Positions 1 through 64,000 of a stretch of DNA of 64,000 nucleotides are shown piece by piece. Within the stretch, counting starts at the first letter, position 1, and every line of letters begins with the position of its first letter. Origin of the DNA: Candidatus Poribacteria bacterium (GTDB taxonomy: Bacteria > Poribacteria > WGA-4E > WGA-3G); NCBI GenBank assembly GCA_965208735.1, contig CBDBPM010000002.1, forward strand, positions 733,145 through 797,144, in the 5' to 3' direction. Made by a program: the position numbers and the translations under genes. Under the pieces are notes generated by a model. That model saw only the letters and a program-made list of their open reading frames with translations, was not told where the DNA came from and did no database searches.

Positions 1-80
1 AAACGGGCAATAATGCACTTCGCATTTGGGTGAGTACACCGCAGAATTGCCCTACTACGAATGGGGTTACTCCCAATTTT
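1..80. repeat. Copy X of the dispersed 'CTACTACGAA' repeat family (related to 56205..56350 in reverse orientation and to 61433..61475)
   Basis: Nucleotides 22-66 (catttgggtgagtacaccgcagaattgccctactacgaatgg) are near-identical to the reverse complement of 56208..56248; the shared motif is ctactacgaaYSgggtttac. Confidence 0.5.
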
Positions 81-363
81 AGACTGGACAGACCAATAGA
101 TAAAATAAATTTGCTTTTATAAACCAATCATGTTATCACATATAATGTATACTAAAATTAGTAAAAATCACCCTATAACCGTGGTAATCCTATAATCTCG
201 TAAATCCCGATTCAGACAAACAAAACCGCTATTTTGCTTGATTTATCACCAATATATTTGGTATAATTAAGGACAAAGCAGGCTGAAATTTTCGGCAAGT
301 AGTCGCAGTCCATAACCCCAAAAGTACACACGCTCAACCAGTAACCGACAGGACAACCACAGC

Positions 364-1290
364 ATGGCGGTACGAGAAGGAACTCCAGAGAGATTCTGGT
401 GTGTTAAACAGATAGATATCTTCCAAGATCTCTCCGAGTCAGATGCAAACGCGCTCGAACGGATAACGACCTTCAAACAACTGAAATATAGCGACACCAT
501 TTCTACCGAAGGTGTCTATCTGCTGAAAGAGGGACGCGTCAAAATCTATGAAACACCGGCTGAAGGAGAACCTGTCACCTTAGAGGTGCTGGAACCGGGT
601 GAAATCCTTGGGGCAATCAAATGGGACGACAACGAAGCAAGTCGGAACGTCACCGCTGAAACACTTACAGAAGCCGTCATCGGTATCGTTAGTGCGAAGA
701 ACTTCCAATTCTTTCTGAAACGAAAACCGCATTTAGCGATGCCGTTCAAACGTCCACTGCTTCAGCGTATCCGATCTGCTATAGATGCTGTCCGATGTCG
801 TTTACGGATTCCCGATATTGCAAAATCCAAGTGGGCATCAACTAAAGCATCAAACGCTATCGATTTAACCAAGATACGAGGACAATCGCGAAGTGGAACA
901 ACCAACCCGTTTCCAAACATTGCGTTTCGGAGTCCAGCCTCGCGGCTCGCGCTGTTATTACACAACTACGCCGATGCACCGACGCGAAATAACACAACTA
1001 TCGGGTACGGTTCACAATGCACCTTACGCAAACTGTCAACAAAAAAAATAGCACAATTAATCGGTTGCTCTGTCGAAAACACAGAAGCACTCCTAAATCA
1101 GTTTAAAGCGCACAAAATCCTTGAGAAACGGTATCGACGCATTCAACTATTAGATCCGTGGCATCTAAAAAAGATTGCCAACGTAAGAATGGAATCGCTA
1201 CCGTTAAAAACTATCAACAATCAAGAGAACACAGAAACTTATGAGCAAAACGAACCCTTACTTGCAGCTCGACCAACAGATGGTGGGTGA
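364..1290 (+). CDS. Crp/Fnr-family transcriptional regulator (cNMP-binding-like domain plus C-terminal HTH)
   Basis: 308-aa ORF. The N-terminal beta-roll region resembles a cyclic-nucleotide-binding domain (LKEGRVKIYE..GEILGAIKW). The C-terminus has an HTH_Crp-like segment (LSTKKIAQLIGCSVENTEALLNQF). Assigned by motif recognition only. Confidence 0.5.
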   Translation: MAVREGTPERFWCVKQIDIFQDLSESDANALERITTFKQLKYSDTISTEGVYLLKEGRVKIYETPAEGEPVTLEVLEPGEILGAIKWDDNEASRNVTAETLTEAVIGIVSAKNFQFFLKRKPHLAMPFKRPLLQRIRSAIDAVRCRLRIPDIAKSKWASTKASNAIDLTKIRGQSRSGTTNPFPNIAFRSPASRLALLLHNYADAPTRNNTTIGYGSQCTLRKLSTKKIAQLIGCSVENTEALLNQFKAHKILEKRYRRIQLLDPWHLKKIANVRMESLPLKTINNQENTETYEQNEPLLAARPTDGG

Positions 1291-2620
1291 TATCTACACT
1301 TCGCAAGAGGTGATGGACAACTTGACCGTCTTATGTGATGAATACGGTTCCAGGTTCGCCGGAACGCCTGAAGAATATGCAGCCGCGACTTTCATTGCAG
1401 ACTGCTTCAAACGCTACGGACTCCAGAACGTCAGATTTGAAGATTATCCTTATGCCGGTTGGACGCGTGGCACGGCGACCCTTGAGGTCCTGGAACCCAT
1501 CCGCCGAACACTGCACTGCATCTCGCTCCCTTACTGTCCTGCTGACGACATCACGACCAAATTGGTCTCTGCCGGACATGGAAGCCCCGCGGAATATGAA
1601 GCACTCGGTGATACCGCCGCCAATACGCTTGTCATGGCGAAGAGTTCTTCACCGCCTGACCTCGGAAGATGGGTACACCGCAAAGAGAAGTTTGAACGCG
1701 CGGTCCTCGCTGGCGCGAGCGGATTCATTTTCGTCAGTGAACACTCTGGTGTCGGTCCCGAAACCGGAAGCCTTCAAAACAATAGACCCGCACCAATCCC
1801 GGGTATCTCCGTTTGCAAAGAGGACGGCGAATTCTTGACGCGGCTTTTGGAACGGAAACAAGGGAAAGTGACGCTAAAGCTTCAAACCACGGACATTAAC
1901 GAACCGCGTACGTCATGGAACGTTGTCGCGGATTTGCCGGGTTCTGAAAACAGTGAGGAGATGGTGGTTGTCGGTTGCCATTATGACGGACACGATATTT
2001 CGCAAGGCGCGCACGACCCTGCCTCCGGCATGGTATCCGTAATAGAAGCCGCCCGTGTCCTATCCGCGTATGCGGGTGACTCGCTCAAACGCACCATCAG
2101 GTTCATCGCCTTTGGCACAGAGGAGATCGGACTCACTGGCGCGTTTCGGTATGTCGATGCACACGACTCAGAGTTGGATAACATCCGGTTCATGCTGAAT
2201 ATGGATGCCGCGGGTGGGGCAAGCCGTAAAGGTATAGTCCTACACTGTTGGGACGCACTGGGACCGTTCTTTAACACCGCACGTGAACAGATGCATGCCG
2301 AAATGCCAATCGGACAGAAAGTGCATTCCTACTCTGACCACTTTCCATTTTTCCTAAAAGGTGTCCCTTCCAGCCATATCGGCGACCCGGAGGCACTACC
2401 CTCTGGCAGGGGTTTCGGTCATACGGCTTATGATACACTGGAAAAGATAAAACTGGAAAATCTACGTGCCGCCAGCGCAGTCGGGGCAAGGATAGCATTG
2501 CGATGTGCGAATGCCGACGATTTTCCCGCGAAACGGCGGACACAAGAAGCCGTCCAAGAAATCGTTGATACCGATCCAGGGTTAGAAGGATATCGTATCT
2601 CTCTGAAGTTGACGCACTAA
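1241..2620 (+). CDS. M28-family Zn peptidase (aminopeptidase) with PA domain
   Basis: 459-aa ORF with metal-binding motifs typical of M28 (VVVGCHYDGHD, DPASG, FGTEEIGLTGA, NMDAAGG). The start is uncertain: it overlaps the upstream gene by 50 nt, and alternative ATGs lie at 1280 and 1313. Confidence 0.7.
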   Translation: MSKTNPYLQLDQQMVGDIYTSQEVMDNLTVLCDEYGSRFAGTPEEYAAATFIADCFKRYGLQNVRFEDYPYAGWTRGTATLEVLEPIRRTLHCISLPYCPADDITTKLVSAGHGSPAEYEALGDTAANTLVMAKSSSPPDLGRWVHRKEKFERAVLAGASGFIFVSEHSGVGPETGSLQNNRPAPIPGISVCKEDGEFLTRLLERKQGKVTLKLQTTDINEPRTSWNVVADLPGSENSEEMVVVGCHYDGHDISQGAHDPASGMVSVIEAARVLSAYAGDSLKRTIRFIAFGTEEIGLTGAFRYVDAHDSELDNIRFMLNMDAAGGASRKGIVLHCWDALGPFFNTAREQMHAEMPIGQKVHSYSDHFPFFLKGVPSSHIGDPEALPSGRGFGHTAYDTLEKIKLENLRAASAVGARIALRCANADDFPAKRRTQEAVQEIVDTDPGLEGYRISLKLTH

Positions 2621-2657
2621 GTTTTGGAAATCAACACGTTGCAATAAAAAACGGATT

Positions 2658-4079
2658 ATGATACGTTTATGTCGTTATTATAGTTGTAAGATCCTGCTGT
2701 TCCTGTGTCTGTCTGCTATATGCGTAGGCACGCTTTGTAACAGTGCTGACAGTGCGGAATTCAGCAAAGCGACTGCACAAGATGCAATAACCGCATCACG
2801 GCGTACCGCAATCGTTACGGCAGTCGCAAAAGCCAGTCCGGCAGTCGTCAACATCAGTGCTGTCCGGAGTATTGAACAGCGAACATCGTTTGACGATTGG
2901 TTTTGGGGTGAAATTCCGACGACGCGCAGGCGTTCATTTCGAGAAGTCGGTTCCGGGGTTGTTGTTGACAAAAATGGACACATCCTCACAAACCATCACG
3001 TCATTGCAGGCGCAAATGAAATCACTGTCACTGTCCCCGATGGGCGGGAATTTACAGCGCACGTCGTCGGATACGACTATCTTTCAGATCTCGCGCTTTT
3101 GGAGACAGACACAGACACAAATCTACCGGCGATTCAGTGGGGAGATTCGGAATCCCTTTTGATAGGAGAATGGGTGGTCGCCATCGGAAATCCATTCGGG
3201 TTATCAATAGGCAACGCACAACCGACCGTTACGGCTGGCATCGTGAGTGCAACGCAACGCGCACTGACTGTCGAAAACCGCTATCATGAAGACCTGATTC
3301 AGACAGATGCCTCCATCAACCCGGGTAATAGTGGCGGTGCTTTAGTAAACATACACGGTGAACTCATCGGTATAAACACCGTCCTCCGCTCAACGAGTGG
3401 CGGTTCACAAGGTGTCGGTTTCGCTATCCCTGTCAATAAGGCGAAAAAAGTCGTTCAACAGATTACCGAATATGGCAGCGTTATACCGCCTTATCTCGCT
3501 ATGGAAGTGCAAACCATCACCGAGGAATTGGCAGAAAAATTGTCAACATCGCTTAGTATTGGGGTCTTGGTCTCAGAAATAGAGAAACGGAGTCCTATCG
3601 CAAATGCCGGTATTAAACGCGGCGATGTCATTGAAAGCATTTCAGGACACCGAATCAAGAGCGAAGAGGACTTTTACGCACTCACACGTCTGCTCCCGCT
3701 CAATCAACCTATAAAGTGTGAGTTTAACCGTCGCGGCAAAAAACGACAAACTGAATTCAAGCTAAAAACCAGACAATGGAATTATACACCCGCAGGATGG
3801 GGTATCACATTTGCCCAACCTGACAAGGCGATGGCGCGCAAATATCAGATGCCCGGCATCATTGTCACGCATGTTGATAAAGAGAGTGGATTGACGAACG
3901 CGCTTAAGCGCGGGGACCTCATCTATCAAATCGACGACACTCAAATTCATTCGCTCGAAATTTTTAAAATCGTTGATGAAAACATCCGGTCCCAATACAG
4001 GACGCTACTCTATTTTGAGCGAGACGGTGTCCATGAAGCCATCCCTGTCACTTTTAATAGAAACAATCGGCGGAGATAA
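2658..4079 (+). CDS. htrA: HtrA/DegP-family periplasmic serine endoprotease with two PDZ domains
   Basis: 473-aa ORF with an N-terminal signal-like hydrophobic segment. It carries the S1C protease catalytic motifs (TNHHVI.. D..LALL.. GNSGGALVN.HGELIGINT) followed by PDZ-like repeats. Confidence 0.8.
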   Translation: MIRLCRYYSCKILLFLCLSAICVGTLCNSADSAEFSKATAQDAITASRRTAIVTAVAKASPAVVNISAVRSIEQRTSFDDWFWGEIPTTRRRSFREVGSGVVVDKNGHILTNHHVIAGANEITVTVPDGREFTAHVVGYDYLSDLALLETDTDTNLPAIQWGDSESLLIGEWVVAIGNPFGLSIGNAQPTVTAGIVSATQRALTVENRYHEDLIQTDASINPGNSGGALVNIHGELIGINTVLRSTSGGSQGVGFAIPVNKAKKVVQQITEYGSVIPPYLAMEVQTITEELAEKLSTSLSIGVLVSEIEKRSPIANAGIKRGDVIESISGHRIKSEEDFYALTRLLPLNQPIKCEFNRRGKKRQTEFKLKTRQWNYTPAGWGITFAQPDKAMARKYQMPGIIVTHVDKESGLTNALKRGDLIYQIDDTQIHSLEIFKIVDENIRSQYRTLLYFERDGVHEAIPVTFNRNNRRR

Positions 4080-4149
4080 GTGTTATTATAGTCTTAACCA
4101 TCAACTCGTGCTTTAACACTTATAACGGAGGCGAGTTGATGATTAAAGT

Positions 4150-4210
4150 TAACAGTTTTCAGTTTTCAGTTAAGAGGTTTTGATGTAGCAATTTACCAGT
4201 TCTTAACAAA
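4150..4210. repeat. Degenerate third copy of the heptamer-GTTAAGAG...CTCTTAAC hairpin element family (see 8805..8903)
   Basis: The element reads gttttca gttttca gttaagag, then a 24-nt loop, then tcttaac. It is preceded at 4093..4127 by tcttaacc..cacttataac, similar to the right arm of the elements at 8805 and 12451. It lies just downstream of the htrA stop. Confidence 0.3.
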
Positions 4211-4387
4211 TCATCAGGGAAATGATTATCAGTCATCGATTATTGGTTGAAGAGGTGTTTTCGTTTAACCAAGGTCTGTAGCCTGTAATGTAATGGAAGG
4301 GTTTTTGATTGGGTATTTCTTCAGATCTACGGAAAAGGTGCTTAAACATCTAATCCACCTCACCGAACCGCAAGGAAAATTAAAAAG

Positions 4388-5104
4388 ATGAAATTGCAAC
4401 TACCAACACTTATTGCTGTCTGCCTTGCTATTCTCCTCATTGGCGGCATCTACTTTTTCTTCGGAGACAAGTCGGAGTTGGGCATCGCTGTCAATTTGGA
4501 AAGTGAAGAGTTCAAACAGATTCGCACGCATGCCACAGATGCCTTCAACGCTGGACAATATCAACAAGCCATTGAGCTTTACACCCAAGCAATGAAGATG
4601 CGTCCTGAAAACGCCGAAATCTTTAACGACCTTGGAGCCGTGTACTACAAACAAGGGATTCAATATGCTGGACCGAATTGGCCCTCATGGGAAAAGGAAT
4701 TGATAGACGAAACACCTGACGCAGCGGTGGCAGAACTCAAAATCGCTATTGATAAAACAGCATCCGGCGCAATCGTGTTCAAAACACGCGATGAAGCCGT
4801 CGCTGACGCTATCGAAGATGAGGCGAAACAATTCGGCGGTCAAGTGTACAGGCAGCGTTGGGAAAATGAAATCACGCTTAATATTCTCATTGGAGAAACA
4901 AAAACCTATCTGTTGCGAGCCAGAGATAACTATCTCTATGCCTTAGATTTGAAACCGACACATAGCGTTGCCTATCGCAACCTCGGTTCGTTCTTTATGA
5001 AGGTCGGTAAAACCGATACGGCAATCGATTACCTTCAAGAAGCACACAAATTAGATCCACGTGATGCCGAGTTGGAAGAATACCTTAACCAATTCAGGAA
5101 ATAA
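4388..5104 (+). CDS. TPR-repeat protein with N-terminal transmembrane anchor
   Basis: 238-aa ORF with an N-terminal hydrophobic helix (LPTLIAVCLAILLIGGIYFFF) and TPR-like repeats (AIELYTQAMKMRPENAEIFNDLGAVYYKQG; AIDYLQEAHKLDPRDAE). Confidence 0.6.
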   Translation: MKLQLPTLIAVCLAILLIGGIYFFFGDKSELGIAVNLESEEFKQIRTHATDAFNAGQYQQAIELYTQAMKMRPENAEIFNDLGAVYYKQGIQYAGPNWPSWEKELIDETPDAAVAELKIAIDKTASGAIVFKTRDEAVADAIEDEAKQFGGQVYRQRWENEITLNILIGETKTYLLRARDNYLYALDLKPTHSVAYRNLGSFFMKVGKTDTAIDYLQEAHKLDPRDAELEEYLNQFRK

Positions 5105-5153
5105 AGCACAAAAATTCTCTCTCTACATCACAGTTTGAGGGAGGAAATCGCTT

Positions 5154-8100
5154 ATGCAGCACAAACTCTGCGCAAATTGTGGGTTTTTGAACCCATCATT
5201 CAAATTTTGCGGTGAATGCGGCATGCCGCTCGACGGCACCTCGCGTTCCGCTGAACTCCCAACAGCAGATACAGTTTCTATCGAACAGGCTTTGCCACAC
5301 GGGGCAGAACGTCGCCAGCTAACCGTCCTTTTTTGTGATATTGTTGACTCCACCGCATTCACCGAAAAACTGGATCCTGAAGAACTCCGAAATCTCTTAG
5401 AAATATACCGGACCTGTATCATGGAGGTGGTTTTAGCACAAAACGGGCACGTCGCGCGCTACTTCGGGGATGGCATCCTCGTTTATTTTGGCTATCCGAT
5501 CGCACATGAAGACACAGCACATCGTGCTGTAAGAGCCGCATTAGGTATTGTCGCTGCTATAGAAACCCTGAATCCGTATCTCCACAAAACCTTCGGCGTA
5601 GAGATTAAAGTTCGGATCAGCATCGATACAGGACGTGTTGTCATTTGGCACATCTCAGAGCAGGAATCTCCCGAAGCGATTGACATCGTTGGTAAAACAC
5701 CGAATCTCGCCGCGAGAATGGAGAAACTGGCAGCACCGAATAACATTGTAATTGGCGATACGACACATCAATTGGTCGAAGGCTTTTTTAACTGCGAGGC
5801 ACTCGGTACTGCCGAATTCCGTGGTATTTCCCAGCCTGTGAACATCTACCAAGTGGCAGGTGAAATCCCCGCGCAAAGCCGACTCGATATCGCCAGTGAG
5901 AGCGGATTGACACCGCTTATCGGACGGGAGCGAGAGGTGGAACGCCTCAAACAAGGATGGGCACAAGCACTTGCAGCCAAGGGACAAGCACTCCTTATTG
6001 AAGGAGAAGCCGGTATCGGAAAATCGAGATGTGTGCAGCTCATTCAGGAACATGTTGAGAGCCACTCGGAGGCCGTCACCTTAGAAGGGAGATGTTCACC
6101 CTATTACCAGAACAGTCCACTGTATCCTATCCTTTCACTGTTTCAAGAACACGTTGTACAGTTTACAAGCACTGATACGGCACAAACAAGACTCGAAAAA
6201 CTTGAAAATTTGCTGCGGGACTATAACGTTTCGACTGTCGGGCAAGATGCCGAAGCGCATATACCGGAAACACTGCCACTCCTCGCTGAATTATTGGAAA
6301 TACCTTTTGAAATACAGCGGCGAACGGAAACCGGCACCGGTGCGCGTTTATATGGCACACCGGTCAAACAGGATACATATCCATCCGGATGGCGGCGAAG
6401 ACAACGACGGCAACAGACGTTAGAAGTACTCGTCCAAGTATTGCTGAAGATGTCAGAACAGAAACCCATACTCTTCGTCGTGGAGGACCTCCACTGGGTG
6501 GATCCGTCCAGTATAGAATTTCTCACACTCTTAATCGAAAAAATCGAAAACGCCAGAATTTTCACAATCTTGTCCTGGCGATCCGACACACACCCCTCAA
6601 TAGTATACAAAAACCGGTACAACGTACAATCCAACGAAAATGGAAACTCACAGACTGCTCCTGATGCGAACCTTATAAATTCTGCTATAGATAGAGAAAT
6701 TTTGGAGAAACTCCTGCGACCCGCATGGGCAAATACACTGCCGTTGGAGGCACTCACACCGCCGCAAGTCGAAACAATGATTCAGCACGTCGCAGGCGAT
6801 ACGCAACTGCCACCAAACCTCTTCACACAAATCGTTGAAATGACTGAGGGAGTCCCACTGTTTGTTGAGGAACTCACACAGACGATGCTTGAAGGCGATG
6901 CGATGGCACTTTCTTCTGACGCATTGGAGGCAACGAGTTCACGGTTTCCCCAAACAATGCAAGTGCCTGTGACGCTACAAGATTTGTTGACAGCACGTCT
7001 CGACGAACTCGGTACAGCGAAGGAGATCGTTCAACTCGGCGCAACGCTCGGTAGAGAGTGGACAGCAGAGCTGCTTCACAAAATTGCAGCCGGAGTCGAT
7101 ATCGGGAATAACATCTTCACCAATTTCGCATCCTTGAAAGATGAATTGGACAAATTAGTAAACGCATTCATCCTCAATCGCAATGAAACGGCTGGCAACC
7201 AATTCCGCTATACCTTTAGGCATCCGCTTCTGCGTGAGACCGCTTATCAATCGCTGTTAAAAAGCAAACGTCAGCAGTATCATCATCAGATTGCAGAGGT
7301 CCTCGAGAACGCGGACGGCTTCCAGCCGGAACTCGTCGCGTATCATTACACCGAAGCCGGACTTCCCGAAAAAGCCGTTGACTATTGGCACAGCGCGGCG
7401 CACCGTGCCTTAGAACGCTCCGCAAACGTGGAGGGTGTTCGCCATATCATGCAAGGACTCACGGCACTTGAAACACTTTCAACGCATATTAACACACCGG
7501 AACCGCGGACGGACGCACACCATCACGATGATCCTGATCGCGTGATGTCCGCAGAAGCCGCCGAACAGCGTGAATTGGAGCTGCAAACGACACTCGGTAC
7601 CGCACTGATTGCGACCAAAGGATATGCATCGCCGGAAGTAGAAGTCGCCTATACACGCGCACGCGAACTGCTGGAAACACTTGAAAAAAGGGAGGAAACC
7701 GCCTTAGCAGATGGATCCGATGCCTTGCTGGATCGGATAAAAGATCTCCGATTCCCTGTGCTGTTCGGGTTGTGGCTCTCCCATCTCGTCCGCGGACGAC
7801 TCCTCTCTGCCCGCGAACTCGGTGAAGCCTGCGTTGCGATTGCCAAGCAAGCGGAAAATCAAGCGTTTGAAGTCGAGGCACACCGCGCCCTCGGGGCCAC
7901 ACTCTACTATTTGAGCGAATTCAACAGTGCATTGGCACACTTGGAGGCAGGCATTGAACGTTATCAACCACAGCACCATCCGGTTCCAGCATTTCTCCAC
8001 TATGTGGCAGAACCCGGCATGACGCTCCTCGCCTATTCTTCACCACTCTTGTGGTGCATCGGCTATCCGAGCCAAGCGGAAGAACGGATCCATCAGGCTG

Positions 8101-8810
8101 TGAGCATCGGAAAGGACTCGAACCATCCGTTTAGTGAGGCAGTATCACTCCACTTCAAAACCGTGCTTTATCAGTACCGAGGTGAAGCGGAGGAAGTGAA
8201 CACATCAGCAACGCAGATGCTACAGATATGTCAAGAGCACGGGTTTTCTGCATGGGAAGCCGCAGCAACCGTGTTGAAGGGTTGGGCATTCGCAGCGCAG
8301 AACTGCCCTGAAGAAGGCATCGCGATGATTCGTGAAGGCATCGACGCTTGGAAAGAGACAAGGGGTGAGTTACTGATGCCTCTCTTTCTCGCGCTTCTTG
8401 GACAGGCACACCAACGTGCAGGGCAATATAGTTTAGCCTTACAGACACTTGACGCTGCATTGCGTGTCATCACACGGACAGGAGAACGCACTTACGCTGC
8501 AGAACTCGCGCGACAGAAGGGTGAACTCTGTCTTATCCTTGCCGAGGAAACTGAGACTGGCAGCAAAGAGAATACGCAATCAACCGTTGCCGAAGCGGAA
8601 TCCTATTTTCAAGAAGCATTAGCGATCGCACGGCAACAAGACGCAAAATCGTGGGAACTCCGAGCTGCGTTGAGCTTAAGCGAATTATGGCGGACGCAAA
8701 ATCGTGGTAAAGACGCATACAATTTACTTCAACCGATATATGCGTGGTTCTCAGAAGGGTTGGATACAAACGACCTTGTGCGTGCCAAAAATCTCTTAAA
8801 AAGGTTATAA
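5154..8810 (+). CDS. Multidomain signalling protein: Zn-ribbon, class III adenylate/guanylate cyclase, AAA/STAND ATPase and TPR
   Basis: 1218-aa ORF with a strong RBS (gggagg). The N-terminus is a CxxC..CxxC zinc ribbon. A CHD cyclase core follows (RRQLTVLFCDIVDSTAF ... GDGILVYFG). Then comes a P-loop NTPase (LLIEGEAGIGKSR) and a long TPR-like C-terminus. It contains one in-frame palindromic insert at 7506..7551. Confidence 0.8.
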   Translation: MQHKLCANCGFLNPSFKFCGECGMPLDGTSRSAELPTADTVSIEQALPHGAERRQLTVLFCDIVDSTAFTEKLDPEELRNLLEIYRTCIMEVVLAQNGHVARYFGDGILVYFGYPIAHEDTAHRAVRAALGIVAAIETLNPYLHKTFGVEIKVRISIDTGRVVIWHISEQESPEAIDIVGKTPNLAARMEKLAAPNNIVIGDTTHQLVEGFFNCEALGTAEFRGISQPVNIYQVAGEIPAQSRLDIASESGLTPLIGREREVERLKQGWAQALAAKGQALLIEGEAGIGKSRCVQLIQEHVESHSEAVTLEGRCSPYYQNSPLYPILSLFQEHVVQFTSTDTAQTRLEKLENLLRDYNVSTVGQDAEAHIPETLPLLAELLEIPFEIQRRTETGTGARLYGTPVKQDTYPSGWRRRQRRQQTLEVLVQVLLKMSEQKPILFVVEDLHWVDPSSIEFLTLLIEKIENARIFTILSWRSDTHPSIVYKNRYNVQSNENGNSQTAPDANLINSAIDREILEKLLRPAWANTLPLEALTPPQVETMIQHVAGDTQLPPNLFTQIVEMTEGVPLFVEELTQTMLEGDAMALSSDALEATSSRFPQTMQVPVTLQDLLTARLDELGTAKEIVQLGATLGREWTAELLHKIAAGVDIGNNIFTNFASLKDELDKLVNAFILNRNETAGNQFRYTFRHPLLRETAYQSLLKSKRQQYHHQIAEVLENADGFQPELVAYHYTEAGLPEKAVDYWHSAAHRALERSANVEGVRHIMQGLTALETLSTHINTPEPRTDAHHHDDPDRVMSAEAAEQRELELQTTLGTALIATKGYASPEVEVAYTRARELLETLEKREETALADGSDALLDRIKDLRFPVLFGLWLSHLVRGRLLSARELGEACVAIAKQAENQAFEVEAHRALGATLYYLSEFNSALAHLEAGIERYQPQHHPVPAFLHYVAEPGMTLLAYSSPLLWCIGYPSQAEERIHQAVSIGKDSNHPFSEAVSLHFKTVLYQYRGEAEEVNTSATQMLQICQEHGFSAWEAAATVLKGWAFAAQNCPEEGIAMIREGIDAWKETRGELLMPLFLALLGQAHQRAGQYSLALQTLDAALRVITRTGERTYAAELARQKGELCLILAEETETGSKENTQSTVAEAESYFQEALAIARQQDAKSWELRAALSLSELWRTQNRGKDAYNLLQPIYAWFSEGLDTNDLVRAKNLLKRL
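7506..7551. repeat. Copy A of the in-frame ~44-nt palindromic element (RPE-like), inside the cyclase CDS
   Basis: The sequence cggacgcacaccatcacgatgatcctgatcgcgtgatgtccg aligns at about 36 of 42 positions with the two copies inside lpxK (12617..12663 and 12957..13000). It is a nested inverted repeat (cggac..gtccg around atcacgatg..cgtgat). It encodes RTDAHHHDDPDRVMS in frame. Confidence 0.6.
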
Positions 8811-8903
8811 GTTATAAGTTATAAGTTATAAGTTAAGAGCGAAAACCGTCTTTGTGAAGTTTACCTCTTAACCAACCACTTATAACTTCTTAACCAACAA
8901 CTA
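8805..8903. repeat. Copy 1 of an intergenic hairpin element: (GTTATAA)x4-GTTAAGAG, a 25-nt loop, then CCTCTTAAC, ending CACTTATAAC..CAACAACTAC
   Basis: A tandem heptamer GTTATAA repeated four times overlaps the TAA stop of the cyclase gene. The 9-bp inverted repeat gttaagag/ctcttaac forms a stem around a variable loop. The same architecture with a different loop occurs at 12451..12550. Confidence 0.6.
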
Positions 8904-8919
8904 CTAAAAAGGAAAAATT

Positions 8920-9780
8920 ATGAGACTTGGCGTCGTTGGACTCTGTAGCGACTTCCGCACACTTACATCAGATGAAATTGCAAACATCAAGGCTTTGGAA
9001 TTTACTGGATTAAGCTTCCATTTCCGCAGCGCGGAAATCCCGTCTGTCCCACCAGATGCTTGTAACCGCTGTGTGCAAATGTTAGAAGCAGCAAAACTCG
9101 ACCTCGTGCAATTCGGCATAACTTACGACGAATGCCTCTTTCATCCAGATGCCGCTGTCCGAGAAGCCGCTATTGAAAGCGCCCAACGTGGTATGGCAAC
9201 CGCTGTCTCGCTCAACGCACACCACTATCTGTTCCGTCCCGGCAGTCTCAATCCCGATGGTGCTTGGACTTCTCACCGGGATAACCATCTCCCAGAATCG
9301 ATGGAACGGTTGATTGAGACCTTGAAACCGATAGCAGCACACGCCGAACGACAGGAACTAACGCTTGTTATGGAGACGCACGCCGTTTCCATTATGGGTT
9401 CACCAGAAATCTGCCGCGAAATCGTAGAGCGGGTCGGTTCCGATCGGCTCCGCATCGTCATGGATTTTGTCAACCACTTTCAAACGCTCCGGCAGGTCTA
9501 TGACAGCGAAGACCGCCTGAACCACATTTTTGACGTAATGGGACCCGTCGCACCGATGGCGCATATTAAAGACATCAGCGTTCAGAACGGTTTGGTACTC
9601 CACCTCAATGAAGAGGTCCCCGGCGAGGGTGAATTGGCACTCGGTATAGCACTAAAACGTTTCGACGCACTCTATCCGGACGGCTACGGATTAATAGAAC
9701 ATCTACCGGCGGAGAAAATTCCGCTCGCGAATCGTAATGTTCGGCAAATCGCCGCCGAAAACGGAGTTCATATCTACTAA
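8920..9780 (+). CDS. Sugar-phosphate isomerase/epimerase (xylose-isomerase-like TIM-barrel family)
   Basis: 286-aa ORF. The pattern LVMETHA..LRIVMDFVNHF with conserved E/D/H metal ligands is typical of AP-endonuclease-2/xylose-isomerase-like TIM barrels. Assignment is by motif only. Confidence 0.5.
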   Translation: MRLGVVGLCSDFRTLTSDEIANIKALEFTGLSFHFRSAEIPSVPPDACNRCVQMLEAAKLDLVQFGITYDECLFHPDAAVREAAIESAQRGMATAVSLNAHHYLFRPGSLNPDGAWTSHRDNHLPESMERLIETLKPIAAHAERQELTLVMETHAVSIMGSPEICREIVERVGSDRLRIVMDFVNHFQTLRQVYDSEDRLNHIFDVMGPVAPMAHIKDISVQNGLVLHLNEEVPGEGELALGIALKRFDALYPDGYGLIEHLPAEKIPLANRNVRQIAAENGVHIY

Positions 9781-9906
9781 TTTCTTTTCGGAATAGTTAT
9801 TGGCGTATCAGCAGTAAAAAAGGCATCTGGTGAACTAATATTTTTTACTGAAGGTTTCCGACAACTGACTGCTGATAGTTTCCAACACGAAAAGGGGGAT
9901 TGACAC

Positions 9907-12471
9907 ATGCTTAAAAACATTAGGATAGCACACCTTCTAAGACATCTCTTCCGATCCTATATGCTGACCGTTATTTTTCTGACGTTCACGCTTTTGTCTG
10001 TAGCGTTTGGACAAGACGATACGATTACTGAGACGGTCACAGAAGGGACACGTAATATTTGGACGCAGGTCAAACTCTACGGTGGCGTGGTCTTAATCAT
10101 CTTTCTTTTTAGTGCTTTCTTTTATCTCCTAAGACTCTTTCAGAAAGACAAACTCTTGAAGACACTCCTTAACAAATATGTCGTCTTTCAGATGAAGGAG
10201 GAGAACAGACGTTACCGAGGCACAATGCGGCTTGAGATCTCAGGCATGGAAATTATCTCCGAGGAATCCCGACAGCGCGGGCATGCCCCGAGTTATATCT
10301 TTAATTCCAAAGAACGTGAAGAACAAATTGTCGCATACATCCGCTACCACGATACGATGAACGAGCGCGAACTACGGGAACGTTCGTGGGAACTTGAGCG
10401 GGTCTACCATCCGCCATTTATCTACAAAATACGGCGGAAAATCCGAAATATGTTCGTCGCCCTCAGAGAAGCCTCAGCAAATGCTATCCGTATGGTGATG
10501 CAAAGCGTCAAAAGTGGTATCGGTGGACGATTTGAAGACTACAATAGAGTATACCAACAAACGGTCGACGCAAAGAAAGGCGAAGGAGATATAACAGGCA
10601 TCGATAGGTTAGACGATTCTACCGCCCACTTGCAGGAACAGGAAACCTATGAACGTCTAATTGAACGCTTGGTCGGTACCCGGATCAAAGTCCGCACGGA
10701 GACCGGAGAATACACCGCTATCCTCAAAGACTATAATCACAAGCATATCGCATTGATGGATGTGAAAGATGGCGACAACAACGGTTACAGAGATCATTGG
10801 AACTATGAACTTGAGTATAAGCAAGATATTAATGCACTGAACCGCCGCGATGACCGCGGCTTACGTGTACTAACAGAAGGCAACGATGAAAACGGCTACT
10901 CTCTCGTTTTTGAAAACAATACGCCTTACCAAATTCAACTTGGGCATGTCGTGCTGCACGACGGTGCCCCCCAATGGGCAAAGAACTTTGAATTCAAATA
11001 CCATATTCAAGCCTTCAGTGTTCAAAAACTTTCAATTGAACCGATAGCGCAACACAACGTAGGCCCGTTTCAACGGATTAGAGCGCGTGAGCGACTTACG
11101 ATCAGAAATTATAAAAAGATTAAACTCGATTTCCGCTCTTTCAGGGATGCTGATATCATTTTCCCGCGAAAATATTGCACTATTGTCGAAAGCGCAGAGA
11201 GATATCAACCCGAACTTTTCAGTTTAAGCGGCTTGACCGACACAATTCTGGACATGAGCGATACCGAGGACATCGCCATCGCAGACAAAGAGGGTAATCC
11301 GATCCACGGTATCAATGTTGTTCACGGATACGTGACGAACGTCAACGAAGAACGCATCGATTTGAAGACGATCGACACCAGCTACGGTCGGCGATGGGAT
11401 GTTGAAAATGCCTTCCGCCATTTTGATAATAAATTCCGTCATGGATTTCCGCTCCATAAAAGGCTCCTACCCATAAATCGCGCCAAGATTACAGCACACG
11501 CTTCTATCGTTGAACAGATACACAAGAACGCCGTTCGACACGAGGCGTTAGCACCGGTCGTTTATCCGGCACGCAGCTTAAATACAGCAGAACAGCGCGC
11601 ACGCCGCCGAAAGTTGATACGTAATCGCATCGTCGGCGGTATAAATGCTACCTTTAACACCAAGTTTTGGAAACCGAATGCTGGAGTTCCCAAGACACCC
11701 GGTGTCACGCGCGCAGAAGTCAAGATGGCAATGCCAATCAAACTTATGGCATTTACGGGTAATACCTCTACAGTCGAATTTCCGATCCTACAACGTTTTG
11801 AATATATTCAGGAACATCACATGATTTATAGGGAGGTCCCGGATCTACGCACCGATCGACTTCCGAAAACCGATATTTTGTGGATCGGCAACGGTGAAAT
11901 TTACAAATCTGGCTATCGACTGAACATTGATGCTGAACACCGGATTAAAAATTTCGTTAGCCAAGGTGGCGTTGCCATCGTTTCCGGACAAGATATCAAA
12001 ACCAGCACCAAACAGCGCCGTGGCACTGGATGGATACCGGAACCGCTCACCGGCATTGAATGTGACGAAACTTATGAGTTATTTCCCACATCACGAGGGA
12101 AACGTTCGCGTATCTTCCAATACCCGAATCCACTGAATGGAAACCACCACACCGATCCAGAGGCAATGGAGCAGCCTCTTATTCGACTCGATGATATGTG
12201 GCTCGATCCACTCGGGAAATGGACATCTCTCGCTAAAACCAATATCCCTGTAGCCGGACTGCCAAGTGACAGGTCTGAAAACGCATCCGCGCTGCTCCTC
12301 CTCCCCTTCCAAAAAGGGTTATACATCGTTACCAGTTTGAAGAATGAGACAGAAGAGGATGTACGCATCAACGACAAAATCATGGAAAATCTGCTCCATT
12401 TTTCCGTCAAATGGCTGGATAAACAACGTTCCCCGCGCAAGTTGGGAATAGTTAATAGTTATAAGTTATAA
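9907..12471 (+). CDS. Large hypothetical membrane-anchored protein (two N-terminal TM helices), function unknown
   Basis: 854-aa ORF with a good RBS (aagggggat). It has two hydrophobic helices near the N-terminus. The C-terminal region (ILWIGNGEIY..VSQGGVAIVSGQDI) is loosely reminiscent of a class-I glutamine-amidotransferase-like fold. No confident family assignment. Its stop codon sits inside repeat copy 2. Confidence 0.5.
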   Translation: MLKNIRIAHLLRHLFRSYMLTVIFLTFTLLSVAFGQDDTITETVTEGTRNIWTQVKLYGGVVLIIFLFSAFFYLLRLFQKDKLLKTLLNKYVVFQMKEENRRYRGTMRLEISGMEIISEESRQRGHAPSYIFNSKEREEQIVAYIRYHDTMNERELRERSWELERVYHPPFIYKIRRKIRNMFVALREASANAIRMVMQSVKSGIGGRFEDYNRVYQQTVDAKKGEGDITGIDRLDDSTAHLQEQETYERLIERLVGTRIKVRTETGEYTAILKDYNHKHIALMDVKDGDNNGYRDHWNYELEYKQDINALNRRDDRGLRVLTEGNDENGYSLVFENNTPYQIQLGHVVLHDGAPQWAKNFEFKYHIQAFSVQKLSIEPIAQHNVGPFQRIRARERLTIRNYKKIKLDFRSFRDADIIFPRKYCTIVESAERYQPELFSLSGLTDTILDMSDTEDIAIADKEGNPIHGINVVHGYVTNVNEERIDLKTIDTSYGRRWDVENAFRHFDNKFRHGFPLHKRLLPINRAKITAHASIVEQIHKNAVRHEALAPVVYPARSLNTAEQRARRRKLIRNRIVGGINATFNTKFWKPNAGVPKTPGVTRAEVKMAMPIKLMAFTGNTSTVEFPILQRFEYIQEHHMIYREVPDLRTDRLPKTDILWIGNGEIYKSGYRLNIDAEHRIKNFVSQGGVAIVSGQDIKTSTKQRRGTGWIPEPLTGIECDETYELFPTSRGKRSRIFQYPNPLNGNHHTDPEAMEQPLIRLDDMWLDPLGKWTSLAKTNIPVAGLPSDRSENASALLLLPFQKGLYIVTSLKNETEEDVRINDKIMENLLHFSVKWLDKQRSPRKLGIVNSYKL

Positions 12472-12550
12472 GTTATAAGTTAAGAGTGCTACTGTCAAAT
12501 GAAGTGCCTCTCTTAACTTATAACCAACAACTAACAACCTATAACTATAA
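12451..12550. repeat. Copy 2 of the heptamer-GTTAAGAG...CTCTTAAC hairpin element; it fills the whole 73-nt spacer between the convergent genes 9907..12471 and lpxK
   Basis: The element reads gttaata gttataa gttataa gttataa gttaagag, then a 24-nt loop, then ctctcttaacttataaccaacaactaacaacc. The stems are identical to copy 1 but the loop differs. It overlaps the stop codons of both flanking genes. Confidence 0.6.
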
Positions 12551-13831
12551 ATCCAACCACTCTAAAATTTTCTCAACGCCTTCTGTGATAACCAACGCGA
12601 CCTCAAGCACAAATATCGGCGGAAGCACGCCATCACGATGAGCGTGATCGCGGGACTTCCGAGGAAGCCCCCGGTTTCCCACAAACGCTTCCAATTTTTG
12701 CGCATCTTTTTGCGTTGTGACAATCAGATCCGCATGTACGGCTTGAAATACAGTGGCAATCCGCACGAAGTCCGCCTCGGTATAAACGTGATGATCGGGA
12801 TACGCCAACAATTCCACACTTTCTGCGGAACACCGCATGAGCGTCGTGACAAACGCATCTGGATTTCCGATCGCACAAACTGCGAGAAGCCGTTTTCCCT
12901 TAACCGCTTCTGAAGTCGAGAGGAAATCTGTTCCTTCCGAGTTTTCGGGGGATGCTATCGGAAGCACGCCATCACGATGAGCGTGATCGCGTGACTTCCG
13001 CAAAGGATAGAAATGGACCGGCTGGTGGACGCTCTCCAGAATCAGCGCATTCGGTGCCAATTGCCGCAATGCCGCTTTAGCGTCTCGTAACATGTCAACT
13101 GTATCTGTATGTGTTAATAGGATAACGTCCGCGCGTCGGAGCGCAGTAGGCGGTTCGCGCAAGCTCCCTACGGGTAAGAGTCGTTCTCTCGCAGCTTGCA
13201 GACCGATGGCTGAATGCGCGGGAACGGTGAGAATATCAACATCACGCGCAAGCTGCCGGTGTTGATATCCGTCATCCAGAAGTAGGACATCTACCCCAAA
13301 ACGCTCAAGCGCGACCTGTCCTGCCTGATAGCGTTGACTGCTGACAACAATCGGAATACCGCTGAGATGTTTCGCCATCATATATGCTTCATCGCCGCTC
13401 TCTTTTAAGGAAGCACATACCCTCTCACCGTCTGAGACAATAGTTACCTTTTCACGCGACTGGCGTTTATACCCGCGTAGCAAAATAGCGACGCGCACCT
13501 TCTCTTTTTCAAGGTGTTTCGCAAGCGCAATAACAGCAGGTGTTTTCCCCGTCCCACCCACAACGATATTACCTACACTGATGACGCGACACGGCAATCT
13601 TCGCGCTTTAAACAGACCGAGTTCATAAAACCGATTGCGTATCCAAACACTCGCGCCATAAAGCCAACTCAGCGGGATTAATGAGAAGCGTAGGGGGCTG
13701 GCAAGAAGCCTTTTCTGGAACGAGGCAAGATCGAAAGGGTCCGTGAGTTTCATAGCGTATAAAGTTTGCGAGTGTACTAAAGTCGCGAAATCTGTAAAGT
13801 TGAAAGAAGGTTTCTTAACAACTTTAGGCAC
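12545..13831 (-). CDS. lpxK: Tetraacyldisaccharide 4'-kinase (LpxK) carrying two in-frame 14-aa palindromic-element insertions
   Basis: 428-aa ORF with the P-loop GNIVVGGTGKTP diagnostic of LpxK. The C-terminal region (AIGNPDAFVTTL..YPDHHVYTEADF..LIVTTQKDAQKL) matches the LpxK C-domain. The peptide RKSRDHAHRDGVLP occurs twice, each encoded by a copy of the ~44-nt palindrome. Confidence 0.8.
   Translation of the reverse strand: MPKVVKKPSFNFTDFATLVHSQTLYAMKLTDPFDLASFQKRLLASPLRFSLIPLSWLYGASVWIRNRFYELGLFKARRLPCRVISVGNIVVGGTGKTPAVIALAKHLEKEKVRVAILLRGYKRQSREKVTIVSDGERVCASLKESGDEAYMMAKHLSGIPIVVSSQRYQAGQVALERFGVDVLLLDDGYQHRQLARDVDILTVPAHSAIGLQAARERLLPVGSLREPPTALRRADVILLTHTDTVDMLRDAKAALRQLAPNALILESVHQPVHFYPLRKSRDHAHRDGVLPIASPENSEGTDFLSTSEAVKGKRLLAVCAIGNPDAFVTTLMRCSAESVELLAYPDHHVYTEADFVRIATVFQAVHADLIVTTQKDAQKLEAFVGNRGLPRKSRDHAHRDGVLPPIFVLEVALVITEGVEKILEWLDL
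12617..12663. repeat. Copy B of the in-frame ~44-nt palindromic element (RPE-like), near the 3-prime end of lpxK
   Basis: The sequence cggcggaagcacgccatcacgatgagcgtgatcgcgggacttccgagg is a nested inverted repeat. It is about 95% identical to copy C, which lies 339 nt away (113 codons, same frame). Confidence 0.65.
12957..13000. repeat. Copy C of the in-frame ~44-nt palindromic element (RPE-like), inside lpxK
   Basis: The sequence cggaagcacgccatcacgatgagcgtgatcgcgtgacttccg is a near-perfect palindrome (cggaag..cttccg around atcacgatgagcgtgat). It encodes LRKSRDHAHRDGVLP in the lpxK frame. Confidence 0.65.
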
Positions 13832-13842
13832 TTTAGAGCACT

Positions 13843-15057
13843 TTACAGACTTTCTGCAGCATCTAACACCAATTCGGCAGTACGTTCAGCTGCACCGGCT
13901 GTGCCGAGCTGCGCATAAACAGCTTGAAGTGCCTCTCGTTGTGTTTCCCGTTTTTGTGGATGCTTCAGAAAATCAAGTGCCAACGTTGTCAAGGCAGTCG
14001 GTGTCAGTTCCGTCTGTAGCAATTCCGGGACAATGTCACCGCCAGCAATGAGATTGGGAAGTCCGCTTCGGTTTAAAGGGGTCAACGCCTTGATGATGTG
14101 CCAGTTGAGTGCTGCCGTACGAAAGAGTATAATCATCGGCGCACCGATACAGGTCGCCTCAAGCGTCGCTGTGCCGGAAGTAACCAGCAGCAGGGTTGAA
14201 GCACGCATCGCTGGATAGGTCTGATCTTCCACAATTTTAATGGACGGGATCTCAATACCCAACAATTCCTGCTGGTGTTCCGCAATGAGATCGCGTGAAA
14301 TTCCGGGGGCTAACGGGAGAATCCACTGTGCGTTCGGATAGACCTGAGCGATGTTCGCAGCGGCTTTTAGCATGACCGGAAAAATGTGGTGGATCTCGGA
14401 ACGACGACTCCCCGGCATCAATCCAATAACAGGTGCCTCCGGATCATCTTTCGTTTCAGATATGTTAAGGCTTTCGCGTGCTTCGTGTACCGTTAAGGAT
14501 GTCTGCGCGAAATCGACGAGCGGATGTCCTACGAATTCCGCGTTCGCACCTGAGGTTCGGTAAAATTCTGCTTCAAAAGGGAAGATCGCCGCGACGATGT
14601 TTGTCCACTTTGCCAGTTTCCGGGCACGGTTCGCACGCCACGCCCACGCCTTTGGTGGAATGTAATAGACAACTGAGACACCCTGCCGCTGCGCAAATTT
14701 CGCTAACGGCATATTAAACTCAGCAAAATCTACAAGGAGGAGCACATCAGGGTGTTCCTCACGGATACGTCGTTTCAGATATGCCTGTTTCCGTAGGAAC
14801 ATCGGTAGGACAGTGATGACATCGGCAAACCCCATGACAGCGGAATCTCGGATGTGAAGGTCAACCTTCACTGATACCGCTTCCATCTGGTCGCCACCCA
14901 TGCCGAAGAGAGTTATATCGGGACACAGTGCCTTGAGTTGCCGGGCAACATGAGAAGCATGCAGGTCACCAGAGGGCTCTCCAGCAACAATCATAACGTT
15001 TGGCTTTCGGTCTTCGGCTTTCGGCTTTCGGTAAAAAGATGTTTGTGGCATCAGCAA
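13843..15057 (-). CDS. lpxB: Lipid-A-disaccharide synthase (LpxB, GT19)
   Basis: 404-aa ORF whose N-terminal MIVAGEPSGDLHASHVARQLKA matches the LpxB signature (IxIVAGExSGD). It lies immediately upstream of lpxK and is co-directional with it. The start is ambiguous among TTG 15057 (RBS agggag), ATG 15051 and ATG 14994. A heptamer tandem repeat sits in its extreme 5-prime end. Confidence 0.8.
   Translation of the reverse strand: MLMPQTSFYRKPKAEDRKPNVMIVAGEPSGDLHASHVARQLKALCPDITLFGMGGDQMEAVSVKVDLHIRDSAVMGFADVITVLPMFLRKQAYLKRRIREEHPDVLLLVDFAEFNMPLAKFAQRQGVSVVYYIPPKAWAWRANRARKLAKWTNIVAAIFPFEAEFYRTSGANAEFVGHPLVDFAQTSLTVHEARESLNISETKDDPEAPVIGLMPGSRRSEIHHIFPVMLKAAANIAQVYPNAQWILPLAPGISRDLIAEHQQELLGIEIPSIKIVEDQTYPAMRASTLLLVTSGTATLEATCIGAPMIILFRTAALNWHIIKALTPLNRSGLPNLIAGGDIVPELLQTELTPTALTTLALDFLKHPQKRETQREALQAVYAQLGTAGAAERTAELVLDAAESL
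15004..15033. repeat. Heptamer tandem repeat (GCTTTCG-like, four units) at the 5-prime end or leader of lpxB
   Basis: The sequence gctttcg gtcttcg gctttcg gctttcg encodes RKPKAEDRKP if translated from the upstream start. Otherwise it lies in the leader of the ATG at 14994. Confidence 0.5.
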
Positions 15058-15114
15058 ATATTGTAACTCCCTAAGAATCTACTGACTGCCGATGGCTGAC
15101 GGCTGACAACTATC

Positions 15115-16158
15115 CTACGGCATCATCCCCGGCACCTTCAGCCCATCGGTTTCATTGAAACCGAACATCAGATTCAGATTCTGCACAACAGCACCGGCAG
15201 CACCTTTACCGAGGTTATCAATCGCTGCCATCGCGACAACACGGCGGGTCCGCGTATCAACTTCAAGTCCAACATCACAATAATTACTGCCGAGCACTGC
15301 CTTCGTCTCCGGGTATGTATTTGACGGAAGCACCCGAACAAACGGTTCATTCTCGTAAAAATCTGAATATATGTTGAGGGTTTCTGCAGTGGACATCTCT
15401 TCGGTGAGACGCATATAGACAGTGCTGAGAATGCCCCGCGTCATTGGAACAAGGTGTGGTGTGAACGTCACGCGAATTGGTTCCGATGCTACAGCACTTA
15501 ATTCCTGTTCAATTTCTGGGGTATGCCGATGTACACCGATGTTATAGGCGACAACGTTAGACTCTCGATTCGGATAGTGGGTATTTCCGCTCGGTTTTGG
15601 ACCGGCACCCGAAATGCCGGATTTGGAATCAACAATAATGGAGTCCAACTCCACGACACCTTGAGCGACCAAAGGCATCGCCGCAAGTATAGCACTCGTC
15701 GGATAACACCCCGGATTCGCCACAAGTTGGGCATCCCGAATCTTGGCACGATACCGCTCCGGTAACCCATATATCGCTTGCGGCATGAGTTCCGCGCTTG
15801 TATGTTCAGCATGGTACCACGCTTCATAAGTATCAGCATCTCCAAGTCGATAGTCAGCACTGAAATCCACGACGCGTAAACCTTGTGCCAGAATTTGCGG
15901 CACGAACGACATCGCGACTTTGTGCGGAACTGCAAGCACAACGACATCTACTCTCTCTTTAAGGGAGTCAAGATCTAAGGGTTCAAATGCGGACGAGAGA
16001 AAACCGCGAAGGTTCGGCAGGACACTCTCAATACACTGCCCCGCGTAGGTTTCAGACGTACAGAGTGCGACCTGTAACCCGCCAGAATGGTTAGCGAGAA
16101 AACGCAACAATTCGCTACCACTATATCCTGATGCACCAACAATACCGATTTTTATCAT
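15115..16158 (-). CDS. argC: N-acetyl-gamma-glutamyl-phosphate reductase
   Basis: 347-aa ORF with the N-terminal NAD-binding motif IGIVGASGYSGSEL and the active-site motif ANPGCYPTS, both typical of ArgC. Confidence 0.85.
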   Translation of the reverse strand: MIKIGIVGASGYSGSELLRFLANHSGGLQVALCTSETYAGQCIESVLPNLRGFLSSAFEPLDLDSLKERVDVVVLAVPHKVAMSFVPQILAQGLRVVDFSADYRLGDADTYEAWYHAEHTSAELMPQAIYGLPERYRAKIRDAQLVANPGCYPTSAILAAMPLVAQGVVELDSIIVDSKSGISGAGPKPSGNTHYPNRESNVVAYNIGVHRHTPEIEQELSAVASEPIRVTFTPHLVPMTRGILSTVYMRLTEEMSTAETLNIYSDFYENEPFVRVLPSNTYPETKAVLGSNYCDVGLEVDTRTRRVVAMAAIDNLGKGAAGAVVQNLNLMFGFNETDGLKVPGMMP

Positions 16159-16394
16159 TTATGTTTCACCGTGTATTTTTTATTTTGAGGCTACAAATCA
16201 TGCAGGAATTTTAGCACATTTCGAGGGTAATGTCAAATTAGCATGCCCTGAGTACATCAGATTGGCAGACTTCATGAGAATTTTGAAGGCGAGAAAAAAT
16301 AAAAAAGGCGATTATAGCCCAGCCCCACTACTGATACCTACAATCGCCGCTACGGTTGAAGTGTGGTTATTTCCAAGAATGACCTCCAAAAAAG

Positions 16395-17114
16395 TTATCC
16401 TGCCAAACCGAGCCTTTGCCCTGCCTTCCTCAGTTTCTGCGTGACTTGTGTCACCAGTTGGCTGACGCGAGGTGCAGAGAGATTCAATATTTCGGCAATC
16501 TTGCAATTTTGCCGATTCTCACAAAGGTAGGCAAAGATTTCGCGTTCGCGCGGTGTCAGCGTTTTCAGGAGTTCCGGCAAGGCAGATGCAAAACTGATGT
16601 TCTGGACGAGTTCAGTCTCAAATTCAGCGTGAGGGTCTGGAAACTCCAAAAGGGATCCGCTCTTCGGATCGCACACTGCGTTGGACATTCCGTGATCATC
16701 GCACGCCTCATCAGAGACAAGTACTTCGCACACGTTGTGTCTATCTTCTTTCTTTTTTTCATCCATTAGCGCACCGCAGATACGCACGCGGATAAAACTC
16801 CTGAAACTGGCACCACTTTCATGTTCTGGCTCGAACTTCGGTCCCTTATCAATGAGCGTTAGGGCGGCGACTTGCAACAAATCGTCATGGAGGGCCGAGC
16901 GTTGCGGCGTAGCGTTCGTTATACATGCTGCGCAGTAAGTCAAATCCGGCAAAAGGGATTTCACGGCTTCATCGTCTGGTTGGAAAATTCCGTCATGTTT
17001 ATAGGGCGGACATTTTATACCTCTCAATTGACATCTTAAAGTCATCGGTTTGTCCTCCATCTTCGGAAGTATACAGGTTTCTGGACATTTGACAAAAATC
17101 AATTGTGCGCGCAC
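16395..17114 (-). CDS. Sigma-70-family RNA polymerase sigma factor (FliA/ECF-like size) with a Cys-rich N-terminal extension
   Basis: 239-aa ORF. It has a region-2-like segment (LQVAALTLIDKGPKFEPEHESGASFRSFIRVRICGALMD) and a region-4 HTH (LTPREREIFAYLCENRQNCKIAEILNLSAPRVSQL). The N-terminus contains several Cys pairs (CPETC, CQLRGIKCP, YCAAC). The start is uncertain. Confidence 0.55.
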   Translation of the reverse strand: MRAQLIFVKCPETCILPKMEDKPMTLRCQLRGIKCPPYKHDGIFQPDDEAVKSLLPDLTYCAACITNATPQRSALHDDLLQVAALTLIDKGPKFEPEHESGASFRSFIRVRICGALMDEKKKEDRHNVCEVLVSDEACDDHGMSNAVCDPKSGSLLEFPDPHAEFETELVQNISFASALPELLKTLTPREREIFAYLCENRQNCKIAEILNLSAPRVSQLVTQVTQKLRKAGQRLGLAG

Positions 17115-17174
17115 CCGTTACCATTGTTCGTTATTATAACTACTTTTGCCGGAAAAGTCAACTCTTATTCGGCG

Positions 17175-18194
17175 TTACTCCATCTGTTTGATACGTCCCC
17201 ATAACCCTGTGAGTTTCCCTTTTGGCGAAACATAGAGATTACCCGGCCGCCAGTCCGATACATTATAGCTGTCACGCGGGTCAGTCAGAGGGATCAGTTC
17301 CCGGGTGTCAAGCGGATACCGATAGATCACATTCACCCTATTCACATTCCTATCGGCAGCGGAGAAAAGCACCTCCCGACCATCAGCCATCCAACACAGA
17401 TACGAGACGAGAAATCCTTTCGGGAGCGTGTGTATCTCTCGTCTCCCTGTCAGCACGTTTTGAATGATTAAACGCATACCAACAAGATCGAGCTTGCCTG
17501 GGAGCCGCCTATATTCCGCCTCGGGATACAAGATATGGACTCCATCCGGGGACCAACAGGGTCGGTATCTGAGCATAAGCACATTAACATCCTTGTTGGG
17601 TGGGCTGCGGCGTTTATTATGTTTGCCATCGGCAGTCATCGTCCAGATGTTGCGTCCAAATTCATCGCTGTGTTCAAAAACAATCTGCCTGCCGTTCGGG
17701 GACCAATCAGGGCTCTCCGAAAGCCCCCCTTCTGGATTGTTTATCAGTCGTTTCACCTTTCCGGTTTGCAGGTTCATCACAGCGATATCCCTTGTCCCCG
17801 CTTCGCGGACGGAAAACGCAATACGGTTTCCATCGGGGTGCCAGGCGGGTTTTTCGTAGTTTGCAGGTATATCAGTGAGCAGGTGTTCATTGCGTCCATC
17901 CGCATCCATGACAAAAATGTTAGAAATTATATGGTCTGGATCTACTGGACCTGTAAACATCGGTTCTCGGGTAAAAACAATCTTTCTACCATCGGGTGAC
18001 CAGCGCGGGAGTATGTCTGCTAACGGATTGTCCGTTAACCTCTGAATACGGCTTCCGTCATCGTTCATCGTGTAAATCTCATGGTTACCCGTGCGAGACG
18101 AAAAAAACAAGATTTCCGCAGCGGCAAACGTTGAAACGAGCAGTGTGAGGCTGCAGATAACGGATAACATCGGTAAAAAACGTCTCGAAATCAT
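17175..18194 (-). CDS. Secreted PD40/TolB-like beta-propeller repeat protein with conserved C-terminal KLxxxWGRIK tail
   Basis: The start is trimmed to the ATG at 18194 (MISRRFLPMLSVICSLTLLVSTFAAAE, a signal peptide). It has repeated WSPDG-containing PD40 blades. The C-terminus PKGKLTGLWGRIKQME matches the tail shared by three LamG-type proteins. Confidence 0.65.
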   Translation of the reverse strand: MISRRFLPMLSVICSLTLLVSTFAAAEILFFSSRTGNHEIYTMNDDGSRIQRLTDNPLADILPRWSPDGRKIVFTREPMFTGPVDPDHIISNIFVMDADGRNEHLLTDIPANYEKPAWHPDGNRIAFSVREAGTRDIAVMNLQTGKVKRLINNPEGGLSESPDWSPNGRQIVFEHSDEFGRNIWTMTADGKHNKRRSPPNKDVNVLMLRYRPCWSPDGVHILYPEAEYRRLPGKLDLVGMRLIIQNVLTGRREIHTLPKGFLVSYLCWMADGREVLFSAADRNVNRVNVIYRYPLDTRELIPLTDPRDSYNVSDWRPGNLYVSPKGKLTGLWGRIKQME

Positions 18195-18268
18195 AAAGCA
18201 CCGCCTTGATTGGAAAGCGTGGGGATAGCGAATATCCCCACGGTTATGAACAAAAAAGACACGTTCCG

Positions 18269-18805
18269 TTAGTTCCGAGGCATCCTCCACTCGATGCTGT
18301 CGGATACGGACCATTTGCTCTGTATCACTTGGTTGGCATCGTCAAGTGCGTGAACCGTCACTTCGGTTGAGGCTTCAGCTTTCACCTCTATGCCGTCGGG
18401 CAAAACGCTGGCATCGTAGGATGCACTGTTATGTCCATGGAACGTTTCACCGGAGCCTATAGTTCCGTTTTCCCAATTCGTATTGCTATAAAACAACTGC
18501 TTTACGTCACCGTTTTGCTGCGGTTCAAAAACCGAGATACGGTATTTCGCCTCATAATTAATCGTCATCGCGTCCTCACCAAGGTAGCCGTTCCAGACTT
18601 GTGCCTGATACCGAACAGACACCTCGTAATCCACTGAGATGCTAAAATTGAACACGACAACTTGTCCCGATGTGGAAGGGAGTTCATTGGGGTTGGGTGT
18701 TGTACTTTCCTTCCAGGTGCCTGATACTGCATCGGGGGGAATCGGCAGCAGGACATAAGTTAGAGCTATGAGGACTGCTGCTGTTAGACGCAACAAGCGT
18801 TTCAT
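18269..18805 (-). CDS. Hypothetical secreted protein
   Basis: The start is ATG 18805, 7 nt after an aaggag RBS. It has an N-terminal signal-like helix (MKRLLRLTAAVLIALTYVLL). No recognisable domain. Confidence 0.4.
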   Translation of the reverse strand: MKRLLRLTAAVLIALTYVLLPIPPDAVSGTWKESTTPNPNELPSTSGQVVVFNFSISVDYEVSVRYQAQVWNGYLGEDAMTINYEAKYRISVFEPQQNGDVKQLFYSNTNWENGTIGSGETFHGHNSASYDASVLPDGIEVKAEASTEVTVHALDDANQVIQSKWSVSDSIEWRMPRN

Positions 18806-27729: not shown

Positions 27730-27862
27730 GGCAGTACCGAAGGACGCTTCAAGGTCACCTACGCAACCGGACATCTCACCCAAACCGAAATTGAATCGGT
27801 CAGGCTACCAATGGGCACCAGCGAACCCCGACAAGGATTGTGGGCACTCCGCTCACGGTTTG
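27730..27862. repeat. Degenerate copy 3 of the 3-prime end of the LarA-like gene (133 nt, with an internal ~76-nt deletion relative to 22307..22507)
   Basis: 27730..27816 matches 22307..22396 at about 78 of 88 positions (ggcagYaccgaaggacgcttcaaggtcacctacgc...ggctaccaatgggcacc). 27817..27862 matches the core at 22473..22507. It is frameshifted, so it is a non-functional remnant. Confidence 0.7.
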
Positions 27863-27917
27863 GTAGGAGGGGTTTGCAACCCCGAAGTAAATTTCCATAG
27901 AAAGTAAGGAGAACAGC

Positions 27918-28559
27918 ATGCAACTCTTCAGAATTATCGTCAACTGGACACCCAAAATATGGTTTCCGTTGGCAATTGTTCTGTTGAATGGTGTAATCAA
28001 CTTTTTGGCGAGGCAATATCTTTTTGCATATTTGGATTTAGATTTATTTGAAATCTCTCCTAACTTTCAGGTTATCGGTGGATTTTTCGCTATCGCTGGG
28101 GCATTGATCAATTGGACCCTGATAAGCGTTCTCCTCTTTTTTGGGTGTCGGTTACTTTACAAAAGCGAAGGTATTTTCCGAAATTTCTTTAAGGTTATAG
28201 GTCTGTGCCATCTCGTTCTGTTGGTAGCCACACTAAGTCATTTCATTTTTCTTTTCATCAGTTTGCCGCCTGATCTCACGACATCTGAAGTGAATACTGA
28301 GCGGTTGGCTTCACTCGAACTACCAATTCAAGTGATTAACATTGCATGTCACATCTGTTTCGCGCTTATCCTCGTAGTAGTGGTTCAAACTTTTTTTGAA
28401 ATTAGATGGGTCCAAGCACTTTGTAACCTATGTATCTCTTATGCCATCTACTGGACTTTGAACAAAGCCTTATGGTTCGTTTTTCCGCACGTTTTTTTCT
28501 TTTTTTTTCCAGATTTTTTGGGTCCGAGTTGGCAGCCGGGCGACCCGATTCGACCATAA
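27918..28559 (+). CDS. Hypothetical multi-pass membrane protein
   Basis: 213 aa with RBS aaggag. It has 4-5 predicted hydrophobic helices. No family assigned. Confidence 0.5.
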   Translation: MQLFRIIVNWTPKIWFPLAIVLLNGVINFLARQYLFAYLDLDLFEISPNFQVIGGFFAIAGALINWTLISVLLFFGCRLLYKSEGIFRNFFKVIGLCHLVLLVATLSHFIFLFISLPPDLTTSEVNTERLASLELPIQVINIACHICFALILVVVVQTFFEIRWVQALCNLCISYAIYWTLNKALWFVFPHVFFFFFPDFLGPSWQPGDPIRP

Positions 28560-28560
28560 C

Positions 28561-29268
28561 CTAATGTGGTCCCAGCATTTCAGGCAATTCGGATAGGTTC
28601 TGAATCGTCTCATCCCATCTACCCGTTTGTGTACCATCGCGGTCAAGCAATATCGGACGAATGCCAACATCTTGTGCTCCGACGATGTCCGCTTCGTATG
28701 TATCCCCGATATGTACGGCTTCCGCTGCCGAAACCTCAACTGCTGCAAGCGCGTAGTTGAAGATATGGGAATCCGGTTTTTCAGATCGGACGCGCGCATC
28801 ATGCGAGGCGACGATGGCATCAAAATACTCGGCGATTCCCAACCGCTCAGTGAGCGGATCTAACGGTGTATCCCAATTGGAAACAATCGCTAATTTGAAG
28901 CCCGCGTCTCGCAAACGCTGAAGGGTCGGAACGGCATCGTCGTAGAGTACAGCGTTGGTAACACCAAAAAGTGGGTGTCCAGATTGCAAGAGTTCCCACG
29001 CCATCTGCTCCACATGTTCCTGAACGCCGAGTTCTCTTATAAACTCGCATTCTCGCGTTATTACAGCCATCGACCATTCCAGTAAAGAATGGTTAACAGG
29101 ACTGGATGCCGATGTATCAGTAAAGAGATTCCTTACTGCTGCTTCATAGCGTTCCGAATTGATTTCAACGCGATACCGTTCTGCGATTTTTTGAAGGCTT
29201 GCTTCAAACGACTGCTCCCCGTGAGCAGACAACGTTTTGTAAAAATCAAAGAAAACAGCTTTTACCAA
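28561..29268 (-). CDS. HAD-superfamily hydrolase (subfamily IA-like), paralog 1
   Basis: The N-terminal motif I is FFDFYKTL (DxD-type variant), and LAIVSNW / GDTYEADIVGA are HAD motifs III/IV. It has an apparent TTG start. It is about 65% identical to the adjacent paralog. Confidence 0.65.
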   Translation of the reverse strand: MVKAVFFDFYKTLSAHGEQSFEASLQKIAERYRVEINSERYEAAVRNLFTDTSASSPVNHSLLEWSMAVITRECEFIRELGVQEHVEQMAWELLQSGHPLFGVTNAVLYDDAVPTLQRLRDAGFKLAIVSNWDTPLDPLTERLGIAEYFDAIVASHDARVRSEKPDSHIFNYALAAVEVSAAEAVHIGDTYEADIVGAQDVGIRPILLDRDGTQTGRWDETIQNLSELPEMLGPH

Positions 29269-29372
29269 TTTTTAATTTTCCTTGCGGGGGAACGACGGGC
29301 GTTAAGATTTTTCCGTGCGTTTCCGAAATCCGCCTGCGCCGTTGTTGCAGGCTACAGGTTTTGTTTGCGACA

Positions 29373-30080
29373 TTAGTCGCGACCAGAAAACAGTTTTGGT
29401 AATTCAGACAAGCTTTGGATTGTTTCATCCCATCTGCCGGTTTGGGTGCCGTCTCGGTCGATGAGTATTGGACGAATGTCAGCGTTTTTTGCGCCGATGA
29501 TATCTGCTTCGTAGGTATCCCCTACATGCACGGCTTCCTCCGCCGAAACACCGACGGCTGCGAGCGTGTAGTTGAAGATATGTGGATCCGGCTTTGCAGA
29601 TAGGACACGCATATCGTGTGAGGCAACAATTATGTCGAAATAGTCGGCAATACCGAGTCGTTCGGTAAGTGGGTCTAATGGGGTATCCCAATTGGACACA
29701 ATCGCTAACTTGAAGCCAGCATCTCGCAAATGCGCAAGGGTCGGGACAGTGTCATCGTAGAGCGTAGCGGCACTTGCAGCAAAGAGTGAATGTTCGGATT
29801 GCAACAGTTCCCACGTCACCTGTTCTACATGTTCCTGAACACCGAGTTCTCGGACAAATTCGCAATAACTCTCAACGATCTCTTGCATCGTTCCAAGAAG
29901 AGTATGCTTGGTAGGATCGGAACCTGACGCGTCGGCATAGAGATTCTCGCGCGCTGTGTCATAGCGTTCCCAATCAATTTCACACCCATACCGGTCTGTG
30001 ATTCTCTGAAGTCTGGGTCTAAGTGATTCTCCCCAAACGCCCAACGTTTGGTAAAAATCAAAGAAAACTGCCTTTATCAT
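29373..30080 (-). CDS. HAD-superfamily hydrolase, paralog 2 (tandem duplicate)
   Basis: The start is trimmed to ATG 30080 (MIKAVFFDFYQTLGV). It is collinear with 28561..29268 and highly similar to it throughout (..GFKLAIVSNWDTPLDPLTERLGIA.YFD.IVASHD.RV.S.KPD.HIFNY.LAAV.VSA.EAVH.GDTYEADI.GA). Confidence 0.7.
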   Translation of the reverse strand: MIKAVFFDFYQTLGVWGESLRPRLQRITDRYGCEIDWERYDTARENLYADASGSDPTKHTLLGTMQEIVESYCEFVRELGVQEHVEQVTWELLQSEHSLFAASAATLYDDTVPTLAHLRDAGFKLAIVSNWDTPLDPLTERLGIADYFDIIVASHDMRVLSAKPDPHIFNYTLAAVGVSAEEAVHVGDTYEADIIGAKNADIRPILIDRDGTQTGRWDETIQSLSELPKLFSGRD

Positions 30081-30083
30081 TCT

Positions 30084-30173
30084 TTTATGTACCACAAACT
30101 TTTAGTTTGTGACCCTGTCTCAACGGCTGCGACATTATATTCATTTTATGTACCACAAACTTTTAGTTTGTGA
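30084..30173. repeat. Direct duplication of a 32-nt unit (ttttatgtaccacaaacttttagtttgtgacc) containing the palindrome CACAAACTtttAGTTTGTG; the second unit overlaps the queC stop codon
   Basis: Exact 32-nt copies lie at 30084..30115 and 30142..30173. The palindrome centre tta/taa is the queC TAA stop on the minus strand (..K V T N stop equals gtc aca aac taa). Confidence 0.7.
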
Positions 30174-30867
30174 CCTTCTGGAGAGAATAGAGAGTTGGAT
30201 CGGGGATACCCGCCTCTTTAAAGCCCTTTTTTCGGTGCAAGCAACTATCACAGCCACCACACGCTCTGCCTTTCGCGTCAGGATCGTAGCAACTTAAAGT
30301 GAGGCTATAATCGACACCGAGTGCCGTACCGATTTGGATAATTTCCGCCTTCGTTTTATCCATCAGTGGCACCTGGATTGTCAACTTCGTTTTACCTTCA
30401 ACACCGGCTTGTGTCGCAAGGTTCGCCAGCGTCTGATACGCCTCTATATATTCAGGACGACAATCTGGATAACCACTGTAATCAACAGCAGTCGCCCCGA
30501 TAAAAATGGTATCGGAACCGAGTACCTCAGTCCATGCAAGCGCGTATGAGAGAAATATTGTGTTTCGGGCAGGAACGTAAGTTATTGGTATGCTATCGCT
30601 CATCTCCGCATCAGATCTATCCTTTGGAACTTCAATATCCGCTGTCAATGCAGATCTCCCAAAGGTACGAAGGTCAATGTCAACGACTGTATGCTGCTTC
30701 ACGCCTAAAGCATTCGCGACCTTCTCAGCACACTGCAGCTCCACTGTATGTCGTTGACCATACCGGAAACTCATCGCATAGGTCTCGTAACCTTCATCAC
30801 GCGCGATAGCGAGGGTTGTTGTTGAATCTAAGCCGCCACTCAGTAAGACGACCGCTTTTTTAGACAC
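30163..30867 (-). CDS. queC: 7-cyano-7-deazaguanine synthase
   Basis: 234 aa. The N-terminus [14 protein letters not shown] is the PP-loop. The C-terminus has the Zn-binding cluster CGGCDSC, as in QueC. Confidence 0.85.
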
Positions 30868-31004
30868 CGATTTCCTTCCTAAAAGAAGCGAAAAGTTGAC
30901 AAGTTTGGAAGTGTTCTAAAGTTTCACAAGTTATGTTCAATGTCACAACCTAACTTTAGTTCACTTTAGCTACACCTTACAACTTTCCGCTTTTTTAATC
31001 TTCC

Positions 31005-31535
31005 CTACTGCCCTTCAAATTCTAATTTGGCAAAACGGAGAAAGATACCGCCACCCGGTCTGGCAAGAGGACCGTTAATAGCCAAGCAAGCGATGACATG
31101 TTTCGCACCCGGTTCCGCGCTTTCGGTAACAACGACGCGTTGCGGTGCATTAAAACCAGACGCAGCACCACGTCCCGACTCCCCAAATGCCAAGTCGATC
31201 TCACCATCAACCCAGACTTCGCCATAGTCGTCAATACACGTGTGGAACCACACCTGCGAACCGGCAACCGAAACCCCATCGACCTCTTCAGGAATAGTGA
31301 CAGTGATCCGATACCAGCCGAAGCAGAGTCCTTCAGAGACGACTTCTTGGATGTTCTCACAAATTCCCCAACCTGAATCGTCATAATCAGCGAAGCGGGC
31401 AGGGGACTCTTTCATCAGATTAACCAAACCCCCATTCGGTTCACCGGGAACGAGTCCATCGGCATAACGCCACTCGGAATTGGTGAGTTCACGATGATCA
31501 GCATTTTCTAAATCAAGTTCTGCAATAATCATTAG
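31005..31535 (-). CDS. Hypothetical protein with a jelly-roll (galactose-binding-like) signature
   Basis: The start is trimmed to MLMIIAELDLEN (ATG ~31535). It reads ..WYRITVTIPEE..YGEVWVDGE... No confident family. Confidence 0.4.
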   Translation of the reverse strand, partial: LMIIAELDLENADHRELTNSEWRYADGLVPGEPNGGLVNLMKESPARFADYDDSGWGICENIQEVVSEGLCFGWYRITVTIPEEVDGVSVAGSQVWFHTCIDDYGEVWVDGEIDLAFGESGRGAASGFNAPQRVVVTESAEPGAKHVIACLAINGPLARPGGGIFLRFAKLEFEGQ

Positions 31536-31556
31536 CATTCCTTTCTTAGTTTGAAA

Positions 31557-31583
31557 GTAGCACACACAGTTAGTTTGTGCTAC
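31557..31583. terminator. Palindrome gtagcacacacagTTAgtttgtgctac overlapping the MFS-transporter TAA stop; member of the ACAAACTnTTAGTTTGT family
   Basis: The MFS gene ends ..S T N stop, encoded as agc aca aac taa on the minus strand. The complementary arm follows to make a hairpin with the stop codon in the loop. Confidence 0.45.
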
Positions 31584-32760
31584 CAATATTGGTATACCAG
31601 AGTCTATAAGCAATACCTGTCGAAAAAATCAGTGAAATTCCTGCGACAATAAATGGAACATGAACAGAGATGTTAACCAGAAAACCGCTTGCAACGTAAC
31701 CGAGAAGAAATCCGGTGCTCCACGCCAAATGCGTAAGTCCCACGCCGTGTCCCTTCTCATCAGGTTCAGTAAATTCATTGATAAACCGTGGGATCGTCGT
31801 CGAAAGTGCCCACGCCGCGCCCGAACCGAGTATCCAGAAAACCCCCAGCGCGATAGAAGAAGTATGAAAAAACGCCATACCGAAAGCGAGAAGTGTAACA
31901 ATTGCATTCGCTACGAGAGCCGGCGCACGGTGTCCAACAGCATCACATATCCGTCCGACAACCAGTTGGCATCCGAAAGCAAACAGTAGGCTGATCGCAC
32001 TGTAATAGCCTGTCGCTTTCACGCCGACGAAACGTTCAATTAAGATCGGCATCAGCAGACTCACAGATCCCCAATAGTAAGTCGGAAAAACACGCAAACC
32101 GATCAGCATCCGCATTTCCCGCCGCCGACTCAGACTTAGATACGCTGCAACGTTAAGCGTTGATTTCCATATGCCACGGCGTTCCCGTTCCGTATCGGAA
32201 GACCATTGTCCTGCCAACCGCGGCAAAAAGAGACACGCCGCCACAAACAGCACGCCTGCCAGCACCACAGCACCCGTCCCGAAAACGCTATATCCCGTCC
32301 GGCTAATGACTTCGCCAGCGATGGCACTACCCACTGCGCTCCCAACAGTCATATTGATAAAGTACAGCCCCGTCGCTAACCCCAATCGGTTTGATGGCAC
32401 AACACTGATGAGATAGGTTTGTCCACCCGCAGTTTTAAACCCGGATGCGATGCCCTCGTAGCAGAGGATGCCCCAGATGAACAGCGGCGTTCCGGTCGTG
32501 AAAAGTGCACCTACGGCGATCGCCCCTGTCATCCCGATGAGTATCGTCGGTTTTCGTCCGAACCGATCACTGAGTGTGCCACCGATTAGTGCCGAAATAC
32601 CGCCGAGTCCGATGGGCAAGGCACGTAACAACGCTGCGAATAGCGCGGTCTCTTCTAAAACCGATTCCGCGTAGACCGGAAACAGCATATGTACCGGTCC
32701 TGTTACCAAACCGACAACAAATACAATGGCGCAAAGAAGAATAAACCCGCGAGTCCACAT
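31570..32760 (-). CDS. MFS transporter
   Basis: 396 aa with 12 predicted TM helices. The motif GTLSDRFGRKPTILIG is the MFS signature between TM2 and TM3. Confidence 0.75.
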   Translation of the reverse strand: MWTRGFILLCAIVFVVGLVTGPVHMLFPVYAESVLEETALFAALLRALPIGLGGISALIGGTLSDRFGRKPTILIGMTGAIAVGALFTTGTPLFIWGILCYEGIASGFKTAGGQTYLISVVPSNRLGLATGLYFINMTVGSAVGSAIAGEVISRTGYSVFGTGAVVLAGVLFVAACLFLPRLAGQWSSDTERERRGIWKSTLNVAAYLSLSRRREMRMLIGLRVFPTYYWGSVSLLMPILIERFVGVKATGYYSAISLLFAFGCQLVVGRICDAVGHRAPALVANAIVTLLAFGMAFFHTSSIALGVFWILGSGAAWALSTTIPRFINEFTEPDEKGHGVGLTHLAWSTGFLLGYVASGFLVNISVHVPFIVAGISLIFSTGIAYRLWYTNIGSTN

Positions 32761-32766
32761 GCTTTG

Positions 32767-34518
32767 TTAAAAGTAGCGCATCAGACTGTCCGTAATATTC
32801 GGTGCAGCGGTGCCGAGTCCACAAGCACTCGTCGCCCGCATCACTGCCCCGATTTCTGAAATAAGTGCTTCCGAACCCGGCTCCAATGGTGCAGACAAAA
32901 GTTCCGTCAACCGATGGGTGCCGATCCGACATGGAAAACATTTCCCGCAAGATTCCTCAGCAAAAAATTCCATTGCGTTGCGGGCGACATCCAACATATC
33001 TCGCGTATCATCAAACACCATAATCCCTGCCGCTCCAAGCATCGCACCGACCTTCTGAAAACTCGGTTCATCCATAGTAATATCTAAGTCGTCTCCAGCG
33101 ATAAACCCACCAGAGAGTCCCGCCGTTGTAATCGCTTGAATCTCGCGTCCCTCCGGCGCACCACCTGCCCACTCGTAAAGAAACGTTTTTAAGGGAAGCC
33201 CGAACGGGACCTCGTAATTCCCCGGTCTCTGAATGTCGCCAGACAGGCTAATAATCTTTGTACCCGCTAAGTTTTCGTCATAACTAAGGTTCTTATACCA
33301 TGCTGCACCGTGTCGTAGAATCTGAACAGCAGCAGCAAGTGTCTCCACATTGTTCACGGCAGTGGGCAAGTCCTCAAACCCATGCGTCACCGGGTAAGGC
33401 GGACGGTTCCTCGGAAACGGATGTTTCCCCTCCAGACTATTCAACAGCGACCCTTCCTCACCACAGACATAAGCACCCGCACCGCGTCGGATATAGATGT
33501 GGAAGTTAAAGTCTTCACCCGCATGCTTATTTCCAAGGATAGCATCACCAAGTAATCCCGCTGCCTCGGCTTCCGCAAGTGCCTGCTCAAGTATTTTTAA
33601 GGTCTCTGGGTACTCATATCGGAGATAGATAAAACCGCGCGTCGCACCTGTTGCGTAAGCCGCAAGCGTCATCCCTTCAATCACAGCGTGTGGCGCATAA
33701 TCAAGAATAACCCGATCTTTGAAACAGCCCGGTTCGCCTTCATCTGCGTTGCAGACGATCGTTTTCGGTTCACCCGGGGCATTCAAAACCGATTCCCATT
33801 TCATGCCTGTTGGAAATCCTGCACCACCCCTACCTGCAAGTTGACTCTCCTTAAGCGTGTCAATTACATCTGCTGGTGTGAGCGTTGTTACTGCACGCGT
33901 CAACGCTTCATAGCCACCGGTGCGCTGATAACCTGTCAACGTCTTGCGTTCGGGTTCGCGAATTTCAGCGAAGATACATTCTTCGCCATCGCCCGGATAT
34001 GGTGGGGGTAAAGGGGAGGATTGTACAGAAAGGGAGTCTGCTTGCTTCCCAACGAATACCTGATGTCCTCTCAGCACCGGCACACAATCGTCGCATCTGC
34101 CAGCGCACGGCATCGGGATCGCGCCTTCGTTTTTAAGTGCCTCAAGGATTTCCAAACCGCCTTGCAACCGACAGACGGGTCCAGTACAGACACGCGGTGC
34201 GTCCTGTCCCGGAGCTTCGCGCGCGAAATGGTGATAAAACGTTACAGTGCCAAAAAGTTCAGCAAGCGGGATCCGAAGTCCGACTGCGATGTCGCGAAGA
34301 ACTGCCTCCGAAATAAATCCGTCTCGGTCATGGAATACGTGTAACAATGCAAGCAGCGGGGCGGGTTCATCACGCCACTGGGCAATCACTTCTCGATTTG
34401 TCGGGGCTGCCATCATCTCTCCAATACTAACACAAAACGTAATTTCTGCGTGCATCTTATCAATTTTCCGACTTCGCGTCAACGTTTTTCTGAAATCCTC
34501 TATGGGTACGGTCTTCAA
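32767..34518 (-). CDS. NuoE-NuoF fusion-type NAD(P)H-dehydrogenase / hydrogenase-diaphorase subunit (FMN and Fe-S binding)
   Basis: 583 aa. It has an N-terminal NuoE-like thioredoxin-fold 2Fe-2S region, the NuoF FMN/NADH motif GRGGAGFPTGMKWE, and the 4Fe-4S motif ESCGKCFPCRIGT. Confidence 0.75.
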   Translation of the reverse strand: MKTVPIEDFRKTLTRSRKIDKMHAEITFCVSIGEMMAAPTNREVIAQWRDEPAPLLALLHVFHDRDGFISEAVLRDIAVGLRIPLAELFGTVTFYHHFAREAPGQDAPRVCTGPVCRLQGGLEILEALKNEGAIPMPCAGRCDDCVPVLRGHQVFVGKQADSLSVQSSPLPPPYPGDGEECIFAEIREPERKTLTGYQRTGGYEALTRAVTTLTPADVIDTLKESQLAGRGGAGFPTGMKWESVLNAPGEPKTIVCNADEGEPGCFKDRVILDYAPHAVIEGMTLAAYATGATRGFIYLRYEYPETLKILEQALAEAEAAGLLGDAILGNKHAGEDFNFHIYIRRGAGAYVCGEEGSLLNSLEGKHPFPRNRPPYPVTHGFEDLPTAVNNVETLAAAVQILRHGAAWYKNLSYDENLAGTKIISLSGDIQRPGNYEVPFGLPLKTFLYEWAGGAPEGREIQAITTAGLSGGFIAGDDLDITMDEPSFQKVGAMLGAAGIMVFDDTRDMLDVARNAMEFFAEESCGKCFPCRIGTHRLTELLSAPLEPGSEALISEIGAVMRATSACGLGTAAPNITDSLMRYF

Positions 34519-35333
34519 TCAGGAACATCTACTTTAAACGGATCTATGAGTTCATCTAACGCCTTCCGCTGTCCATGGTCACGGCTTTCAAGCTCATGAA
34601 GTGCCTCTGGAATTTCGTCCTTATGCGCATCAAACGGAAGCCACCGAGTCGAATCGACGTGATGAAATTGTTTGGCATAGACCCAACGTAAAAACACCGT
34701 CATCCGCGGATAGGCTTCGTGGGTCCAGCGTCGTCCGGCATGCCGCGTGTTCGGCAGAAACACAATGAAGTCACCAGCGTTCACCGGAATATTGTGAACT
34801 GTCGGTGGTGGATCATCCATCGTGATATGTTCTGGATACTGGAAGTTGGATTTATGACTCCCCGGAATACAAGCAAATCCGTTGCCGGGTGGCACATCCA
34901 CTAACGAAACGGAGAGATTGAAGAAACTTGCGAAGATCTCGTCGTTGGCGACTTGGTATTGGTGATACGGACCTCGGAACCACCCCTTATGCCCACCATG
35001 CAGTTCCAAACCGTCTGCATTAGGATGACAGATATTCGCCACAACATCGAAAACTCGCGGATGGTTCCATGTCAACGCAGTCGCTACGCGCAGGATTTCT
35101 GGGTTCAAGATAAGCCGTTGGAACGCCTCATGCCCGTAATGCATGTTATAGACCCACCACGGTTTTCCCTCCGGCGTGTTGATTCGCATCGGTGGCTTGA
35201 AATCTGCCTCATCCCATTCGGACCACTCGAACATCTGCGCCTTCATCAGCTCAACGTCTGCTTTCGGTACGGCATTACGCACCACAAAATAACCGAGCAG
35301 ATCGAGGTACCACTTTTCTTCCTGTGTTAGCAT
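34515..35333 (-). CDS. Phytanoyl-CoA dioxygenase (PhyH) family Fe(II)/2OG oxygenase
   Basis: 272 aa. Length and motifs fit PhyH (the N-terminal LGYFVVRNAV and the H-x-D..H facial triad region). Its 4-nt overlap with the downstream NuoEF-like gene suggests translational coupling. Confidence 0.65.
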   Translation of the reverse strand: MLTQEEKWYLDLLGYFVVRNAVPKADVELMKAQMFEWSEWDEADFKPPMRINTPEGKPWWVYNMHYGHEAFQRLILNPEILRVATALTWNHPRVFDVVANICHPNADGLELHGGHKGWFRGPYHQYQVANDEIFASFFNLSVSLVDVPPGNGFACIPGSHKSNFQYPEHITMDDPPPTVHNIPVNAGDFIVFLPNTRHAGRRWTHEAYPRMTVFLRWVYAKQFHHVDSTRWLPFDAHKDEIPEALHELESRDHGQRKALDELIDPFKVDVPD

Positions 35334-36199
35334 AGTTCCTCTCCGTTATCAAGTTTTTTGAGGATCCGCTTGGCAAATTCCTTCTCGCTCCGTTGGACCG
35401 ACTCTAATTCGTATTGATCGTCAGAGATGCAGTGCCGGTGTGCTTCTATGGGTAGGTTATAGTTCTCATTAAAATAAAAACTGAATTGATACCGATTGAA
35501 GACAACGCGACGCGGATAATCTTCTTTCCAAAACTTTGCGCCGTGCATCAGTCGTGATGAGAAAATAAGGCAATCCCCTGCCTTCAACTCAAAAGTAATT
35601 GCAGGTGCCAACTCGTTATCAATGTCAAGCGTTGTGGGTAGTTTAATTTGCGATTTATGTGTGCCGGGGATGCCCATGAAACCGTTATCCTTCGGCACAT
35701 CAACGAGTGTTATCGCCGTGTTGACATAATTGCTGTAGATCTGTCCGTTTCCGGCTTTGTAATCGTTATGCGGGTTGTGAAATCCATCAGGGAAGTCAAA
35801 ACCGCTCGTATCCCGATGAAGCCTCTCCTTTTCGCCTTCACGGATAGGACGTTGCTTCTGCAAGACAAGGGCGCAATTGAAAAGTCTCGGACGGTTCCAC
35901 ATCAAACCCATCACAATCCGTAAGGCTTTCTCGTTGAGCGATAACCGCTCGAAAATCCGATCACCGTACTGAACATTATTCAGCACGCCGCTATATTCGT
36001 CTTGGGTGACGTTCACAGGTTCAGGCACGGTTTCAGGGTTCGCAAACCACTCGTTTGCAATCTCAAGCATCTGTTCTACTTCTGCTGGTGACACCACCTG
36101 CCGAAGCACAAGATAACCAAATAGATCGTAGTGCCATTTCTCCGCTTCTGTTAGCGTAGACGGAAGATCGATGGCACTGTCTTCACCGCGAATTAGCAT
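35327..36199 (-). CDS. Phytanoyl-CoA dioxygenase (PhyH) family protein, second tandem copy
   Basis: 290 aa. The N-terminus AEKWHYDLFGYLVLRQVV parallels the adjacent PhyH gene. It overlaps the downstream gene by 7 nt. Confidence 0.6.
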   Translation of the reverse strand: MLIRGEDSAIDLPSTLTEAEKWHYDLFGYLVLRQVVSPAEVEQMLEIANEWFANPETVPEPVNVTQDEYSGVLNNVQYGDRIFERLSLNEKALRIVMGLMWNRPRLFNCALVLQKQRPIREGEKERLHRDTSGFDFPDGFHNPHNDYKAGNGQIYSNYVNTAITLVDVPKDNGFMGIPGTHKSQIKLPTTLDIDNELAPAITFELKAGDCLIFSSRLMHGAKFWKEDYPRRVVFNRYQFSFYFNENYNLPIEAHRHCISDDQYELESVQRSEKEFAKRILKKLDNGEELC

Positions 36200-36233
36200 A
36201 CTATCTCCTACTTCTCCAATTCAAACCATATTC

Positions 36234-36827
36234 CTAAAAATGAAAGGTTATATTGGCATTTTCCCCACCCGATGTGGCCGCAGTGGAAATCCTCGATTCA
36301 GCGACAACTTTATCTTTAACTATATCAACGAGCTCACATTGGAAGCCGAGCTCGCTATCAGTGTCATGCGAAAATTCGCCGCGCAAAAGGTAGACACCCC
36401 CGGCTTTCACATCCGCAGACAATATTGATAGAATTTCCCTGTCTCTCAGCTTATGCTCATGAAAAGCTTCGTATACAACCTTGAGTGATATGTCACGTTT
36501 TCCAGGGGCAACCAAAATCTCGTCAATGGCGAGATCTCTACCCAACTCGATTTTCTCACTTAAGGCTAACCTACCATCAATTCGCAACACGATAAGATCA
36601 GGCCGTTGCGTCCATTCACCCTCTGTATCAACTTTGATAGCGGCGAGTTCAGATTTCGGCAACTCTGGTGCTTTATATGCACTTTCTCGCATCAAAAACG
36701 TGCTACAACCCATAAACGGCAGAGACAAGAGTATACCTGCAAGTAGAATAAAGATGCTCAATTTTGGTTTTATCTGCTGAGTTCTGGTGTTATTGATGTG
36801 ATGGTGTATCCACTTATCGCGTCTCAT
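36234..36827 (-). CDS. Hypothetical lipoprotein
   Basis: 197 aa. A hydrophobic segment is followed by a lipobox-like LPFMGC. Confidence 0.4.
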   Translation of the reverse strand: MRRDKWIHHHINNTRTQQIKPKLSIFILLAGILLSLPFMGCSTFLMRESAYKAPELPKSELAAIKVDTEGEWTQRPDLIVLRIDGRLALSEKIELGRDLAIDEILVAPGKRDISLKVVYEAFHEHKLRDREILSILSADVKAGGVYLLRGEFSHDTDSELGFQCELVDIVKDKVVAESRISTAATSGGENANITFHF

Positions 36828-36854
36828 TCTCTTTTCCTCCTAAATCTTGCTTGT

Positions 36855-37730
36855 TCATACCGTCTCGTTAATTGTAAAATCTACTACAAATCGCCTGAGT
36901 GCTGCCTTCACTTCATCGGGCTTTTCTATCCAAGGATAGTGACCTGATTCGGGAATCGATGCAAAGATACCACGAGGTAATTTAGCGGCAAGCGTCTCTA
37001 TAAAGTGACTGGGACGAGGGTCACAAACCCCATGAAGGAAAAGAACAGGTATAGGTAGTTTGTAAACGGATTCCTGAAATCTTGCATCCGTGGTGTACAC
37101 CTTCCAGTCTGCACCGACTTTTTCGTTCGCTTCGCTGCTCACAGATTGTTCATCAAAGGTTGGAAGATTGTCAACTTGATTTGGGTCAAACACATCCGTC
37201 TTTCGACTTAAAGTGCGAAGTCTGTCTAATATCCGTTCCCCTTCAATACCTTTAGCATGTTCCTTTCGCGCACGCAGCCGTTGATATTCTTCACGCTCTG
37301 ATTCATTTAGCGCATTTAACCGATTTTCGCGATATTCGTCGTGCCATCGCGCATCAATACCCGTGCCTGCAATGTGAAGAACCGCTATCGTCCGAGCCGG
37401 AAACCTAACCGCATAAGCCAAAGCCAATCCGGCACCCCACGAATGGCCTCCAACAACCCAACGTTCAAAGTTGAAATGTCTTCTCAATCCTTCCAAATCA
37501 TCAACAAACGTGGATACATCGTAGGGACCTACCGGTTGTGAACGTCCACTCCCACGTTGGTCATATCGGATAACTTAACACCAATCAGAAACCATGTCGG
37601 CAACTGGAGCAAGATAGTCGTAACCACCAGGACCGCCATGGCAAAGCACCATCGGGTGTCCTTTGCCTTGAACGGCTGTCCAAAGCCGAACACCATTAAT
37701 CTGAAGTAATTGCTCTTGGGACACTTTCAT
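36855..37730 (-). pseudogene. Frameshifted alpha/beta-hydrolase (proline-iminopeptidase-like) gene
   Basis: The N-terminal 52 codons (MKVSQEQLLQINGVRLWTAVQGKGHPMVLCHGGPGG..DWC-stop, from ATG ~37730) are in one frame. The rest (YRYDQRGSGRSQPVGP..WVVGGHSWGAGLALAYA..) continues in another frame from ~37575. The GHSWG nucleophile elbow is present. Confidence 0.6.
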
Positions 37731-37818
37731 TCCCCGTATTTAATGATATTAATGAGTTGTTATGAGGATACAAGTTTTAGACGCACAAGTCAACAAAAAA
37801 ATCAGTTTGATTTTTCTA

Positions 37819-37847
37819 TTGACAATCCTCGTCAAATTTGCCATTAT
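37819..37847 (+). promoter_or_regulatory. Putative sigma-70-type promoter (TTGACA, 17 nt, CATTAT) upstream of the LamG gene at 37937
   Basis: Read directly from the sequence: ttgacaatcctcgtcaaatttgccattat. No experimental support. Confidence 0.35.
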
Positions 37848-37936
37848 AGCGATAATTAAAGTGTGATAAAAGCGATTCAGAGGATATCTGTTAATTTTTC
37901 ACATCGTATCGCTGAACTGGAAAACTGGAGGCGATT

Positions 37937-38740
37937 ATGAAACCGAAATGTTTAAATTGGCGCGCTATTCAAACCTGTTTTATCTTTCTCTGTACTTTCA
38001 CCTTAATTATTCCGGTGGAGGCTCAAGTCGTCACGGACGGCTTAGTGAGTTACTACACATTTGACAAAAACGACACCGCCGGCGATACGGTTAAAGATAT
38101 TGTTGGCGGTAAGGATGGAACAATTATCGGTCAGCCGAAGTCCATCGAGGGGCATCTCGGTGACGCGCTCGATTTTGGTGGACAGCCGGATTGTGTGGAA
38201 TTGCCGAGCATTTTTAAAATCGGGGAGAATCCAGCGTCCTATGAGGCTTGGTTTTTGAAAACCCCTGATAGTCGCGTCGGTTGGCAATATATCCTGACAA
38301 ACAAAACGAATTTCTTTGATCATTTCTTTCGACTCGGCTTTAATGAGAATACCGGGCAACTTCGATACTATACCGAACAAGCCAACAACATCAAAAAAGC
38401 ATGGGTAACCGATGAGGATTACGCCGATGGCAAATGGCACCATGTGGTGGCGACCCGCGAAGACGATAGTGCAAAACTATATGTCGATAGCGTGCTCGTC
38501 AAAGAGGATGAGGCAATGTCCGGCGATATAGGCGGCGGTGAAACGAACTGGAACATCGCTCAAGATGGCAATACCGATGGGTACTTGATAGGCGCGGTGG
38601 ACGAAGTGCGCATCTATAAGAAGGTGCTGACACTGGAAGAGATTAAGCAGAACTTTGAGTCACAGGGCTTGGCAGTACAGCCCACCGGGAAGTTGAGTCT
38701 CACCTGGGGGCGGATTAAAGCCACACAATCTGATCGTTAG
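37937..38740 (+). CDS. Secreted LamG/concanavalin-A-like lectin-fold protein with conserved C-terminal KLSLTWGRIK tail
   Basis: 267 aa with RBS ggaggcg and a signal peptide. LamG-type signatures are present (LDFGGQPDCVELP, DGKWHHVVATRE..KLYVDSVLV, GYLIGAVDEVRIY). The C-terminus is VQPTGKLSLTWGRIKATQSDR. Confidence 0.6.
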   Translation: MKPKCLNWRAIQTCFIFLCTFTLIIPVEAQVVTDGLVSYYTFDKNDTAGDTVKDIVGGKDGTIIGQPKSIEGHLGDALDFGGQPDCVELPSIFKIGENPASYEAWFLKTPDSRVGWQYILTNKTNFFDHFFRLGFNENTGQLRYYTEQANNIKKAWVTDEDYADGKWHHVVATREDDSAKLYVDSVLVKEDEAMSGDIGGGETNWNIAQDGNTDGYLIGAVDEVRIYKKVLTLEEIKQNFESQGLAVQPTGKLSLTWGRIKATQSDR

Positions 38741-38778
38741 CGATTGTCGAATTCAGACAACATAATAGGAGTTAACCA

Positions 38779-39924
38779 TTGACAGAAAATCGAAGTGTAA
38801 TCATCAAAATTGAGGCAGGTTCCCTCAAGCGGCACAACGACCTCGTCCGCTTGTGCTTTAAGCCGAAACATTATTTTCCCGATTGGCAAGAAGGGATTTC
38901 AGGGCTTGCAATGTCTATAACTGATGCAGACGGTCATGTCTCTGGCGAGGGTGTCCCATGTCAATTCGAGCCGACGCTACGTGAACTTGCATGGCAGACC
39001 AGCGAACTTCCGGCGGGGACATCGGCACATTACGCGATCCGACAGACCAATGAGCCGCCCCCGAAAACCCGTTATCAAATCGAACAGAAACCCGCGCATC
39101 TGCTCATTTCTGCTGATGACGCGTTATTCGCACGATACAACTTTCTCGGTGTCTGGAAGCCTTACTTTTGGCCCCTCAACGGGAATCACGGGACTCTGGT
39201 TCGCGGGGCTGGCGGCGAGGACCATCCGCATCACACAGGACTTTACCTTGCCTACGGAGGGCACGGTGAAGGCGGGTCTGCGAACATCTGGTCTGATTGG
39301 GATGAGCCACCTTACGGTCCCTGCGGAAAGACGTTGCATCAACGCTTTGTCCGAATCACTGAAGGGAACGTCTACGCTGAATTCGTCGAAGATCTAATCC
39401 ATGTCAAAGGGAATGGGGACGTTATCATGACAGAAACGCGGACCGCTCGGGTATGGTATGCGGACGATACGCGACGGTTTCTGGAAATTACGCACGAAAC
39501 GACACCGCCACTGGACATCGGTGATCGGCAATTCCTTTGTGTAGCACGTTTGAATCCGTCAATGGGTATCCCACAGGAAGGGCATGTTGAAAATTCTGAA
39601 GGGCAGATTGGCAGAACAGCGGTGCATCATCAACGCGCACGGTGGTGCGATCTCGGAGGCACAGTGGGAGACGGAGTAGCTGGTATCGCGCTGTTTGATC
39701 ACCCAGAAAACGCTGAGCATCCCGGCTTTTTTGGGGAAATCGCTGTACCGGAACAGATGAGCATTCTCCACCATCCGCCTGATGAACTCGAAGGTGACCG
39801 TTTTCGTCTGCAATTTGGGGTCTATGTCCACGAAGGTGTTACGCCAGCGGCAGATGTCGAACGGCATTATCAGTGCTACGCAAATCCGGTGCAGGCGGAG
39901 GTATTGACGGACTCAGCGTTTTAG
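38779..39924 (+). CDS. Hypothetical protein, possibly PmoA-like (DUF6807) family
   Basis: 381 aa with a TTG start 9 nt after a taggagt RBS. It has a His-rich conserved block (EDHPHHTGLYLAYGGHGEGGSANIWSDWDE). It is adjacent to a Gfo/Idh/MocA oxidoreductase, a pairing common for this family. Weak assignment. Confidence 0.4.
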   Translation: MTENRSVIIKIEAGSLKRHNDLVRLCFKPKHYFPDWQEGISGLAMSITDADGHVSGEGVPCQFEPTLRELAWQTSELPAGTSAHYAIRQTNEPPPKTRYQIEQKPAHLLISADDALFARYNFLGVWKPYFWPLNGNHGTLVRGAGGEDHPHHTGLYLAYGGHGEGGSANIWSDWDEPPYGPCGKTLHQRFVRITEGNVYAEFVEDLIHVKGNGDVIMTETRTARVWYADDTRRFLEITHETTPPLDIGDRQFLCVARLNPSMGIPQEGHVENSEGQIGRTAVHHQRARWCDLGGTVGDGVAGIALFDHPENAEHPGFFGEIAVPEQMSILHHPPDELEGDRFRLQFGVYVHEGVTPAADVERHYQCYANPVQAEVLTDSAF

Positions 39925-39991
39925 GCGACAACAGCACCAAACCGCAACCAAAGCGGTCTGTGCCCTTATTAGGATTTACACATGCCACCTT

Positions 39992-40016
39992 AAAGTCCCC
40001 CTGATAAGGGGGATTT
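39992..40016. terminator. Bidirectional intrinsic terminator (aaag tccccc tgata aggggga ttt) between convergent genes
   Basis: A 6-7-bp GC stem is flanked by A-run and T-run. It is centred between the stops at 39924 (+) and 40037 (-). Confidence 0.55.
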
Positions 40017-40036
40017 AGAGGGTTTCTCACTATTCT

Positions 40037-40855
40037 TCACTCCGGCCGCTTGCGGTGCTTGACGTCCAGTTCGCGAAGGAGTGCCAAAGTGTCCTCAAAC
40101 GACAGTTCACCCGTTGAAGCTGTATGTTCGAGGTAATCGCGCGTCTTATCGTTGAGCACACCATAAAAGGCACGCGCCTCAGGATCGGGATGGTCTCGCC
40201 AAAGTTCAACAGGTATGATCGAATCCTCGCTCAAGTACTGACGGTCCGGATGCCCGTAATAGACTTGCACCGTCTTCCGTTCTGCCTGAGTCGGACGGGT
40301 CGTAGCGGTGTGTAAAACACCGATGTTGAATAGCACGGCTGTCCCAGCGGGACCGTACAAATCGACAATGCCGCCACGTTCCAACTGCGCGTCTGTTTCG
40401 AGAATCTCTGCATCCACCGATTCCGGTGATAGGGAGAAACAGTGCGTCGTTTCATCAACATCGGTCAGATACAGCATCAACTGGACGAACCCGATACGCA
40501 ACGGATGTTCAAGCCAGTGCCTCGGGCCATCTCGATGCCAGCCGCGATTCAGTTCACCATCGTACGGTGCCATGTGCCGGATGCAGATTTCTGAAAAGCA
40601 AGGGGCATTGCCCATCAGTGTGTGTAGGCAATCCATGACGATCGGATGCCGAATCACAGTGTCGAATTCAGGTGAAGTCAGAAGTGCATCGCAATTCGCG
40701 GTCTGGTAATATCCAATACGATACCAGTGATCTTCAACTTCAGTGCGGTCCCGGTCAAAGAGATGAACAAAATGCGCAACCTCGGCATCGCTCAGAATCT
40801 TACCAAGTGAAATATAGCCATTTTCTTTAAAAAACGCATAATCTGCTGGCTTCAT
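40037..40855 (-). CDS. Phytanoyl-CoA dioxygenase (PhyH) family protein (third copy in window)
   Basis: 272 aa with WHRDG (the H-x-D ligands) and a downstream His (GVLHTA). Confidence 0.6.
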   Translation of the reverse strand: MKPADYAFFKENGYISLGKILSDAEVAHFVHLFDRDRTEVEDHWYRIGYYQTANCDALLTSPEFDTVIRHPIVMDCLHTLMGNAPCFSEICIRHMAPYDGELNRGWHRDGPRHWLEHPLRIGFVQLMLYLTDVDETTHCFSLSPESVDAEILETDAQLERGGIVDLYGPAGTAVLFNIGVLHTATTRPTQAERKTVQVYYGHPDRQYLSEDSIIPVELWRDHPDPEARAFYGVLNDKTRDYLEHTASTGELSFEDTLALLRELDVKHRKRPE

Positions 40856-40961
40856 GTGATTTTCCTCGCCTCAATTCGCTGCGGTCGCGATCGGGAGACC
40901 GCTCCTATAGCAGTCTGTCGGTTCATTTTCTTGAAGTTTTGTAGCACATCCACAGGTTTCA

Positions 40962-42080
40962 CTAACGCGACTGCATACGCCGGACGCGGGCAGGTGTGTC
41001 GTCACCCTGAATCTCTGAGGAGAGAATCTGGAGACTCCGGTCTTCAATCGGCAGTTCAACTTTTACACCGCCACGACGATGCGATTCTCGGAGCGCAACC
41101 GCTACTTCTAACGCTTCGCGTCCGTCTTCGCCTGAACACTTCGGTGAACCCCCGTTCTCAATGGCGTTAATAAGATCTTCAACGATTGTGAGTCCCATAC
41201 CTTGCATCCGCACGGGCCACGGGAACGGACACTGTGCAGGCACGCCGCGTCCACGTCGTCCACCGGGGACCATGCGAATCAACTCAAACGTCTCGGCATT
41301 GTTGACAGAACGAATACGTCCGGTTGTACCGATGACATCAACCTCCCACGGTGCAGCACCACAAGCCGTACTCCGCAGATACGCACGCACACCGTTATCA
41401 AAAACGAGGTAGCCGTTTCCCTGTAGGTCGCCTTCACCCGCGGCGGCTTCATCGGACTGCATCTCACCAAAAACCCATTCCACATTGCCGCCTGCCATAT
41501 AACGTAAAATATCAATCGCATGGCTACCATTATGTGAAAGTCCGCATTGCGCATAGACTGTCACCTGAAGTACATCACCGATTTCGCCTTCGTCAATGAG
41601 TTTTCGGGCTTCGCTAAAGAACGGATTCCAGCGTCGCGCACAATTGATCGCCATCGCGACCCCTTCCGCTTGACAAGTCTCCACCATCTCATCCGCCTCA
41701 GCGAGACTCAGCGAAATCGGCTTTTCTGCCCAGATCGCCTTAACACTGGAGCGCGCCACATCTTGCACGATAGTCGAGCGCACCCGTGCTGTTGTGCAGA
41801 CGCTGACGATATCCAAGCTTTCCTTCTCCAGCATTTCACGATAATCGCTGTAGATATGTTCCGAACCCAGTCCCCACCGTTCGCCAAAGATCGCCCCTTG
41901 TTCGGTATGCAGATCAGCCCCGGCGACCAGTTCTACATTCGGTGCAGCGTGATATGTCGGACCGTGACAATACGGCAGAAAGAGCGAACCACCTTGTGTG
42001 ATTTCGTCATCAAAGGTACTTCCCATACGTCCTAAACCGATTACGCCTGCTCGATAAGTTGTCATCTTTTTCTCCTCCAA
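40962..42080 (-). CDS. Gfo/Idh/MocA-family NAD(P)-dependent oxidoreductase
   Basis: 372 aa. The N-terminal Rossmann motif is YRAGVIGLGRMGSTF and the RBS is ggaggag. The family fold continues (EKPISLSLAEADEMV). Confidence 0.8.
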   Translation of the reverse strand: MEEKKMTTYRAGVIGLGRMGSTFDDEITQGGSLFLPYCHGPTYHAAPNVELVAGADLHTEQGAIFGERWGLGSEHIYSDYREMLEKESLDIVSVCTTARVRSTIVQDVARSSVKAIWAEKPISLSLAEADEMVETCQAEGVAMAINCARRWNPFFSEARKLIDEGEIGDVLQVTVYAQCGLSHNGSHAIDILRYMAGGNVEWVFGEMQSDEAAAGEGDLQGNGYLVFDNGVRAYLRSTACGAAPWEVDVIGTTGRIRSVNNAETFELIRMVPGGRRGRGVPAQCPFPWPVRMQGMGLTIVEDLINAIENGGSPKCSGEDGREALEVAVALRESHRRGGVKVELPIEDRSLQILSSEIQGDDTPARVRRMQSR

Positions 42081-42439
42081 GAATGTTCGGCTAAATAAGT
42101 GTTGGTATGTCTATGGAACAGTATCAGCGTTCAATATAGAGTCTGGCCCACGGATACCATTTTGCGCCAATATCTGAAGATATTTACCTCTCTTCACGCT
42201 TGATGCTGTTTTTCCGGTAGAAATCCAATGGTAACTACTCTGACCTTCCAAATCTTCAAGGCTCCTCGCTGAATGTTTACGCCACCGCTTTAACCACTGC
42301 GATTTCGCTGTGACTTCCCTTACCTTACGCGTATTATCTGCCGGATGAACTTCAACATAGTGATAGCACCCAAAGCCTAAAGGCTTGGGCTTCGGTTTCA
42401 TAGCGACTGCGGTTTTCTCAGAGAGTCCACCGTCTTATT

Positions 42440-43730
42440 TTCGCTCCACCCGCGGGCGTTTCCCTGTAGTCTCCTATACTACAGGCATATCGTCAGGTGA
42501 CGGCTATCCCCGCCCGCAAAATGTTGATCGCAGCGTTGATGTCTCTATCGTGGTCTGAACCACATTCGCGGCATATCCACTGCCTGTCGTTCAATGTTAG
42601 GTTTTCGTTATGGAAACCACAATCCGAACACGGCTTCGTTGTAGGTGTCCATTGTCCGACTTGTTTGAAACGACGCTTATGTTTTTGACACTTATATTCC
42701 AATATCTGAACAAACTGGTAGAAGGAGAGGTCAGAAACTTTACGCCCCCACAGGCGTTTCATGCCATCAAGGTTCAACGTCTCAAGGAAAATGCTATCAA
42801 ACTTTTTACAAAGTTTAGAGGCAAGTTGCCAATGAAAGTCTTTGCGTTGATTCGTGATTTTCCGATAAAGGCGTGCGATTGCTCTCACACAACGCCACCA
42901 GCCATTAGAACCTTTGACTTTACGAGAAAGTTCTTTATTGAGAGACCGAAGTTTGTTCAAGGTGTGTTTCAAGGGTTGTGGGTGTTGTATTTTCTCACCC
43001 GTGCTCAGTGTCAAATAAGCGTCTTTCATGCCGAAGTCTGCCCCAACGCTTTTACCTGTTGTCGGCAGCGGTTTGAAATCTGTATAGGTTGTCGTTATGC
43101 ACAGCCAATAAGTCCCACAGTTGTCGCGTTTGATGGTGATATAACTGATAGTTCCAGGTTTCCACTGGCGGTGTTTATGAAACGTATACGGCACTTTATC
43201 AAACTGCCATTTACGCGTCTTCGGATTCCATTTACGAAAAGTCAGCGTGATACGATTATTTTTCAGAGACCATCCCGATTCTCCGGGGTAGGTGATAGAC
43301 TTAAACTTGTGGCACTTTTTGATTTTCGGTCTGCCGCCAAGTTTTTTGAAAAATCTGTCGTATGCTTTATGAATCCGTTTAAGTTCCTGCTGGATCGCTT
43401 GAGACGGCAATGCTTTCCAATGCGGGTGCGTAGTATCTTTCAAAACTTTCACGTGGTCGCACATACCCTCAAAGTTGACGGACGGCAACCCGTCTTTATG
43501 GCGTTGACGCTGCCACTCATGGAAGTAGACATGCACCTGCCACATATCGTCAAGCAGATTACCAATGCGAATTATGTTAGATTGTTTACCCAATGGATAT
43601 TTATACGTTTTCATGGACTATCAAGTATCAAGTCTTTAACCCCTAACGAGTGCGTAGGTAGACACGTAACCTTGCGATTACGCTCGTTATGTCTGCCAAC
43701 TTGATACTACACTTATACTACATTTTCAAT
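42440..43730 (-). mobile_element. IS200/IS605-family insertion sequence of the TnpB-only (IS1341-like) type, ~1.3 kb
   Basis: A single tnpB ORF is flanked by subterminal imperfect hairpins: the RE-side ctgtagtctcctatactacag at 42464..42484 and the LE-side aacgagtgcgtaggtagacacgtaaccttgcgattacgctcgtt at 43644..43687. No Y1 tnpA is present. The ends are approximate. Confidence 0.7.
42493..43614 (-). CDS. tnpB: TnpB (IS605 OrfB) RNA-guided endonuclease-like transposon protein
   Basis: 373 aa with a RuvC-like core and the C-terminal zinc finger CSDCGFHNEN..WICRECGSDHDRDINAAINI, characteristic of TnpB. Confidence 0.8.
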   Translation of the reverse strand: MKTYKYPLGKQSNIIRIGNLLDDMWQVHVYFHEWQRQRHKDGLPSVNFEGMCDHVKVLKDTTHPHWKALPSQAIQQELKRIHKAYDRFFKKLGGRPKIKKCHKFKSITYPGESGWSLKNNRITLTFRKWNPKTRKWQFDKVPYTFHKHRQWKPGTISYITIKRDNCGTYWLCITTTYTDFKPLPTTGKSVGADFGMKDAYLTLSTGEKIQHPQPLKHTLNKLRSLNKELSRKVKGSNGWWRCVRAIARLYRKITNQRKDFHWQLASKLCKKFDSIFLETLNLDGMKRLWGRKVSDLSFYQFVQILEYKCQKHKRRFKQVGQWTPTTKPCSDCGFHNENLTLNDRQWICRECGSDHDRDINAAINILRAGIAVT

Positions 43731-43824
43731 CAAACGTCACGTTCATTACAGATATACACACTTAGCGGGAAACCTATATCCCACAGCTAAAGCAGTGGGC
43801 TTTACGCCCGAATGCCCGTAAAAT

Positions 43825-44979
43825 TCAAAGTTTACTCTCCCACACAGCTTCTGTAACAACATCAGCAGATTTAGTACTAAATAGTGTCAACCCTCCCCAA
43901 TCCGATATTGCTTCATCTGAATCTTCAACATCTAAGGTTGAAATGTCTTTGACGCTCACAACACCATCCTGACGAGAGAAATAATAGGTTTTGAAAGTTT
44001 TTCCATCCAAGATTGTCTCTGTGAGATCATAGGAATAGGCATTTGCTTTCAAATCCAACAACTGTCTTAACCGTGCTGGTGCTTTTTTTGATTTAGCAAT
44101 GAGTCGAATTGCCCAGATGAGTTCTAAAATTTGGGCCGAATGCGTAGAAACAATAACTTTGTAGCCTCGCCTTAGAAGTTCTAAAAAAATAAGAAGCAGT
44201 GCTGAGATCGCTTGGGGATGTAACCCCATTTCCGGTTCCTCAATAATAACCCAGTCAATGCTATCTTTTTTCCGTACTTTCCCTGAAGGCATTAACCAAT
44301 ACAACCCCAATAGGAGCGGAGTGAATTCTCTCTGTCCAGTTGACCAGGTCATGAATGGGAGTTGAGTGCCTGCAACATCTAAGACAATACGTTTACGTAA
44401 TCCGGACCTATCCAACCTAATTTCAGCGTCTCCAAAGATGCTTTTTCCGATCGCGTCTCGGAGTGTTTTATTCATGCGACCCTCCTGCGGAAATATAGCC
44501 CCTGCACCTGACCCCAACCCTTTTTCCATCAACAACCGCAATTCCTCACTAAATTTCTTAACTACATACGGATCACTTGTCGAATAGTCTGTAAACGCGC
44601 GGGGCCACCCATCCTTAAGTGTCACAACCCGGTGTGCTGGCATCAGAAAGAGGGTTTCCTTTGTCTTTCGCCTCAATAACGCCCTTTGAGGCGTAAAATC
44701 TACTTTACTATCAACGGTGACTTTCGTCTCATCCTTGTCCCAGATTTTCTGCATCCCTTCACCCAAATAAAGGTACAAAAAATTCTCAGTATTTTTCTGC
44801 CAATCAAAACCGTGTTTTTTCAGCGTTTGCGTAATGTCGCCTGCATCTAAAATTAACTTCATGAGTTGGAGCAGAATGCTTTTTCCACTCGCTTGTTCCC
44901 CGACAAACACTGTTAGATCGCCAAAGGTGATGTCGGCTTCCGGAATTTGTCCGAGTGAAGTTAGTTTAAGATTTTTCAT
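43825..44979 (-). CDS. AAA_21/ABC-type ATPase (OLD/AbiEii/AriA/PtuA-like defense-associated ATPase family)
   Basis: 384 aa. Walker A is GEQASGKS, Walker B is DWVIIEEPEMGLHP and the H-loop is VIVSTHS. There is no fused nuclease domain. The gene is low-GC (~42%). Confidence 0.7.
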   Translation of the reverse strand: MKNLKLTSLGQIPEADITFGDLTVFVGEQASGKSILLQLMKLILDAGDITQTLKKHGFDWQKNTENFLYLYLGEGMQKIWDKDETKVTVDSKVDFTPQRALLRRKTKETLFLMPAHRVVTLKDGWPRAFTDYSTSDPYVVKKFSEELRLLMEKGLGSGAGAIFPQEGRMNKTLRDAIGKSIFGDAEIRLDRSGLRKRIVLDVAGTQLPFMTWSTGQREFTPLLLGLYWLMPSGKVRKKDSIDWVIIEEPEMGLHPQAISALLLIFLELLRRGYKVIVSTHSAQILELIWAIRLIAKSKKAPARLRQLLDLKANAYSYDLTETILDGKTFKTYYFSRQDGVVSVKDISTLDVEDSDEAISDWGGLTLFSTKSADVVTEAVWESKL

Positions 44980-45058
44980 AATTTTTCTACTCCATTTTCC
45001 AATATACTAACTGAAAAGTTAGTCCCGCAATCTATTCTAATGTTCATTTTACTACAAT

Positions 45059-45688
45059 TCAGATTTTTTTATAGACAAAATCCAGCCACTTGTCTTGTGG
45101 CGGTATAATTTCGGGTTTCGGCGAAAGCGGTGTCCAGTACGGCTTGAAAATGTGCCCCAGATCACTCTTCAATTCCCATGCATCCGCTGTTTCCTCTTGT
45201 GTGCTTAACAGAAAAAAATGCCTCGTTTTCTGTGCACTTAGGTTTTTATTTGGTACCCATCCCGAAATGTTAGCGTCAATGCATATGGGCTTGTGGAATT
45301 TGTCATATTCATATTCAATGTACGAAATGTGTGTGAAATCCTCCTGTGTGGAATGGTAATCAACAGTAAGTCCTTTGGGCAGCTTTCGCTTGTAGGGAAT
45401 TGCATTTAAGTTGGGTTCAATATAAACCCGCGTCGTTTCCGCTATGATTCTTTGGTTATTTTCCAATTCATTTTCAAAACAACCCAGATAGTTTTCAATT
45501 TCTACAAGTTGTAAGCCTGTCTCTTCATAAACTTCCCTCTTTACAGCAGTTTCAATATCCTCACCACTCTCAACAGTGCCTGCAGGAATCTGGACACCCG
45601 CAGTGGGATGTTTGAAAACAAGCAATTCTTTAACACCACACCTCTCACGTACTATAAAGGCAGTAACTTTTTGGATAATTTCATTCAC
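45059..45688 (-). CDS. NUDIX hydrolase with C-terminal extension
   Basis: 209 aa. The Nudix box is GTVESGEDIETAVKREVYEETGL (Gx5Ex7REUxEExGU). Confidence 0.7.
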   Translation of the reverse strand: MNEIIQKVTAFIVRERCGVKELLVFKHPTAGVQIPAGTVESGEDIETAVKREVYEETGLQLVEIENYLGCFENELENNQRIIAETTRVYIEPNLNAIPYKRKLPKGLTVDYHSTQEDFTHISYIEYEYDKFHKPICIDANISGWVPNKNLSAQKTRHFFLLSTQEETADAWELKSDLGHIFKPYWTPLSPKPEIIPPQDKWLDFVYKKI

Positions 45689-45700
45689 TCTGATTTCTCC

Positions 45701-46915
45701 TCAGTCTCCACTAACAAAGGCACGCCCGGGTTTTTCCTCAGCACGGAATACAGCGAGGTTACGTCCGTTCACGTCTTTGATGAGCCAGATATGTCCCGCA
45801 AACGTGTGCTGGTTCACAAAAGTATCAACAGCAATCTTACCATAGAATTTCTCTTCACCGCTACCATCTACCCAATAATAGGCGATCTCGGTTTCCTTGC
45901 CGCCATTCACGAAAATGATCGCGGTTTCGGTGTCGCTGCTGCCTGACCTTAGATTTGGAAGTAGACTCGGATCGTGTCCCTTCAAGTCTACCCATTTGCC
46001 ACCACCATCGCTGTCTGGGTTTTTTAATTGCTGATGGAATTCCGTCAACTCTATTAACTCACGGGGCCATTCAAACTTCGGAGACTTTTCAGGATCAAAC
46101 CCTTGGAGGTGTGAGAGAGGCAAACGAGTTACCGCCTGTGTGTACCGCCAGTCTTTATCGCCATATACCTCAGTCAGCAGTGCTGCAAGTGCCGGATCGT
46201 ATTCCTTCAATTTGTCGCGGGTATCAACATGGTTATGTTGGTCGTCGTTTGCGCGGTTCGTGTCAAACCAAGACTGCGTACCTTCAGCCCAATACTCCGC
46301 TCTGTTCGTAATAGCGTAGGTATTTTCCCACAACCCTTTTTCAACCGCAGCATCATATAGTATCTTAAGACGGTCATCGAAACTCGGATCCACTGTATTC
46401 AATCCCATCTGATGAATCGCATGTGCGAATTCGTGAACCAGAATGTTCTCAGTCGAATACGGGTCGCCTGTGTAATTAAGAAGGTTTTCCTCACCACAAC
46501 TGACAGCGGGTCTTGATGGCGTGGAACCCAAACCGCGTGCGCGTCGGTCCCAATAGTAGTCCGGTTGCAGATCGCTATGTTCGGGAATCTGTGTTGTCAG
46601 TTCGTTATACGCCATCACAGCAAAACGCACGTTATTTTTTGCAAGTGCCTGTAACACATCCTGACGATGTCCAACCATCTGTCGAATAAGCCATGCTGCC
46701 TCTTTCACGGCATAAGGATTCACCTTCGCTGATGCGACAACGGGCAATCCTTCCACATCAATCCACTGCACATAAAACGGATCCAAGTCAAAAGTTTTAC
46801 GAACATCATCCGGTAGAGGTATAGGTTCGGAAATATTGACGTTCTGCGCCATTGCAGTTAGTTGGATTGAGGAAAATAGTATGTAGATCGCGAAAATAGC
46901 AGTTAAATAGAGCAT
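45701..46915 (-). CDS. Secreted HExxH zinc metallopeptidase fused to a C-terminal VHL-beta-domain-like module
   Basis: 404 aa with a signal peptide (MLYLTAIFAIYILFSSIQLTAMA). The catalytic motif is VHEFAHAIHQ, with a downstream Glu/Tyr-rich segment (AEYWAEGTQSWF). The last ~70 aa (IIFVNGGKETEIAYYWVDGSGEEKFYGKIAVDTFVNQHTFAGHIWLIKDVNGRNLAVF) align with the human VHL beta-domain (IFCN..WLNFDGEPQPY..HSYRGHLWLFRD..GLLV), including the hydroxyproline-pocket Trp/Tyr/His/Trp positions. Confidence 0.6.
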   Translation of the reverse strand: MLYLTAIFAIYILFSSIQLTAMAQNVNISEPIPLPDDVRKTFDLDPFYVQWIDVEGLPVVASAKVNPYAVKEAAWLIRQMVGHRQDVLQALAKNNVRFAVMAYNELTTQIPEHSDLQPDYYWDRRARGLGSTPSRPAVSCGEENLLNYTGDPYSTENILVHEFAHAIHQMGLNTVDPSFDDRLKILYDAAVEKGLWENTYAITNRAEYWAEGTQSWFDTNRANDDQHNHVDTRDKLKEYDPALAALLTEVYGDKDWRYTQAVTRLPLSHLQGFDPEKSPKFEWPRELIELTEFHQQLKNPDSDGGGKWVDLKGHDPSLLPNLRSGSSDTETAIIFVNGGKETEIAYYWVDGSGEEKFYGKIAVDTFVNQHTFAGHIWLIKDVNGRNLAVFRAEEKPGRAFVSGD

Positions 46916-46946
46916 AGGATAGTCCCACTTAGTATCAGAAACTGTT

Positions 46947-47924
46947 TTATTTTGATTCTCGAAATAGAAGCATCTGAACAGATTCCTGGTTGATTGGATT
47001 TAAGGTGTCTCCCTTTTCGGAAATGTAGGTGCTGATGCAACGTGCAATGTACTCTGCCTGTTTCACGGGTACAGCATTCCCAATCATCTGCTCCAAATTG
47101 GTTTTCGATCCAGTGAAACGAAAGCCTTTTGGAAAGGTCTGGAGATAACTTCGTTCTAAAGTTGTGAGCGGACGCACTTTTTCTGAAATTGGAGCAGTAT
47201 CCTTTGGATGTATTTTATACGTTTTGGGAATTGGACGGTTAACCCCTCTCACTGTTGGACTTGGTTCATCAATGCTAAAGACTGCACGGCGACTATAATT
47301 GCGTGGATGTCGATAATAGTGGGCAACGTCGAGACTATCCCCCAAGTAATCACGCACACTCATCGGTTTGGTAGTCAGATTGTTATCCAGATAACTCGCG
47401 AGAGATCTGCTATCCACAGAGATAGATAGTCCCAATTCACCAACAAGAAAAAGCCGTTTCCGTCTTTGTGGAACACCACACTGATTTGCGTCTAAAATTC
47501 GCTGTGTTAGTGAATATCCTGCGCTTCTTAAAATTTCACCAGCACTACGATATCGCTGACTTTTCACAGTTCTATCCACATTTTCCATGACAAACCACTT
47601 CGGTTTTGTCTGTGCGACAATCTGTGCGAAACTCACGGTCAGATCCGCTCTTCCTAAATTTTCGTCCCGTTTACCGGCATGCGAAAAATCTTGACACGGA
47701 GGTCCACCAATAATCATATCAAATTGATATGCGTTTAATATTTCTAAACTTTCTTGCCAATTGCCGAGATCTATTTTGTGTATGCTATGCCCAAAATTAG
47801 CACGATAGACATCAATAGCCGGTTCCCAATTATCAAAAGCGGCTACTGCTTCAAAGCCAGCATTTTGGAATCCGAGTGTCATACCACCACACCCGGCAAA
47901 GAGATCAATGAATTTCATAGACAT
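46947..47924 (-). CDS. dcm: DNA (cytosine-5)-methyltransferase
   Basis: 325 aa. Motif I is FIDLFAGCGGMTLGF and motif IV is GGPPCQDFSHAGKR (the PCQ catalytic Cys). The ENV motif is present. Confidence 0.85.
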   Translation of the reverse strand: MSMKFIDLFAGCGGMTLGFQNAGFEAVAAFDNWEPAIDVYRANFGHSIHKIDLGNWQESLEILNAYQFDMIIGGPPCQDFSHAGKRDENLGRADLTVSFAQIVAQTKPKWFVMENVDRTVKSQRYRSAGEILRSAGYSLTQRILDANQCGVPQRRKRLFLVGELGLSISVDSRSLASYLDNNLTTKPMSVRDYLGDSLDVAHYYRHPRNYSRRAVFSIDEPSPTVRGVNRPIPKTYKIHPKDTAPISEKVRPLTTLERSYLQTFPKGFRFTGSKTNLEQMIGNAVPVKQAEYIARCISTYISEKGDTLNPINQESVQMLLFRESK

Positions 47925-47939
47925 TTGTGTTTTTACCTT

Positions 47940-49025
47940 TTACATGAAAAGTTCAGGAGAATTAGCCAGAATCGCATCAAATCGTCTTTCTGGACTAAGC
48001 ATCTTTTCGCCCTGCCCTAAGATAATGTTTTTGATTTCAGTTTTTTTGATTCTTGGATGTGTGAGTTCTACACAGGACATATAACGATGAGTCTTTCTTC
48101 CACTCAAGGCAAAGGCTTTGTCTGTTTGTCTCGTAAATCCAACACTAACGGTCTGTGGGTCAATTTTTCCATCTGTGGCAAAGTCAGAAAGCATTTTCAT
48201 GACCCACAAAACTGACCGTTTTGCTCGTGAGAATTCTTTAGAACGCCCTTGCTCAACTGTATCTAATAGCAGCTTCGCAAAAGCGAACGTACTCCAGACA
48301 AAAACATCCAAACAATTTTCATGAAGTTGAGCAGATTTCCCAACAGTCTTCCAAATAGGCTGTATCACTAATGGAATCTGATTGTCCATTTCCGCGACTA
48401 ACAAATGCTTGATAATTTGGATAATATCGGGTATTCTTTCCAACATGCTATTTTCCGAACGCCAGTCAAAGTTACTTTGAAAAATCGGGCGTAGAGCCTC
48501 AGAAAGTTCGTTTTGACGTTCAGCGTACCGCTTAGCAATTTCGAGTGTTAAATGGATAATCGTATTCGGACGCACTACAAGTTCACAACTGTACTCTTCT
48601 TCAGGAAAGTTGCAAGTCGAATTATCAGGCAAAGCCGTTAACTTAATCTCTAACGCCCGTAACCAAGGATTTTCAGAGTCAGAATTATCCATTACCACTA
48701 AATCAATACGAGGTAAAGTTCCTTTGACAAATTGCTGATTTTGTCCATAAGTATACTCAAAAGCAAAGTAAATATCTTCAGAGTCATACGCATGTCCAAA
48801 TATAGAGTTTACATCAATCTTCTCAGGAACGATATTCCAATTCTGACCTAAAGCCAAGTAAACAGGAGCGATATTTTGGCTTTGCATATAACATAATAAG
48901 GCGATAGGGAAACAGTTATTAAAGCTGTTCTTTCCCCATGCTTTTGCTTGACTGAAGTCTTTGTTTGTGTTCGATTGGTTCAACCCAAACAAAGCAGGCG
49001 TATTACTTGTTGATGTGAATTTCAT
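47940..49025 (-). CDS. Putative Type II restriction endonuclease (PD-(D/E)xK) partnered with the C5-MTase
   Basis: 361 aa. It lies immediately upstream of the MTase and is co-directional with it (15-nt gap). The candidate catalytic motif is PRIDLVVMD..LRALEIKL (D...E-x-K). No other family match is visible by eye. Confidence 0.5.
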   Translation of the reverse strand: MKFTSTSNTPALFGLNQSNTNKDFSQAKAWGKNSFNNCFPIALLCYMQSQNIAPVYLALGQNWNIVPEKIDVNSIFGHAYDSEDIYFAFEYTYGQNQQFVKGTLPRIDLVVMDNSDSENPWLRALEIKLTALPDNSTCNFPEEEYSCELVVRPNTIIHLTLEIAKRYAERQNELSEALRPIFQSNFDWRSENSMLERIPDIIQIIKHLLVAEMDNQIPLVIQPIWKTVGKSAQLHENCLDVFVWSTFAFAKLLLDTVEQGRSKEFSRAKRSVLWVMKMLSDFATDGKIDPQTVSVGFTRQTDKAFALSGRKTHRYMSCVELTHPRIKKTEIKNIILGQGEKMLSPERRFDAILANSPELFM

Positions 49026-49085
49026 CGAAACTGTCCTTCCAGATATCTCAATTCCTGACAGACTAAACGCATCTGCTATATCAGA

Positions 49086-49790
49086 TCATCCATTATCAGA
49101 ATCTCTCCTATAAGTCTTTGATTTTGCGTGGCGGGATTTGCTTCTTAAACTCCATACACTGCCAATAAAATTGCTGTCAATAAGTTGTTTAAAAATTCCA
49201 TGGCGTGCCGATGGTTTGATTTCAAACCTATCTGTTTCGGATGAAAACGGATAAATGTCGGCTTCACCCGCCAGCACAGCGAAAAATTTACCGCGGTTAT
49301 TCGGAAGAAAAATGGGGCCTTCCCATTCCAAATATTCAACTACTGGTGGTGTGCTCGGGATAGACATTCTCGCGTCAAGGAGAACTTCCCTCCTGTCCTG
49401 TAGTTTGATAGAAGCAGGAAGTTTGTTTTCGAGTCGGATGTCACCTTGAAAATATGGGGTCCGAAAGAATACCCTTTCCGAGAAAGCCAAGAGTCTGGAC
49501 GAGTTAAATGCGTATGGCAAATAGTAGCCGTCCAGACTCGCTCCGTTTTCATCAAGGCAAACGCCAACAGCGATAACAAACTCCCTAAACTTGAATCCCC
49601 TCCACTTCGTATCTATCGCACTGAGTAGGAGAATTGCCTTATCCGCTTCGTGGTATGGGAAAAGACCCTCCTCGCGTAATACGGCTTCCCAGAACGATAA
49701 ATCCGCTGTGCCGTGGAGGGTTACCTCTTTGACATTATAAAGATCCGCGACGTATTGGATAGAGGTGTTTGCAACTGTACTTTTAGGCAT
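49086..49790 (-). CDS. Hypothetical protein
   Basis: The start ATG at 49790 overlaps the GH32 stop by 8 nt (MPKSTVANTS...). 234 aa. No recognisable motif. Confidence 0.4.
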   Translation of the reverse strand: MPKSTVANTSIQYVADLYNVKEVTLHGTADLSFWEAVLREEGLFPYHEADKAILLLSAIDTKWRGFKFREFVIAVGVCLDENGASLDGYYLPYAFNSSRLLAFSERVFFRTPYFQGDIRLENKLPASIKLQDRREVLLDARMSIPSTPPVVEYLEWEGPIFLPNNRGKFFAVLAGEADIYPFSSETDRFEIKPSARHGIFKQLIDSNFIGSVWSLRSKSRHAKSKTYRRDSDNG

Positions 49791-51342
49791 AGATGTCCTG
49801 CATCTGCCAAGCATCTAAGGATTTGAGTTCACAGGATTGTCCTTGTGAGCGCAACGACACACCGACACTCTCCGCTTTGTCAGGATAGACCCGCATCGCC
49901 ACACACTGCTTCCCGTTAGCGAAGACCTCTACCACACTCTTGTCAACGAATACGCGTAATTTGAGGGTTTCGCCTTGTGCAACAGAGATCGCTCCAGTTT
50001 CAGGGGCGCGTGAAAGGACATCCGGGGCAACTGACGCATACGACGAATCAATCGTTAGCAGGCTATCGCGCACGTTAACATCGGAATTTAGGTTGCGCAT
50101 GCCGCGTTCTCTAAAGAACGCAATGCGGGTGAATTCCTCTTTCTGCGGTGAACGGAGCACATTCAATTCAACCATCGGTGCGGACTTCGTATCGATTTCG
50201 AGTTCAAGCTCCATCGCATTGCCATTTATGCCTTCCAGTACAACCTCTTCGTTCGCGGGGAGTGTCATCGCATTGACATGCTGATGTTCATACCGCAACG
50301 ATTCAATATCACCAGCAGGCTCAATTCCGATCTCATCTCTGGAAAGGAGCGTCAAGCGGCGCGGCAATGTCATGATCTGATTCCAACCCTTAGTAGGTTT
50401 CGCCGGGTTCATATTATAGATAACGATCAGTCCACCGTTGCCATCAGGTGTTGCAGAAGGCGCGTGGACACCCGCAGGCGACGCAGCCCCGAAATTGTTT
50501 TTCGCACCCGCCGTCACGACGAACTTGTCGCGTTCAGTGTCATAATCACCAAGTAGATACTGTCCACCGCTCATGTGACTGAAGAAAAGGAGCATGTGCC
50601 TGTCGCCGATGGGCCAGAAATACGGACACGCACCATCGTCGCCGACCAATGTGAACATATCGTCTTCAACGAACGGGTGTAGATAGACCCAATTCGCTAA
50701 ATCCGCTGAACGGAGCAGAAAGTTGGCGCGAATTGGCTTACCGCCGGGACCGTGCGGGAGTGTGCCACCGGAAAGCGAATAATACATATCGTCTTTCTTC
50801 CAGATACACGGATCAAAGACGCGGTAGACCGGGGTCGTACCGTCGGCGTGCTGCGACGGGATGACCGCTTTGCCGGACACCTTCTCCCAATTCAGGAGCA
50901 ACGGATCACTCGACACTGCCACCATATTGCCGACAACCGTGCCATGATACATCGCTATCACACGGTCTTCTTCTACAAGCGTTGCACCGGAAAAACAGCA
51001 TCTTTCCGGATTCGGGTAAATTGCATACGGCAAATCGCGCCAATGGATGAGGTCATCACTGATTGCGTGCCCCCAATGCTGTCGTGTATCTTCAGGTGGA
51101 TACGCCTGATAAAAAAGATGCCAGCGTCCCTGCCAGAAACAGAGACCATTCGGATCATTAAGCATCGCTTCGGGGTTTATATAGTGATAAATCGGACGGT
51201 GCGGATCGCTTTCATACGTTTTCCGATAAGCGTTAAGCCGTTGCATCAGCGGATTCGTTTCTAACTCTGCCTCTTGCGCTTCCAGCGTTTCCGCAAACGT
51301 GTAGTACGGCACACGCGAGGTATAATCTTCGTTTGCCATCAT
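49783..51342 (-). CDS. Glycoside hydrolase family 32 (beta-fructofuranosidase / levanase-like)
   Basis: 519 aa. The GH32 blocks MLNDPNGLCFWQGRWHLFYQ, WGHAISDDLIHW and the RDP/EC-region equivalents are present, and a beta-sandwich C-domain follows. Confidence 0.75.
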   Translation of the reverse strand: MMANEDYTSRVPYYTFAETLEAQEAELETNPLMQRLNAYRKTYESDPHRPIYHYINPEAMLNDPNGLCFWQGRWHLFYQAYPPEDTRQHWGHAISDDLIHWRDLPYAIYPNPERCCFSGATLVEEDRVIAMYHGTVVGNMVAVSSDPLLLNWEKVSGKAVIPSQHADGTTPVYRVFDPCIWKKDDMYYSLSGGTLPHGPGGKPIRANFLLRSADLANWVYLHPFVEDDMFTLVGDDGACPYFWPIGDRHMLLFFSHMSGGQYLLGDYDTERDKFVVTAGAKNNFGAASPAGVHAPSATPDGNGGLIVIYNMNPAKPTKGWNQIMTLPRRLTLLSRDEIGIEPAGDIESLRYEHQHVNAMTLPANEEVVLEGINGNAMELELEIDTKSAPMVELNVLRSPQKEEFTRIAFFRERGMRNLNSDVNVRDSLLTIDSSYASVAPDVLSRAPETGAISVAQGETLKLRVFVDKSVVEVFANGKQCVAMRVYPDKAESVGVSLRSQGQSCELKSLDAWQMQDIYA

Positions 51343-51533
51343 TTCTCCTCTGCTACGTAATCTCTATGAAATTTTCGTGGTTTCAGCATAGCATAGAAGC
51401 GATCACCTGTCCAGAAAATTTTCTGCTAACATTTTTGAATTGACACGATTTTTAAGGCATGCTATAATGCACAAATCTTTTTTCAGTCAAAAGTCAATAT
51501 ACGATATTGTTATCCTCGAAGGAGCGCGGAGTG

Positions 51534-52532
51534 ATGAATAAAACTGAGAAACAACCCACCAAAAAAGCGGAGATGCACGTCGGTGTTCAAGGTATCGGGA
51601 CATCTTCCAAAGAGTTGGCATTCCTCGTTCGCCACGGGGTAACACACATGGACGCTTCCGCTAAAGACACTGAAACCGAAACATTAATTCGGCATAAAGA
51701 AGAGGCAGCGGAAGCGGGTGTTAGCCTTGAGATGATTCATATCGGGCTTCCGAGGAGCATCACGCTTGCGCAAGATCCGCAGCGCGACAGAGATCTTGAC
51801 GCTGTTTGCAAAATGATTGAGAATGCCGCTGCCGCAGGGTTACGAGGTTTGAATTATAACTTCTGCATCCTGAACCATCAGCGAACCGAGAGCACACCTG
51901 GGCGCGGGGGCTCAAACTACAGTACCTTCGACTTTTCCAAGTATGATAACGAAACGCTTTCAGAGGCGGGTGAGGTGAGTCGTGAAGAGGCGTTTGATCG
52001 GCTTGCATACTTTCTCGAACGGGTAATTCCCGTCGCGGAAGAAAACAAGGTCCAGATGGCGTGTCACCCGAACGATCCGCCCGCGCCTATTTTAAGAGGC
52101 GTTGAGCGGTGGAATTACCCTATCTTTGACGGCTTGAAACGCTTCGCCGAGATCGCAGAGAGCCCGTATCACGGCTTTAACTTCTGCTGCGGCACAGTAT
52201 CAGAAGGTTTAGAAGATCCGAGTACCGAATTCTATGAGATTCTTGAATATTTCGGTGAGCGAAAGAAAATTTTCAACATCCACTTCCGTAACATTCGCGG
52301 TGGATTGCACAACTTCCAAGAGGTCTGGCCCGACGAGGGACACCTCGACATGCACAGAGTCGCGCAAGTTCTCCGAGATGTGGAATATCCGTACATGCTG
52401 ATGCCAGACCATGCGCCGTCACACCCAGATGACGCATCGCCGCCTGGTGTTTCAGGCAGAGTCCGACAGGCATGGGCATTCCAGTTCGGATATATTATCG
52501 CCCTGATTCAGGCGGTAAATTCGGTAGAGTAG
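51534..52532 (+). CDS. uxuA: D-mannonate dehydratase
   Basis: The start is trimmed to ATG 51534 (RBS aaggag). The blocks LRGLNYNFC, IPVAEENKVQMACHPNDPPAPILRGVER, HFRNIRGGLHNFQEV and MPDHAP match the conserved UxuA blocks ([38 protein letters not shown], RPDHG). Confidence 0.75.
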   Translation: MNKTEKQPTKKAEMHVGVQGIGTSSKELAFLVRHGVTHMDASAKDTETETLIRHKEEAAEAGVSLEMIHIGLPRSITLAQDPQRDRDLDAVCKMIENAAAAGLRGLNYNFCILNHQRTESTPGRGGSNYSTFDFSKYDNETLSEAGEVSREEAFDRLAYFLERVIPVAEENKVQMACHPNDPPAPILRGVERWNYPIFDGLKRFAEIAESPYHGFNFCCGTVSEGLEDPSTEFYEILEYFGERKKIFNIHFRNIRGGLHNFQEVWPDEGHLDMHRVAQVLRDVEYPYMLMPDHAPSHPDDASPPGVSGRVRQAWAFQFGYIIALIQAVNSVE

Positions 52533-52610
52533 GTTAGTTTGGTTTCAATTAGAACAACACACTACACCAAAACGTATTTTAATGGTAAATTCAACCTTTG
52601 GGAGGTAAAA

Positions 52611-53399
52611 ATGAAATCCATTATAACTCGATTAGCGATCATCACTATCAGTCTGAGTCTGATCTTCACAGTACATACTTATGCGGAGATCGATTTTAGC
52701 ACCGCAAGAGGCATTTGGCTACTTGACGAAGGTGACGGCACTGTTATCAACGATATGTCTGGAAACCAGAATCACGGTGAACTTCAGGGCGGAGAATGGG
52801 TTGACGGACCGGACGGACCCGCCCTCAGTCTAAACGGGCAAGATGACCGCGTTATCATCGCAGACTCCGATACTATGTATCTCGAAGAGGCATGGACGAT
52901 CACTGCTTGGGCTTTTGTGAATACAACCGAGAACGGTTTTGGACATATTCTCGGCAAAAGACCCGCATCTGGAACCGTAGCCAATTACGCATTCAGAACA
53001 AGCGGCGCTGGTACCGGCTGGGAGGCTTACTTCGCACGAGACGGTTGGAAAGGGGCTTGGAATCAAGGAACCGTAAAGAAAGGTGAATGGTTGTATATGA
53101 CCGCAACTTATGACGCAAAGGATACCATTAAGATCTACGAAAATGGAGTCGAAATCGGGTCTGTTGGCGGGATGGGTAAACCGGGACCTCAGAATGACAC
53201 TGAGGTCAACATCGGCGGCTGGACCAATAACACCTCAGAGACACTTGACGGTATGCTCTATGAGGTCGCAATCTTTGCTTCCGTACTGGAAGAAGACGAT
53301 ATAAACGATCTGATGGAGAAGGGACTCGTAACGCTAATGCCCGTTGAGCCTTCTGACAAACTTGCCACTACATGGGCAAGTATCAAATCTCGGCAATAG
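52611..53399 (+). CDS. Secreted LamG/concanavalin-A-like protein with conserved C-terminal KLATTWASIK tail
   Basis: The start is trimmed to ATG 52611 (RBS gggagg). The signal peptide is MKSIITRLAIITISLSLIFTVHTYA. LamG-like blocks are present (LSLNGQDDRVIIAD, WLYMTATYDAKDTIKIYENGVEIG). The C-terminus is VEPSDKLATTWASIKSRQ. Confidence 0.6.
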   Translation: MKSIITRLAIITISLSLIFTVHTYAEIDFSTARGIWLLDEGDGTVINDMSGNQNHGELQGGEWVDGPDGPALSLNGQDDRVIIADSDTMYLEEAWTITAWAFVNTTENGFGHILGKRPASGTVANYAFRTSGAGTGWEAYFARDGWKGAWNQGTVKKGEWLYMTATYDAKDTIKIYENGVEIGSVGGMGKPGPQNDTEVNIGGWTNNTSETLDGMLYEVAIFASVLEEDDINDLMEKGLVTLMPVEPSDKLATTWASIKSRQ

Positions 53400-53606
53400 A
53401 TTCGGCAAATCAAGTGCAGCTGGTGTGTTAACTGAACGACTGGCTGCACACATTTGATAGTTGCTTTTCTGTCAATCGTCAGAACTCCAGACTTCGCCAA
53501 TCGGCGCGCCAGTCGGTGTCCCCGCTGCATGGTGTGAATTCGTGAATTGAAAAACTAACACTATATTACCACACGCCTCGCGCGACAATATATTTATGGA
53601 AAAACT

Positions 53607-54884
53607 ATGACACAACTGCCTAACGTCCTCCTTATCCTCGCTGACGACCACGGTTATGGCGATATTTCGGCACACAACGGTCCCTCAATCCAGACACCAA
53701 ACATTGACAGAATTGCTGAACAGGGAACACGGTTCACCAGATTTTACGCGAACTCCTCTGTCTGTTCGCCAAGCCGTGCATCTCTCATGACCGGACGCTA
53801 TCCCGATAGAGCCGGGGTGCCGGGTGTGATTCGCACGCATCCAGAAAACAGTTGGGGGTACCTTCGACAGGATGCCGTCACGCTCCCTTCAGCCTTGAAA
53901 CAGAAAGACTATCGTACTGCACTCATAGGTAAGTGGCACCTTGGACTCGAACCGGAGAATCACCCTTGCAAACGCGGGTTTGACCATTTTCACGGTTTCC
54001 TCGGCGATATGATGGACGACTATTACACACACCGCAGACACGATATAAACTACATGCAGCACGGTTTTGATACCATTGATCCGAGGGGACACGCCACAGA
54101 TCTCTTTACAGAATGGAGCATGGACTTCATTCGCGCACAAGCACAGTCGTTTGAACCTTTTTTCCTCTATCTCGCCTACAACGCGCCCCATACGCCAATC
54201 CAACCGCCTGATGAATGGATCGCGCGAGTCCAAGAACGCGAACCCGATATTTCACCACAACGCGCAAAATACATCGCGCTCGTCGAGCACATGGACGCTG
54301 GTATTGGACGCGTACTTGATACGCTTGAGGACACCGATCAACTGTCCAATACGCTCGTTATCTACACATCTGACAACGGCGGTGCAGTGAATGTCGGGGC
54401 TCACAACGGTCCGCTACGCGGGCAAAAAGGGCAGATGTACGAAGGCGGCATCCGAGTCCCTACCTGCGCGATGTGGCCTGGATACATCCAAAACGGATAT
54501 GTTACAGATCAAGTGGCGTTGCTCATGGACCTGTTCCCGACAATATGTGAAGTGGCTGGCGCATCAATTCCCGAAGGCATCGAAGGACGCTCAATTTGGC
54601 AGAGGCTTCAAGGCGAACAGCAGGACTTCTCGGAACGTATACTCTATTGGTTGCGGAGAGAAGGGGGGCAACAGTTTCTCGGACAGTGCCAACATGCCAT
54701 CCGACGTGGAGACACCAAATTGTTGCACAACAGCCCCTTTGAACCCTTGGAACTCTACAATCTGTCAAACGATCCATTGGAAACGACGGACAACGCGCAG
54801 ACAGAGTCGGCACTCTTCAGAGAAATGCGCCAACTATTTCAAGCAGAAACACAGAAGGCTGGAAGTGTGCCTTGGCAACGATGA
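53607..54884 (+). CDS. Sulfatase (formylglycine-dependent arylsulfatase family)
   Basis: 425 aa. The N-terminus NVLLILADDHGYGD, the FGly motif CSPSRASLMTGRY, and GKWHLG are all present. Confidence 0.85.
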   Translation: MTQLPNVLLILADDHGYGDISAHNGPSIQTPNIDRIAEQGTRFTRFYANSSVCSPSRASLMTGRYPDRAGVPGVIRTHPENSWGYLRQDAVTLPSALKQKDYRTALIGKWHLGLEPENHPCKRGFDHFHGFLGDMMDDYYTHRRHDINYMQHGFDTIDPRGHATDLFTEWSMDFIRAQAQSFEPFFLYLAYNAPHTPIQPPDEWIARVQEREPDISPQRAKYIALVEHMDAGIGRVLDTLEDTDQLSNTLVIYTSDNGGAVNVGAHNGPLRGQKGQMYEGGIRVPTCAMWPGYIQNGYVTDQVALLMDLFPTICEVAGASIPEGIEGRSIWQRLQGEQQDFSERILYWLRREGGQQFLGQCQHAIRRGDTKLLHNSPFEPLELYNLSNDPLETTDNAQTESALFREMRQLFQAETQKAGSVPWQR

Positions 54885-55000
54885 CCCTAATCAATTCCTT
54901 TGCCCAATCCTATAGAGTTAGTTCTCATTGGCAAGGTTTCAACCGCGTCCATCCTTGAAGATATATGGATTTCAAACCGCTTGAGCAATAGCATCAATAT

Positions 55001-55945
55001 ATGTTATACTTAAGCACAATATCTGAGACAAAATTAGGGGATATTATTTTGAAACAACAAAACGGACCTGATGTATTAGAACCTGACGACACTTTTAGCA
55101 CGCGCATCAATCCCCAGAGAGAAAATAACGACGATACTATTAAACCAGTGCAACACGGCTATACCACCCTCCACGATGCAGCGCGAGACAATGCTCATGA
55201 AGCAGTGGCAGCGTTGGTAGAAAACGGAGCAGATGTCAACGCAAAAGACCGATATGGCTATCCACCTTTGCACTGGGCAGCATGGCACAATGCTTATGAA
55301 GCAGCATCAGTGTTAGTCGAAAATGGGGCAGATGTCAACGCAACAAATGATAAGAATTTTACCCCCTTACACTGGGCAGCATGGAATAATGGACACGAAA
55401 CAGCAGCGGTGTTGATGAACAGTGAAGCAGATGTTAACGCGAGAAACGAAGATGGGGATACACCACTGCACTGGGCAGTATGGCGCAATGTCTACGAGGC
55501 TGAGGCAGTATCGCTCGAAAGCAACGTAAATATCAACCCAAGGGACAAATCTGGTTATACCCTTCTACACTGGGCAGCATGGCGCAACGCTTATAAAACA
55601 GCGGAAATCCTAATCGAAAATGGTGCTGATACGAACGCAGCAAATAACAAAGGATTCACACCGCTGCACATCGCAGCAGAGGACGATACCTCCGAAGTCG
55701 CGACAGTATTGTTAAAAAATAGTGCAAAGGTCAACGTAAAGGACAAAAACGGCGATACACCCCTGCACATCGCAGCAGCATACAATGCATACGAAACAGC
55801 AGGAATCCTACTTGAAAACGGTGCAGATACCGCCGCAGTGAACGACAACGATCATACGCCTTTACATATTGCAGCAGAAAAGAAAGCACACGAAACAGTC
55901 AAAGTACTCTGCGACCACCGAGAGCGAAAGGGATGGTCATGGTAA
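55001..55945 (+). CDS. Ankyrin-repeat protein (about 8 ANK repeats)
   Basis: 314 aa with repeated TPLHWAAW.N..E.A.VL.ENGADVNA blocks. Confidence 0.8.
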   Translation: MLYLSTISETKLGDIILKQQNGPDVLEPDDTFSTRINPQRENNDDTIKPVQHGYTTLHDAARDNAHEAVAALVENGADVNAKDRYGYPPLHWAAWHNAYEAASVLVENGADVNATNDKNFTPLHWAAWNNGHETAAVLMNSEADVNARNEDGDTPLHWAVWRNVYEAEAVSLESNVNINPRDKSGYTLLHWAAWRNAYKTAEILIENGADTNAANNKGFTPLHIAAEDDTSEVATVLLKNSAKVNVKDKNGDTPLHIAAAYNAYETAGILLENGADTAAVNDNDHTPLHIAAEKKAHETVKVLCDHRERKGWSW

Positions 55946-56204
55946 TTGTCTTTCTATCCAGCAAAAGCACCACACCCTCAGCGTGAAAAAAATTGACCTA
56001 AATGCTGTCAGCAAAAACAGTACCTGTAAGTGAAACCACAGCAGCCTCGCTTATCAGCACCCACTGCCCTTTATAGTATGTCGTTGCGTGCCACCAAACA
56101 TACCTGAAACTGACTCAGCCTCAATACCTTCAGTAAACACATTGCAGCATTCAGAGCCGATAGCTCCAGCGACACCTGAGATCATCTCCGCACCAACACT
56201 TTCA

Positions 56205-56350
56205 TGGGTGGTTCGTAGTAGGGCAATTCTGCGGCGTACTCGCCCAAATTTTGTCCACACGCGGCAAAATTTGTCTTTGCTTTACATTTGCGAAGTGCAT
56301 TATTGCCCGTTCCGACGTGCGATGAATCGCACTACTACGAACCGGGTTTA
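56205..56350. repeat. Copy Y of the 'CTACTACGAA' repeat family, arranged as an inverted repeat (ggttcgtagtag ... ctactacgaacc) around a ~110-nt core rich in internal hairpins
   Basis: The reverse complement of 56208..56248 matches window positions 22..66. 56318..56350 (gtgcgatgaatcgcactactacgaaccgggtttacc) repeats the motif in direct orientation and resembles 61440..61470. It lies inside a 650-bp non-coding region upstream of the GH95 gene. Confidence 0.5.
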
Positions 56351-56608
56351 CCTTTCATTTCAATGTTGACAGACTACTAGTATCCTCGCCCTTGTGTTGG
56401 TGTATAAGTAATTACGGGTTTTACTATAAAATGTGTGATTGCAGAGGAAAATTAGCCATCAACTGTTTTGACAGCGTAATCTTTATCTGATATAATAGTT
56501 CAGCATAAATACCCAATACGTATTATTTTGAGAAATCATTTTAGGGAATTCATATTCTGCACAAAACTTCCATCAGCAGATTCAAACTATTAAAGGGATT
56601 TATTGATA

Positions 56609-64000: not shown

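Follow-up and report, generated by a model that had tools for sequence, protein, structure and literature searches.

A putatively selfish 45-nt palindromic repeat of Poribacteria carried in frame within lpxK, a cyclase gene and other unrelated genes

A 45-nt palindromic element was found three times in a 64,000-nt stretch of Poribacteria DNA (contig CBDBPM010000002.1; hereafter the window), twice within lpxK and once within a cyclase gene (Table 1). With a probability of about 0.8, these copies belong to a lineage-specific family of selfish palindromic repeats which has inserted in either orientation into unrelated genes. The first-pass annotation had proposed three palindromic copies at these places, and pattern matching confirmed them. 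The 42-nt pattern matched the core of both lpxK copies on the + strand without mismatch and gave no match in 100 shuffles; a 23-nt core pattern also matched positions 7520-7542, again with no match in shuffles. A repeat search of the window grouped the three copies in one family (D8).

Table 1. Copies of the palindromic element in the window and their host genes.
Feature	Position	Strand	Characteristics
Copy A, lpxK site 2	12619..12663 (core 12620-12661)	+	Exact pattern match; CM 68.6 bits
Copy B, lpxK site 1	12958..13002 (core 12959-13000)	+	Exact pattern match; CM 69.9 bits
Copy C, cyclase gene	7509..7553 (core 7510-7551)	+	Older, partly degraded hairpin; CM 62.3 bits
lpxK (tetraacyldisaccharide 4'-kinase), 428 aa	12545..13831	-	Pfam PF02606 LpxK, E = 4.8e-82
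Adenylate/guanylate cyclase - AAA_16 - TPR protein, 1218 aa	5154..8810	+	Pfam Guanylate_cyc 2.1e-21, AAA_16 1.8e-19, TPR_12

The reading frame of lpxK is unbroken despite the two inserts, and the cyclase ORF is intact. The LpxK sequence around the inserts had been described as conventional, and the Pfam match assigns the protein to this family. On the - strand, copy A reads (P)RKSRDHAHRDGVLP (LpxK residues about 391-405) and copy B reads RKSRDHAHRDGVLPI (residues 278-292); on the + strand, copy C reads TDAHHHDDPDRVMSA (cyclase residues 786-800). The peptides given previously, RKSRDHAHRDGVLP twice in LpxK and TDAHHHDDPDRVMSA in the cyclase, were correct. Copies A and B form a direct repeat at a distance of 339 bp, with 41/42 positions (97.6%) identical, slightly above the earlier figure of ~95%; the cyclase copy matches copy B at 36/42 positions, in agreement with the first estimate. 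All three share one chromosomal orientation, which is that of the cyclase gene and opposite to that of lpxK; for the cyclase copy, the reverse had been claimed. In a comparison with Aquifex LpxK (PDB 4EHW/4EHX; E = 1e-47), both inserts fall outside the aligned blocks, and AlphaFold models both as coil, at pLDDT < 50. The loop position proposed earlier agrees with this model, by which the LpxK inserts are predicted to lie in low-confidence loops.

The palindromic core of the element comprises 42 nt with a stem of 18 bp (CGGAAG-CACGC-C-ATCACGA-TGA-TCGTGAT-C-GCGTG-A-CTTCCG), and the consensus including its edges is K-CGGAAGCACGCC...GCGTGACTTCCG-AR. Syntenic alignments of filled and empty sites showed that each insertion adds 45 nt, or 15 codons, and keeps the frame; in-frame insertion was thus correctly recognised, and the size of ~44 nt and 14 aa was an underestimate. 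In copy A, the core is extended by one base on the 5' side and two on the 3' side to give the unit, and these three bases differ from copy to copy. RNA folding produced a nested hairpin of 6+5+7 bp for each window copy, with energies of -23.6 and -27.3 kcal/mol (z = -2.7 and -4.4) for the lpxK copies and a degraded hairpin for the cyclase copy (z = -1.2). Across the aligned copies, 95% of the stem cells are paired. Both-sided (compensatory) changes were detected at 10 of the 18 stem pairs, which was reached in 0/500 shuffles, and slid controls were all low. The paired variant CGGAGG/CCTCCG recurs in OZ244804.1 (three unrelated loci) and in OZ240248.1 (two loci), and the motif GATCGGxCGAC is common to both copies specific to one relative (L121, see below). 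The outer stem varies in sequence between copies, yet it is always complementary. As judged from the aligned copies, the stem was shown to be upheld via paired changes, with genome-specific stem variants recurring at unrelated loci; the expected hairpin thus folds and co-varies. An Rfam search matched the element to no family, and a weak MIR781 match was dismissed as spurious, as it falls on a neighbouring intergenic hairpin.

Filled and empty states were compared at syntenic loci of four relatives (L118 to L121). At lpxK site 2, L118 and L121 carry the 45 nt and L119 and L120 lack them, the junction being ambiguous by 2 nt. At lpxK site 1, L120 and L121 carry them and L118 and L119 do not, and the cyclase site displays an unambiguous 45-nt gap in L119 and is filled in L118 and L121. 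A fourth 45-nt insertion, accompanied by a nested copy in opposite orientation, was found in L121 only. At each of the three window sites, orthologues of close relatives lack the segment, the difference being exactly 45 nt, as expected for lineage-specific indels. Most of 120 LpxK homologues carry no insert at either site; one clade has site 2 filled, the distribution at site 1 is patchy on the LpxK tree, and cyclase orthologues occur both with and without the 15-aa segment. The filled/empty histories of the three sites are independent. Since the residues flanking lpxK site 1 co-vary with the insert, its patchy pattern results at least partly from homologous exchange of alleles. That copies A and B are nearly identical could reflect gene conversion instead of a fresh hop, and neither this near-identity nor the patchiness of site 1 proves recent transposition. 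The insertions had been called recent; they are indeed absent in close relatives, but site 2 and the cyclase copy are common to relatives 85-88% identical in LpxK, and a decayed relic giving no CM match persists at lpxK site 2 in a distant clade (L132). In a pair of phage loci (L134 and L135), the intergenic region has diverged and no clean indel was observed.

Among the matches listed in a scan of public genomes, whose search pattern demanded the conserved core, full-element matches (>=34/42) were obtained at no fewer than 34 further loci in 19 assemblies, all of them Poribacteria. The scan was bimodal, as all remaining matches listed reached at most 29/42 and fall in transmembrane-segment codons of high-GC genomes. 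A JGI metagenome scan delivered nine loci, seven of them true copies at four sites (two of these new); the two others were rejected as chance matches in a membrane-protein motif. One more copy is located in a phage contig. Most copies lie in frame in coding sequences, and the family appears to be restricted to Poribacteria. The suggestion of a new family in this lineage is in keeping with these counts. A literature search for Poribacteria with palindromic, MITE or REP repeats returned only CRISPR-related or unrelated papers.

Among the matches listed, about 28 sites are independent, and ~23 of them are situated within long ORFs of unrelated genes. The hosts include PriA, RecQ, PBP1, inositol monophosphatase, LigT, a histidine kinase, a GHMP kinase and AsmA-like, BatA, WD40 and FG-GAP proteins, with no functional theme across genes or positions. 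Intergenic copies were also identified (L009, L026, L057, L115 and the phage copy L131). Strict-core copies amount to at least 1-4 per assembly, with up to three on a complete chromosome, among the matches listed. Such an apparently low copy number is unusual for a selfish repeat and counts against the selfish reading. Copies cluster, with 3-5 within ~7 kb of the lpxK-cyclase block, and species-level relatives keep several of them at orthologous sites. A CM search of the other 58 kb of the window and of ~255 kb flanking other copies (~313 kb in total) gave no extra copy. A composite peptide query for host proteins returned no candidates, 15 residues being too short to be informative, and a profile of both LpxK insert regions, likewise too short, recovered from 1.8 billion representatives a single repeat protein, which was spurious.

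Intragenic copies make use of two of the six frames, both encoding hydrophilic, His/Asp/Arg-rich peptides (RKSRDHDHRDGVLP or EARHHDDRDRVTSE). The third open frame, which is hydrophobic, is used by none of ~23 intragenic sites, and no copy was found in a stop-containing frame. If the three open frames were equal, the chance of this usage would be (2/3)^23, or ~1e-4. From the use of two frames, both hydrophilic, we infer that the insert is translated into 15 additional residues and that selection filters the copies. About 80% of the copies are intragenic; random insertion followed by a filter predicts at most ~73%, a ceiling which assumes that every in-frame position is tolerated at a coding density of 89%. 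The excess indicates a targeting bias, or that intergenic copies were lost or under-detected.

No consistent direct repeat was detected at four filled/empty pairs, and the flanks of 28 sites agree with the lack of a target-site duplication. Models with duplications of 2 and 3 nt were rejected, as they required mismatches and did not hold from one site to another. The flanks of the 28 sites display a weak T-Y-K-G ... A-R-R bias. A CGGAAG-like sequence spans the empty junction in three of four real empty sites (>=5/6 match) and in ~6/27 inferred ones. Strand preference with respect to replication, judged from the local GC skew of each 8-kb locus, came out at 15 versus 22, and orthologous loci differ in sign. 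A search of 430 kb of Poribacteria DNA revealed no solitary half-sites, no mobilising enzyme and no parent element. Near some loci only TnpB/OrfB_IS605 genes are present; a CM search beside TnpB genes gave no element matches. A neighbouring conserved protein of 854 aa has an IS4-like Y-2-R-3-E motif, with IS4/DDE matches below threshold only; it has no PDB relative, and its AlphaFold model has a pLDDT of 40. As no link to the element was established, this protein was not retained as its transposase.

A duplication within lpxK combined with a chance match in the cyclase gene was considered as null hypothesis, the alternative which the first-pass annotation had itself opposed to its reading. The spacing, direct orientation and near-identity of the lpxK copies are what it would predict, intragenic gene conversion being plausible, but it has already been refuted by the more than 40 additional copies that lie in unrelated genes across 19 assemblies, by the empty shuffles and by the separate histories of the three window sites, and practically no credence is left to it. 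A useful His/Asp/Arg-rich loop, for instance for metal binding, might instead have been recruited repeatedly as a protein module, with the DNA palindrome as a by-product. Both used frames do give hydrophilic, His/Asp-rich 15-mers, and decayed copies persist as peptide loops. Conservation of the peptide without that of the nucleotides would support such a module; the opposite was observed, since the two orientations encode different peptides and the DNA is nevertheless conserved including synonymous positions. Together with the intergenic copies and the close relatives devoid of the loops, this renders the module highly improbable. The insert could also remain untranslated, through ribosome bypass or removal from the mRNA, as for the mitochondrial byp elements of yeast or the gap of T4 gene 60. 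Stable hairpins in coding sequence are structures involved in programmed bypassing, and the element provides one. The unit is however always a multiple of three (45 nt), and the avoidance of stop-containing and hydrophobic frames would be a needless restriction if the insert were skipped; bypass is hardly credible.

The hairpin could further act as a functional nucleic-acid signal (a site for a DNA- or RNA-binding protein, for an RNase or for pausing, or a signal in recombination or replication) kept by selection at each locus, mobility being incidental. The compensatory changes upholding the stem, the copies conserved at orthologous sites and the scarcity of intergenic copies relative to a purely selfish model speak for it. 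Against it, each tested copy is dispensed with in close relatives, and old copies lose the hairpin and remain as peptide, as seen for the cyclase copy and the L132 relic. Moreover, copies occur in both orientations relative to transcription of the host gene (~13 same, ~10 opposite), G.U wobbles number 7 on the mRNA strand versus 10 on the other and give no signal of RNA-level selection, and neither a common theme of the host genes nor an Rfam family points to a function. A functional signal is considered unlikely, and the selfish repeat family remains the preferred reading.

The first-pass annotation had likened the element to Rickettsia palindromic elements (RPE-1 to RPE-8/10; Ogata et al., 2000, 2002). 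According to summaries of that work (PMC10969869, PMC3733652), RPEs are ~100-150 bp long, are inserted in frame in housekeeping genes of Rickettsia, end in a CGTC tag (PMC3733652), and have roughly half or fewer of their copies within genes. The likeness holds for behaviour: by these accounts, both are hairpin-forming, palindromic selfish repeats inserted in frame in unrelated functional genes, add a peptide compatible with the host fold, are confined to one lineage and vary in presence between relatives. It does not extend to size and lineage, since the Poribacteria element has 45 nt and a single 18-bp hairpin, and, by the same accounts, it also differs in the lack of a CGTC tag, in being ~80% intragenic and in a much lower copy density. 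REPs, the GTAG/CGTC-tagged stem-loops, are single imperfect palindromes of 20-40 nt (Di Nocera et al., 2013; PMC3733652). Their presumed mode of movement is as single-stranded hairpins, and most are extragenic, downstream of genes and in high copy number; some are intragenic, including in replication and repair genes, at times twice per ORF (PMC3733652). The 42-nt palindrome lies just above their size range. Unlike REPs, the element has neither GTAG nor CGTC, nor a complement, at either end, is mostly intragenic, is not arranged in dimers or clusters, has few copies per genome (lower-bound counts) and shows no RAYT association at the loci examined.

QMITE1/2 of Coxiella burnetii and other ORF-fusing bacterial MITEs are small non-autonomous repeats able to alter coding sequences; MITEs measure 70-300 bp, end in terminal inverted repeats, are flanked by target-site duplications and can often be traced to a parent insertion sequence (PMC5896051, PMC10969869). 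The present element is also able to extend or modify a coding sequence, but it is shorter and lacks terminal inverted repeats of this kind, the target-site duplication and, in the 430 kb, half-sites of a parent. The IS200/IS605-derived PATE likewise leaves no duplication; it has distinct left-end and right-end hairpins instead of a single one and inserts 3' of a fixed tetra- or pentanucleotide, whereas the Poribacteria flanks are only weakly biased. The SDRs of heterocyst-forming cyanobacteria, on which Elhai et al. reported in Genome Research in 2008, are said to measure tens of nucleotides, to insert without obvious duplication, to nest within each other and to sit inside genes keeping the frame. 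Compared by description, the element resembles them in all these traits and differs in lineage and sequence, SDRs reportedly being shorter and far more numerous. On the best reading, the element would be analogous to RPEs and intragenic REPs and a member of neither.

As a selfish element, it would spread as a hairpin at low rate, favouring nearby targets and leaving no target-site duplication. Selection would purge insertions which introduce a stop codon, encode a hydrophobic peptide or fall where the structure does not tolerate them, and the survivors would be translated loops at the surface of enzymes such as LpxK. A trans-acting enzyme recognising single-stranded hairpins (HUH/Y1 type) is a candidate mobiliser; replication template switching, in which an element arm pairs with CGGAAG-like targets, is an alternative candidate. 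After insertion, copies would evolve roughly like their flanks and then decay, as may be the case for the cyclase copy and the L132 relic. That such arm pairing guides a transposase-independent, replication-coupled or local insertion, undescribed for bacterial repeats, is an unlikely proposition; it would explain the lack of duplication, the arm-like empty sites, five events in a 7-kb block and the variable, complementary outer stem. A cis-acting role of the 854-aa neighbour is a related possibility.

The element represents a new, much shorter counterpart (15 codons) of the Rickettsia palindromic elements in Poribacteria. Selfish DNA within protein-coding genes, described for Rickettsia and some bacteria with REPs, is thereby extended to a phylum that is uncultivated and associated with sponges. 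It offers a natural experiment on the tolerance of essential enzymes (LpxK, PriA, RecQ, PBP1) to loop insertion, and a view of the birth and decay of new peptide segments. The lack of duplication, the arm-like targets and the local clustering point to a mobilisation route worth testing. Filled/empty polymorphisms are usable as strain markers in Poribacteria populations, and in annotation the 15-aa segments should not be taken for lineage-specific functional motifs or assembly errors.

A 42-nt palindrome, here called the Poribacteria hairpin element, is present twice in lpxK and once in a cyclase gene. The 42-nt pattern matched both lpxK copies with 0 mismatches, while no match was obtained in 100 dinucleotide-preserving shuffles of the window. 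The 23-nt core pattern also recovered the cyclase copy, and a repeat search of the window placed all three in one family (D8). As the first-pass annotation had stated, the lpxK copies are nearly identical (A and B differ at 1/42 positions) and the cyclase copy C matches copy B at 36/42. No fourth copy was detected in the 64-kb window by a covariance-model search with filters off, the next best score being 10 bits. The element is a nested palindrome (CGGAAG-CACGC-C-ATCACGA-TGA-TCGTGAT-C-GCGTG-A-CTTCCG). Folded as RNA, the lpxK copies reach -23.6 and -27.3 kcal/mol (z = -2.7 and -4.4), and the hairpin of the cyclase copy is eroded (z = -1.2).

Coordinates of the element copies, their host genes and other features of the window
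Feature	Position	Strand	Remarks
Copy A (lpxK site 2)	12619-12663		42-nt match 12620-12661 (+)
Copy B (lpxK site 1)	12958-13002		42-nt match 12959-13000 (+)
Copy C (cyclase gene)	7509-7553		23-nt core match 7520-7542
Host lpxK	12545-13831	-	428 aa, intact; Pfam LpxK 4.8e-82
Host cyclase-AAA-TPR gene	5154-8810	+	1218 aa
854-aa protein gene	9907-12471	+	between lpxK and cyclase gene
Heptamer hairpin	4141-4176
Heptamer hairpin	8790-8888
Heptamer hairpin	12448-12548
Second hairpin family	30074-30114
Second hairpin family	30135-30175
Second hairpin family	31557-31580
Second hairpin family	58934-58957
Second hairpin family	61317-61357
Intragenic tandem repeat	23078-23887		period 126 nt
Intragenic tandem repeat	25031-25756		period 66 nt
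Intragenic tandem repeat	55157-55838		period 99 nt
Distant inverted repeats	2-61 and 56212-56311		38 nt at 95%, 23 nt at 100%
Direct repeats	22302-22516 vs 26816-26874 and 27724-27863		59-77 nt at 88-92%

Comparison with relatives shows that the window copies are insertions. Neither 15-aa segment occurs in most of 120 LpxK homologues (P-numbers), all Poribacteria-like: site 2 is filled in P0001-P0013, and site 1 in P0001, P0004, P0014 (partially), P0015-17 and P0056. In a DNA alignment with four syntenic loci (L118-L121), the window shares the site-1 insert with L120 and L121, and it is missing from L118 and L119. The site-2 insert is shared with L118 and L121 and missing from L119 and L120. 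The cyclase insert occurs in the window, L118 and L121, and L119 has the empty site. Filled and empty alleles differ by exactly 45 nt at all three sites. This bears out lineage-specific, in-frame insertion and corrects the unit proposed earlier (~44 nt, 14 aa) to 45 nt.

Further events were observed in L121. Its cyclase gene contains a second insertion of 45 nt that is absent from all other loci compared, and its site-1 copy holds a diverged nested copy in opposite orientation. These two L121-specific copies have the derived bases CCCATC...GATCGGxCGAC in common, which the neighbouring older copies lack, pointing to a different source copy and not to local conversion. The distant clade P0087-P0091 displays a different 15-aa segment at LpxK site 2. 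Its DNA in L132 still resembles the consensus, with an alignment score above those of 1997 out of 2000 shuffles, but gave no fold and no covariance-model match; it is a decayed relic of the element. The insertions had been considered recent; some are, and others are old. The site-2 loop carries this 15-aa relic (GEPKVTDAGEDVEGPLP) in the P0090 clade (L132) and an unrelated-looking segment of 21-25 aa (RQSTVGSQQREDREGYLHETSWFPR) in the P0110 clade (L133); it is a recurrent insertion hotspot.

Homologous exchange partly accounts for the patchy site-1 distribution. The LpxK protein P0017, with site 1 filled, has 96.5% identity to P0032, in which the site is empty, and the two differ at the residues adjoining the insert, where P0017 agrees with P0016. 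Copies A and B both carry a lineage-specific GAGCG variant, and their 41/42 identity may reflect gene conversion of an old site-1 copy; L120 has identical junction bases.

A 19-base core was searched against one genome per species (GTDB), giving at least 116 loci that were then scored against the full 42-mer. Among the matches listed, scores formed two clean groups (34-41/42 and <=29/42). The upper one holds at least 34 loci from at least 19 assemblies, every one Candidatus Poribacteria; one of the records is labelled 'uncultured bacterium' and has the Poribacteria-type lpxK block. The window's lpxK itself occurs on contigs of up to 6.05 Mb at ENA and NCBI. The ~80 listed loci of the lower group are not true copies and represent transmembrane codons (...ITMI(V/L)IA...) of high-GC bacteria. 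With a stricter pattern, seven true copies were identified in JGI metagenome contigs and one in IMG/VR, on a contig with portal protein and large terminase genes. The further copies anticipated from the window thus exist, and among the matches listed the family appears confined to Poribacteria. Rfam holds no matching family, and full-text searches of the literature turned up no account of a repeat like it in Poribacteria. The phage-contig copy (L134, UViG_2744054414_000001, 10380-10433; also L131) lies in an intergenic gap, with a TnpB (OrfB_IS605) gene 2.4 kb away in L134. The related phage contig L135, diverged in this region, is without a copy.

After merging orthologous copies among the matches listed into ~28 independent sites, ~23 were located within long ORFs with an upstream start codon. 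The consensus has stops in three of six frames, and intragenic copies use only two of the three open ones, the + strand frame encoding (A/S)EARHHDDRDRVTSE (~13 sites) and the - strand frame encoding RKSRDHDHRDGVLP (~10 sites). The hydrophobic open frame (GSHAITIIVMACF) is used at none of the ~23 sites, for which chance would be (2/3)^23, ~1e-4, assuming equal use of the three. The element is thus translated and filtered; frame restriction and multiple-of-three length rule out ribosome bypassing or splicing. Hosts are unrelated and include PriA, RecQ, class A PBP, inositol monophosphatase, LigT, GAF histidine kinase, GHMP kinase, and AsmA-like, BatA, WD40, FG-GAP, PhyH, GNAT and DUF2126 proteins. 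As suspected, the LpxK inserts map to loops. In the AlphaFold model of the window's LpxK (mean pLDDT 74), inserts 278-292 and 391-405 are non-regular. They coincide in part with the segments of lowest confidence (282-286, 292-301, 388-400), with well-predicted strands and helices on either side, and both lie outside the blocks alignable to Aquifex LpxK (4EHW/4EHX).

Conservation of the hairpin was assessed in 32 sequences (one per site plus divergent copies). Pairing is retained in 95% of pair cells, with both-sided changes in 10/18 pairs; 0/500 shuffles equalled it and slid controls were all far lower. Since the core was fixed by the search pattern, the informative pairs are those of the outer and middle stems and of synteny-found copies. 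Outer-stem variants include CGGAGG/CCTCCG, CTGAAG/CTTCAG, GCGAGG/CCTCGC, CAGCGG/CCGCTG and GGGTG/CACCC, the last being the different yet complementary stem of the phage-contig copy. The AGG/CCT form recurs at three unrelated loci of OZ244804.1 and two of OZ240248.1, the subfamily structure that would be expected from a replicating element. A host-level function of the hairpin is unlikely: once inserted, copies change at about the rate of the DNA beside them (2-4 differences per 42 nt between the window, L118 and L121), G.U wobbles are not biased towards the mRNA strand, and close relatives get by without each copy. The hairpin seems important for spread, not obviously for the host.

The inserted unit comprises the palindrome and three variable bases, best as 1+42+2. 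Neither filled/empty pairs nor the flanks of 28 sites revealed a consistent direct repeat as target-site duplication; the flanks show a weak bias (T-Y-K-G left, A-R-R right). Three of four real empty sites match the left arm (the element's or that copy's own) at >=5/6 positions (TATCGG/AAG, CTCCGG/GAAG, GCTT/GAAGG, slash at the junction) and the fourth at 4/6, with a post hoc chance of ~6e-4. Flanks elsewhere are arm-like at ~6/27 sites against ~1.4 expected, which suggests a tendency, not a rule. No second copy was found in ~255 kb around the 34 other copies nor in the window's other 58 kb, yet five insertion events accumulated in the lpxK-cyclase block, indicating local preference. Half-sites or a parent element were not found in 430 kb of Poribacteria DNA. 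Lack of duplication, arm-like targets, clustering and no parent are together consistent with an element that moves as a single-stranded hairpin and creates no duplication. An enzyme could carry this out, as has been proposed for REPs and is established for the IS200/IS605 family, or it could proceed by template switching. Within a few kb of the lpxK block, L118 (72-1145) and L133 (3421-4575, alongside a resolvase at 4550-5158) have TnpB/OrfB_IS605 genes and the window does not; no element match lies beside them.

Other repeats were also observed. The long imperfect hairpins of tandem heptamers (one arm GTTATAA/AAGTTAT, the other complementary, CTCTTAACTTATAACC...) occupy the space behind the stop codon of the cyclase gene and the interval that separates lpxK from the convergent 854-aa gene. 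They have the look of bidirectional, terminator-like repeats that form an intergenic family specific to the lineage; a weak Rfam match there (MIR781) is spurious. In L007, L074 and L107, the element copy upstream of the PBP1 gene is flanked by similar runs of a heptamer (GACTGCT). The 854-aa membrane-anchored protein has an IS4-like Y-2-R-3-E motif (YGRRWDVENAF), below-threshold DDE_Tnp_1 and IS4 matches and some homologues named 'transposase' by NCBI. It is single-copy and syntenic, with ~220 homologues, in Poribacteria only (65-94% conserved), no PDB relative was found and AlphaFold models it poorly (pLDDT 40). The protein may be what remains of a domesticated transposase. The second small hairpin family (8-bp stem, GTA(C/G)CACAAACT(T/G)TTAGTTTGTG(A/C)C) occurs in apparently intergenic AT-rich stretches, with a tandem pair at ~30.1 kb. 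By unit length, the 126-, 66- and 99-nt tandem repeats resemble WD40, leucine-rich and ankyrin repeats. Relatives gave matches to WD40 families, and sponge symbionts typically have such eukaryote-like repeat proteins. The distant inverted and direct repeats suggest paralogous genes or a duplicated segment.

The element behaves like Rickettsia palindromic elements (RPEs; PMC10969869; PMC3733652) and like intragenic REPs, of which Di Nocera et al. (PMC3733652) compiled a catalogue. These authors remark that the host genes of such REPs often serve replication and repair; the hosts found here include PriA and RecQ. RPEs, however, are ~100-150 bp and rickettsial. The resemblance proposed earlier is one of behaviour, by analogy and not homology. 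REPs are tagged (GTAG or CGTC), mostly extragenic and abundant, whereas this element is untagged, mostly intragenic and rare, and MITEs have target-site duplications and parent elements, neither of which was found for it. Membership fails for each of these families. The first-pass annotation is confirmed as an observation and supported in its interpretation, refined on unit length, insertion age and relation to RPEs. The element is a palindromic repeat of very small size, lacks a tag, lies mostly within genes and occurs in a phylum new for such repeats.

Follow-up and report, generated by a model that had tools for sequence, protein, structure and literature searches.

The AAA_21-type ATPase gene described here, from a member of the sponge-symbiotic Poribacteria, very probably encodes the A subunit of PDC-M56, a two-gene cassette already catalogued by PADLOC as a candidate for phage defense; in the same joint reading, which we hold with high confidence, the second gene of the cassette (B, a predicted nuclease) has been split by an insertion sequence (IS), the adjacent NUDIX gene is a neighbor, and the system is likely inactive. 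The window, that is, the whole stretch of DNA analyzed, spans 64,000 nucleotides, and its relevant features are collected in Table 1.

Table 1. Features of the PDC-M56 region, with positions in the window
Feature	Position	Strand	Basis or remark
GH32 gene	49783-51342		bounds six-ORF stretch
hyp242, 242-aa hypothetical protein, backbone gene	49086-49814	-	32-nt overlap with GH32 stop
HindVP-family type II restriction endonuclease	47940-49025	-	Pfam RE_HindVP 427 bits, model 1-332/332; PADLOC REase_II E 8.7e-120
C5 cytosine DNA methyltransferase of type II R-M pair	46947-47924	-	Pfam DNA_methylase 234 bits; PADLOC MTase_II E 4e-146
ZnVHL, metallopeptidase-like HExxH protein, signal peptide, C-terminal VHL beta domain, backbone gene	45701-46915	-	Pfam
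NUDIX hydrolase, 209 aa, conserved Poribacteria backbone gene	45059-45688	-	Pfam NUDIX 45.9 bits, Nudix box
PDC-M56A, 384-aa ABC-type (AAA_21/AAA_15) ATPase, intact	43825-44979	-	PADLOC, Pfam, motifs
PDC-M56B, 5' stub (TTG AAT TTT AC, M-N-F-T...)	43818-43828	-	homology to intact relatives reaches 43818
IS200/IS605-family TnpB-only IS, ~1.46 kb	42360-43817	-	stretch without counterpart in relatives
TnpB, 373 aa, RNA-guided endonuclease of the IS	42493-43614	-	NCBIfam, Pfam
PDC-M56B, 3' remnant, residues 72-153 plus stop	42111-42359	-	tblastn, PADLOC

Composition of the region

Between the GH32 gene and the TnpB ORF lie six co-directional minus-strand ORFs (43825-49814), as the first-pass annotation had stated, and their GC content is indeed lower than that of the flanks (0.428 versus 0.52 on the left and 0.50 on the right). 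By Pfam and PADLOC, the products are an AAA_21/AAA_15 ATPase, a NUDIX hydrolase, a Zn-peptidase-like protein with a VHL beta domain (ZnVHL), a C5 methyltransferase (MTase), and a HindVP-type restriction endonuclease (REase); the sixth, hyp242, found no match in Pfam, NCBIfam, or PADLOC. The VHL domain is supported at an E value of 2.6e-5, with M90 and ATLF peptidase matches staying below threshold. The REase is full length and lies 15 nt from the MTase on the same strand, and the annotation as a canonical restriction-modification (R-M) pair, here a type II system of the HindVP family, is correct.

What did not hold up is the view of this stretch as a single accessory island. hyp242, with orthologs located immediately after GH32 in many relatives, and ZnVHL and NUDIX, which are conserved side by side across Poribacteria, are backbone genes. 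The presence of the R-M pair and that of the A-B cassette vary independently, the MTase being found in some relatives and missing from others in the manner of a variable accessory module. Thus, three host backbone genes (hyp242, ZnVHL, and NUDIX), two separate defense modules (HindVP R-M and PDC-M56), and one IS make up a mosaic. In Poribacteria, the cassette occupies a variable slot in a conserved sugar-metabolism locus (GH32 ... ZnVHL-NUDIX ... GFO-PhyH), a chromosomal slot in which the pair is vertically maintained across many species.

The ATPase and its partner gene

The ATPase matches the PADLOC model PDC-M56A with an E value of 1.9e-157 (522 bits), residues 1-379 aligning to model positions 1-378 of 382. 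Its Walker A (GEQASGKS, residue 27), Walker B (IIEEPE, residue 245), and H-loop (STHS, residue 278) motifs confirm the earlier assignment to the AAA_21 ABC-type ATPases. Pfam returned AAA_21, AAA_15, and DUF2813 as the only matches, and the best PDB sequence match is an OLD-family nuclease (6p74, E 8.6e-6).

A gene of ~150 aa, PDC-M56B, abuts the ATPase stop codon in 67/74 related loci with enough downstream sequence; these are 73 GTDB loci (60 positive by strict standards and 6 with over-extended ORF starts) plus L078, a near-identical relative of the window. Outside Poribacteria, B is present in 17/17 loci with downstream sequence, and B proteins from four phyla match the PDC-M56B model at E values of 1e-21 to 2.5e-58. 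The ATPase is thus one half of a two-gene, candidate phage-defense cassette, with B as its obligate neighbor, and the B start codon overlaps the stop codon of the ATPase gene. The company kept by the pair includes HmaB and HmaC, between which it is nested in L054, an HKD-Snf2 helicase and PDC-M28 in Leptolyngbya, and type I HsdM, a type II MTase, or Uma2 in other Poribacteria loci.

These data bear on the suggestion that NUDIX and the ATPase constitute a novel two-gene defense module, in which hydrolysis of nucleotides or ADP-ribose would be coupled to an ATPase sensor. In its favor, the two genes neighbor each other in the window and most Poribacteria loci and read in the same direction, NUDIX lying on either flank of the cassette, and the NUDIX protein weakly matches PADLOC PDC-S07 (E 1.2e-4), in the Nudix-box region only. 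As to the C-terminal extension described for this protein, the box covers residues 37-59 and the Pfam alignment is limited to residues 20-80; all homologs measure 207-214 aa. However, a co-localization check set beforehand found no Nudix-box ORF near the ATPase in 19 of 19 non-Poribacteria loci, the positive control being recovered in 4/5 Poribacteria loci, and the pairing is thus not conserved across taxa. Within Poribacteria, NUDIX occurs without the ATPase or the A-B cassette in L079-L081, where it lies 65 bp from the next backbone gene, GFO, and A-B occurs without NUDIX in seven loci (L003, L013, L020, L022, L029, L052, and L053). Gene order also flips between clades, with the cassette on either side of NUDIX and, in one clade, B located between A and NUDIX. 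Finally, B already fills the place of a conserved partner, translationally coupled to the ATPase. The proposed NUDIX module is close to refuted, and we would put hardly any weight on it. NUDIX is a backbone neighbor, neither a partner of the ATPase nor part of the defense cassette, which removes a false lead regarding a NUDIX-ATPase defense system at this locus.

What kind of protein might B be? Its family is widespread (~1,000 representatives at 50% identity) and lacks a Pfam model, and our searches found no sequence link to another family. The predicted structure (pLDDT 97.6, pTM 0.92) resembles, weakly but consistently, the PD-(D/E)xK nucleases with their alpha-beta-beta-beta-alpha-beta core. 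The top Foldseek matches in PDB and BFVD were almost all nucleases of this type, including the nuclease domains of Cdn1, Can2, and Card1, N.BspD6I, BamHI, SfsA, Hjc, RecU, Mrr-type REases, and VRR-NUC, albeit with weak fold-match statistics. In addition, five residues (S43, D61, E74, H76, and K90) are 100% invariant in 112 sequences whose alignment columns average 32% identity. In the model, strand 2 has D61 at its start and strand 3 has E74-x-H76 at its end, with His in the place of Lys and K90 on the next helix.

The weak match statistics, an E-x-H instead of an E-x-K motif, and the lack of a family link could also suggest a noncatalytic adaptor, regulator, or antitoxin-like partner whose restriction-endonuclease-like fold is incidental. 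We consider this unlikely, given that the invariant residues are predicted to lie at the sites where a core of this type canonically binds metal and carries out catalysis, and that invariance of this kind is typical of an active site, not of a scaffold. As a predicted nuclease of the PD-(D/E)xK restriction-endonuclease-like fold with D61, E74-x-H76, and K90 as its invariant residues, B may serve as the effector and A as a sensor or scaffold, by analogy with the validated ABC-ATPase pairs HEC-02, PARIS, and Septu. Our modest additions to the candidate PDC-M56 are the size of the B family with its predicted restriction-endonuclease-like fold and invariant D...E-x-H...K signature, the vertical maintenance of the pair in the Poribacteria slot, and a set of natural alleles.

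Disruption of B by a TnpB element

The ATPase had been described as lacking an adjacent nuclease partner. This was not borne out: relatives carry an intact, adjacent, co-directional B gene matching PDC-M56B, and the window still contains both ends of this gene, namely a stub (43828-43818) and a C-terminal remnant (coding part 42359-42114), with the IS between them. The 11-nt stub begins with a start codon that shares the sequence TTGA with the stop of the ATPase, and its last bases belong to the TTAC target. The remnant sits within a mechanically called ORF (42111-42401) whose ATG is located in the IS right end; it is 84-88% identical to intact B proteins over residues 70-152 by tblastn and matches PDC-M56B at model positions 75-146 (E 1.1e-16).

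The uninterrupted locus is represented by L078, whose ATPase is 98% identical and which has an intact B and no IS. Homology of the window to L078 picks up again at 42361, beyond the IS, whose right end could be placed to within 2 nt (42360-42362). Missing are 200 bp of B (codons 4-71, including the invariant S43 and D61), with both deletion endpoints at TTAC sites that L078 also possesses. Since B is split by the IS and lacks these 200 bp, it is a split pseudogene, and PDC-M56 is incomplete in the window. Thus, the comparison with relatives that the first-pass annotation had recommended bears out the substance of its fallback idea, a partner gene lost upon IS insertion.

The identification as an IS200/IS605 TnpB element was correct as well, with 222 bits for NCBIfam guided_TnpB (cut-off 100). 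The element is present once in the window and has no counterpart in L078, L044, L001, L005, L008, or L012. Its left junction reads TTAC/GGGCATTCGGGCGTAAAGCCC (TTAC/GGGC...) and lies 7 nt past the ATPase stop codon, with the TnpB start codon 210 nt downstream, which corrects the earlier estimate of ~85 nt. No second ORF that could encode a Y1 transposase (TnpA) occurs within its 1.46 kb, so the element is non-autonomous and TnpB-only; its right end found no match in Rfam. Similar to TnpB-only derivatives of IS608/ISHp608-type IS200/IS605 elements, it combines Pfam OrfB_IS605 and Cas12f1-like_TNB domains, hairpins adjoining both ends, insertion 3' of TTAC, and no target-site duplication, the junctions being defined against the empty site in L078. 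Different from the IS608 type, it is without TnpA, and a flanking deletion ends at a second TTAC. The element sits directly behind the TTAC that spans codons 3-4 of B, and the sequence up to the second TTAC may have been lost in connection with its insertion.

The most likely consequence is an inactive PDC-M56 system in this genome, leaving an intact orphan ATPase. Alternatively, the IS could have rewired the system instead of killing it, with the ATPase still functional, either by itself or together with a B-type effector from another locus. The window has an intact A, as do L026 and L036, both with a clean B deletion; between these two, the dN/dS of A (0.117 at dS 0.33) was judged no higher than that of B-containing pairs (0.09-0.10). 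Moreover, Poribacteria genomes can hold further A-B loci or tandem copies, as with the tandem duplicates in L053. Yet the L026 and L036 deletions may be separate and not one ancestral event, the window holds no second copy of A or B, and the validated analog HEC-02 requires both of its genes (10.1101/2024.01.29.577857). In addition, the insertion must be very recent because the 98%-identical L078 keeps an intact B, so A may simply have had no time to decay. A functional orphan therefore seems improbable to us, and we favor an inactivated system.

Loss of B in Poribacteria may reflect at least four apparently independent events: the IS in the window, an internal deletion in L019, full deletion in L026/L036/L061, and replacement by the defense gene TmtA in L038. 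It is tempting, though doubtful at present, to see a pattern in which the effector is repeatedly destroyed at TTAC, the IS608-type target within its first four codons, while the ATPase is kept under purifying selection, making IS200/IS605 elements (TnpA/TnpB) a recurrent switch for disarming or swapping effectors. If true, a toxic effector would be what is disarmed or swapped, and the role of the ATPase would be independent of the effector or exerted in trans. Where a defense ATPase beside an insertion sequence seems to stand alone, a search for a split partner gene is warranted, and the intact, IS-disrupted, B-deleted, and empty-site alleles found here lend themselves to direct functional comparison.

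Comparison with known defense systems

Septu (PtuA ATPase plus PtuB HNH protein) and OLD/Gabija (ATPase-Toprim fusion) belong with this cassette to the broad class of ABC-ATPase-based defense. Membership in Septu was rejected (NCBIfam PtuA 34.5 bits versus a cut-off of 500, no adjacent HNH protein), as was membership in OLD/Gabija, the ATPase having no fused Toprim domain and the Old and GajA models matching a stretch of ~50-100 residues only. PARIS (AriA ATPase plus AriB with Toprim/DUF4435) similarly combines an AAA_21/AAA_15 ABC ATPase with a separate nuclease effector, here a predicted one. However, the AriA models match residues ~190-285 (E 1e-18), which is the C-terminal lobe only, and the effector fold differs; with this partial match and no Toprim or DUF4435 match in any neighboring protein, PARIS was rejected, too.

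HEC-02, an ABC ATPase with a NERD PD-(D/E)xK nuclease, shares the two-gene layout, in which the gene of an ABC-type ATPase precedes that of a small protein, here with a predicted restriction-endonuclease fold, and the ATPase in the window gives partial HEC-02A matches (E 5e-11). In contrast to HEC-02, the ATPase similarity is confined to the C-terminal third, and B matches neither NERD nor any other Pfam family, its signature being D...E-x-H...K, not (D/E/Q)xK.

PDC-M56 itself corresponds to cassette CAS_00181 (FAM_00005>>FAM_02395) of a guilt-by-embedding study (Payne et al., preprint 10.1101/2024.01.29.577857), whose authors regard their 145 PDCs as predictions only; our literature search found no paper with PDC-M56 in its text. 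Different from the catalogued cassette, B in the window is disrupted, and the Poribacteria pair resides in a conserved chromosomal sugar-metabolism locus. As in PDC-M56, the ATPase aligns with the A model over its whole length, the B model is matched by the B remnant and its intact orthologs, the genes agree with the cassette in order and strand, and in other phyla the pair lies within or beside known defense systems.

A conserved, translationally coupled ATPase-partner pair

Between a TnpB ORF and a gene for a GH32 hydrolase lie six genes, and their assignment by Pfam, PADLOC and NCBIfam returned all those that the first-pass annotation had listed at 43825-49814, each on the minus strand. The low GC reported there was reproduced (0.428, with the flanks at 0.52 and 0.50). 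The ATPase carries the Walker A, Walker B and H-loop strings as quoted, a Nudix box was found as well, and the earlier observation as a whole is largely right.

Searched against PADLOC-DB, the ATPase aligned along its entire length with PDC-M56A, the ATPase component of phage-defence candidate PDC-M56 (E 1.9e-157; residues 1-379 against model positions 1-378 of 382). The AriA, Old, GajA, NsnB and HEC-01A/02A models cover only its C-terminal lobe. PADLOC "M" systems are multi-gene, and we therefore sought a B component near the ATPase gene (hereafter A). Scanning one genome per GTDB species yielded 77 ATPase loci, 58 of them in Candidatus Poribacteria, which marks the host as a sponge symbiont, and 19 in Cyanobacteria (Leptolyngbya), Chloroflexota, Bacteroidota, Myxococcota, Acidobacteriota, Actinomycetota and Proteobacteria. 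In almost all 77, an ORF of ∼150 aa begins at or overlaps the ATPase stop codon. An HMM of these B-type ORFs placed B directly downstream of A in 60 of the 73 loci with room for it under a strict criterion, and in six further loci whose ORF starts were over-extended; B was present in 17/17 non-Poribacteria loci having downstream sequence, and the near-identical relative of the window locus, L078, carries it too. B-type proteins match PADLOC model PDC-M56B (E 1e-21 to 2.5e-58). A and B thus form a conserved, translationally coupled pair.

Individual loci showed further rearrangements. The cassette is duplicated in tandem in the Poribacteria locus L053, with two A-B pairs (6043-7886 and 8001-9604), and in L052 (6273-7424 and 8001-9610), with two A genes and one B. 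In L046, insertion of a DDE_3 (IS630-like) transposase (9036-10046) truncates the ATPase at residue ∼308.

A textbook case of defence-system embedding is given by an Anaerolineales genome (L054, 5081-13054), in which A-B sits inside an Hma system, with HmaB (a methylase) on one side and HmaC (an ATPase) on the other. In Leptolyngbya, neighbours of the pair include an HKD-Snf2 helicase, a PD-DExK protein and PDC-M28 components; in other Poribacteria loci they include a type I HsdM, a type II MTase or a Uma2 nuclease. The PDC models originate in a "guilt-by-embedding" study listing 145 untested candidates, where PDC-M56 is cassette CAS_00181 (FAM_00005>>FAM_02395, count 47) and shares its ATPase family, FAM_00005, with HEC-01, PDC-M07 and PDC-M55 (10.1101/2024.01.29.577857). 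In the literature, no paper text naming "PDC-M56" was found; the name occurs in a single supplementary-table row, which leaves the partner family without annotation.

Genes of the region (window positions) and left breakpoints in B at six loci (positions of the respective locus)
Feature	Position	Strand	Length	Remarks
TnpB ORF	42493-43614			borders six-gene region on one side
ATPase (A)	43825-44979	-	384 aa
NUDIX	45059-45688	-	209 aa
ZnVHL	45701-46915	-	404 aa	HExxH peptidase-like + VHL beta domain
C5 methyltransferase	46947-47924	-	325 aa
HindVP-family restriction enzyme	47940-49025	-	361 aa
hyp242	49086-49814	-	242 aa	hypothetical, without family
GH32 hydrolase	49783-51342			borders six-gene region on other side
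Breakpoint, window	43818			IS
Breakpoint, L019	9168			internal deletion in B
Breakpoint, L026	9158-9171			B deleted up to GFO ribosome-binding site
Breakpoint, L036	9158-9172			B deleted up to GFO ribosome-binding site
Breakpoint, L061	∼9167			B deleted up to GFO ribosome-binding site
Breakpoint, L038	9156			4.8 kb carrying TmtA defence gene in place of B

The NUDIX hydrolase and the surrounding locus

The first-pass annotation had proposed that the NUDIX hydrolase and the ATPase could constitute a novel two-gene defence module. When the window proteins were searched by tblastn against the 77 loci, two arrangements emerged in Poribacteria: ZnVHL-NUDIX-A-B-GFO-PhyH, as in the window, and ZnVHL-A-B-NUDIX-GFO, in which B stands between A and NUDIX (GFO and PhyH being downstream backbone genes). 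That is, the A-B cassette is found on either side of NUDIX. A lookup of NUDIX orthologs added four loci of the window type (L083-L086) and three (L079-L081) in which GFO follows NUDIX after 65 bp and A-B is absent. Conversely, seven Poribacteria loci (L003, L013, L020, L022, L029, L052 and L053) carry A-B without a nearby NUDIX, and a regular expression for Nudix-box ORFs (positive control, 4/5 Poribacteria) found none in the 19 non-Poribacteria loci. Conserved co-occurrence of the two genes, and with it the proposed module, is therefore not borne out: NUDIX is a neighbour of the cassette, and the partner of the ATPase is B. We also considered NUDIX as a defence protein and rejected this, since its PADLOC match, to PDC-S07, is weak and lies over the Nudix box, and the proteins related to it in the PDB, which align with no more than residues ∼6-84, are generic MutT/Ap4A/RNA pyrophosphohydrolases.

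The low-GC region as a single horizontally acquired unit was likewise rejected, as accessory genes (REase, GC 0.39; MTase, 0.43; ATPase, 0.43) lie in among backbone genes (NUDIX, 0.41; ZnVHL, 0.48), and low GC fails to separate the two classes. Many relatives keep hyp242, ZnVHL and NUDIX. The HindVP restriction-modification (R-M) pair is present in some relatives, represented by an orphan MTase in others and absent from still others; some have a second GH32 (40% identity), a 1,562-aa SACS/NOV_C protein or small ORFs in its slot. This interval, from GH32/hyp242 to ZnVHL, is a hotspot of variation (window 46947-49025 compared to L078, L079-L081 and L083). The R-M pair beside PDC-M56 is an unrelated module within a conserved Poribacteria locus.

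Two of the conserved neighbours deserve mention. ZnVHL, which adjoins NUDIX across Poribacteria, combines an N-terminus that resembles a signal peptide, an HExxH metallopeptidase core (M90 and anthrax-lethal-factor matches below threshold) and a C-terminal VHL beta domain; it may be a eukaryote-like effector through which a sponge symbiont interacts with its host. For hyp242, whose gene shares 32 nt with the end of the GH32 gene and follows GH32 in many Poribacteria, no Pfam, NCBIfam or PADLOC family was found; it is likely tied to GH32 function rather than defence.

Disruption of B in the window and in related loci

Probing the window with intact B proteins by tblastn, we located B residues ∼70-152 at 42362-42114, beyond the TnpB element, with 84-88% identity to close relatives and matching PDC-M56B positions 75-146. 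A related locus, L078, whose ATPase is 98% identical, reads GH32-hyp-ZnVHL-NUDIX-A-B(153 aa)-GFO-PhyH; with an intact B where the window has the IS, and lacking both IS and R-M pair, it served as an almost perfect empty site for mapping the junctions. Homology extends to 43818, past the ATPase stop and 11 nt into B (TTG AAT TTT AC), is interrupted by about 1,457 bp in the window, and picks up again at 42361/42359. The window lacks 200 bp that L078 has at 7163-7362/4; this segment encodes B residues 4-71, among them invariant S43 and D61 as well as near-invariant G42, D47, R59, W60 and Y62. A merely divergent N-terminus of B was rejected, because DNA homology to so close a relative stops and resumes at precise points. 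B is thus disrupted in the window.

The inserted DNA begins directly after TTAC with a GC hairpin, GGGCGTAAAGCCC, carries a second hairpin at its other end, CCCAAGCC...GGCTTTGGG, codes for TnpB alone and shows no target duplication at the junctions with L078, the signature of an IS608-type, TnpB-only IS200/IS605 element. Its left end is separated from the stop codon of the ATPase by 7 nt, instead of the ∼85 nt estimated earlier. The right endpoint of the deletion also falls exactly after a TTAC; with five such sites in the 509 bp of B gene plus spacer, the chance of coincidence is roughly 1-3%. Two routes are conceivable: insertion of the IS at the second TTAC with later loss of the TTTAC-TTTAC interval, or an aberrant transposase reaction joining the two TTAC sites. 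Rfam gave no match in the window at gathering thresholds and none at E≤1 across the IS, so that the omega-RNA of TnpB could not be annotated. In a related Poribacteria genome, a miniature element of ∼480 bp (L006, 5588-6067) between MTase and ZnVHL has both ends of the window IS (72-80% identity) and no TnpB.

The window locus is therefore an IS-disrupted member of the catalogued candidate defence family PDC-M56. The first-pass annotation had described an ATPase without an adjacent nuclease partner; remnants of B flank the IS, and elsewhere the ATPase is paired with this predicted nuclease-like gene, missing from the window. Its fallback, a partner lost with the IS insertion, is right, the junctions showing the IS plus the 200-bp loss. 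Since B lacks half its predicted catalytic core, PDC-M56 is most likely dead in the window, and since L078 is intact, the disruption is recent.

B is broken or missing in further loci. In six loci (see table), the left breakpoint falls within 3 nt of the same TTAC, at codons 3-4 of B, through at least four events that appear to be independent. This cluster may mark an IS200/IS605 (IS608-type) hotspot; it may also be survivorship bias, because deletions extending into A would be lost. The DNA replacing B in L038 encodes (9599-13939) a 1,446-aa TmtA-type defence protein with a sacsin-like ATPase and a NucS_C nuclease domain. In the B-less species L026 and L036, the ATPase is intact (8001-9158), and its dN/dS between them (0.117; dS 0.33) is no higher than in B-containing pairs (0.09-0.10). 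This suggests that the orphan ATPase is still under selection and hints that A may be useful without an adjacent B.

Predicted fold of B and likeness to known systems

An exhaustive profile search found 1,023 representatives of the B family at 50% clustering, 640 of them with E≤1e-10; in nearly every case they are stand-alone proteins of ∼150 aa. No Pfam family was found for B-type proteins, searches with 4 and then 112 members giving only noise, and PDB profile searches returned nothing credible. In an alignment of 112 sequences (32% mean column identity), S43, D61, E74, H76 and K90 are invariant. AlphaFold2 run on this diverse alignment gave a model with pLDDT 97.6 and pTM 0.92, replacing an unusable one from a Poribacteria-only alignment (pLDDT 48.9).

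Foldseek matches of the model in the PDB were weak (best E 3.7e-3, prob 0.99, TM ∼0.35 over ∼90-100 residues). Almost all belong to a single type, among them the nuclease domains of Cdn1, Can2 and Card1, the N.BspD6I nickase, VC1899, BamHI, SfsA, XisH, Hjc, RecU and Bse634I. Those in BFVD were Mrr-type restriction endonucleases, VRR-NUC and ERCC4 proteins. In the model, D61 lies where core strand 2 begins and E74-x-H76 where strand 3 ends, positions that are canonical for PD...(D/E)xK; His stands in for Lys, and the following helix bears an invariant Lys.

A validated counterpart is HEC-02, an ABC ATPase plus a NERD PD-(D/E)xK nuclease, both genes of which are required (10.1101/2024.01.29.577857). 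Analogy with HEC-02, PARIS and Septu suggests a mechanism in which the PDC-M56 ABC ATPase would sense infection or restrain the effector, and B, once activated, would cleave nucleic acid.

Follow-up and report, generated by a model that had tools for sequence, protein, structure and literature searches.

A 404-aa protein encoded in a 64,000-nt stretch of Candidatus Poribacteria DNA (the window) combines a predicted exported zinc metalloprotease with a C-terminal domain that is almost certainly homologous to the beta domain of the human von Hippel-Lindau protein (pVHL). All six residues that form the hydroxyproline (Hyp) site of pVHL are kept in this domain, with a single change from Ser to Thr (T371). 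As a tentative explanation of the whole, which we hold with a little less than even confidence, we propose an exported zinc endopeptidase with a pVHL-type exosite docking Hyp or a similar proline-type residue. The protein belongs to a large unnamed family, and in the window member the full pVHL hydroxyproline site is thus found fused to a protease. No description of a VHL-protease fusion was found in the literature searched (Poribacteria together with VHL, bacterial VHL beta or VHL-like domains, and PF01847), and the authors who reported VHL beta domains in prokaryotes describe their role as unknown (PMC7736814; PMC9002001).

The gene and its two domains

The initial annotation, made from the letters of the window, had described an ORF at 45701..46915; it does exist on the minus strand, codes for 404 aa, and contains IIFVN, YYWVDGSGEEKFY, HTFAGHIWLIKD and NLAVF, all of which had been quoted for the VHL comparison. 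The interval then given for the VHL-type domain, 45704..45930, corresponds to residues ~329-404, and the domain is better set at 322-401 (Table 1). With a GC content of 0.476 versus a window mean of 0.479, the gene looks native. An exact look-up of the 404-aa sequence found no record and an NCBIfam search with it gave zero matches; more than 5,500 homologues were retrieved at E<=0.001, with PF01847 pre-annotated in 115 of 120 among the matches listed. Sequences resembling promoters or terminators occurred around the gene at no higher frequency than after shuffling.

Table 1. Features of the protease gene and its product, in window coordinates
Feature	Residues	Position	Strand	Basis
Whole gene: 404-aa metalloprotease, predicted exported, with C-terminal VHL-beta-like domain	1-404	45701..46915	(-)	ORF list; stop codon 45701..45703
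Predicted Sec signal peptide, MLYLTAIFAIYILFSSIQLTAMA	1-23	46847..46915	(-)	h-region and A-M-A before Q24, by inspection
Catalytic domain, putative minimal gluzincin	27-298	46022..46837	(-)	Weak Pfam M90/ATLF matches; profile vs PDB; pLDDT mostly >90
HEFAH zinc/catalytic motif (H161, E162, H165)	161-165	46421..46435	(-)	Aligned to lethal factor HEFGH
TYAITNRAEYWAE, with Y200 and E207	199-211	46283..46321	(-)	HMMER alignment to SYGRTNEAEFFAE of lethal factor
Linker between protease and VHL-like domain, NPDSDGGGKWVDLKGHDPSLLPN	299-321	45953..46021	(-)	Translation; pLDDT 79-85 (lower)
VHL-beta-like seven-strand beta sandwich	322-401	45713..45952	(-)	Pfam PF01847, pVHL profile match, Foldseek
W348 = pVHL Trp88, pocket wall	348	45872..45874	(-)	Alignment; invariant in 71/71 Poribacteria copies
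Y358 = pVHL Tyr98 (H-bonds the Hyp carbonyl in pVHL)	358	45842..45844	(-)	Alignment
HTFAGHIW: H370, T371, H375, W377 = pVHL His110, Ser111, His115, Trp117	370-377	45785..45808	(-)	Alignment

The PF01847 profile was recovered on the whole protein with 24.6 bits (E=2.6e-5, residues 322-384) and on the isolated domain with 27.2 bits, above its curated gathering threshold of 21 bits. In a phmmer search of the PDB, human pVHL appeared at E~7e-4 with the alignment that had been described initially, and a profile built from 21 bacterial domains matched pVHL at E=5e-8 (36 bits), the next unrelated match being at E=0.08. The AlphaFold model computed from a diverse alignment reached a pLDDT of 92.1 and a pTM of 0.82; an earlier run on 78 close homologues (77-91% identity) had stopped at pLDDT 54 and left the protease part without a model, yet gave the same VHL match in Foldseek. 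For both models the best 50 matches listed were pVHL chains alone (probability 1.00, 24-26% identity), superposing over ~80-93 columns (86-93 with the pLDDT-92 model) with an rmsd of mostly 1.3-2.7 A. The seven strands of the model span residues 330-337, 344-349, 355-361, 366-372, 376-381, 386-391 and 397-401. The claim that the C-terminal tail aligns with the human VHL beta domain is therefore borne out by the PF01847 score, by the profile match to pVHL and by the superposed fold. The pVHL alpha domain with its BC box (the Elongin C site) is absent, as the protein stops at residue 404, right after the last strand, and the PDB alignments to pVHL end inside the beta domain, indicating that we are dealing with a beta-domain homologue, and not with a pVHL orthologue.

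N-terminal to the linker lies a putative gluzincin, complete but not catalogued, which bears a distant resemblance to anthrax lethal factor, Pro-Pro endopeptidase and MtfA. In alignments A1, A3 and A4, H161, H165 and E207 are invariant, E162 is at least 90% conserved, and Y200 is either invariant or at least 90% conserved; we take Y200 and E207 to be the counterparts of lethal factor Tyr728 and of its third zinc ligand, Glu735. The protein thus has the HExxH, the downstream Tyr and the Glu of an E-F/Y-F/W-A-E motif that together mark M34/ATLF proteases. A profile of the catalytic domain, when compared with the PDB, matched lethal factor at E=1.2e-3 and Pro-Pro endopeptidase/Zmp1 at E~0.02 (range to 0.03). 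The Pfam ATLF profile (PF07737) gave 18.5-20 bits, under the gathering threshold of 27.4 bits, and was matched weakly by 12 of 23 family members (best E=5e-4), so that we do not file the protein as M34 and regard it as a distant relative only. Likewise, M90/MtfA (PF06167) gave 19-21 bits, under its gathering threshold of 26.2 bits, and 15 of the 23 matched it weakly around the stretch from HExxH to Glu. The M9 and U32 catalytic profiles of bacterial collagenases in Pfam gave no match, even at E<=10, and none of the PADLOC models matched the protease. With the zinc-binding and catalytic positions conserved to this degree, the domain is very probably an active metalloprotease.

The fusion of the VHL-type tail to a signal-peptide-bearing HExxH zinc protease, as initially annotated, also agrees with the HEFAH motif and with the signal-peptide-like N-terminus. 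The hydrophobic N-terminal segment (MLYLTAIFAIYILFSSIQLTAMA, followed by Q) ends in an A-x-A motif, has a Kyte-Doolittle mean of 1.9-2.1 across the first windows of the protein, and forms a helix in the AlphaFold model (residues 2-24); the N-terminus is conserved in the alignment consensus of the orthologues. Since it has no Cys, the protein is not a lipoprotein, and since it has no basic n-region, a membrane anchor remains an alternative to a signal peptide. Behind the predicted signal peptide lies a Pro-rich stretch, NIPEPVPPP in the clade and NISEPIPLP in the window protein. LpxB and LpxK are encoded in the window, as in an LPS-making organism, and no outer-membrane export tag was seen in the 404-aa form, which has a Sec-type signal only; with such a signal alone, a protein of an LPS-making organism would stay in the periplasm, and the protease may thus be periplasmic. 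Additional domains in its relatives, namely dockerin, FlgD_ig/Por_Secre_tail (T9SS-type tails), LRR and Big_1, point to life at the cell surface or outside the cell.

Conservation of the hydroxyproline site

In pVHL, the Hyp site consists of Trp88, Tyr98, His110, Ser111, His115 and Trp117, with the hydroxyl bound by Ser111 and His115 (PMC9528729). Alignments by HMMER and MAFFT pair human W88/Y98/H110/S111/H115/W117 with W348/Y358/H370/T371/H375/W377 of the window protein, in agreement with the earlier statement that the Trp, Tyr, His and Trp of the hydroxyproline pocket are preserved. Ten of the 80 columns of the domain are invariant in 71 Poribacteria copies, and four of the pocket residues (W348, T371, H375 and W377) are among them. 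The Y358 column is occupied by Tyr in 47/71 copies and by Arg in 21/71, and we infer that the Arg-bearing copies are paralogues of ~60% identity. Trp117 of pVHL is also part of the structural aromatic core (PMC3688787), and its conservation is therefore partly structural.

In the wider family, sampled as 86 domains from clusters at 50% identity, the pocket varies far more: an equivalent of Trp88 is kept in 40 domains and one of His115 in 29. The two tend to be retained or lost together, with both present in 28 domains, neither in 45, and 13 discordant cases, in a statistic that ignores phylogenetic relatedness. The 23 domains with the full pocket extend down to ~40% identity and include tandem domains, namely those of P0138 and P0188 as well as two of the three in P0168. 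Across the wider family, the best-conserved positions are the equivalents of Trp117, Asn78 and Gly114, which are at least partly structural. The pVHL sub-pockets for residues flanking Hyp are not conserved, as N67, R69, F91, I109 and R107 all differ. Given the loss of His115 and Trp88 from most of the wider family, Hyp reading cannot be the general role of protease-linked VHL domains.

Family spread and gene neighbourhood

The family comprises about 3,900 clusters at 50% identity, and proteins of this architecture are also encoded in MAGs with the labels Planctomycetota, Phycisphaerae and Verrucomicrobia, which are not known to us to be host-associated. The bacterium carrying the window does look host-associated, as had been supposed, its gene neighbours being syntenic with those of Candidatus Poribacteria MAGs. 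About 10 Poribacteria orthologues lack the VHL-like domain and end cleanly at ~residue 285-295, one locus keeps the VHL-like domain only, and relatives carry 2-3 tandem VHL copies or, besides the partner domains mentioned above, Ank, LRR, WD40 and LDL-receptor repeats; dockerin, T9SS-type tails and tandem VHL domains are frequent among them. Taken together, the domain-less orthologues, the lone domain, the tandem copies and the extra partners indicate that the VHL-like domain is an accessory module, and it probably serves to bind a ligand. When the domain was used by itself as a query for homologues, 16 short fragments were retrieved, in which other architectures were not visible. One of these, P0134, has the source name “dipeptidyl-peptidase-4” but proved to be a 101-aa VHL-only remnant at the syntenic locus, and not a fusion to DPP4.

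Near the protease gene, the window contains genes for GH32, GH95, a sulfatase, Laminin_G_3 and a UxuA-like protein, and it also codes for a 1,278-aa WD40+LRR protein. NUDIX, AAA_21 and GH32 genes recur at many related Poribacteria loci, which we read as general genome synteny, and no functionally linked neighbour gene emerged from these loci. None of the 26 annotated window proteins belongs to the prolyl 4-hydroxylase family; a PhyH-type dioxygenase encoded 5 kb from the protease gene is not classed by Pfam among the prolyl hydroxylases. The protease gene adjoins an R-M system and a PDC-M56A ATPase. Its membership in this adjacent defence island was considered and rejected in view of its native GC, its signal peptide, the extracellular partner domains of its relatives, and its presence at loci with or without the R-M pair.

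Possible ligands and comparison with known systems

It is known that pVHL docks Hyp564 of HIF. In the explanation that we prefer, the VHL-like domain would act as the substrate-recognition (exosite) module of an exported zinc endopeptidase, its pocket accommodating hydroxyproline, or a proline-type residue much like it, within an extended peptide, so that Hyp- or Pro-rich extracellular proteins would be held close to the active site. Candidate substrates would be, in Poribacteria, sponge collagen/spongin or its fragments and, in the planctomycete and verrucomicrobial relatives, debris of collagen or the hydroxyproline-rich glycoproteins (HRGPs) of algae. Besides the homology to pVHL, the retained pocket, the catalytic residues and the traits of an accessory module described above, this proposal draws support from the Pro-Pro endopeptidases, proline-specific enzymes that are among the nearest solved proteases, and from the host matrix, in which hydroxyproline is present in sponge spongin/collagen (PMC5867623). 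Targeting of Hyp or collagen is weakened by the occurrence of the fusion in non-poribacterial MAGs, by the possible periplasmic location, by the domain-less orthologues and by the variation of the pocket; moreover, the VHL domain of a retron type X protein is predicted to be cytoplasmic, where hydroxyproline is not expected. Hydroxyproline itself is a possible ligand, for which we would claim somewhat less than for the proposal as a whole. It is more doubtful that the pVHL-type Hyp pocket has a use beyond animal oxygen sensing and that a large family of bacterial metalloproteases employs it extracellularly as a reader of prolyl hydroxylation, targeting collagen, spongin or algal HRGPs, and sponge collagen in particular is a rather unlikely natural substrate.

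An exosite for unmodified proline-rich or other extended peptides, perhaps operating in the periplasm on bacterial surface proteins or imported oligopeptides, has a modest chance of being correct. The PPEPs, which are the nearest solved proteases, cut between unmodified prolines, and the Pro-rich motif behind the predicted signal peptide (NIPEPVPPP; NISEPIPLP in the window), the Sec-type signal without further export tags, and the presence of the family in Planctomycetota and Verrucomicrobia MAGs would all be in line with such a role. However, the residues corresponding to those that bind the Hyp hydroxyl, Ser/Thr371 and His375, would not be needed for plain proline, and yet they are invariant in Poribacteria, with His375 co-varying with the pocket-wall Trp.

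Aromatic-plus-polar pockets are typical of CBMs, and the pocket lined by Trp, Tyr and His could accordingly be that of a CBM-like sugar binder, making the enzyme a glycoprotein- or proteoglycan-directed protease comparable to the CBM-bearing mucinase-type peptidases. Tandem copies in relatives and pocket residues that diversify over the family, as CBM specificities do, would agree with this. The glycan-degrading genes nearby (GH32, GH95, sulfatase, Laminin_G_3, UxuA-like) would do so as well, but they are merely syntenic across Poribacteria and not specifically linked to the protease gene. Since the sole significant sequence match and all 50 listed fold matches are to pVHL, and to no CBM, and since the exact pVHL residue set is retained, including the His/Ser(Thr) pair, we consider sugar binding less likely still.

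It is improbable, in our opinion, that the domain binds no ligand and is an appendage through which the protease is folded, stabilised, autoinhibited or anchored. The pTM of 0.82, which suggests a fixed two-domain arrangement, the ability of about 10 orthologues to manage without the domain, and the at least partly structural nature of the Trp117, Asn78 and Gly114 positions would be compatible with an appendage, which would nevertheless leave the invariance of the surface-pocket residues His375 and Thr371, kept or lost together with Trp348, hard to explain; in addition, the intact pockets in tandem repeats suggest that binding is multivalent. Finally, sponge symbionts are rich in eukaryote-like domains, exemplified by the WD40+LRR protein of the window and by the Ank, LRR, WD40 and LDL-receptor repeats of relatives, but recent acquisition from the animal host of a pVHL mimic acting in host cells (HIF capture or ubiquitin-ligase hijack) is hardly credible, given the missing alpha domain/BC box for Elongin C, the mere 24-26% identity to pVHL, the spread of the architecture over Planctomycetota, Phycisphaerae and Verrucomicrobia MAGs and about 3,900 clusters, the native GC, and the fusion to a protease that has a Sec signal, no signal for translocation into the host having been seen.

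If the pocket does read Hyp, it would to our knowledge be the first bacterial reader of hydroxyproline, and would bear on the origin of the pVHL recognition module. Such an extracellular family would amount to an unrecognised class of collagen- or HRGP-degrading enzymes, could supply small stable Hyp-binding reagents, and might include targets of existing VHL ligands. It would also imply matrix-directed proteases in sponge symbionts, which is relevant to a survey of sponge-associated MAGs that identified no collagenase genes (PMC8163846). Should its ligand be a different one, the family would still stand as a large and uncharacterised set of exported proteases from marine PVC-type bacteria. 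In either case, experiments could draw their controls from the variants that exist naturally without the VHL domain or with tandem copies of it.

Comparison with the human pVHL beta domain (PF01847; PDB 1LM8, 1LQB, 4AJY) shows the same fold (~90 residues at an rmsd of 1.3-2 A), significant sequence homology, and the same six site residues except for the Ser-to-Thr change. Unlike the cytosolic pVHL, the bacterial protein is predicted to be exported and is fused to a protease; without an alpha domain/BC box it would have no role as an Elongin-C/Cullin-2 adaptor, and the flanking sub-pockets used in reading HIF are not conserved. The same Pfam domain is present in the retron type X-associated membrane protein, together with an IHF-like DNA-binding domain (PMC7736814), and in the hypothetical protein EMK97_00595 of Litorilituus (PMC9002001), but neither contains a protease. 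PPEP-1/Zmp1, PPEP-2 and anthrax lethal factor (MEROPS M34) share with the present protein HEFxH, Tyr and E(F/Y)(F/W)AE in the same order and spacing, although the similarity is marginal, and the catalytic domain is larger here (~270 aa), with a conserved extension at 255-298. M34 enzymes are secreted bacterial endopeptidases, proline-directed in the case of PPEPs, and we know of none with a VHL-like domain. The likeness to MtfA/peptidase M90 is a weak profile match around HExxH-to-Glu only, which stays under the curated cut-off; MtfA itself is an aminopeptidase of the cytoplasm that binds a regulator, whereas the present protein has a signal-peptide-like N-terminus and relatives with extracellular-type partner domains. 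The closest parallel in design is offered by the M9 collagenases ColG/ColH with their collagen-binding domains and by the CBM-bearing mucinase-type peptidases, in which a secreted zinc protease is followed by one or more C-terminal beta-sandwich binding modules, sometimes in tandem. The logic of the present fusion is the same, tandem VHL copies included, but there is no sequence relationship to clostridial collagenases, and the module comes from another fold family and would recognise one modified residue, not the triple helix of collagen.

Domains of the window protein

The initial annotation, made from the sequence alone, had proposed that one ORF of the window joins a secreted HExxH metalloprotease to a C-terminal domain resembling the beta domain of human von Hippel-Lindau protein (pVHL). 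The strings that it quoted are all present in the C-terminal part of the 404-aa translation, its alignment to human pVHL was reproduced by phmmer against PDB sequences with the window protein as query (E~7e-4), and the profile search that it had suggested recovered the Pfam VHL beta family, PF01847, on residues 322-384 of the whole protein at 24.6 bits (E=2.6e-5), above the curated cut-off of 21 bits; taken alone, the domain scored 27.2 bits. In the reciprocal test, a profile of 21 diverse bacterial VHL-like domains retrieved pVHL at E=5e-8, with all other matches at E>=0.08. Since Pfam, phmmer and the reciprocal profile all lead to VHL or pVHL, the domain is, judged by sequence comparison, real and well beyond chance.

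A first AlphaFold model, for which the alignment held 78 near relatives, was of low quality (pLDDT 54), and a second, from an alignment mixing near and far relatives, reached pLDDT 92.1 and pTM 0.82, with seven beta strands between residues 330 and 401. The predicted fold, which the annotation had also put forward as a check, matches pVHL: with both models, pVHL chains alone appeared among the top 50 Foldseek PDB matches listed, and the second model aligned over 86-93 columns with an rmsd of mostly 1.3-2.7 Å, 24-26% identity and probability 1.00. The window protein ends directly after the beta sandwich and, because the alpha domain and BC box are absent from its 404 aa, the domain is a homologue of the pVHL beta domain, not a pVHL orthologue.

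The metalloprotease was likewise found where expected, N-terminal of the VHL-like domain, with HEFAH at residues 161-165. Against the PDB, a profile built on the catalytic domains of 23 diverse family members retrieved anthrax lethal factor at E=1.2e-3 and the Pro-Pro endopeptidases PPEP-1/Zmp1 at E~0.02. Lethal factor HEFGH is aligned to HEFAH, and its SYGRTNEAEFFAE to TYAITNRAEYWAE of the window protein, so that Y200 corresponds to the catalytic Tyr of lethal factor and E207 to its third zinc ligand. H161, H165 and E207 are invariant in all three alignments of the family, in which conservation of E162 and Y200 is 90% or higher. Because this catalytic set aligns with lethal factor, Pfam matches are sub-threshold (M90 in 15/23 and ATLF in 12/23 family members) and an NCBIfam search of the window protein matched no family, the catalytic domain is a gluzincin, complete yet uncatalogued, distantly related to M34 and M90 and belonging to neither.

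Putative hydroxyproline pocket and family distribution

The hydroxyproline (Hyp) site of pVHL comprises Trp88, Tyr98, His110, Ser111, His115 and Trp117, with Ser111 and His115 contacting the Hyp hydroxyl and Tyr98 its carbonyl (PMC9528729). W348, Y358, H370, T371, H375 and W377 of the window protein align with these positions in that order, and the Trp, Tyr, His and Trp columns initially reported as preserved are indeed kept. Across 71 Poribacteria copies, W348, T371, H375 and W377 are four of the 10 invariant columns among the 80 of the domain; the Y358 column holds Tyr in 47 and Arg in 21 copies, the latter probably paralogues. In 86 wider-family domains sampled from clusters at <=50% identity, equivalents of Asn78, Gly114, Leu118 and Trp117 are widely conserved; Trp117 of pVHL belongs to a structural aromatic core (PMC3688787). 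The Trp88 equivalent occurs in 40 and that of His115 in 29 of these domains, and the two are retained or missing as a pair, with both present in 28, neither in 45 and 13 discordant, in a count that ignores phylogeny. Of the 86 domains, 23 retain the full W-[YFW]-[ST]-H-W set, among them domains of proteins with tandem repeats and of relatives that are ~40% identical. We read the pocket as probably functional and maintained in the clade of the window gene, and re-purposed elsewhere in the family. The bacterial domains do not keep the pVHL residues that read either side of the hydroxyproline in the HIF peptide, as expected if the ligand lies in a different sequence context.

Homologues form a very large family, with more than 5,500 hits at 90% clustering; at 50% identity and E<=0.001 they fall into 3,914 clusters, 805 of these below 1e-30; the source names found are “hypothetical protein”. 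The VHL-like domain is matched in 88 of the 150 top representatives, nearly always immediately C-terminal to the protease domain; four of the representatives (P0138, P0168, P0188 and P0243, from outside the window) carry one protease domain followed by two or three VHL-like domains, with the W-Y/F-S/T-H-W pocket complete in most repeats. In one-genome-per-species collections, close relatives are nearly all Candidatus Poribacteria, with the orthologue at 75-91% and paralogues at ~57-64% identity. About 10 Poribacteria species have a cleanly ending, VHL-less protease at the same locus (L041, L048, L052, L054, L061, L064, L065, L066, L068, L072); in the related locus L058 a frameshift places the two parts in separate frames, and in L081 (4001-4306) the VHL part forms a 101-aa gene on its own, named “dipeptidyl-peptidase-4” in one source. 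At greater distance, the family includes proteins encoded in Planctomycetota, Phycisphaerae and Verrucomicrobia MAGs. Homologues at 45-50% identity also lie on contigs labelled as Akkermansia MAGs (L077, L079, L080), one in a 751-aa ORF.

Probable export and genomic neighbourhood

By inspection, the protein begins with a strongly hydrophobic segment, MLYLTAIFAIYILFSSIQLTAMA|Q, which ends in A-x-A and is conserved in orthologues but has no basic n-region; the signal peptide initially claimed is thus graded as a probable Sec signal. LpxB and LpxK are encoded in the window and the source organism makes LPS, so that the 404-aa form could be periplasmic, unless exported further. Larger relatives carry dockerin (26/49), FlgD_ig (31/49) or Por_Secre_tail (15/49) domains, as well as LRR, Big_1, LDL-receptor, WD40, DM9 and ankyrin repeats, which suggests that the module acts at the cell surface or outside the cell. 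A proline-rich motif at residues 27-35 reads NIPEPVPPP in the Poribacteria-like clade consensus and is not conserved in planctomycete-type relatives; that it is a pro-segment or substrate mimic is pure speculation.

Features of the protease-VHL gene and its surroundings
Feature	Position	Strand	Remarks
Protease-VHL gene	45701..46915	-	ORF, 404 aa
Proline-rich motif NISEPIPLP	46811..46837	-	After predicted signal-peptide cleavage site
HindVP-type restriction endonuclease and C5 cytosine methyltransferase	46947..49025	-	Directly upstream of protease; Pfam E=6e-128 (HindVP)
NUDIX hydrolase	45059..45688	-	Starts 12 nt downstream of protease gene; in 53 related loci
AAA_21/AAA_15 ATPase	43825..44979	-	PADLOC candidate defence protein PDC-M56A, full length, E=1.9e-157
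TnpB/IS605 OrfB with Cas12f-like TNB domain	42493..43614	-	In only 6 related loci
Long antisense ORF over TnpB	42610..43704	+	Probably spurious
Laminin_G_3 (x2)/PhyH/GH32/sulfatase/GH95 set	37937..38740, 40037..40855, 49783..51342, 52539..53399, 53607..54884, 56603..58906
WD40 beta-propeller and LRR protein	22949..26785	+	1,278 aa, “eukaryote-like”

Synteny between the window and Poribacteria MAGs extends across nine or more neighbouring genes, and the GC content of the protease-VHL gene is native to it. The gene is flanked by the restriction-methyltransferase pair, which looks like an inserted R-M island (GC 0.39-0.43 versus a window mean of 0.48; present in 19-23 of 80 related Poribacteria loci), and by the NUDIX gene, for which related loci revealed no functional link to the protease beyond synteny. 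Beyond NUDIX follow the AAA_21 ATPase, kept in place in 36 related loci and with no partner gene identified, and then TnpB. Farther genes encode two Laminin_G_3 proteins, a PhyH-type 2OG dioxygenase, GH32, a sulfatase, a GH95 fucosidase and GFO/IDH/MocA, and the surroundings are rich in glycan degradation genes. Larger relatives of the protease also have the WD40 and LRR repeat types of the 1,278-aa protein joined to their protease-VHL module. No neighbour tracked the protease beyond general synteny in the related loci, no prolyl hydroxylase was found among the annotated window proteins, and the protease had no defence-system match.

Putative ligand and relation to known systems

The architecture is that of a predicted exported zinc protease bearing a detachable, sometimes tandem, beta sandwich with a conserved pocket, a layout common among enzymes that pair a catalytic domain with a module for substrate binding. 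As the pocket matches that of pVHL residue for residue, the most economical putative ligand is 4-hydroxyproline, which it would bind on an extended peptide. Alternatively, the pocket might bind unmodified Pro-rich peptides or glycans, or the domain might be purely structural or regulatory; host mimicry is an unlikely further reading, since the alpha domain is missing, identity to pVHL is low and the family is widespread in bacteria. As regards hydroxyproline, sponge spongin and collagen contain it (PMC5867623), and a large survey identified no collagenase genes in sponge-associated MAGs (PMC8163846), so that matrix proteases may have gone unrecognised there. Candidate substrates of the relatives in planctomycetes and Verrucomicrobia are collagen debris or the hydroxyproline-rich glycoproteins of algae.

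PF01847 is already marked on family proteins by automatic Pfam annotation, and bacterial VHL beta domains have been mentioned in other contexts (PMC7736814, where the function is stated to be unknown; PMC9002001); neither a protease-VHL fusion nor a VHL domain from Poribacteria was described in the literature searched. What we rate as new here is a predicted secreted protease whose targeting module would be a VHL-type putative hydroxyproline reader: secreted proteases with a targeting module are of a known kind, from which the window protein differs by the VHL type of that module.
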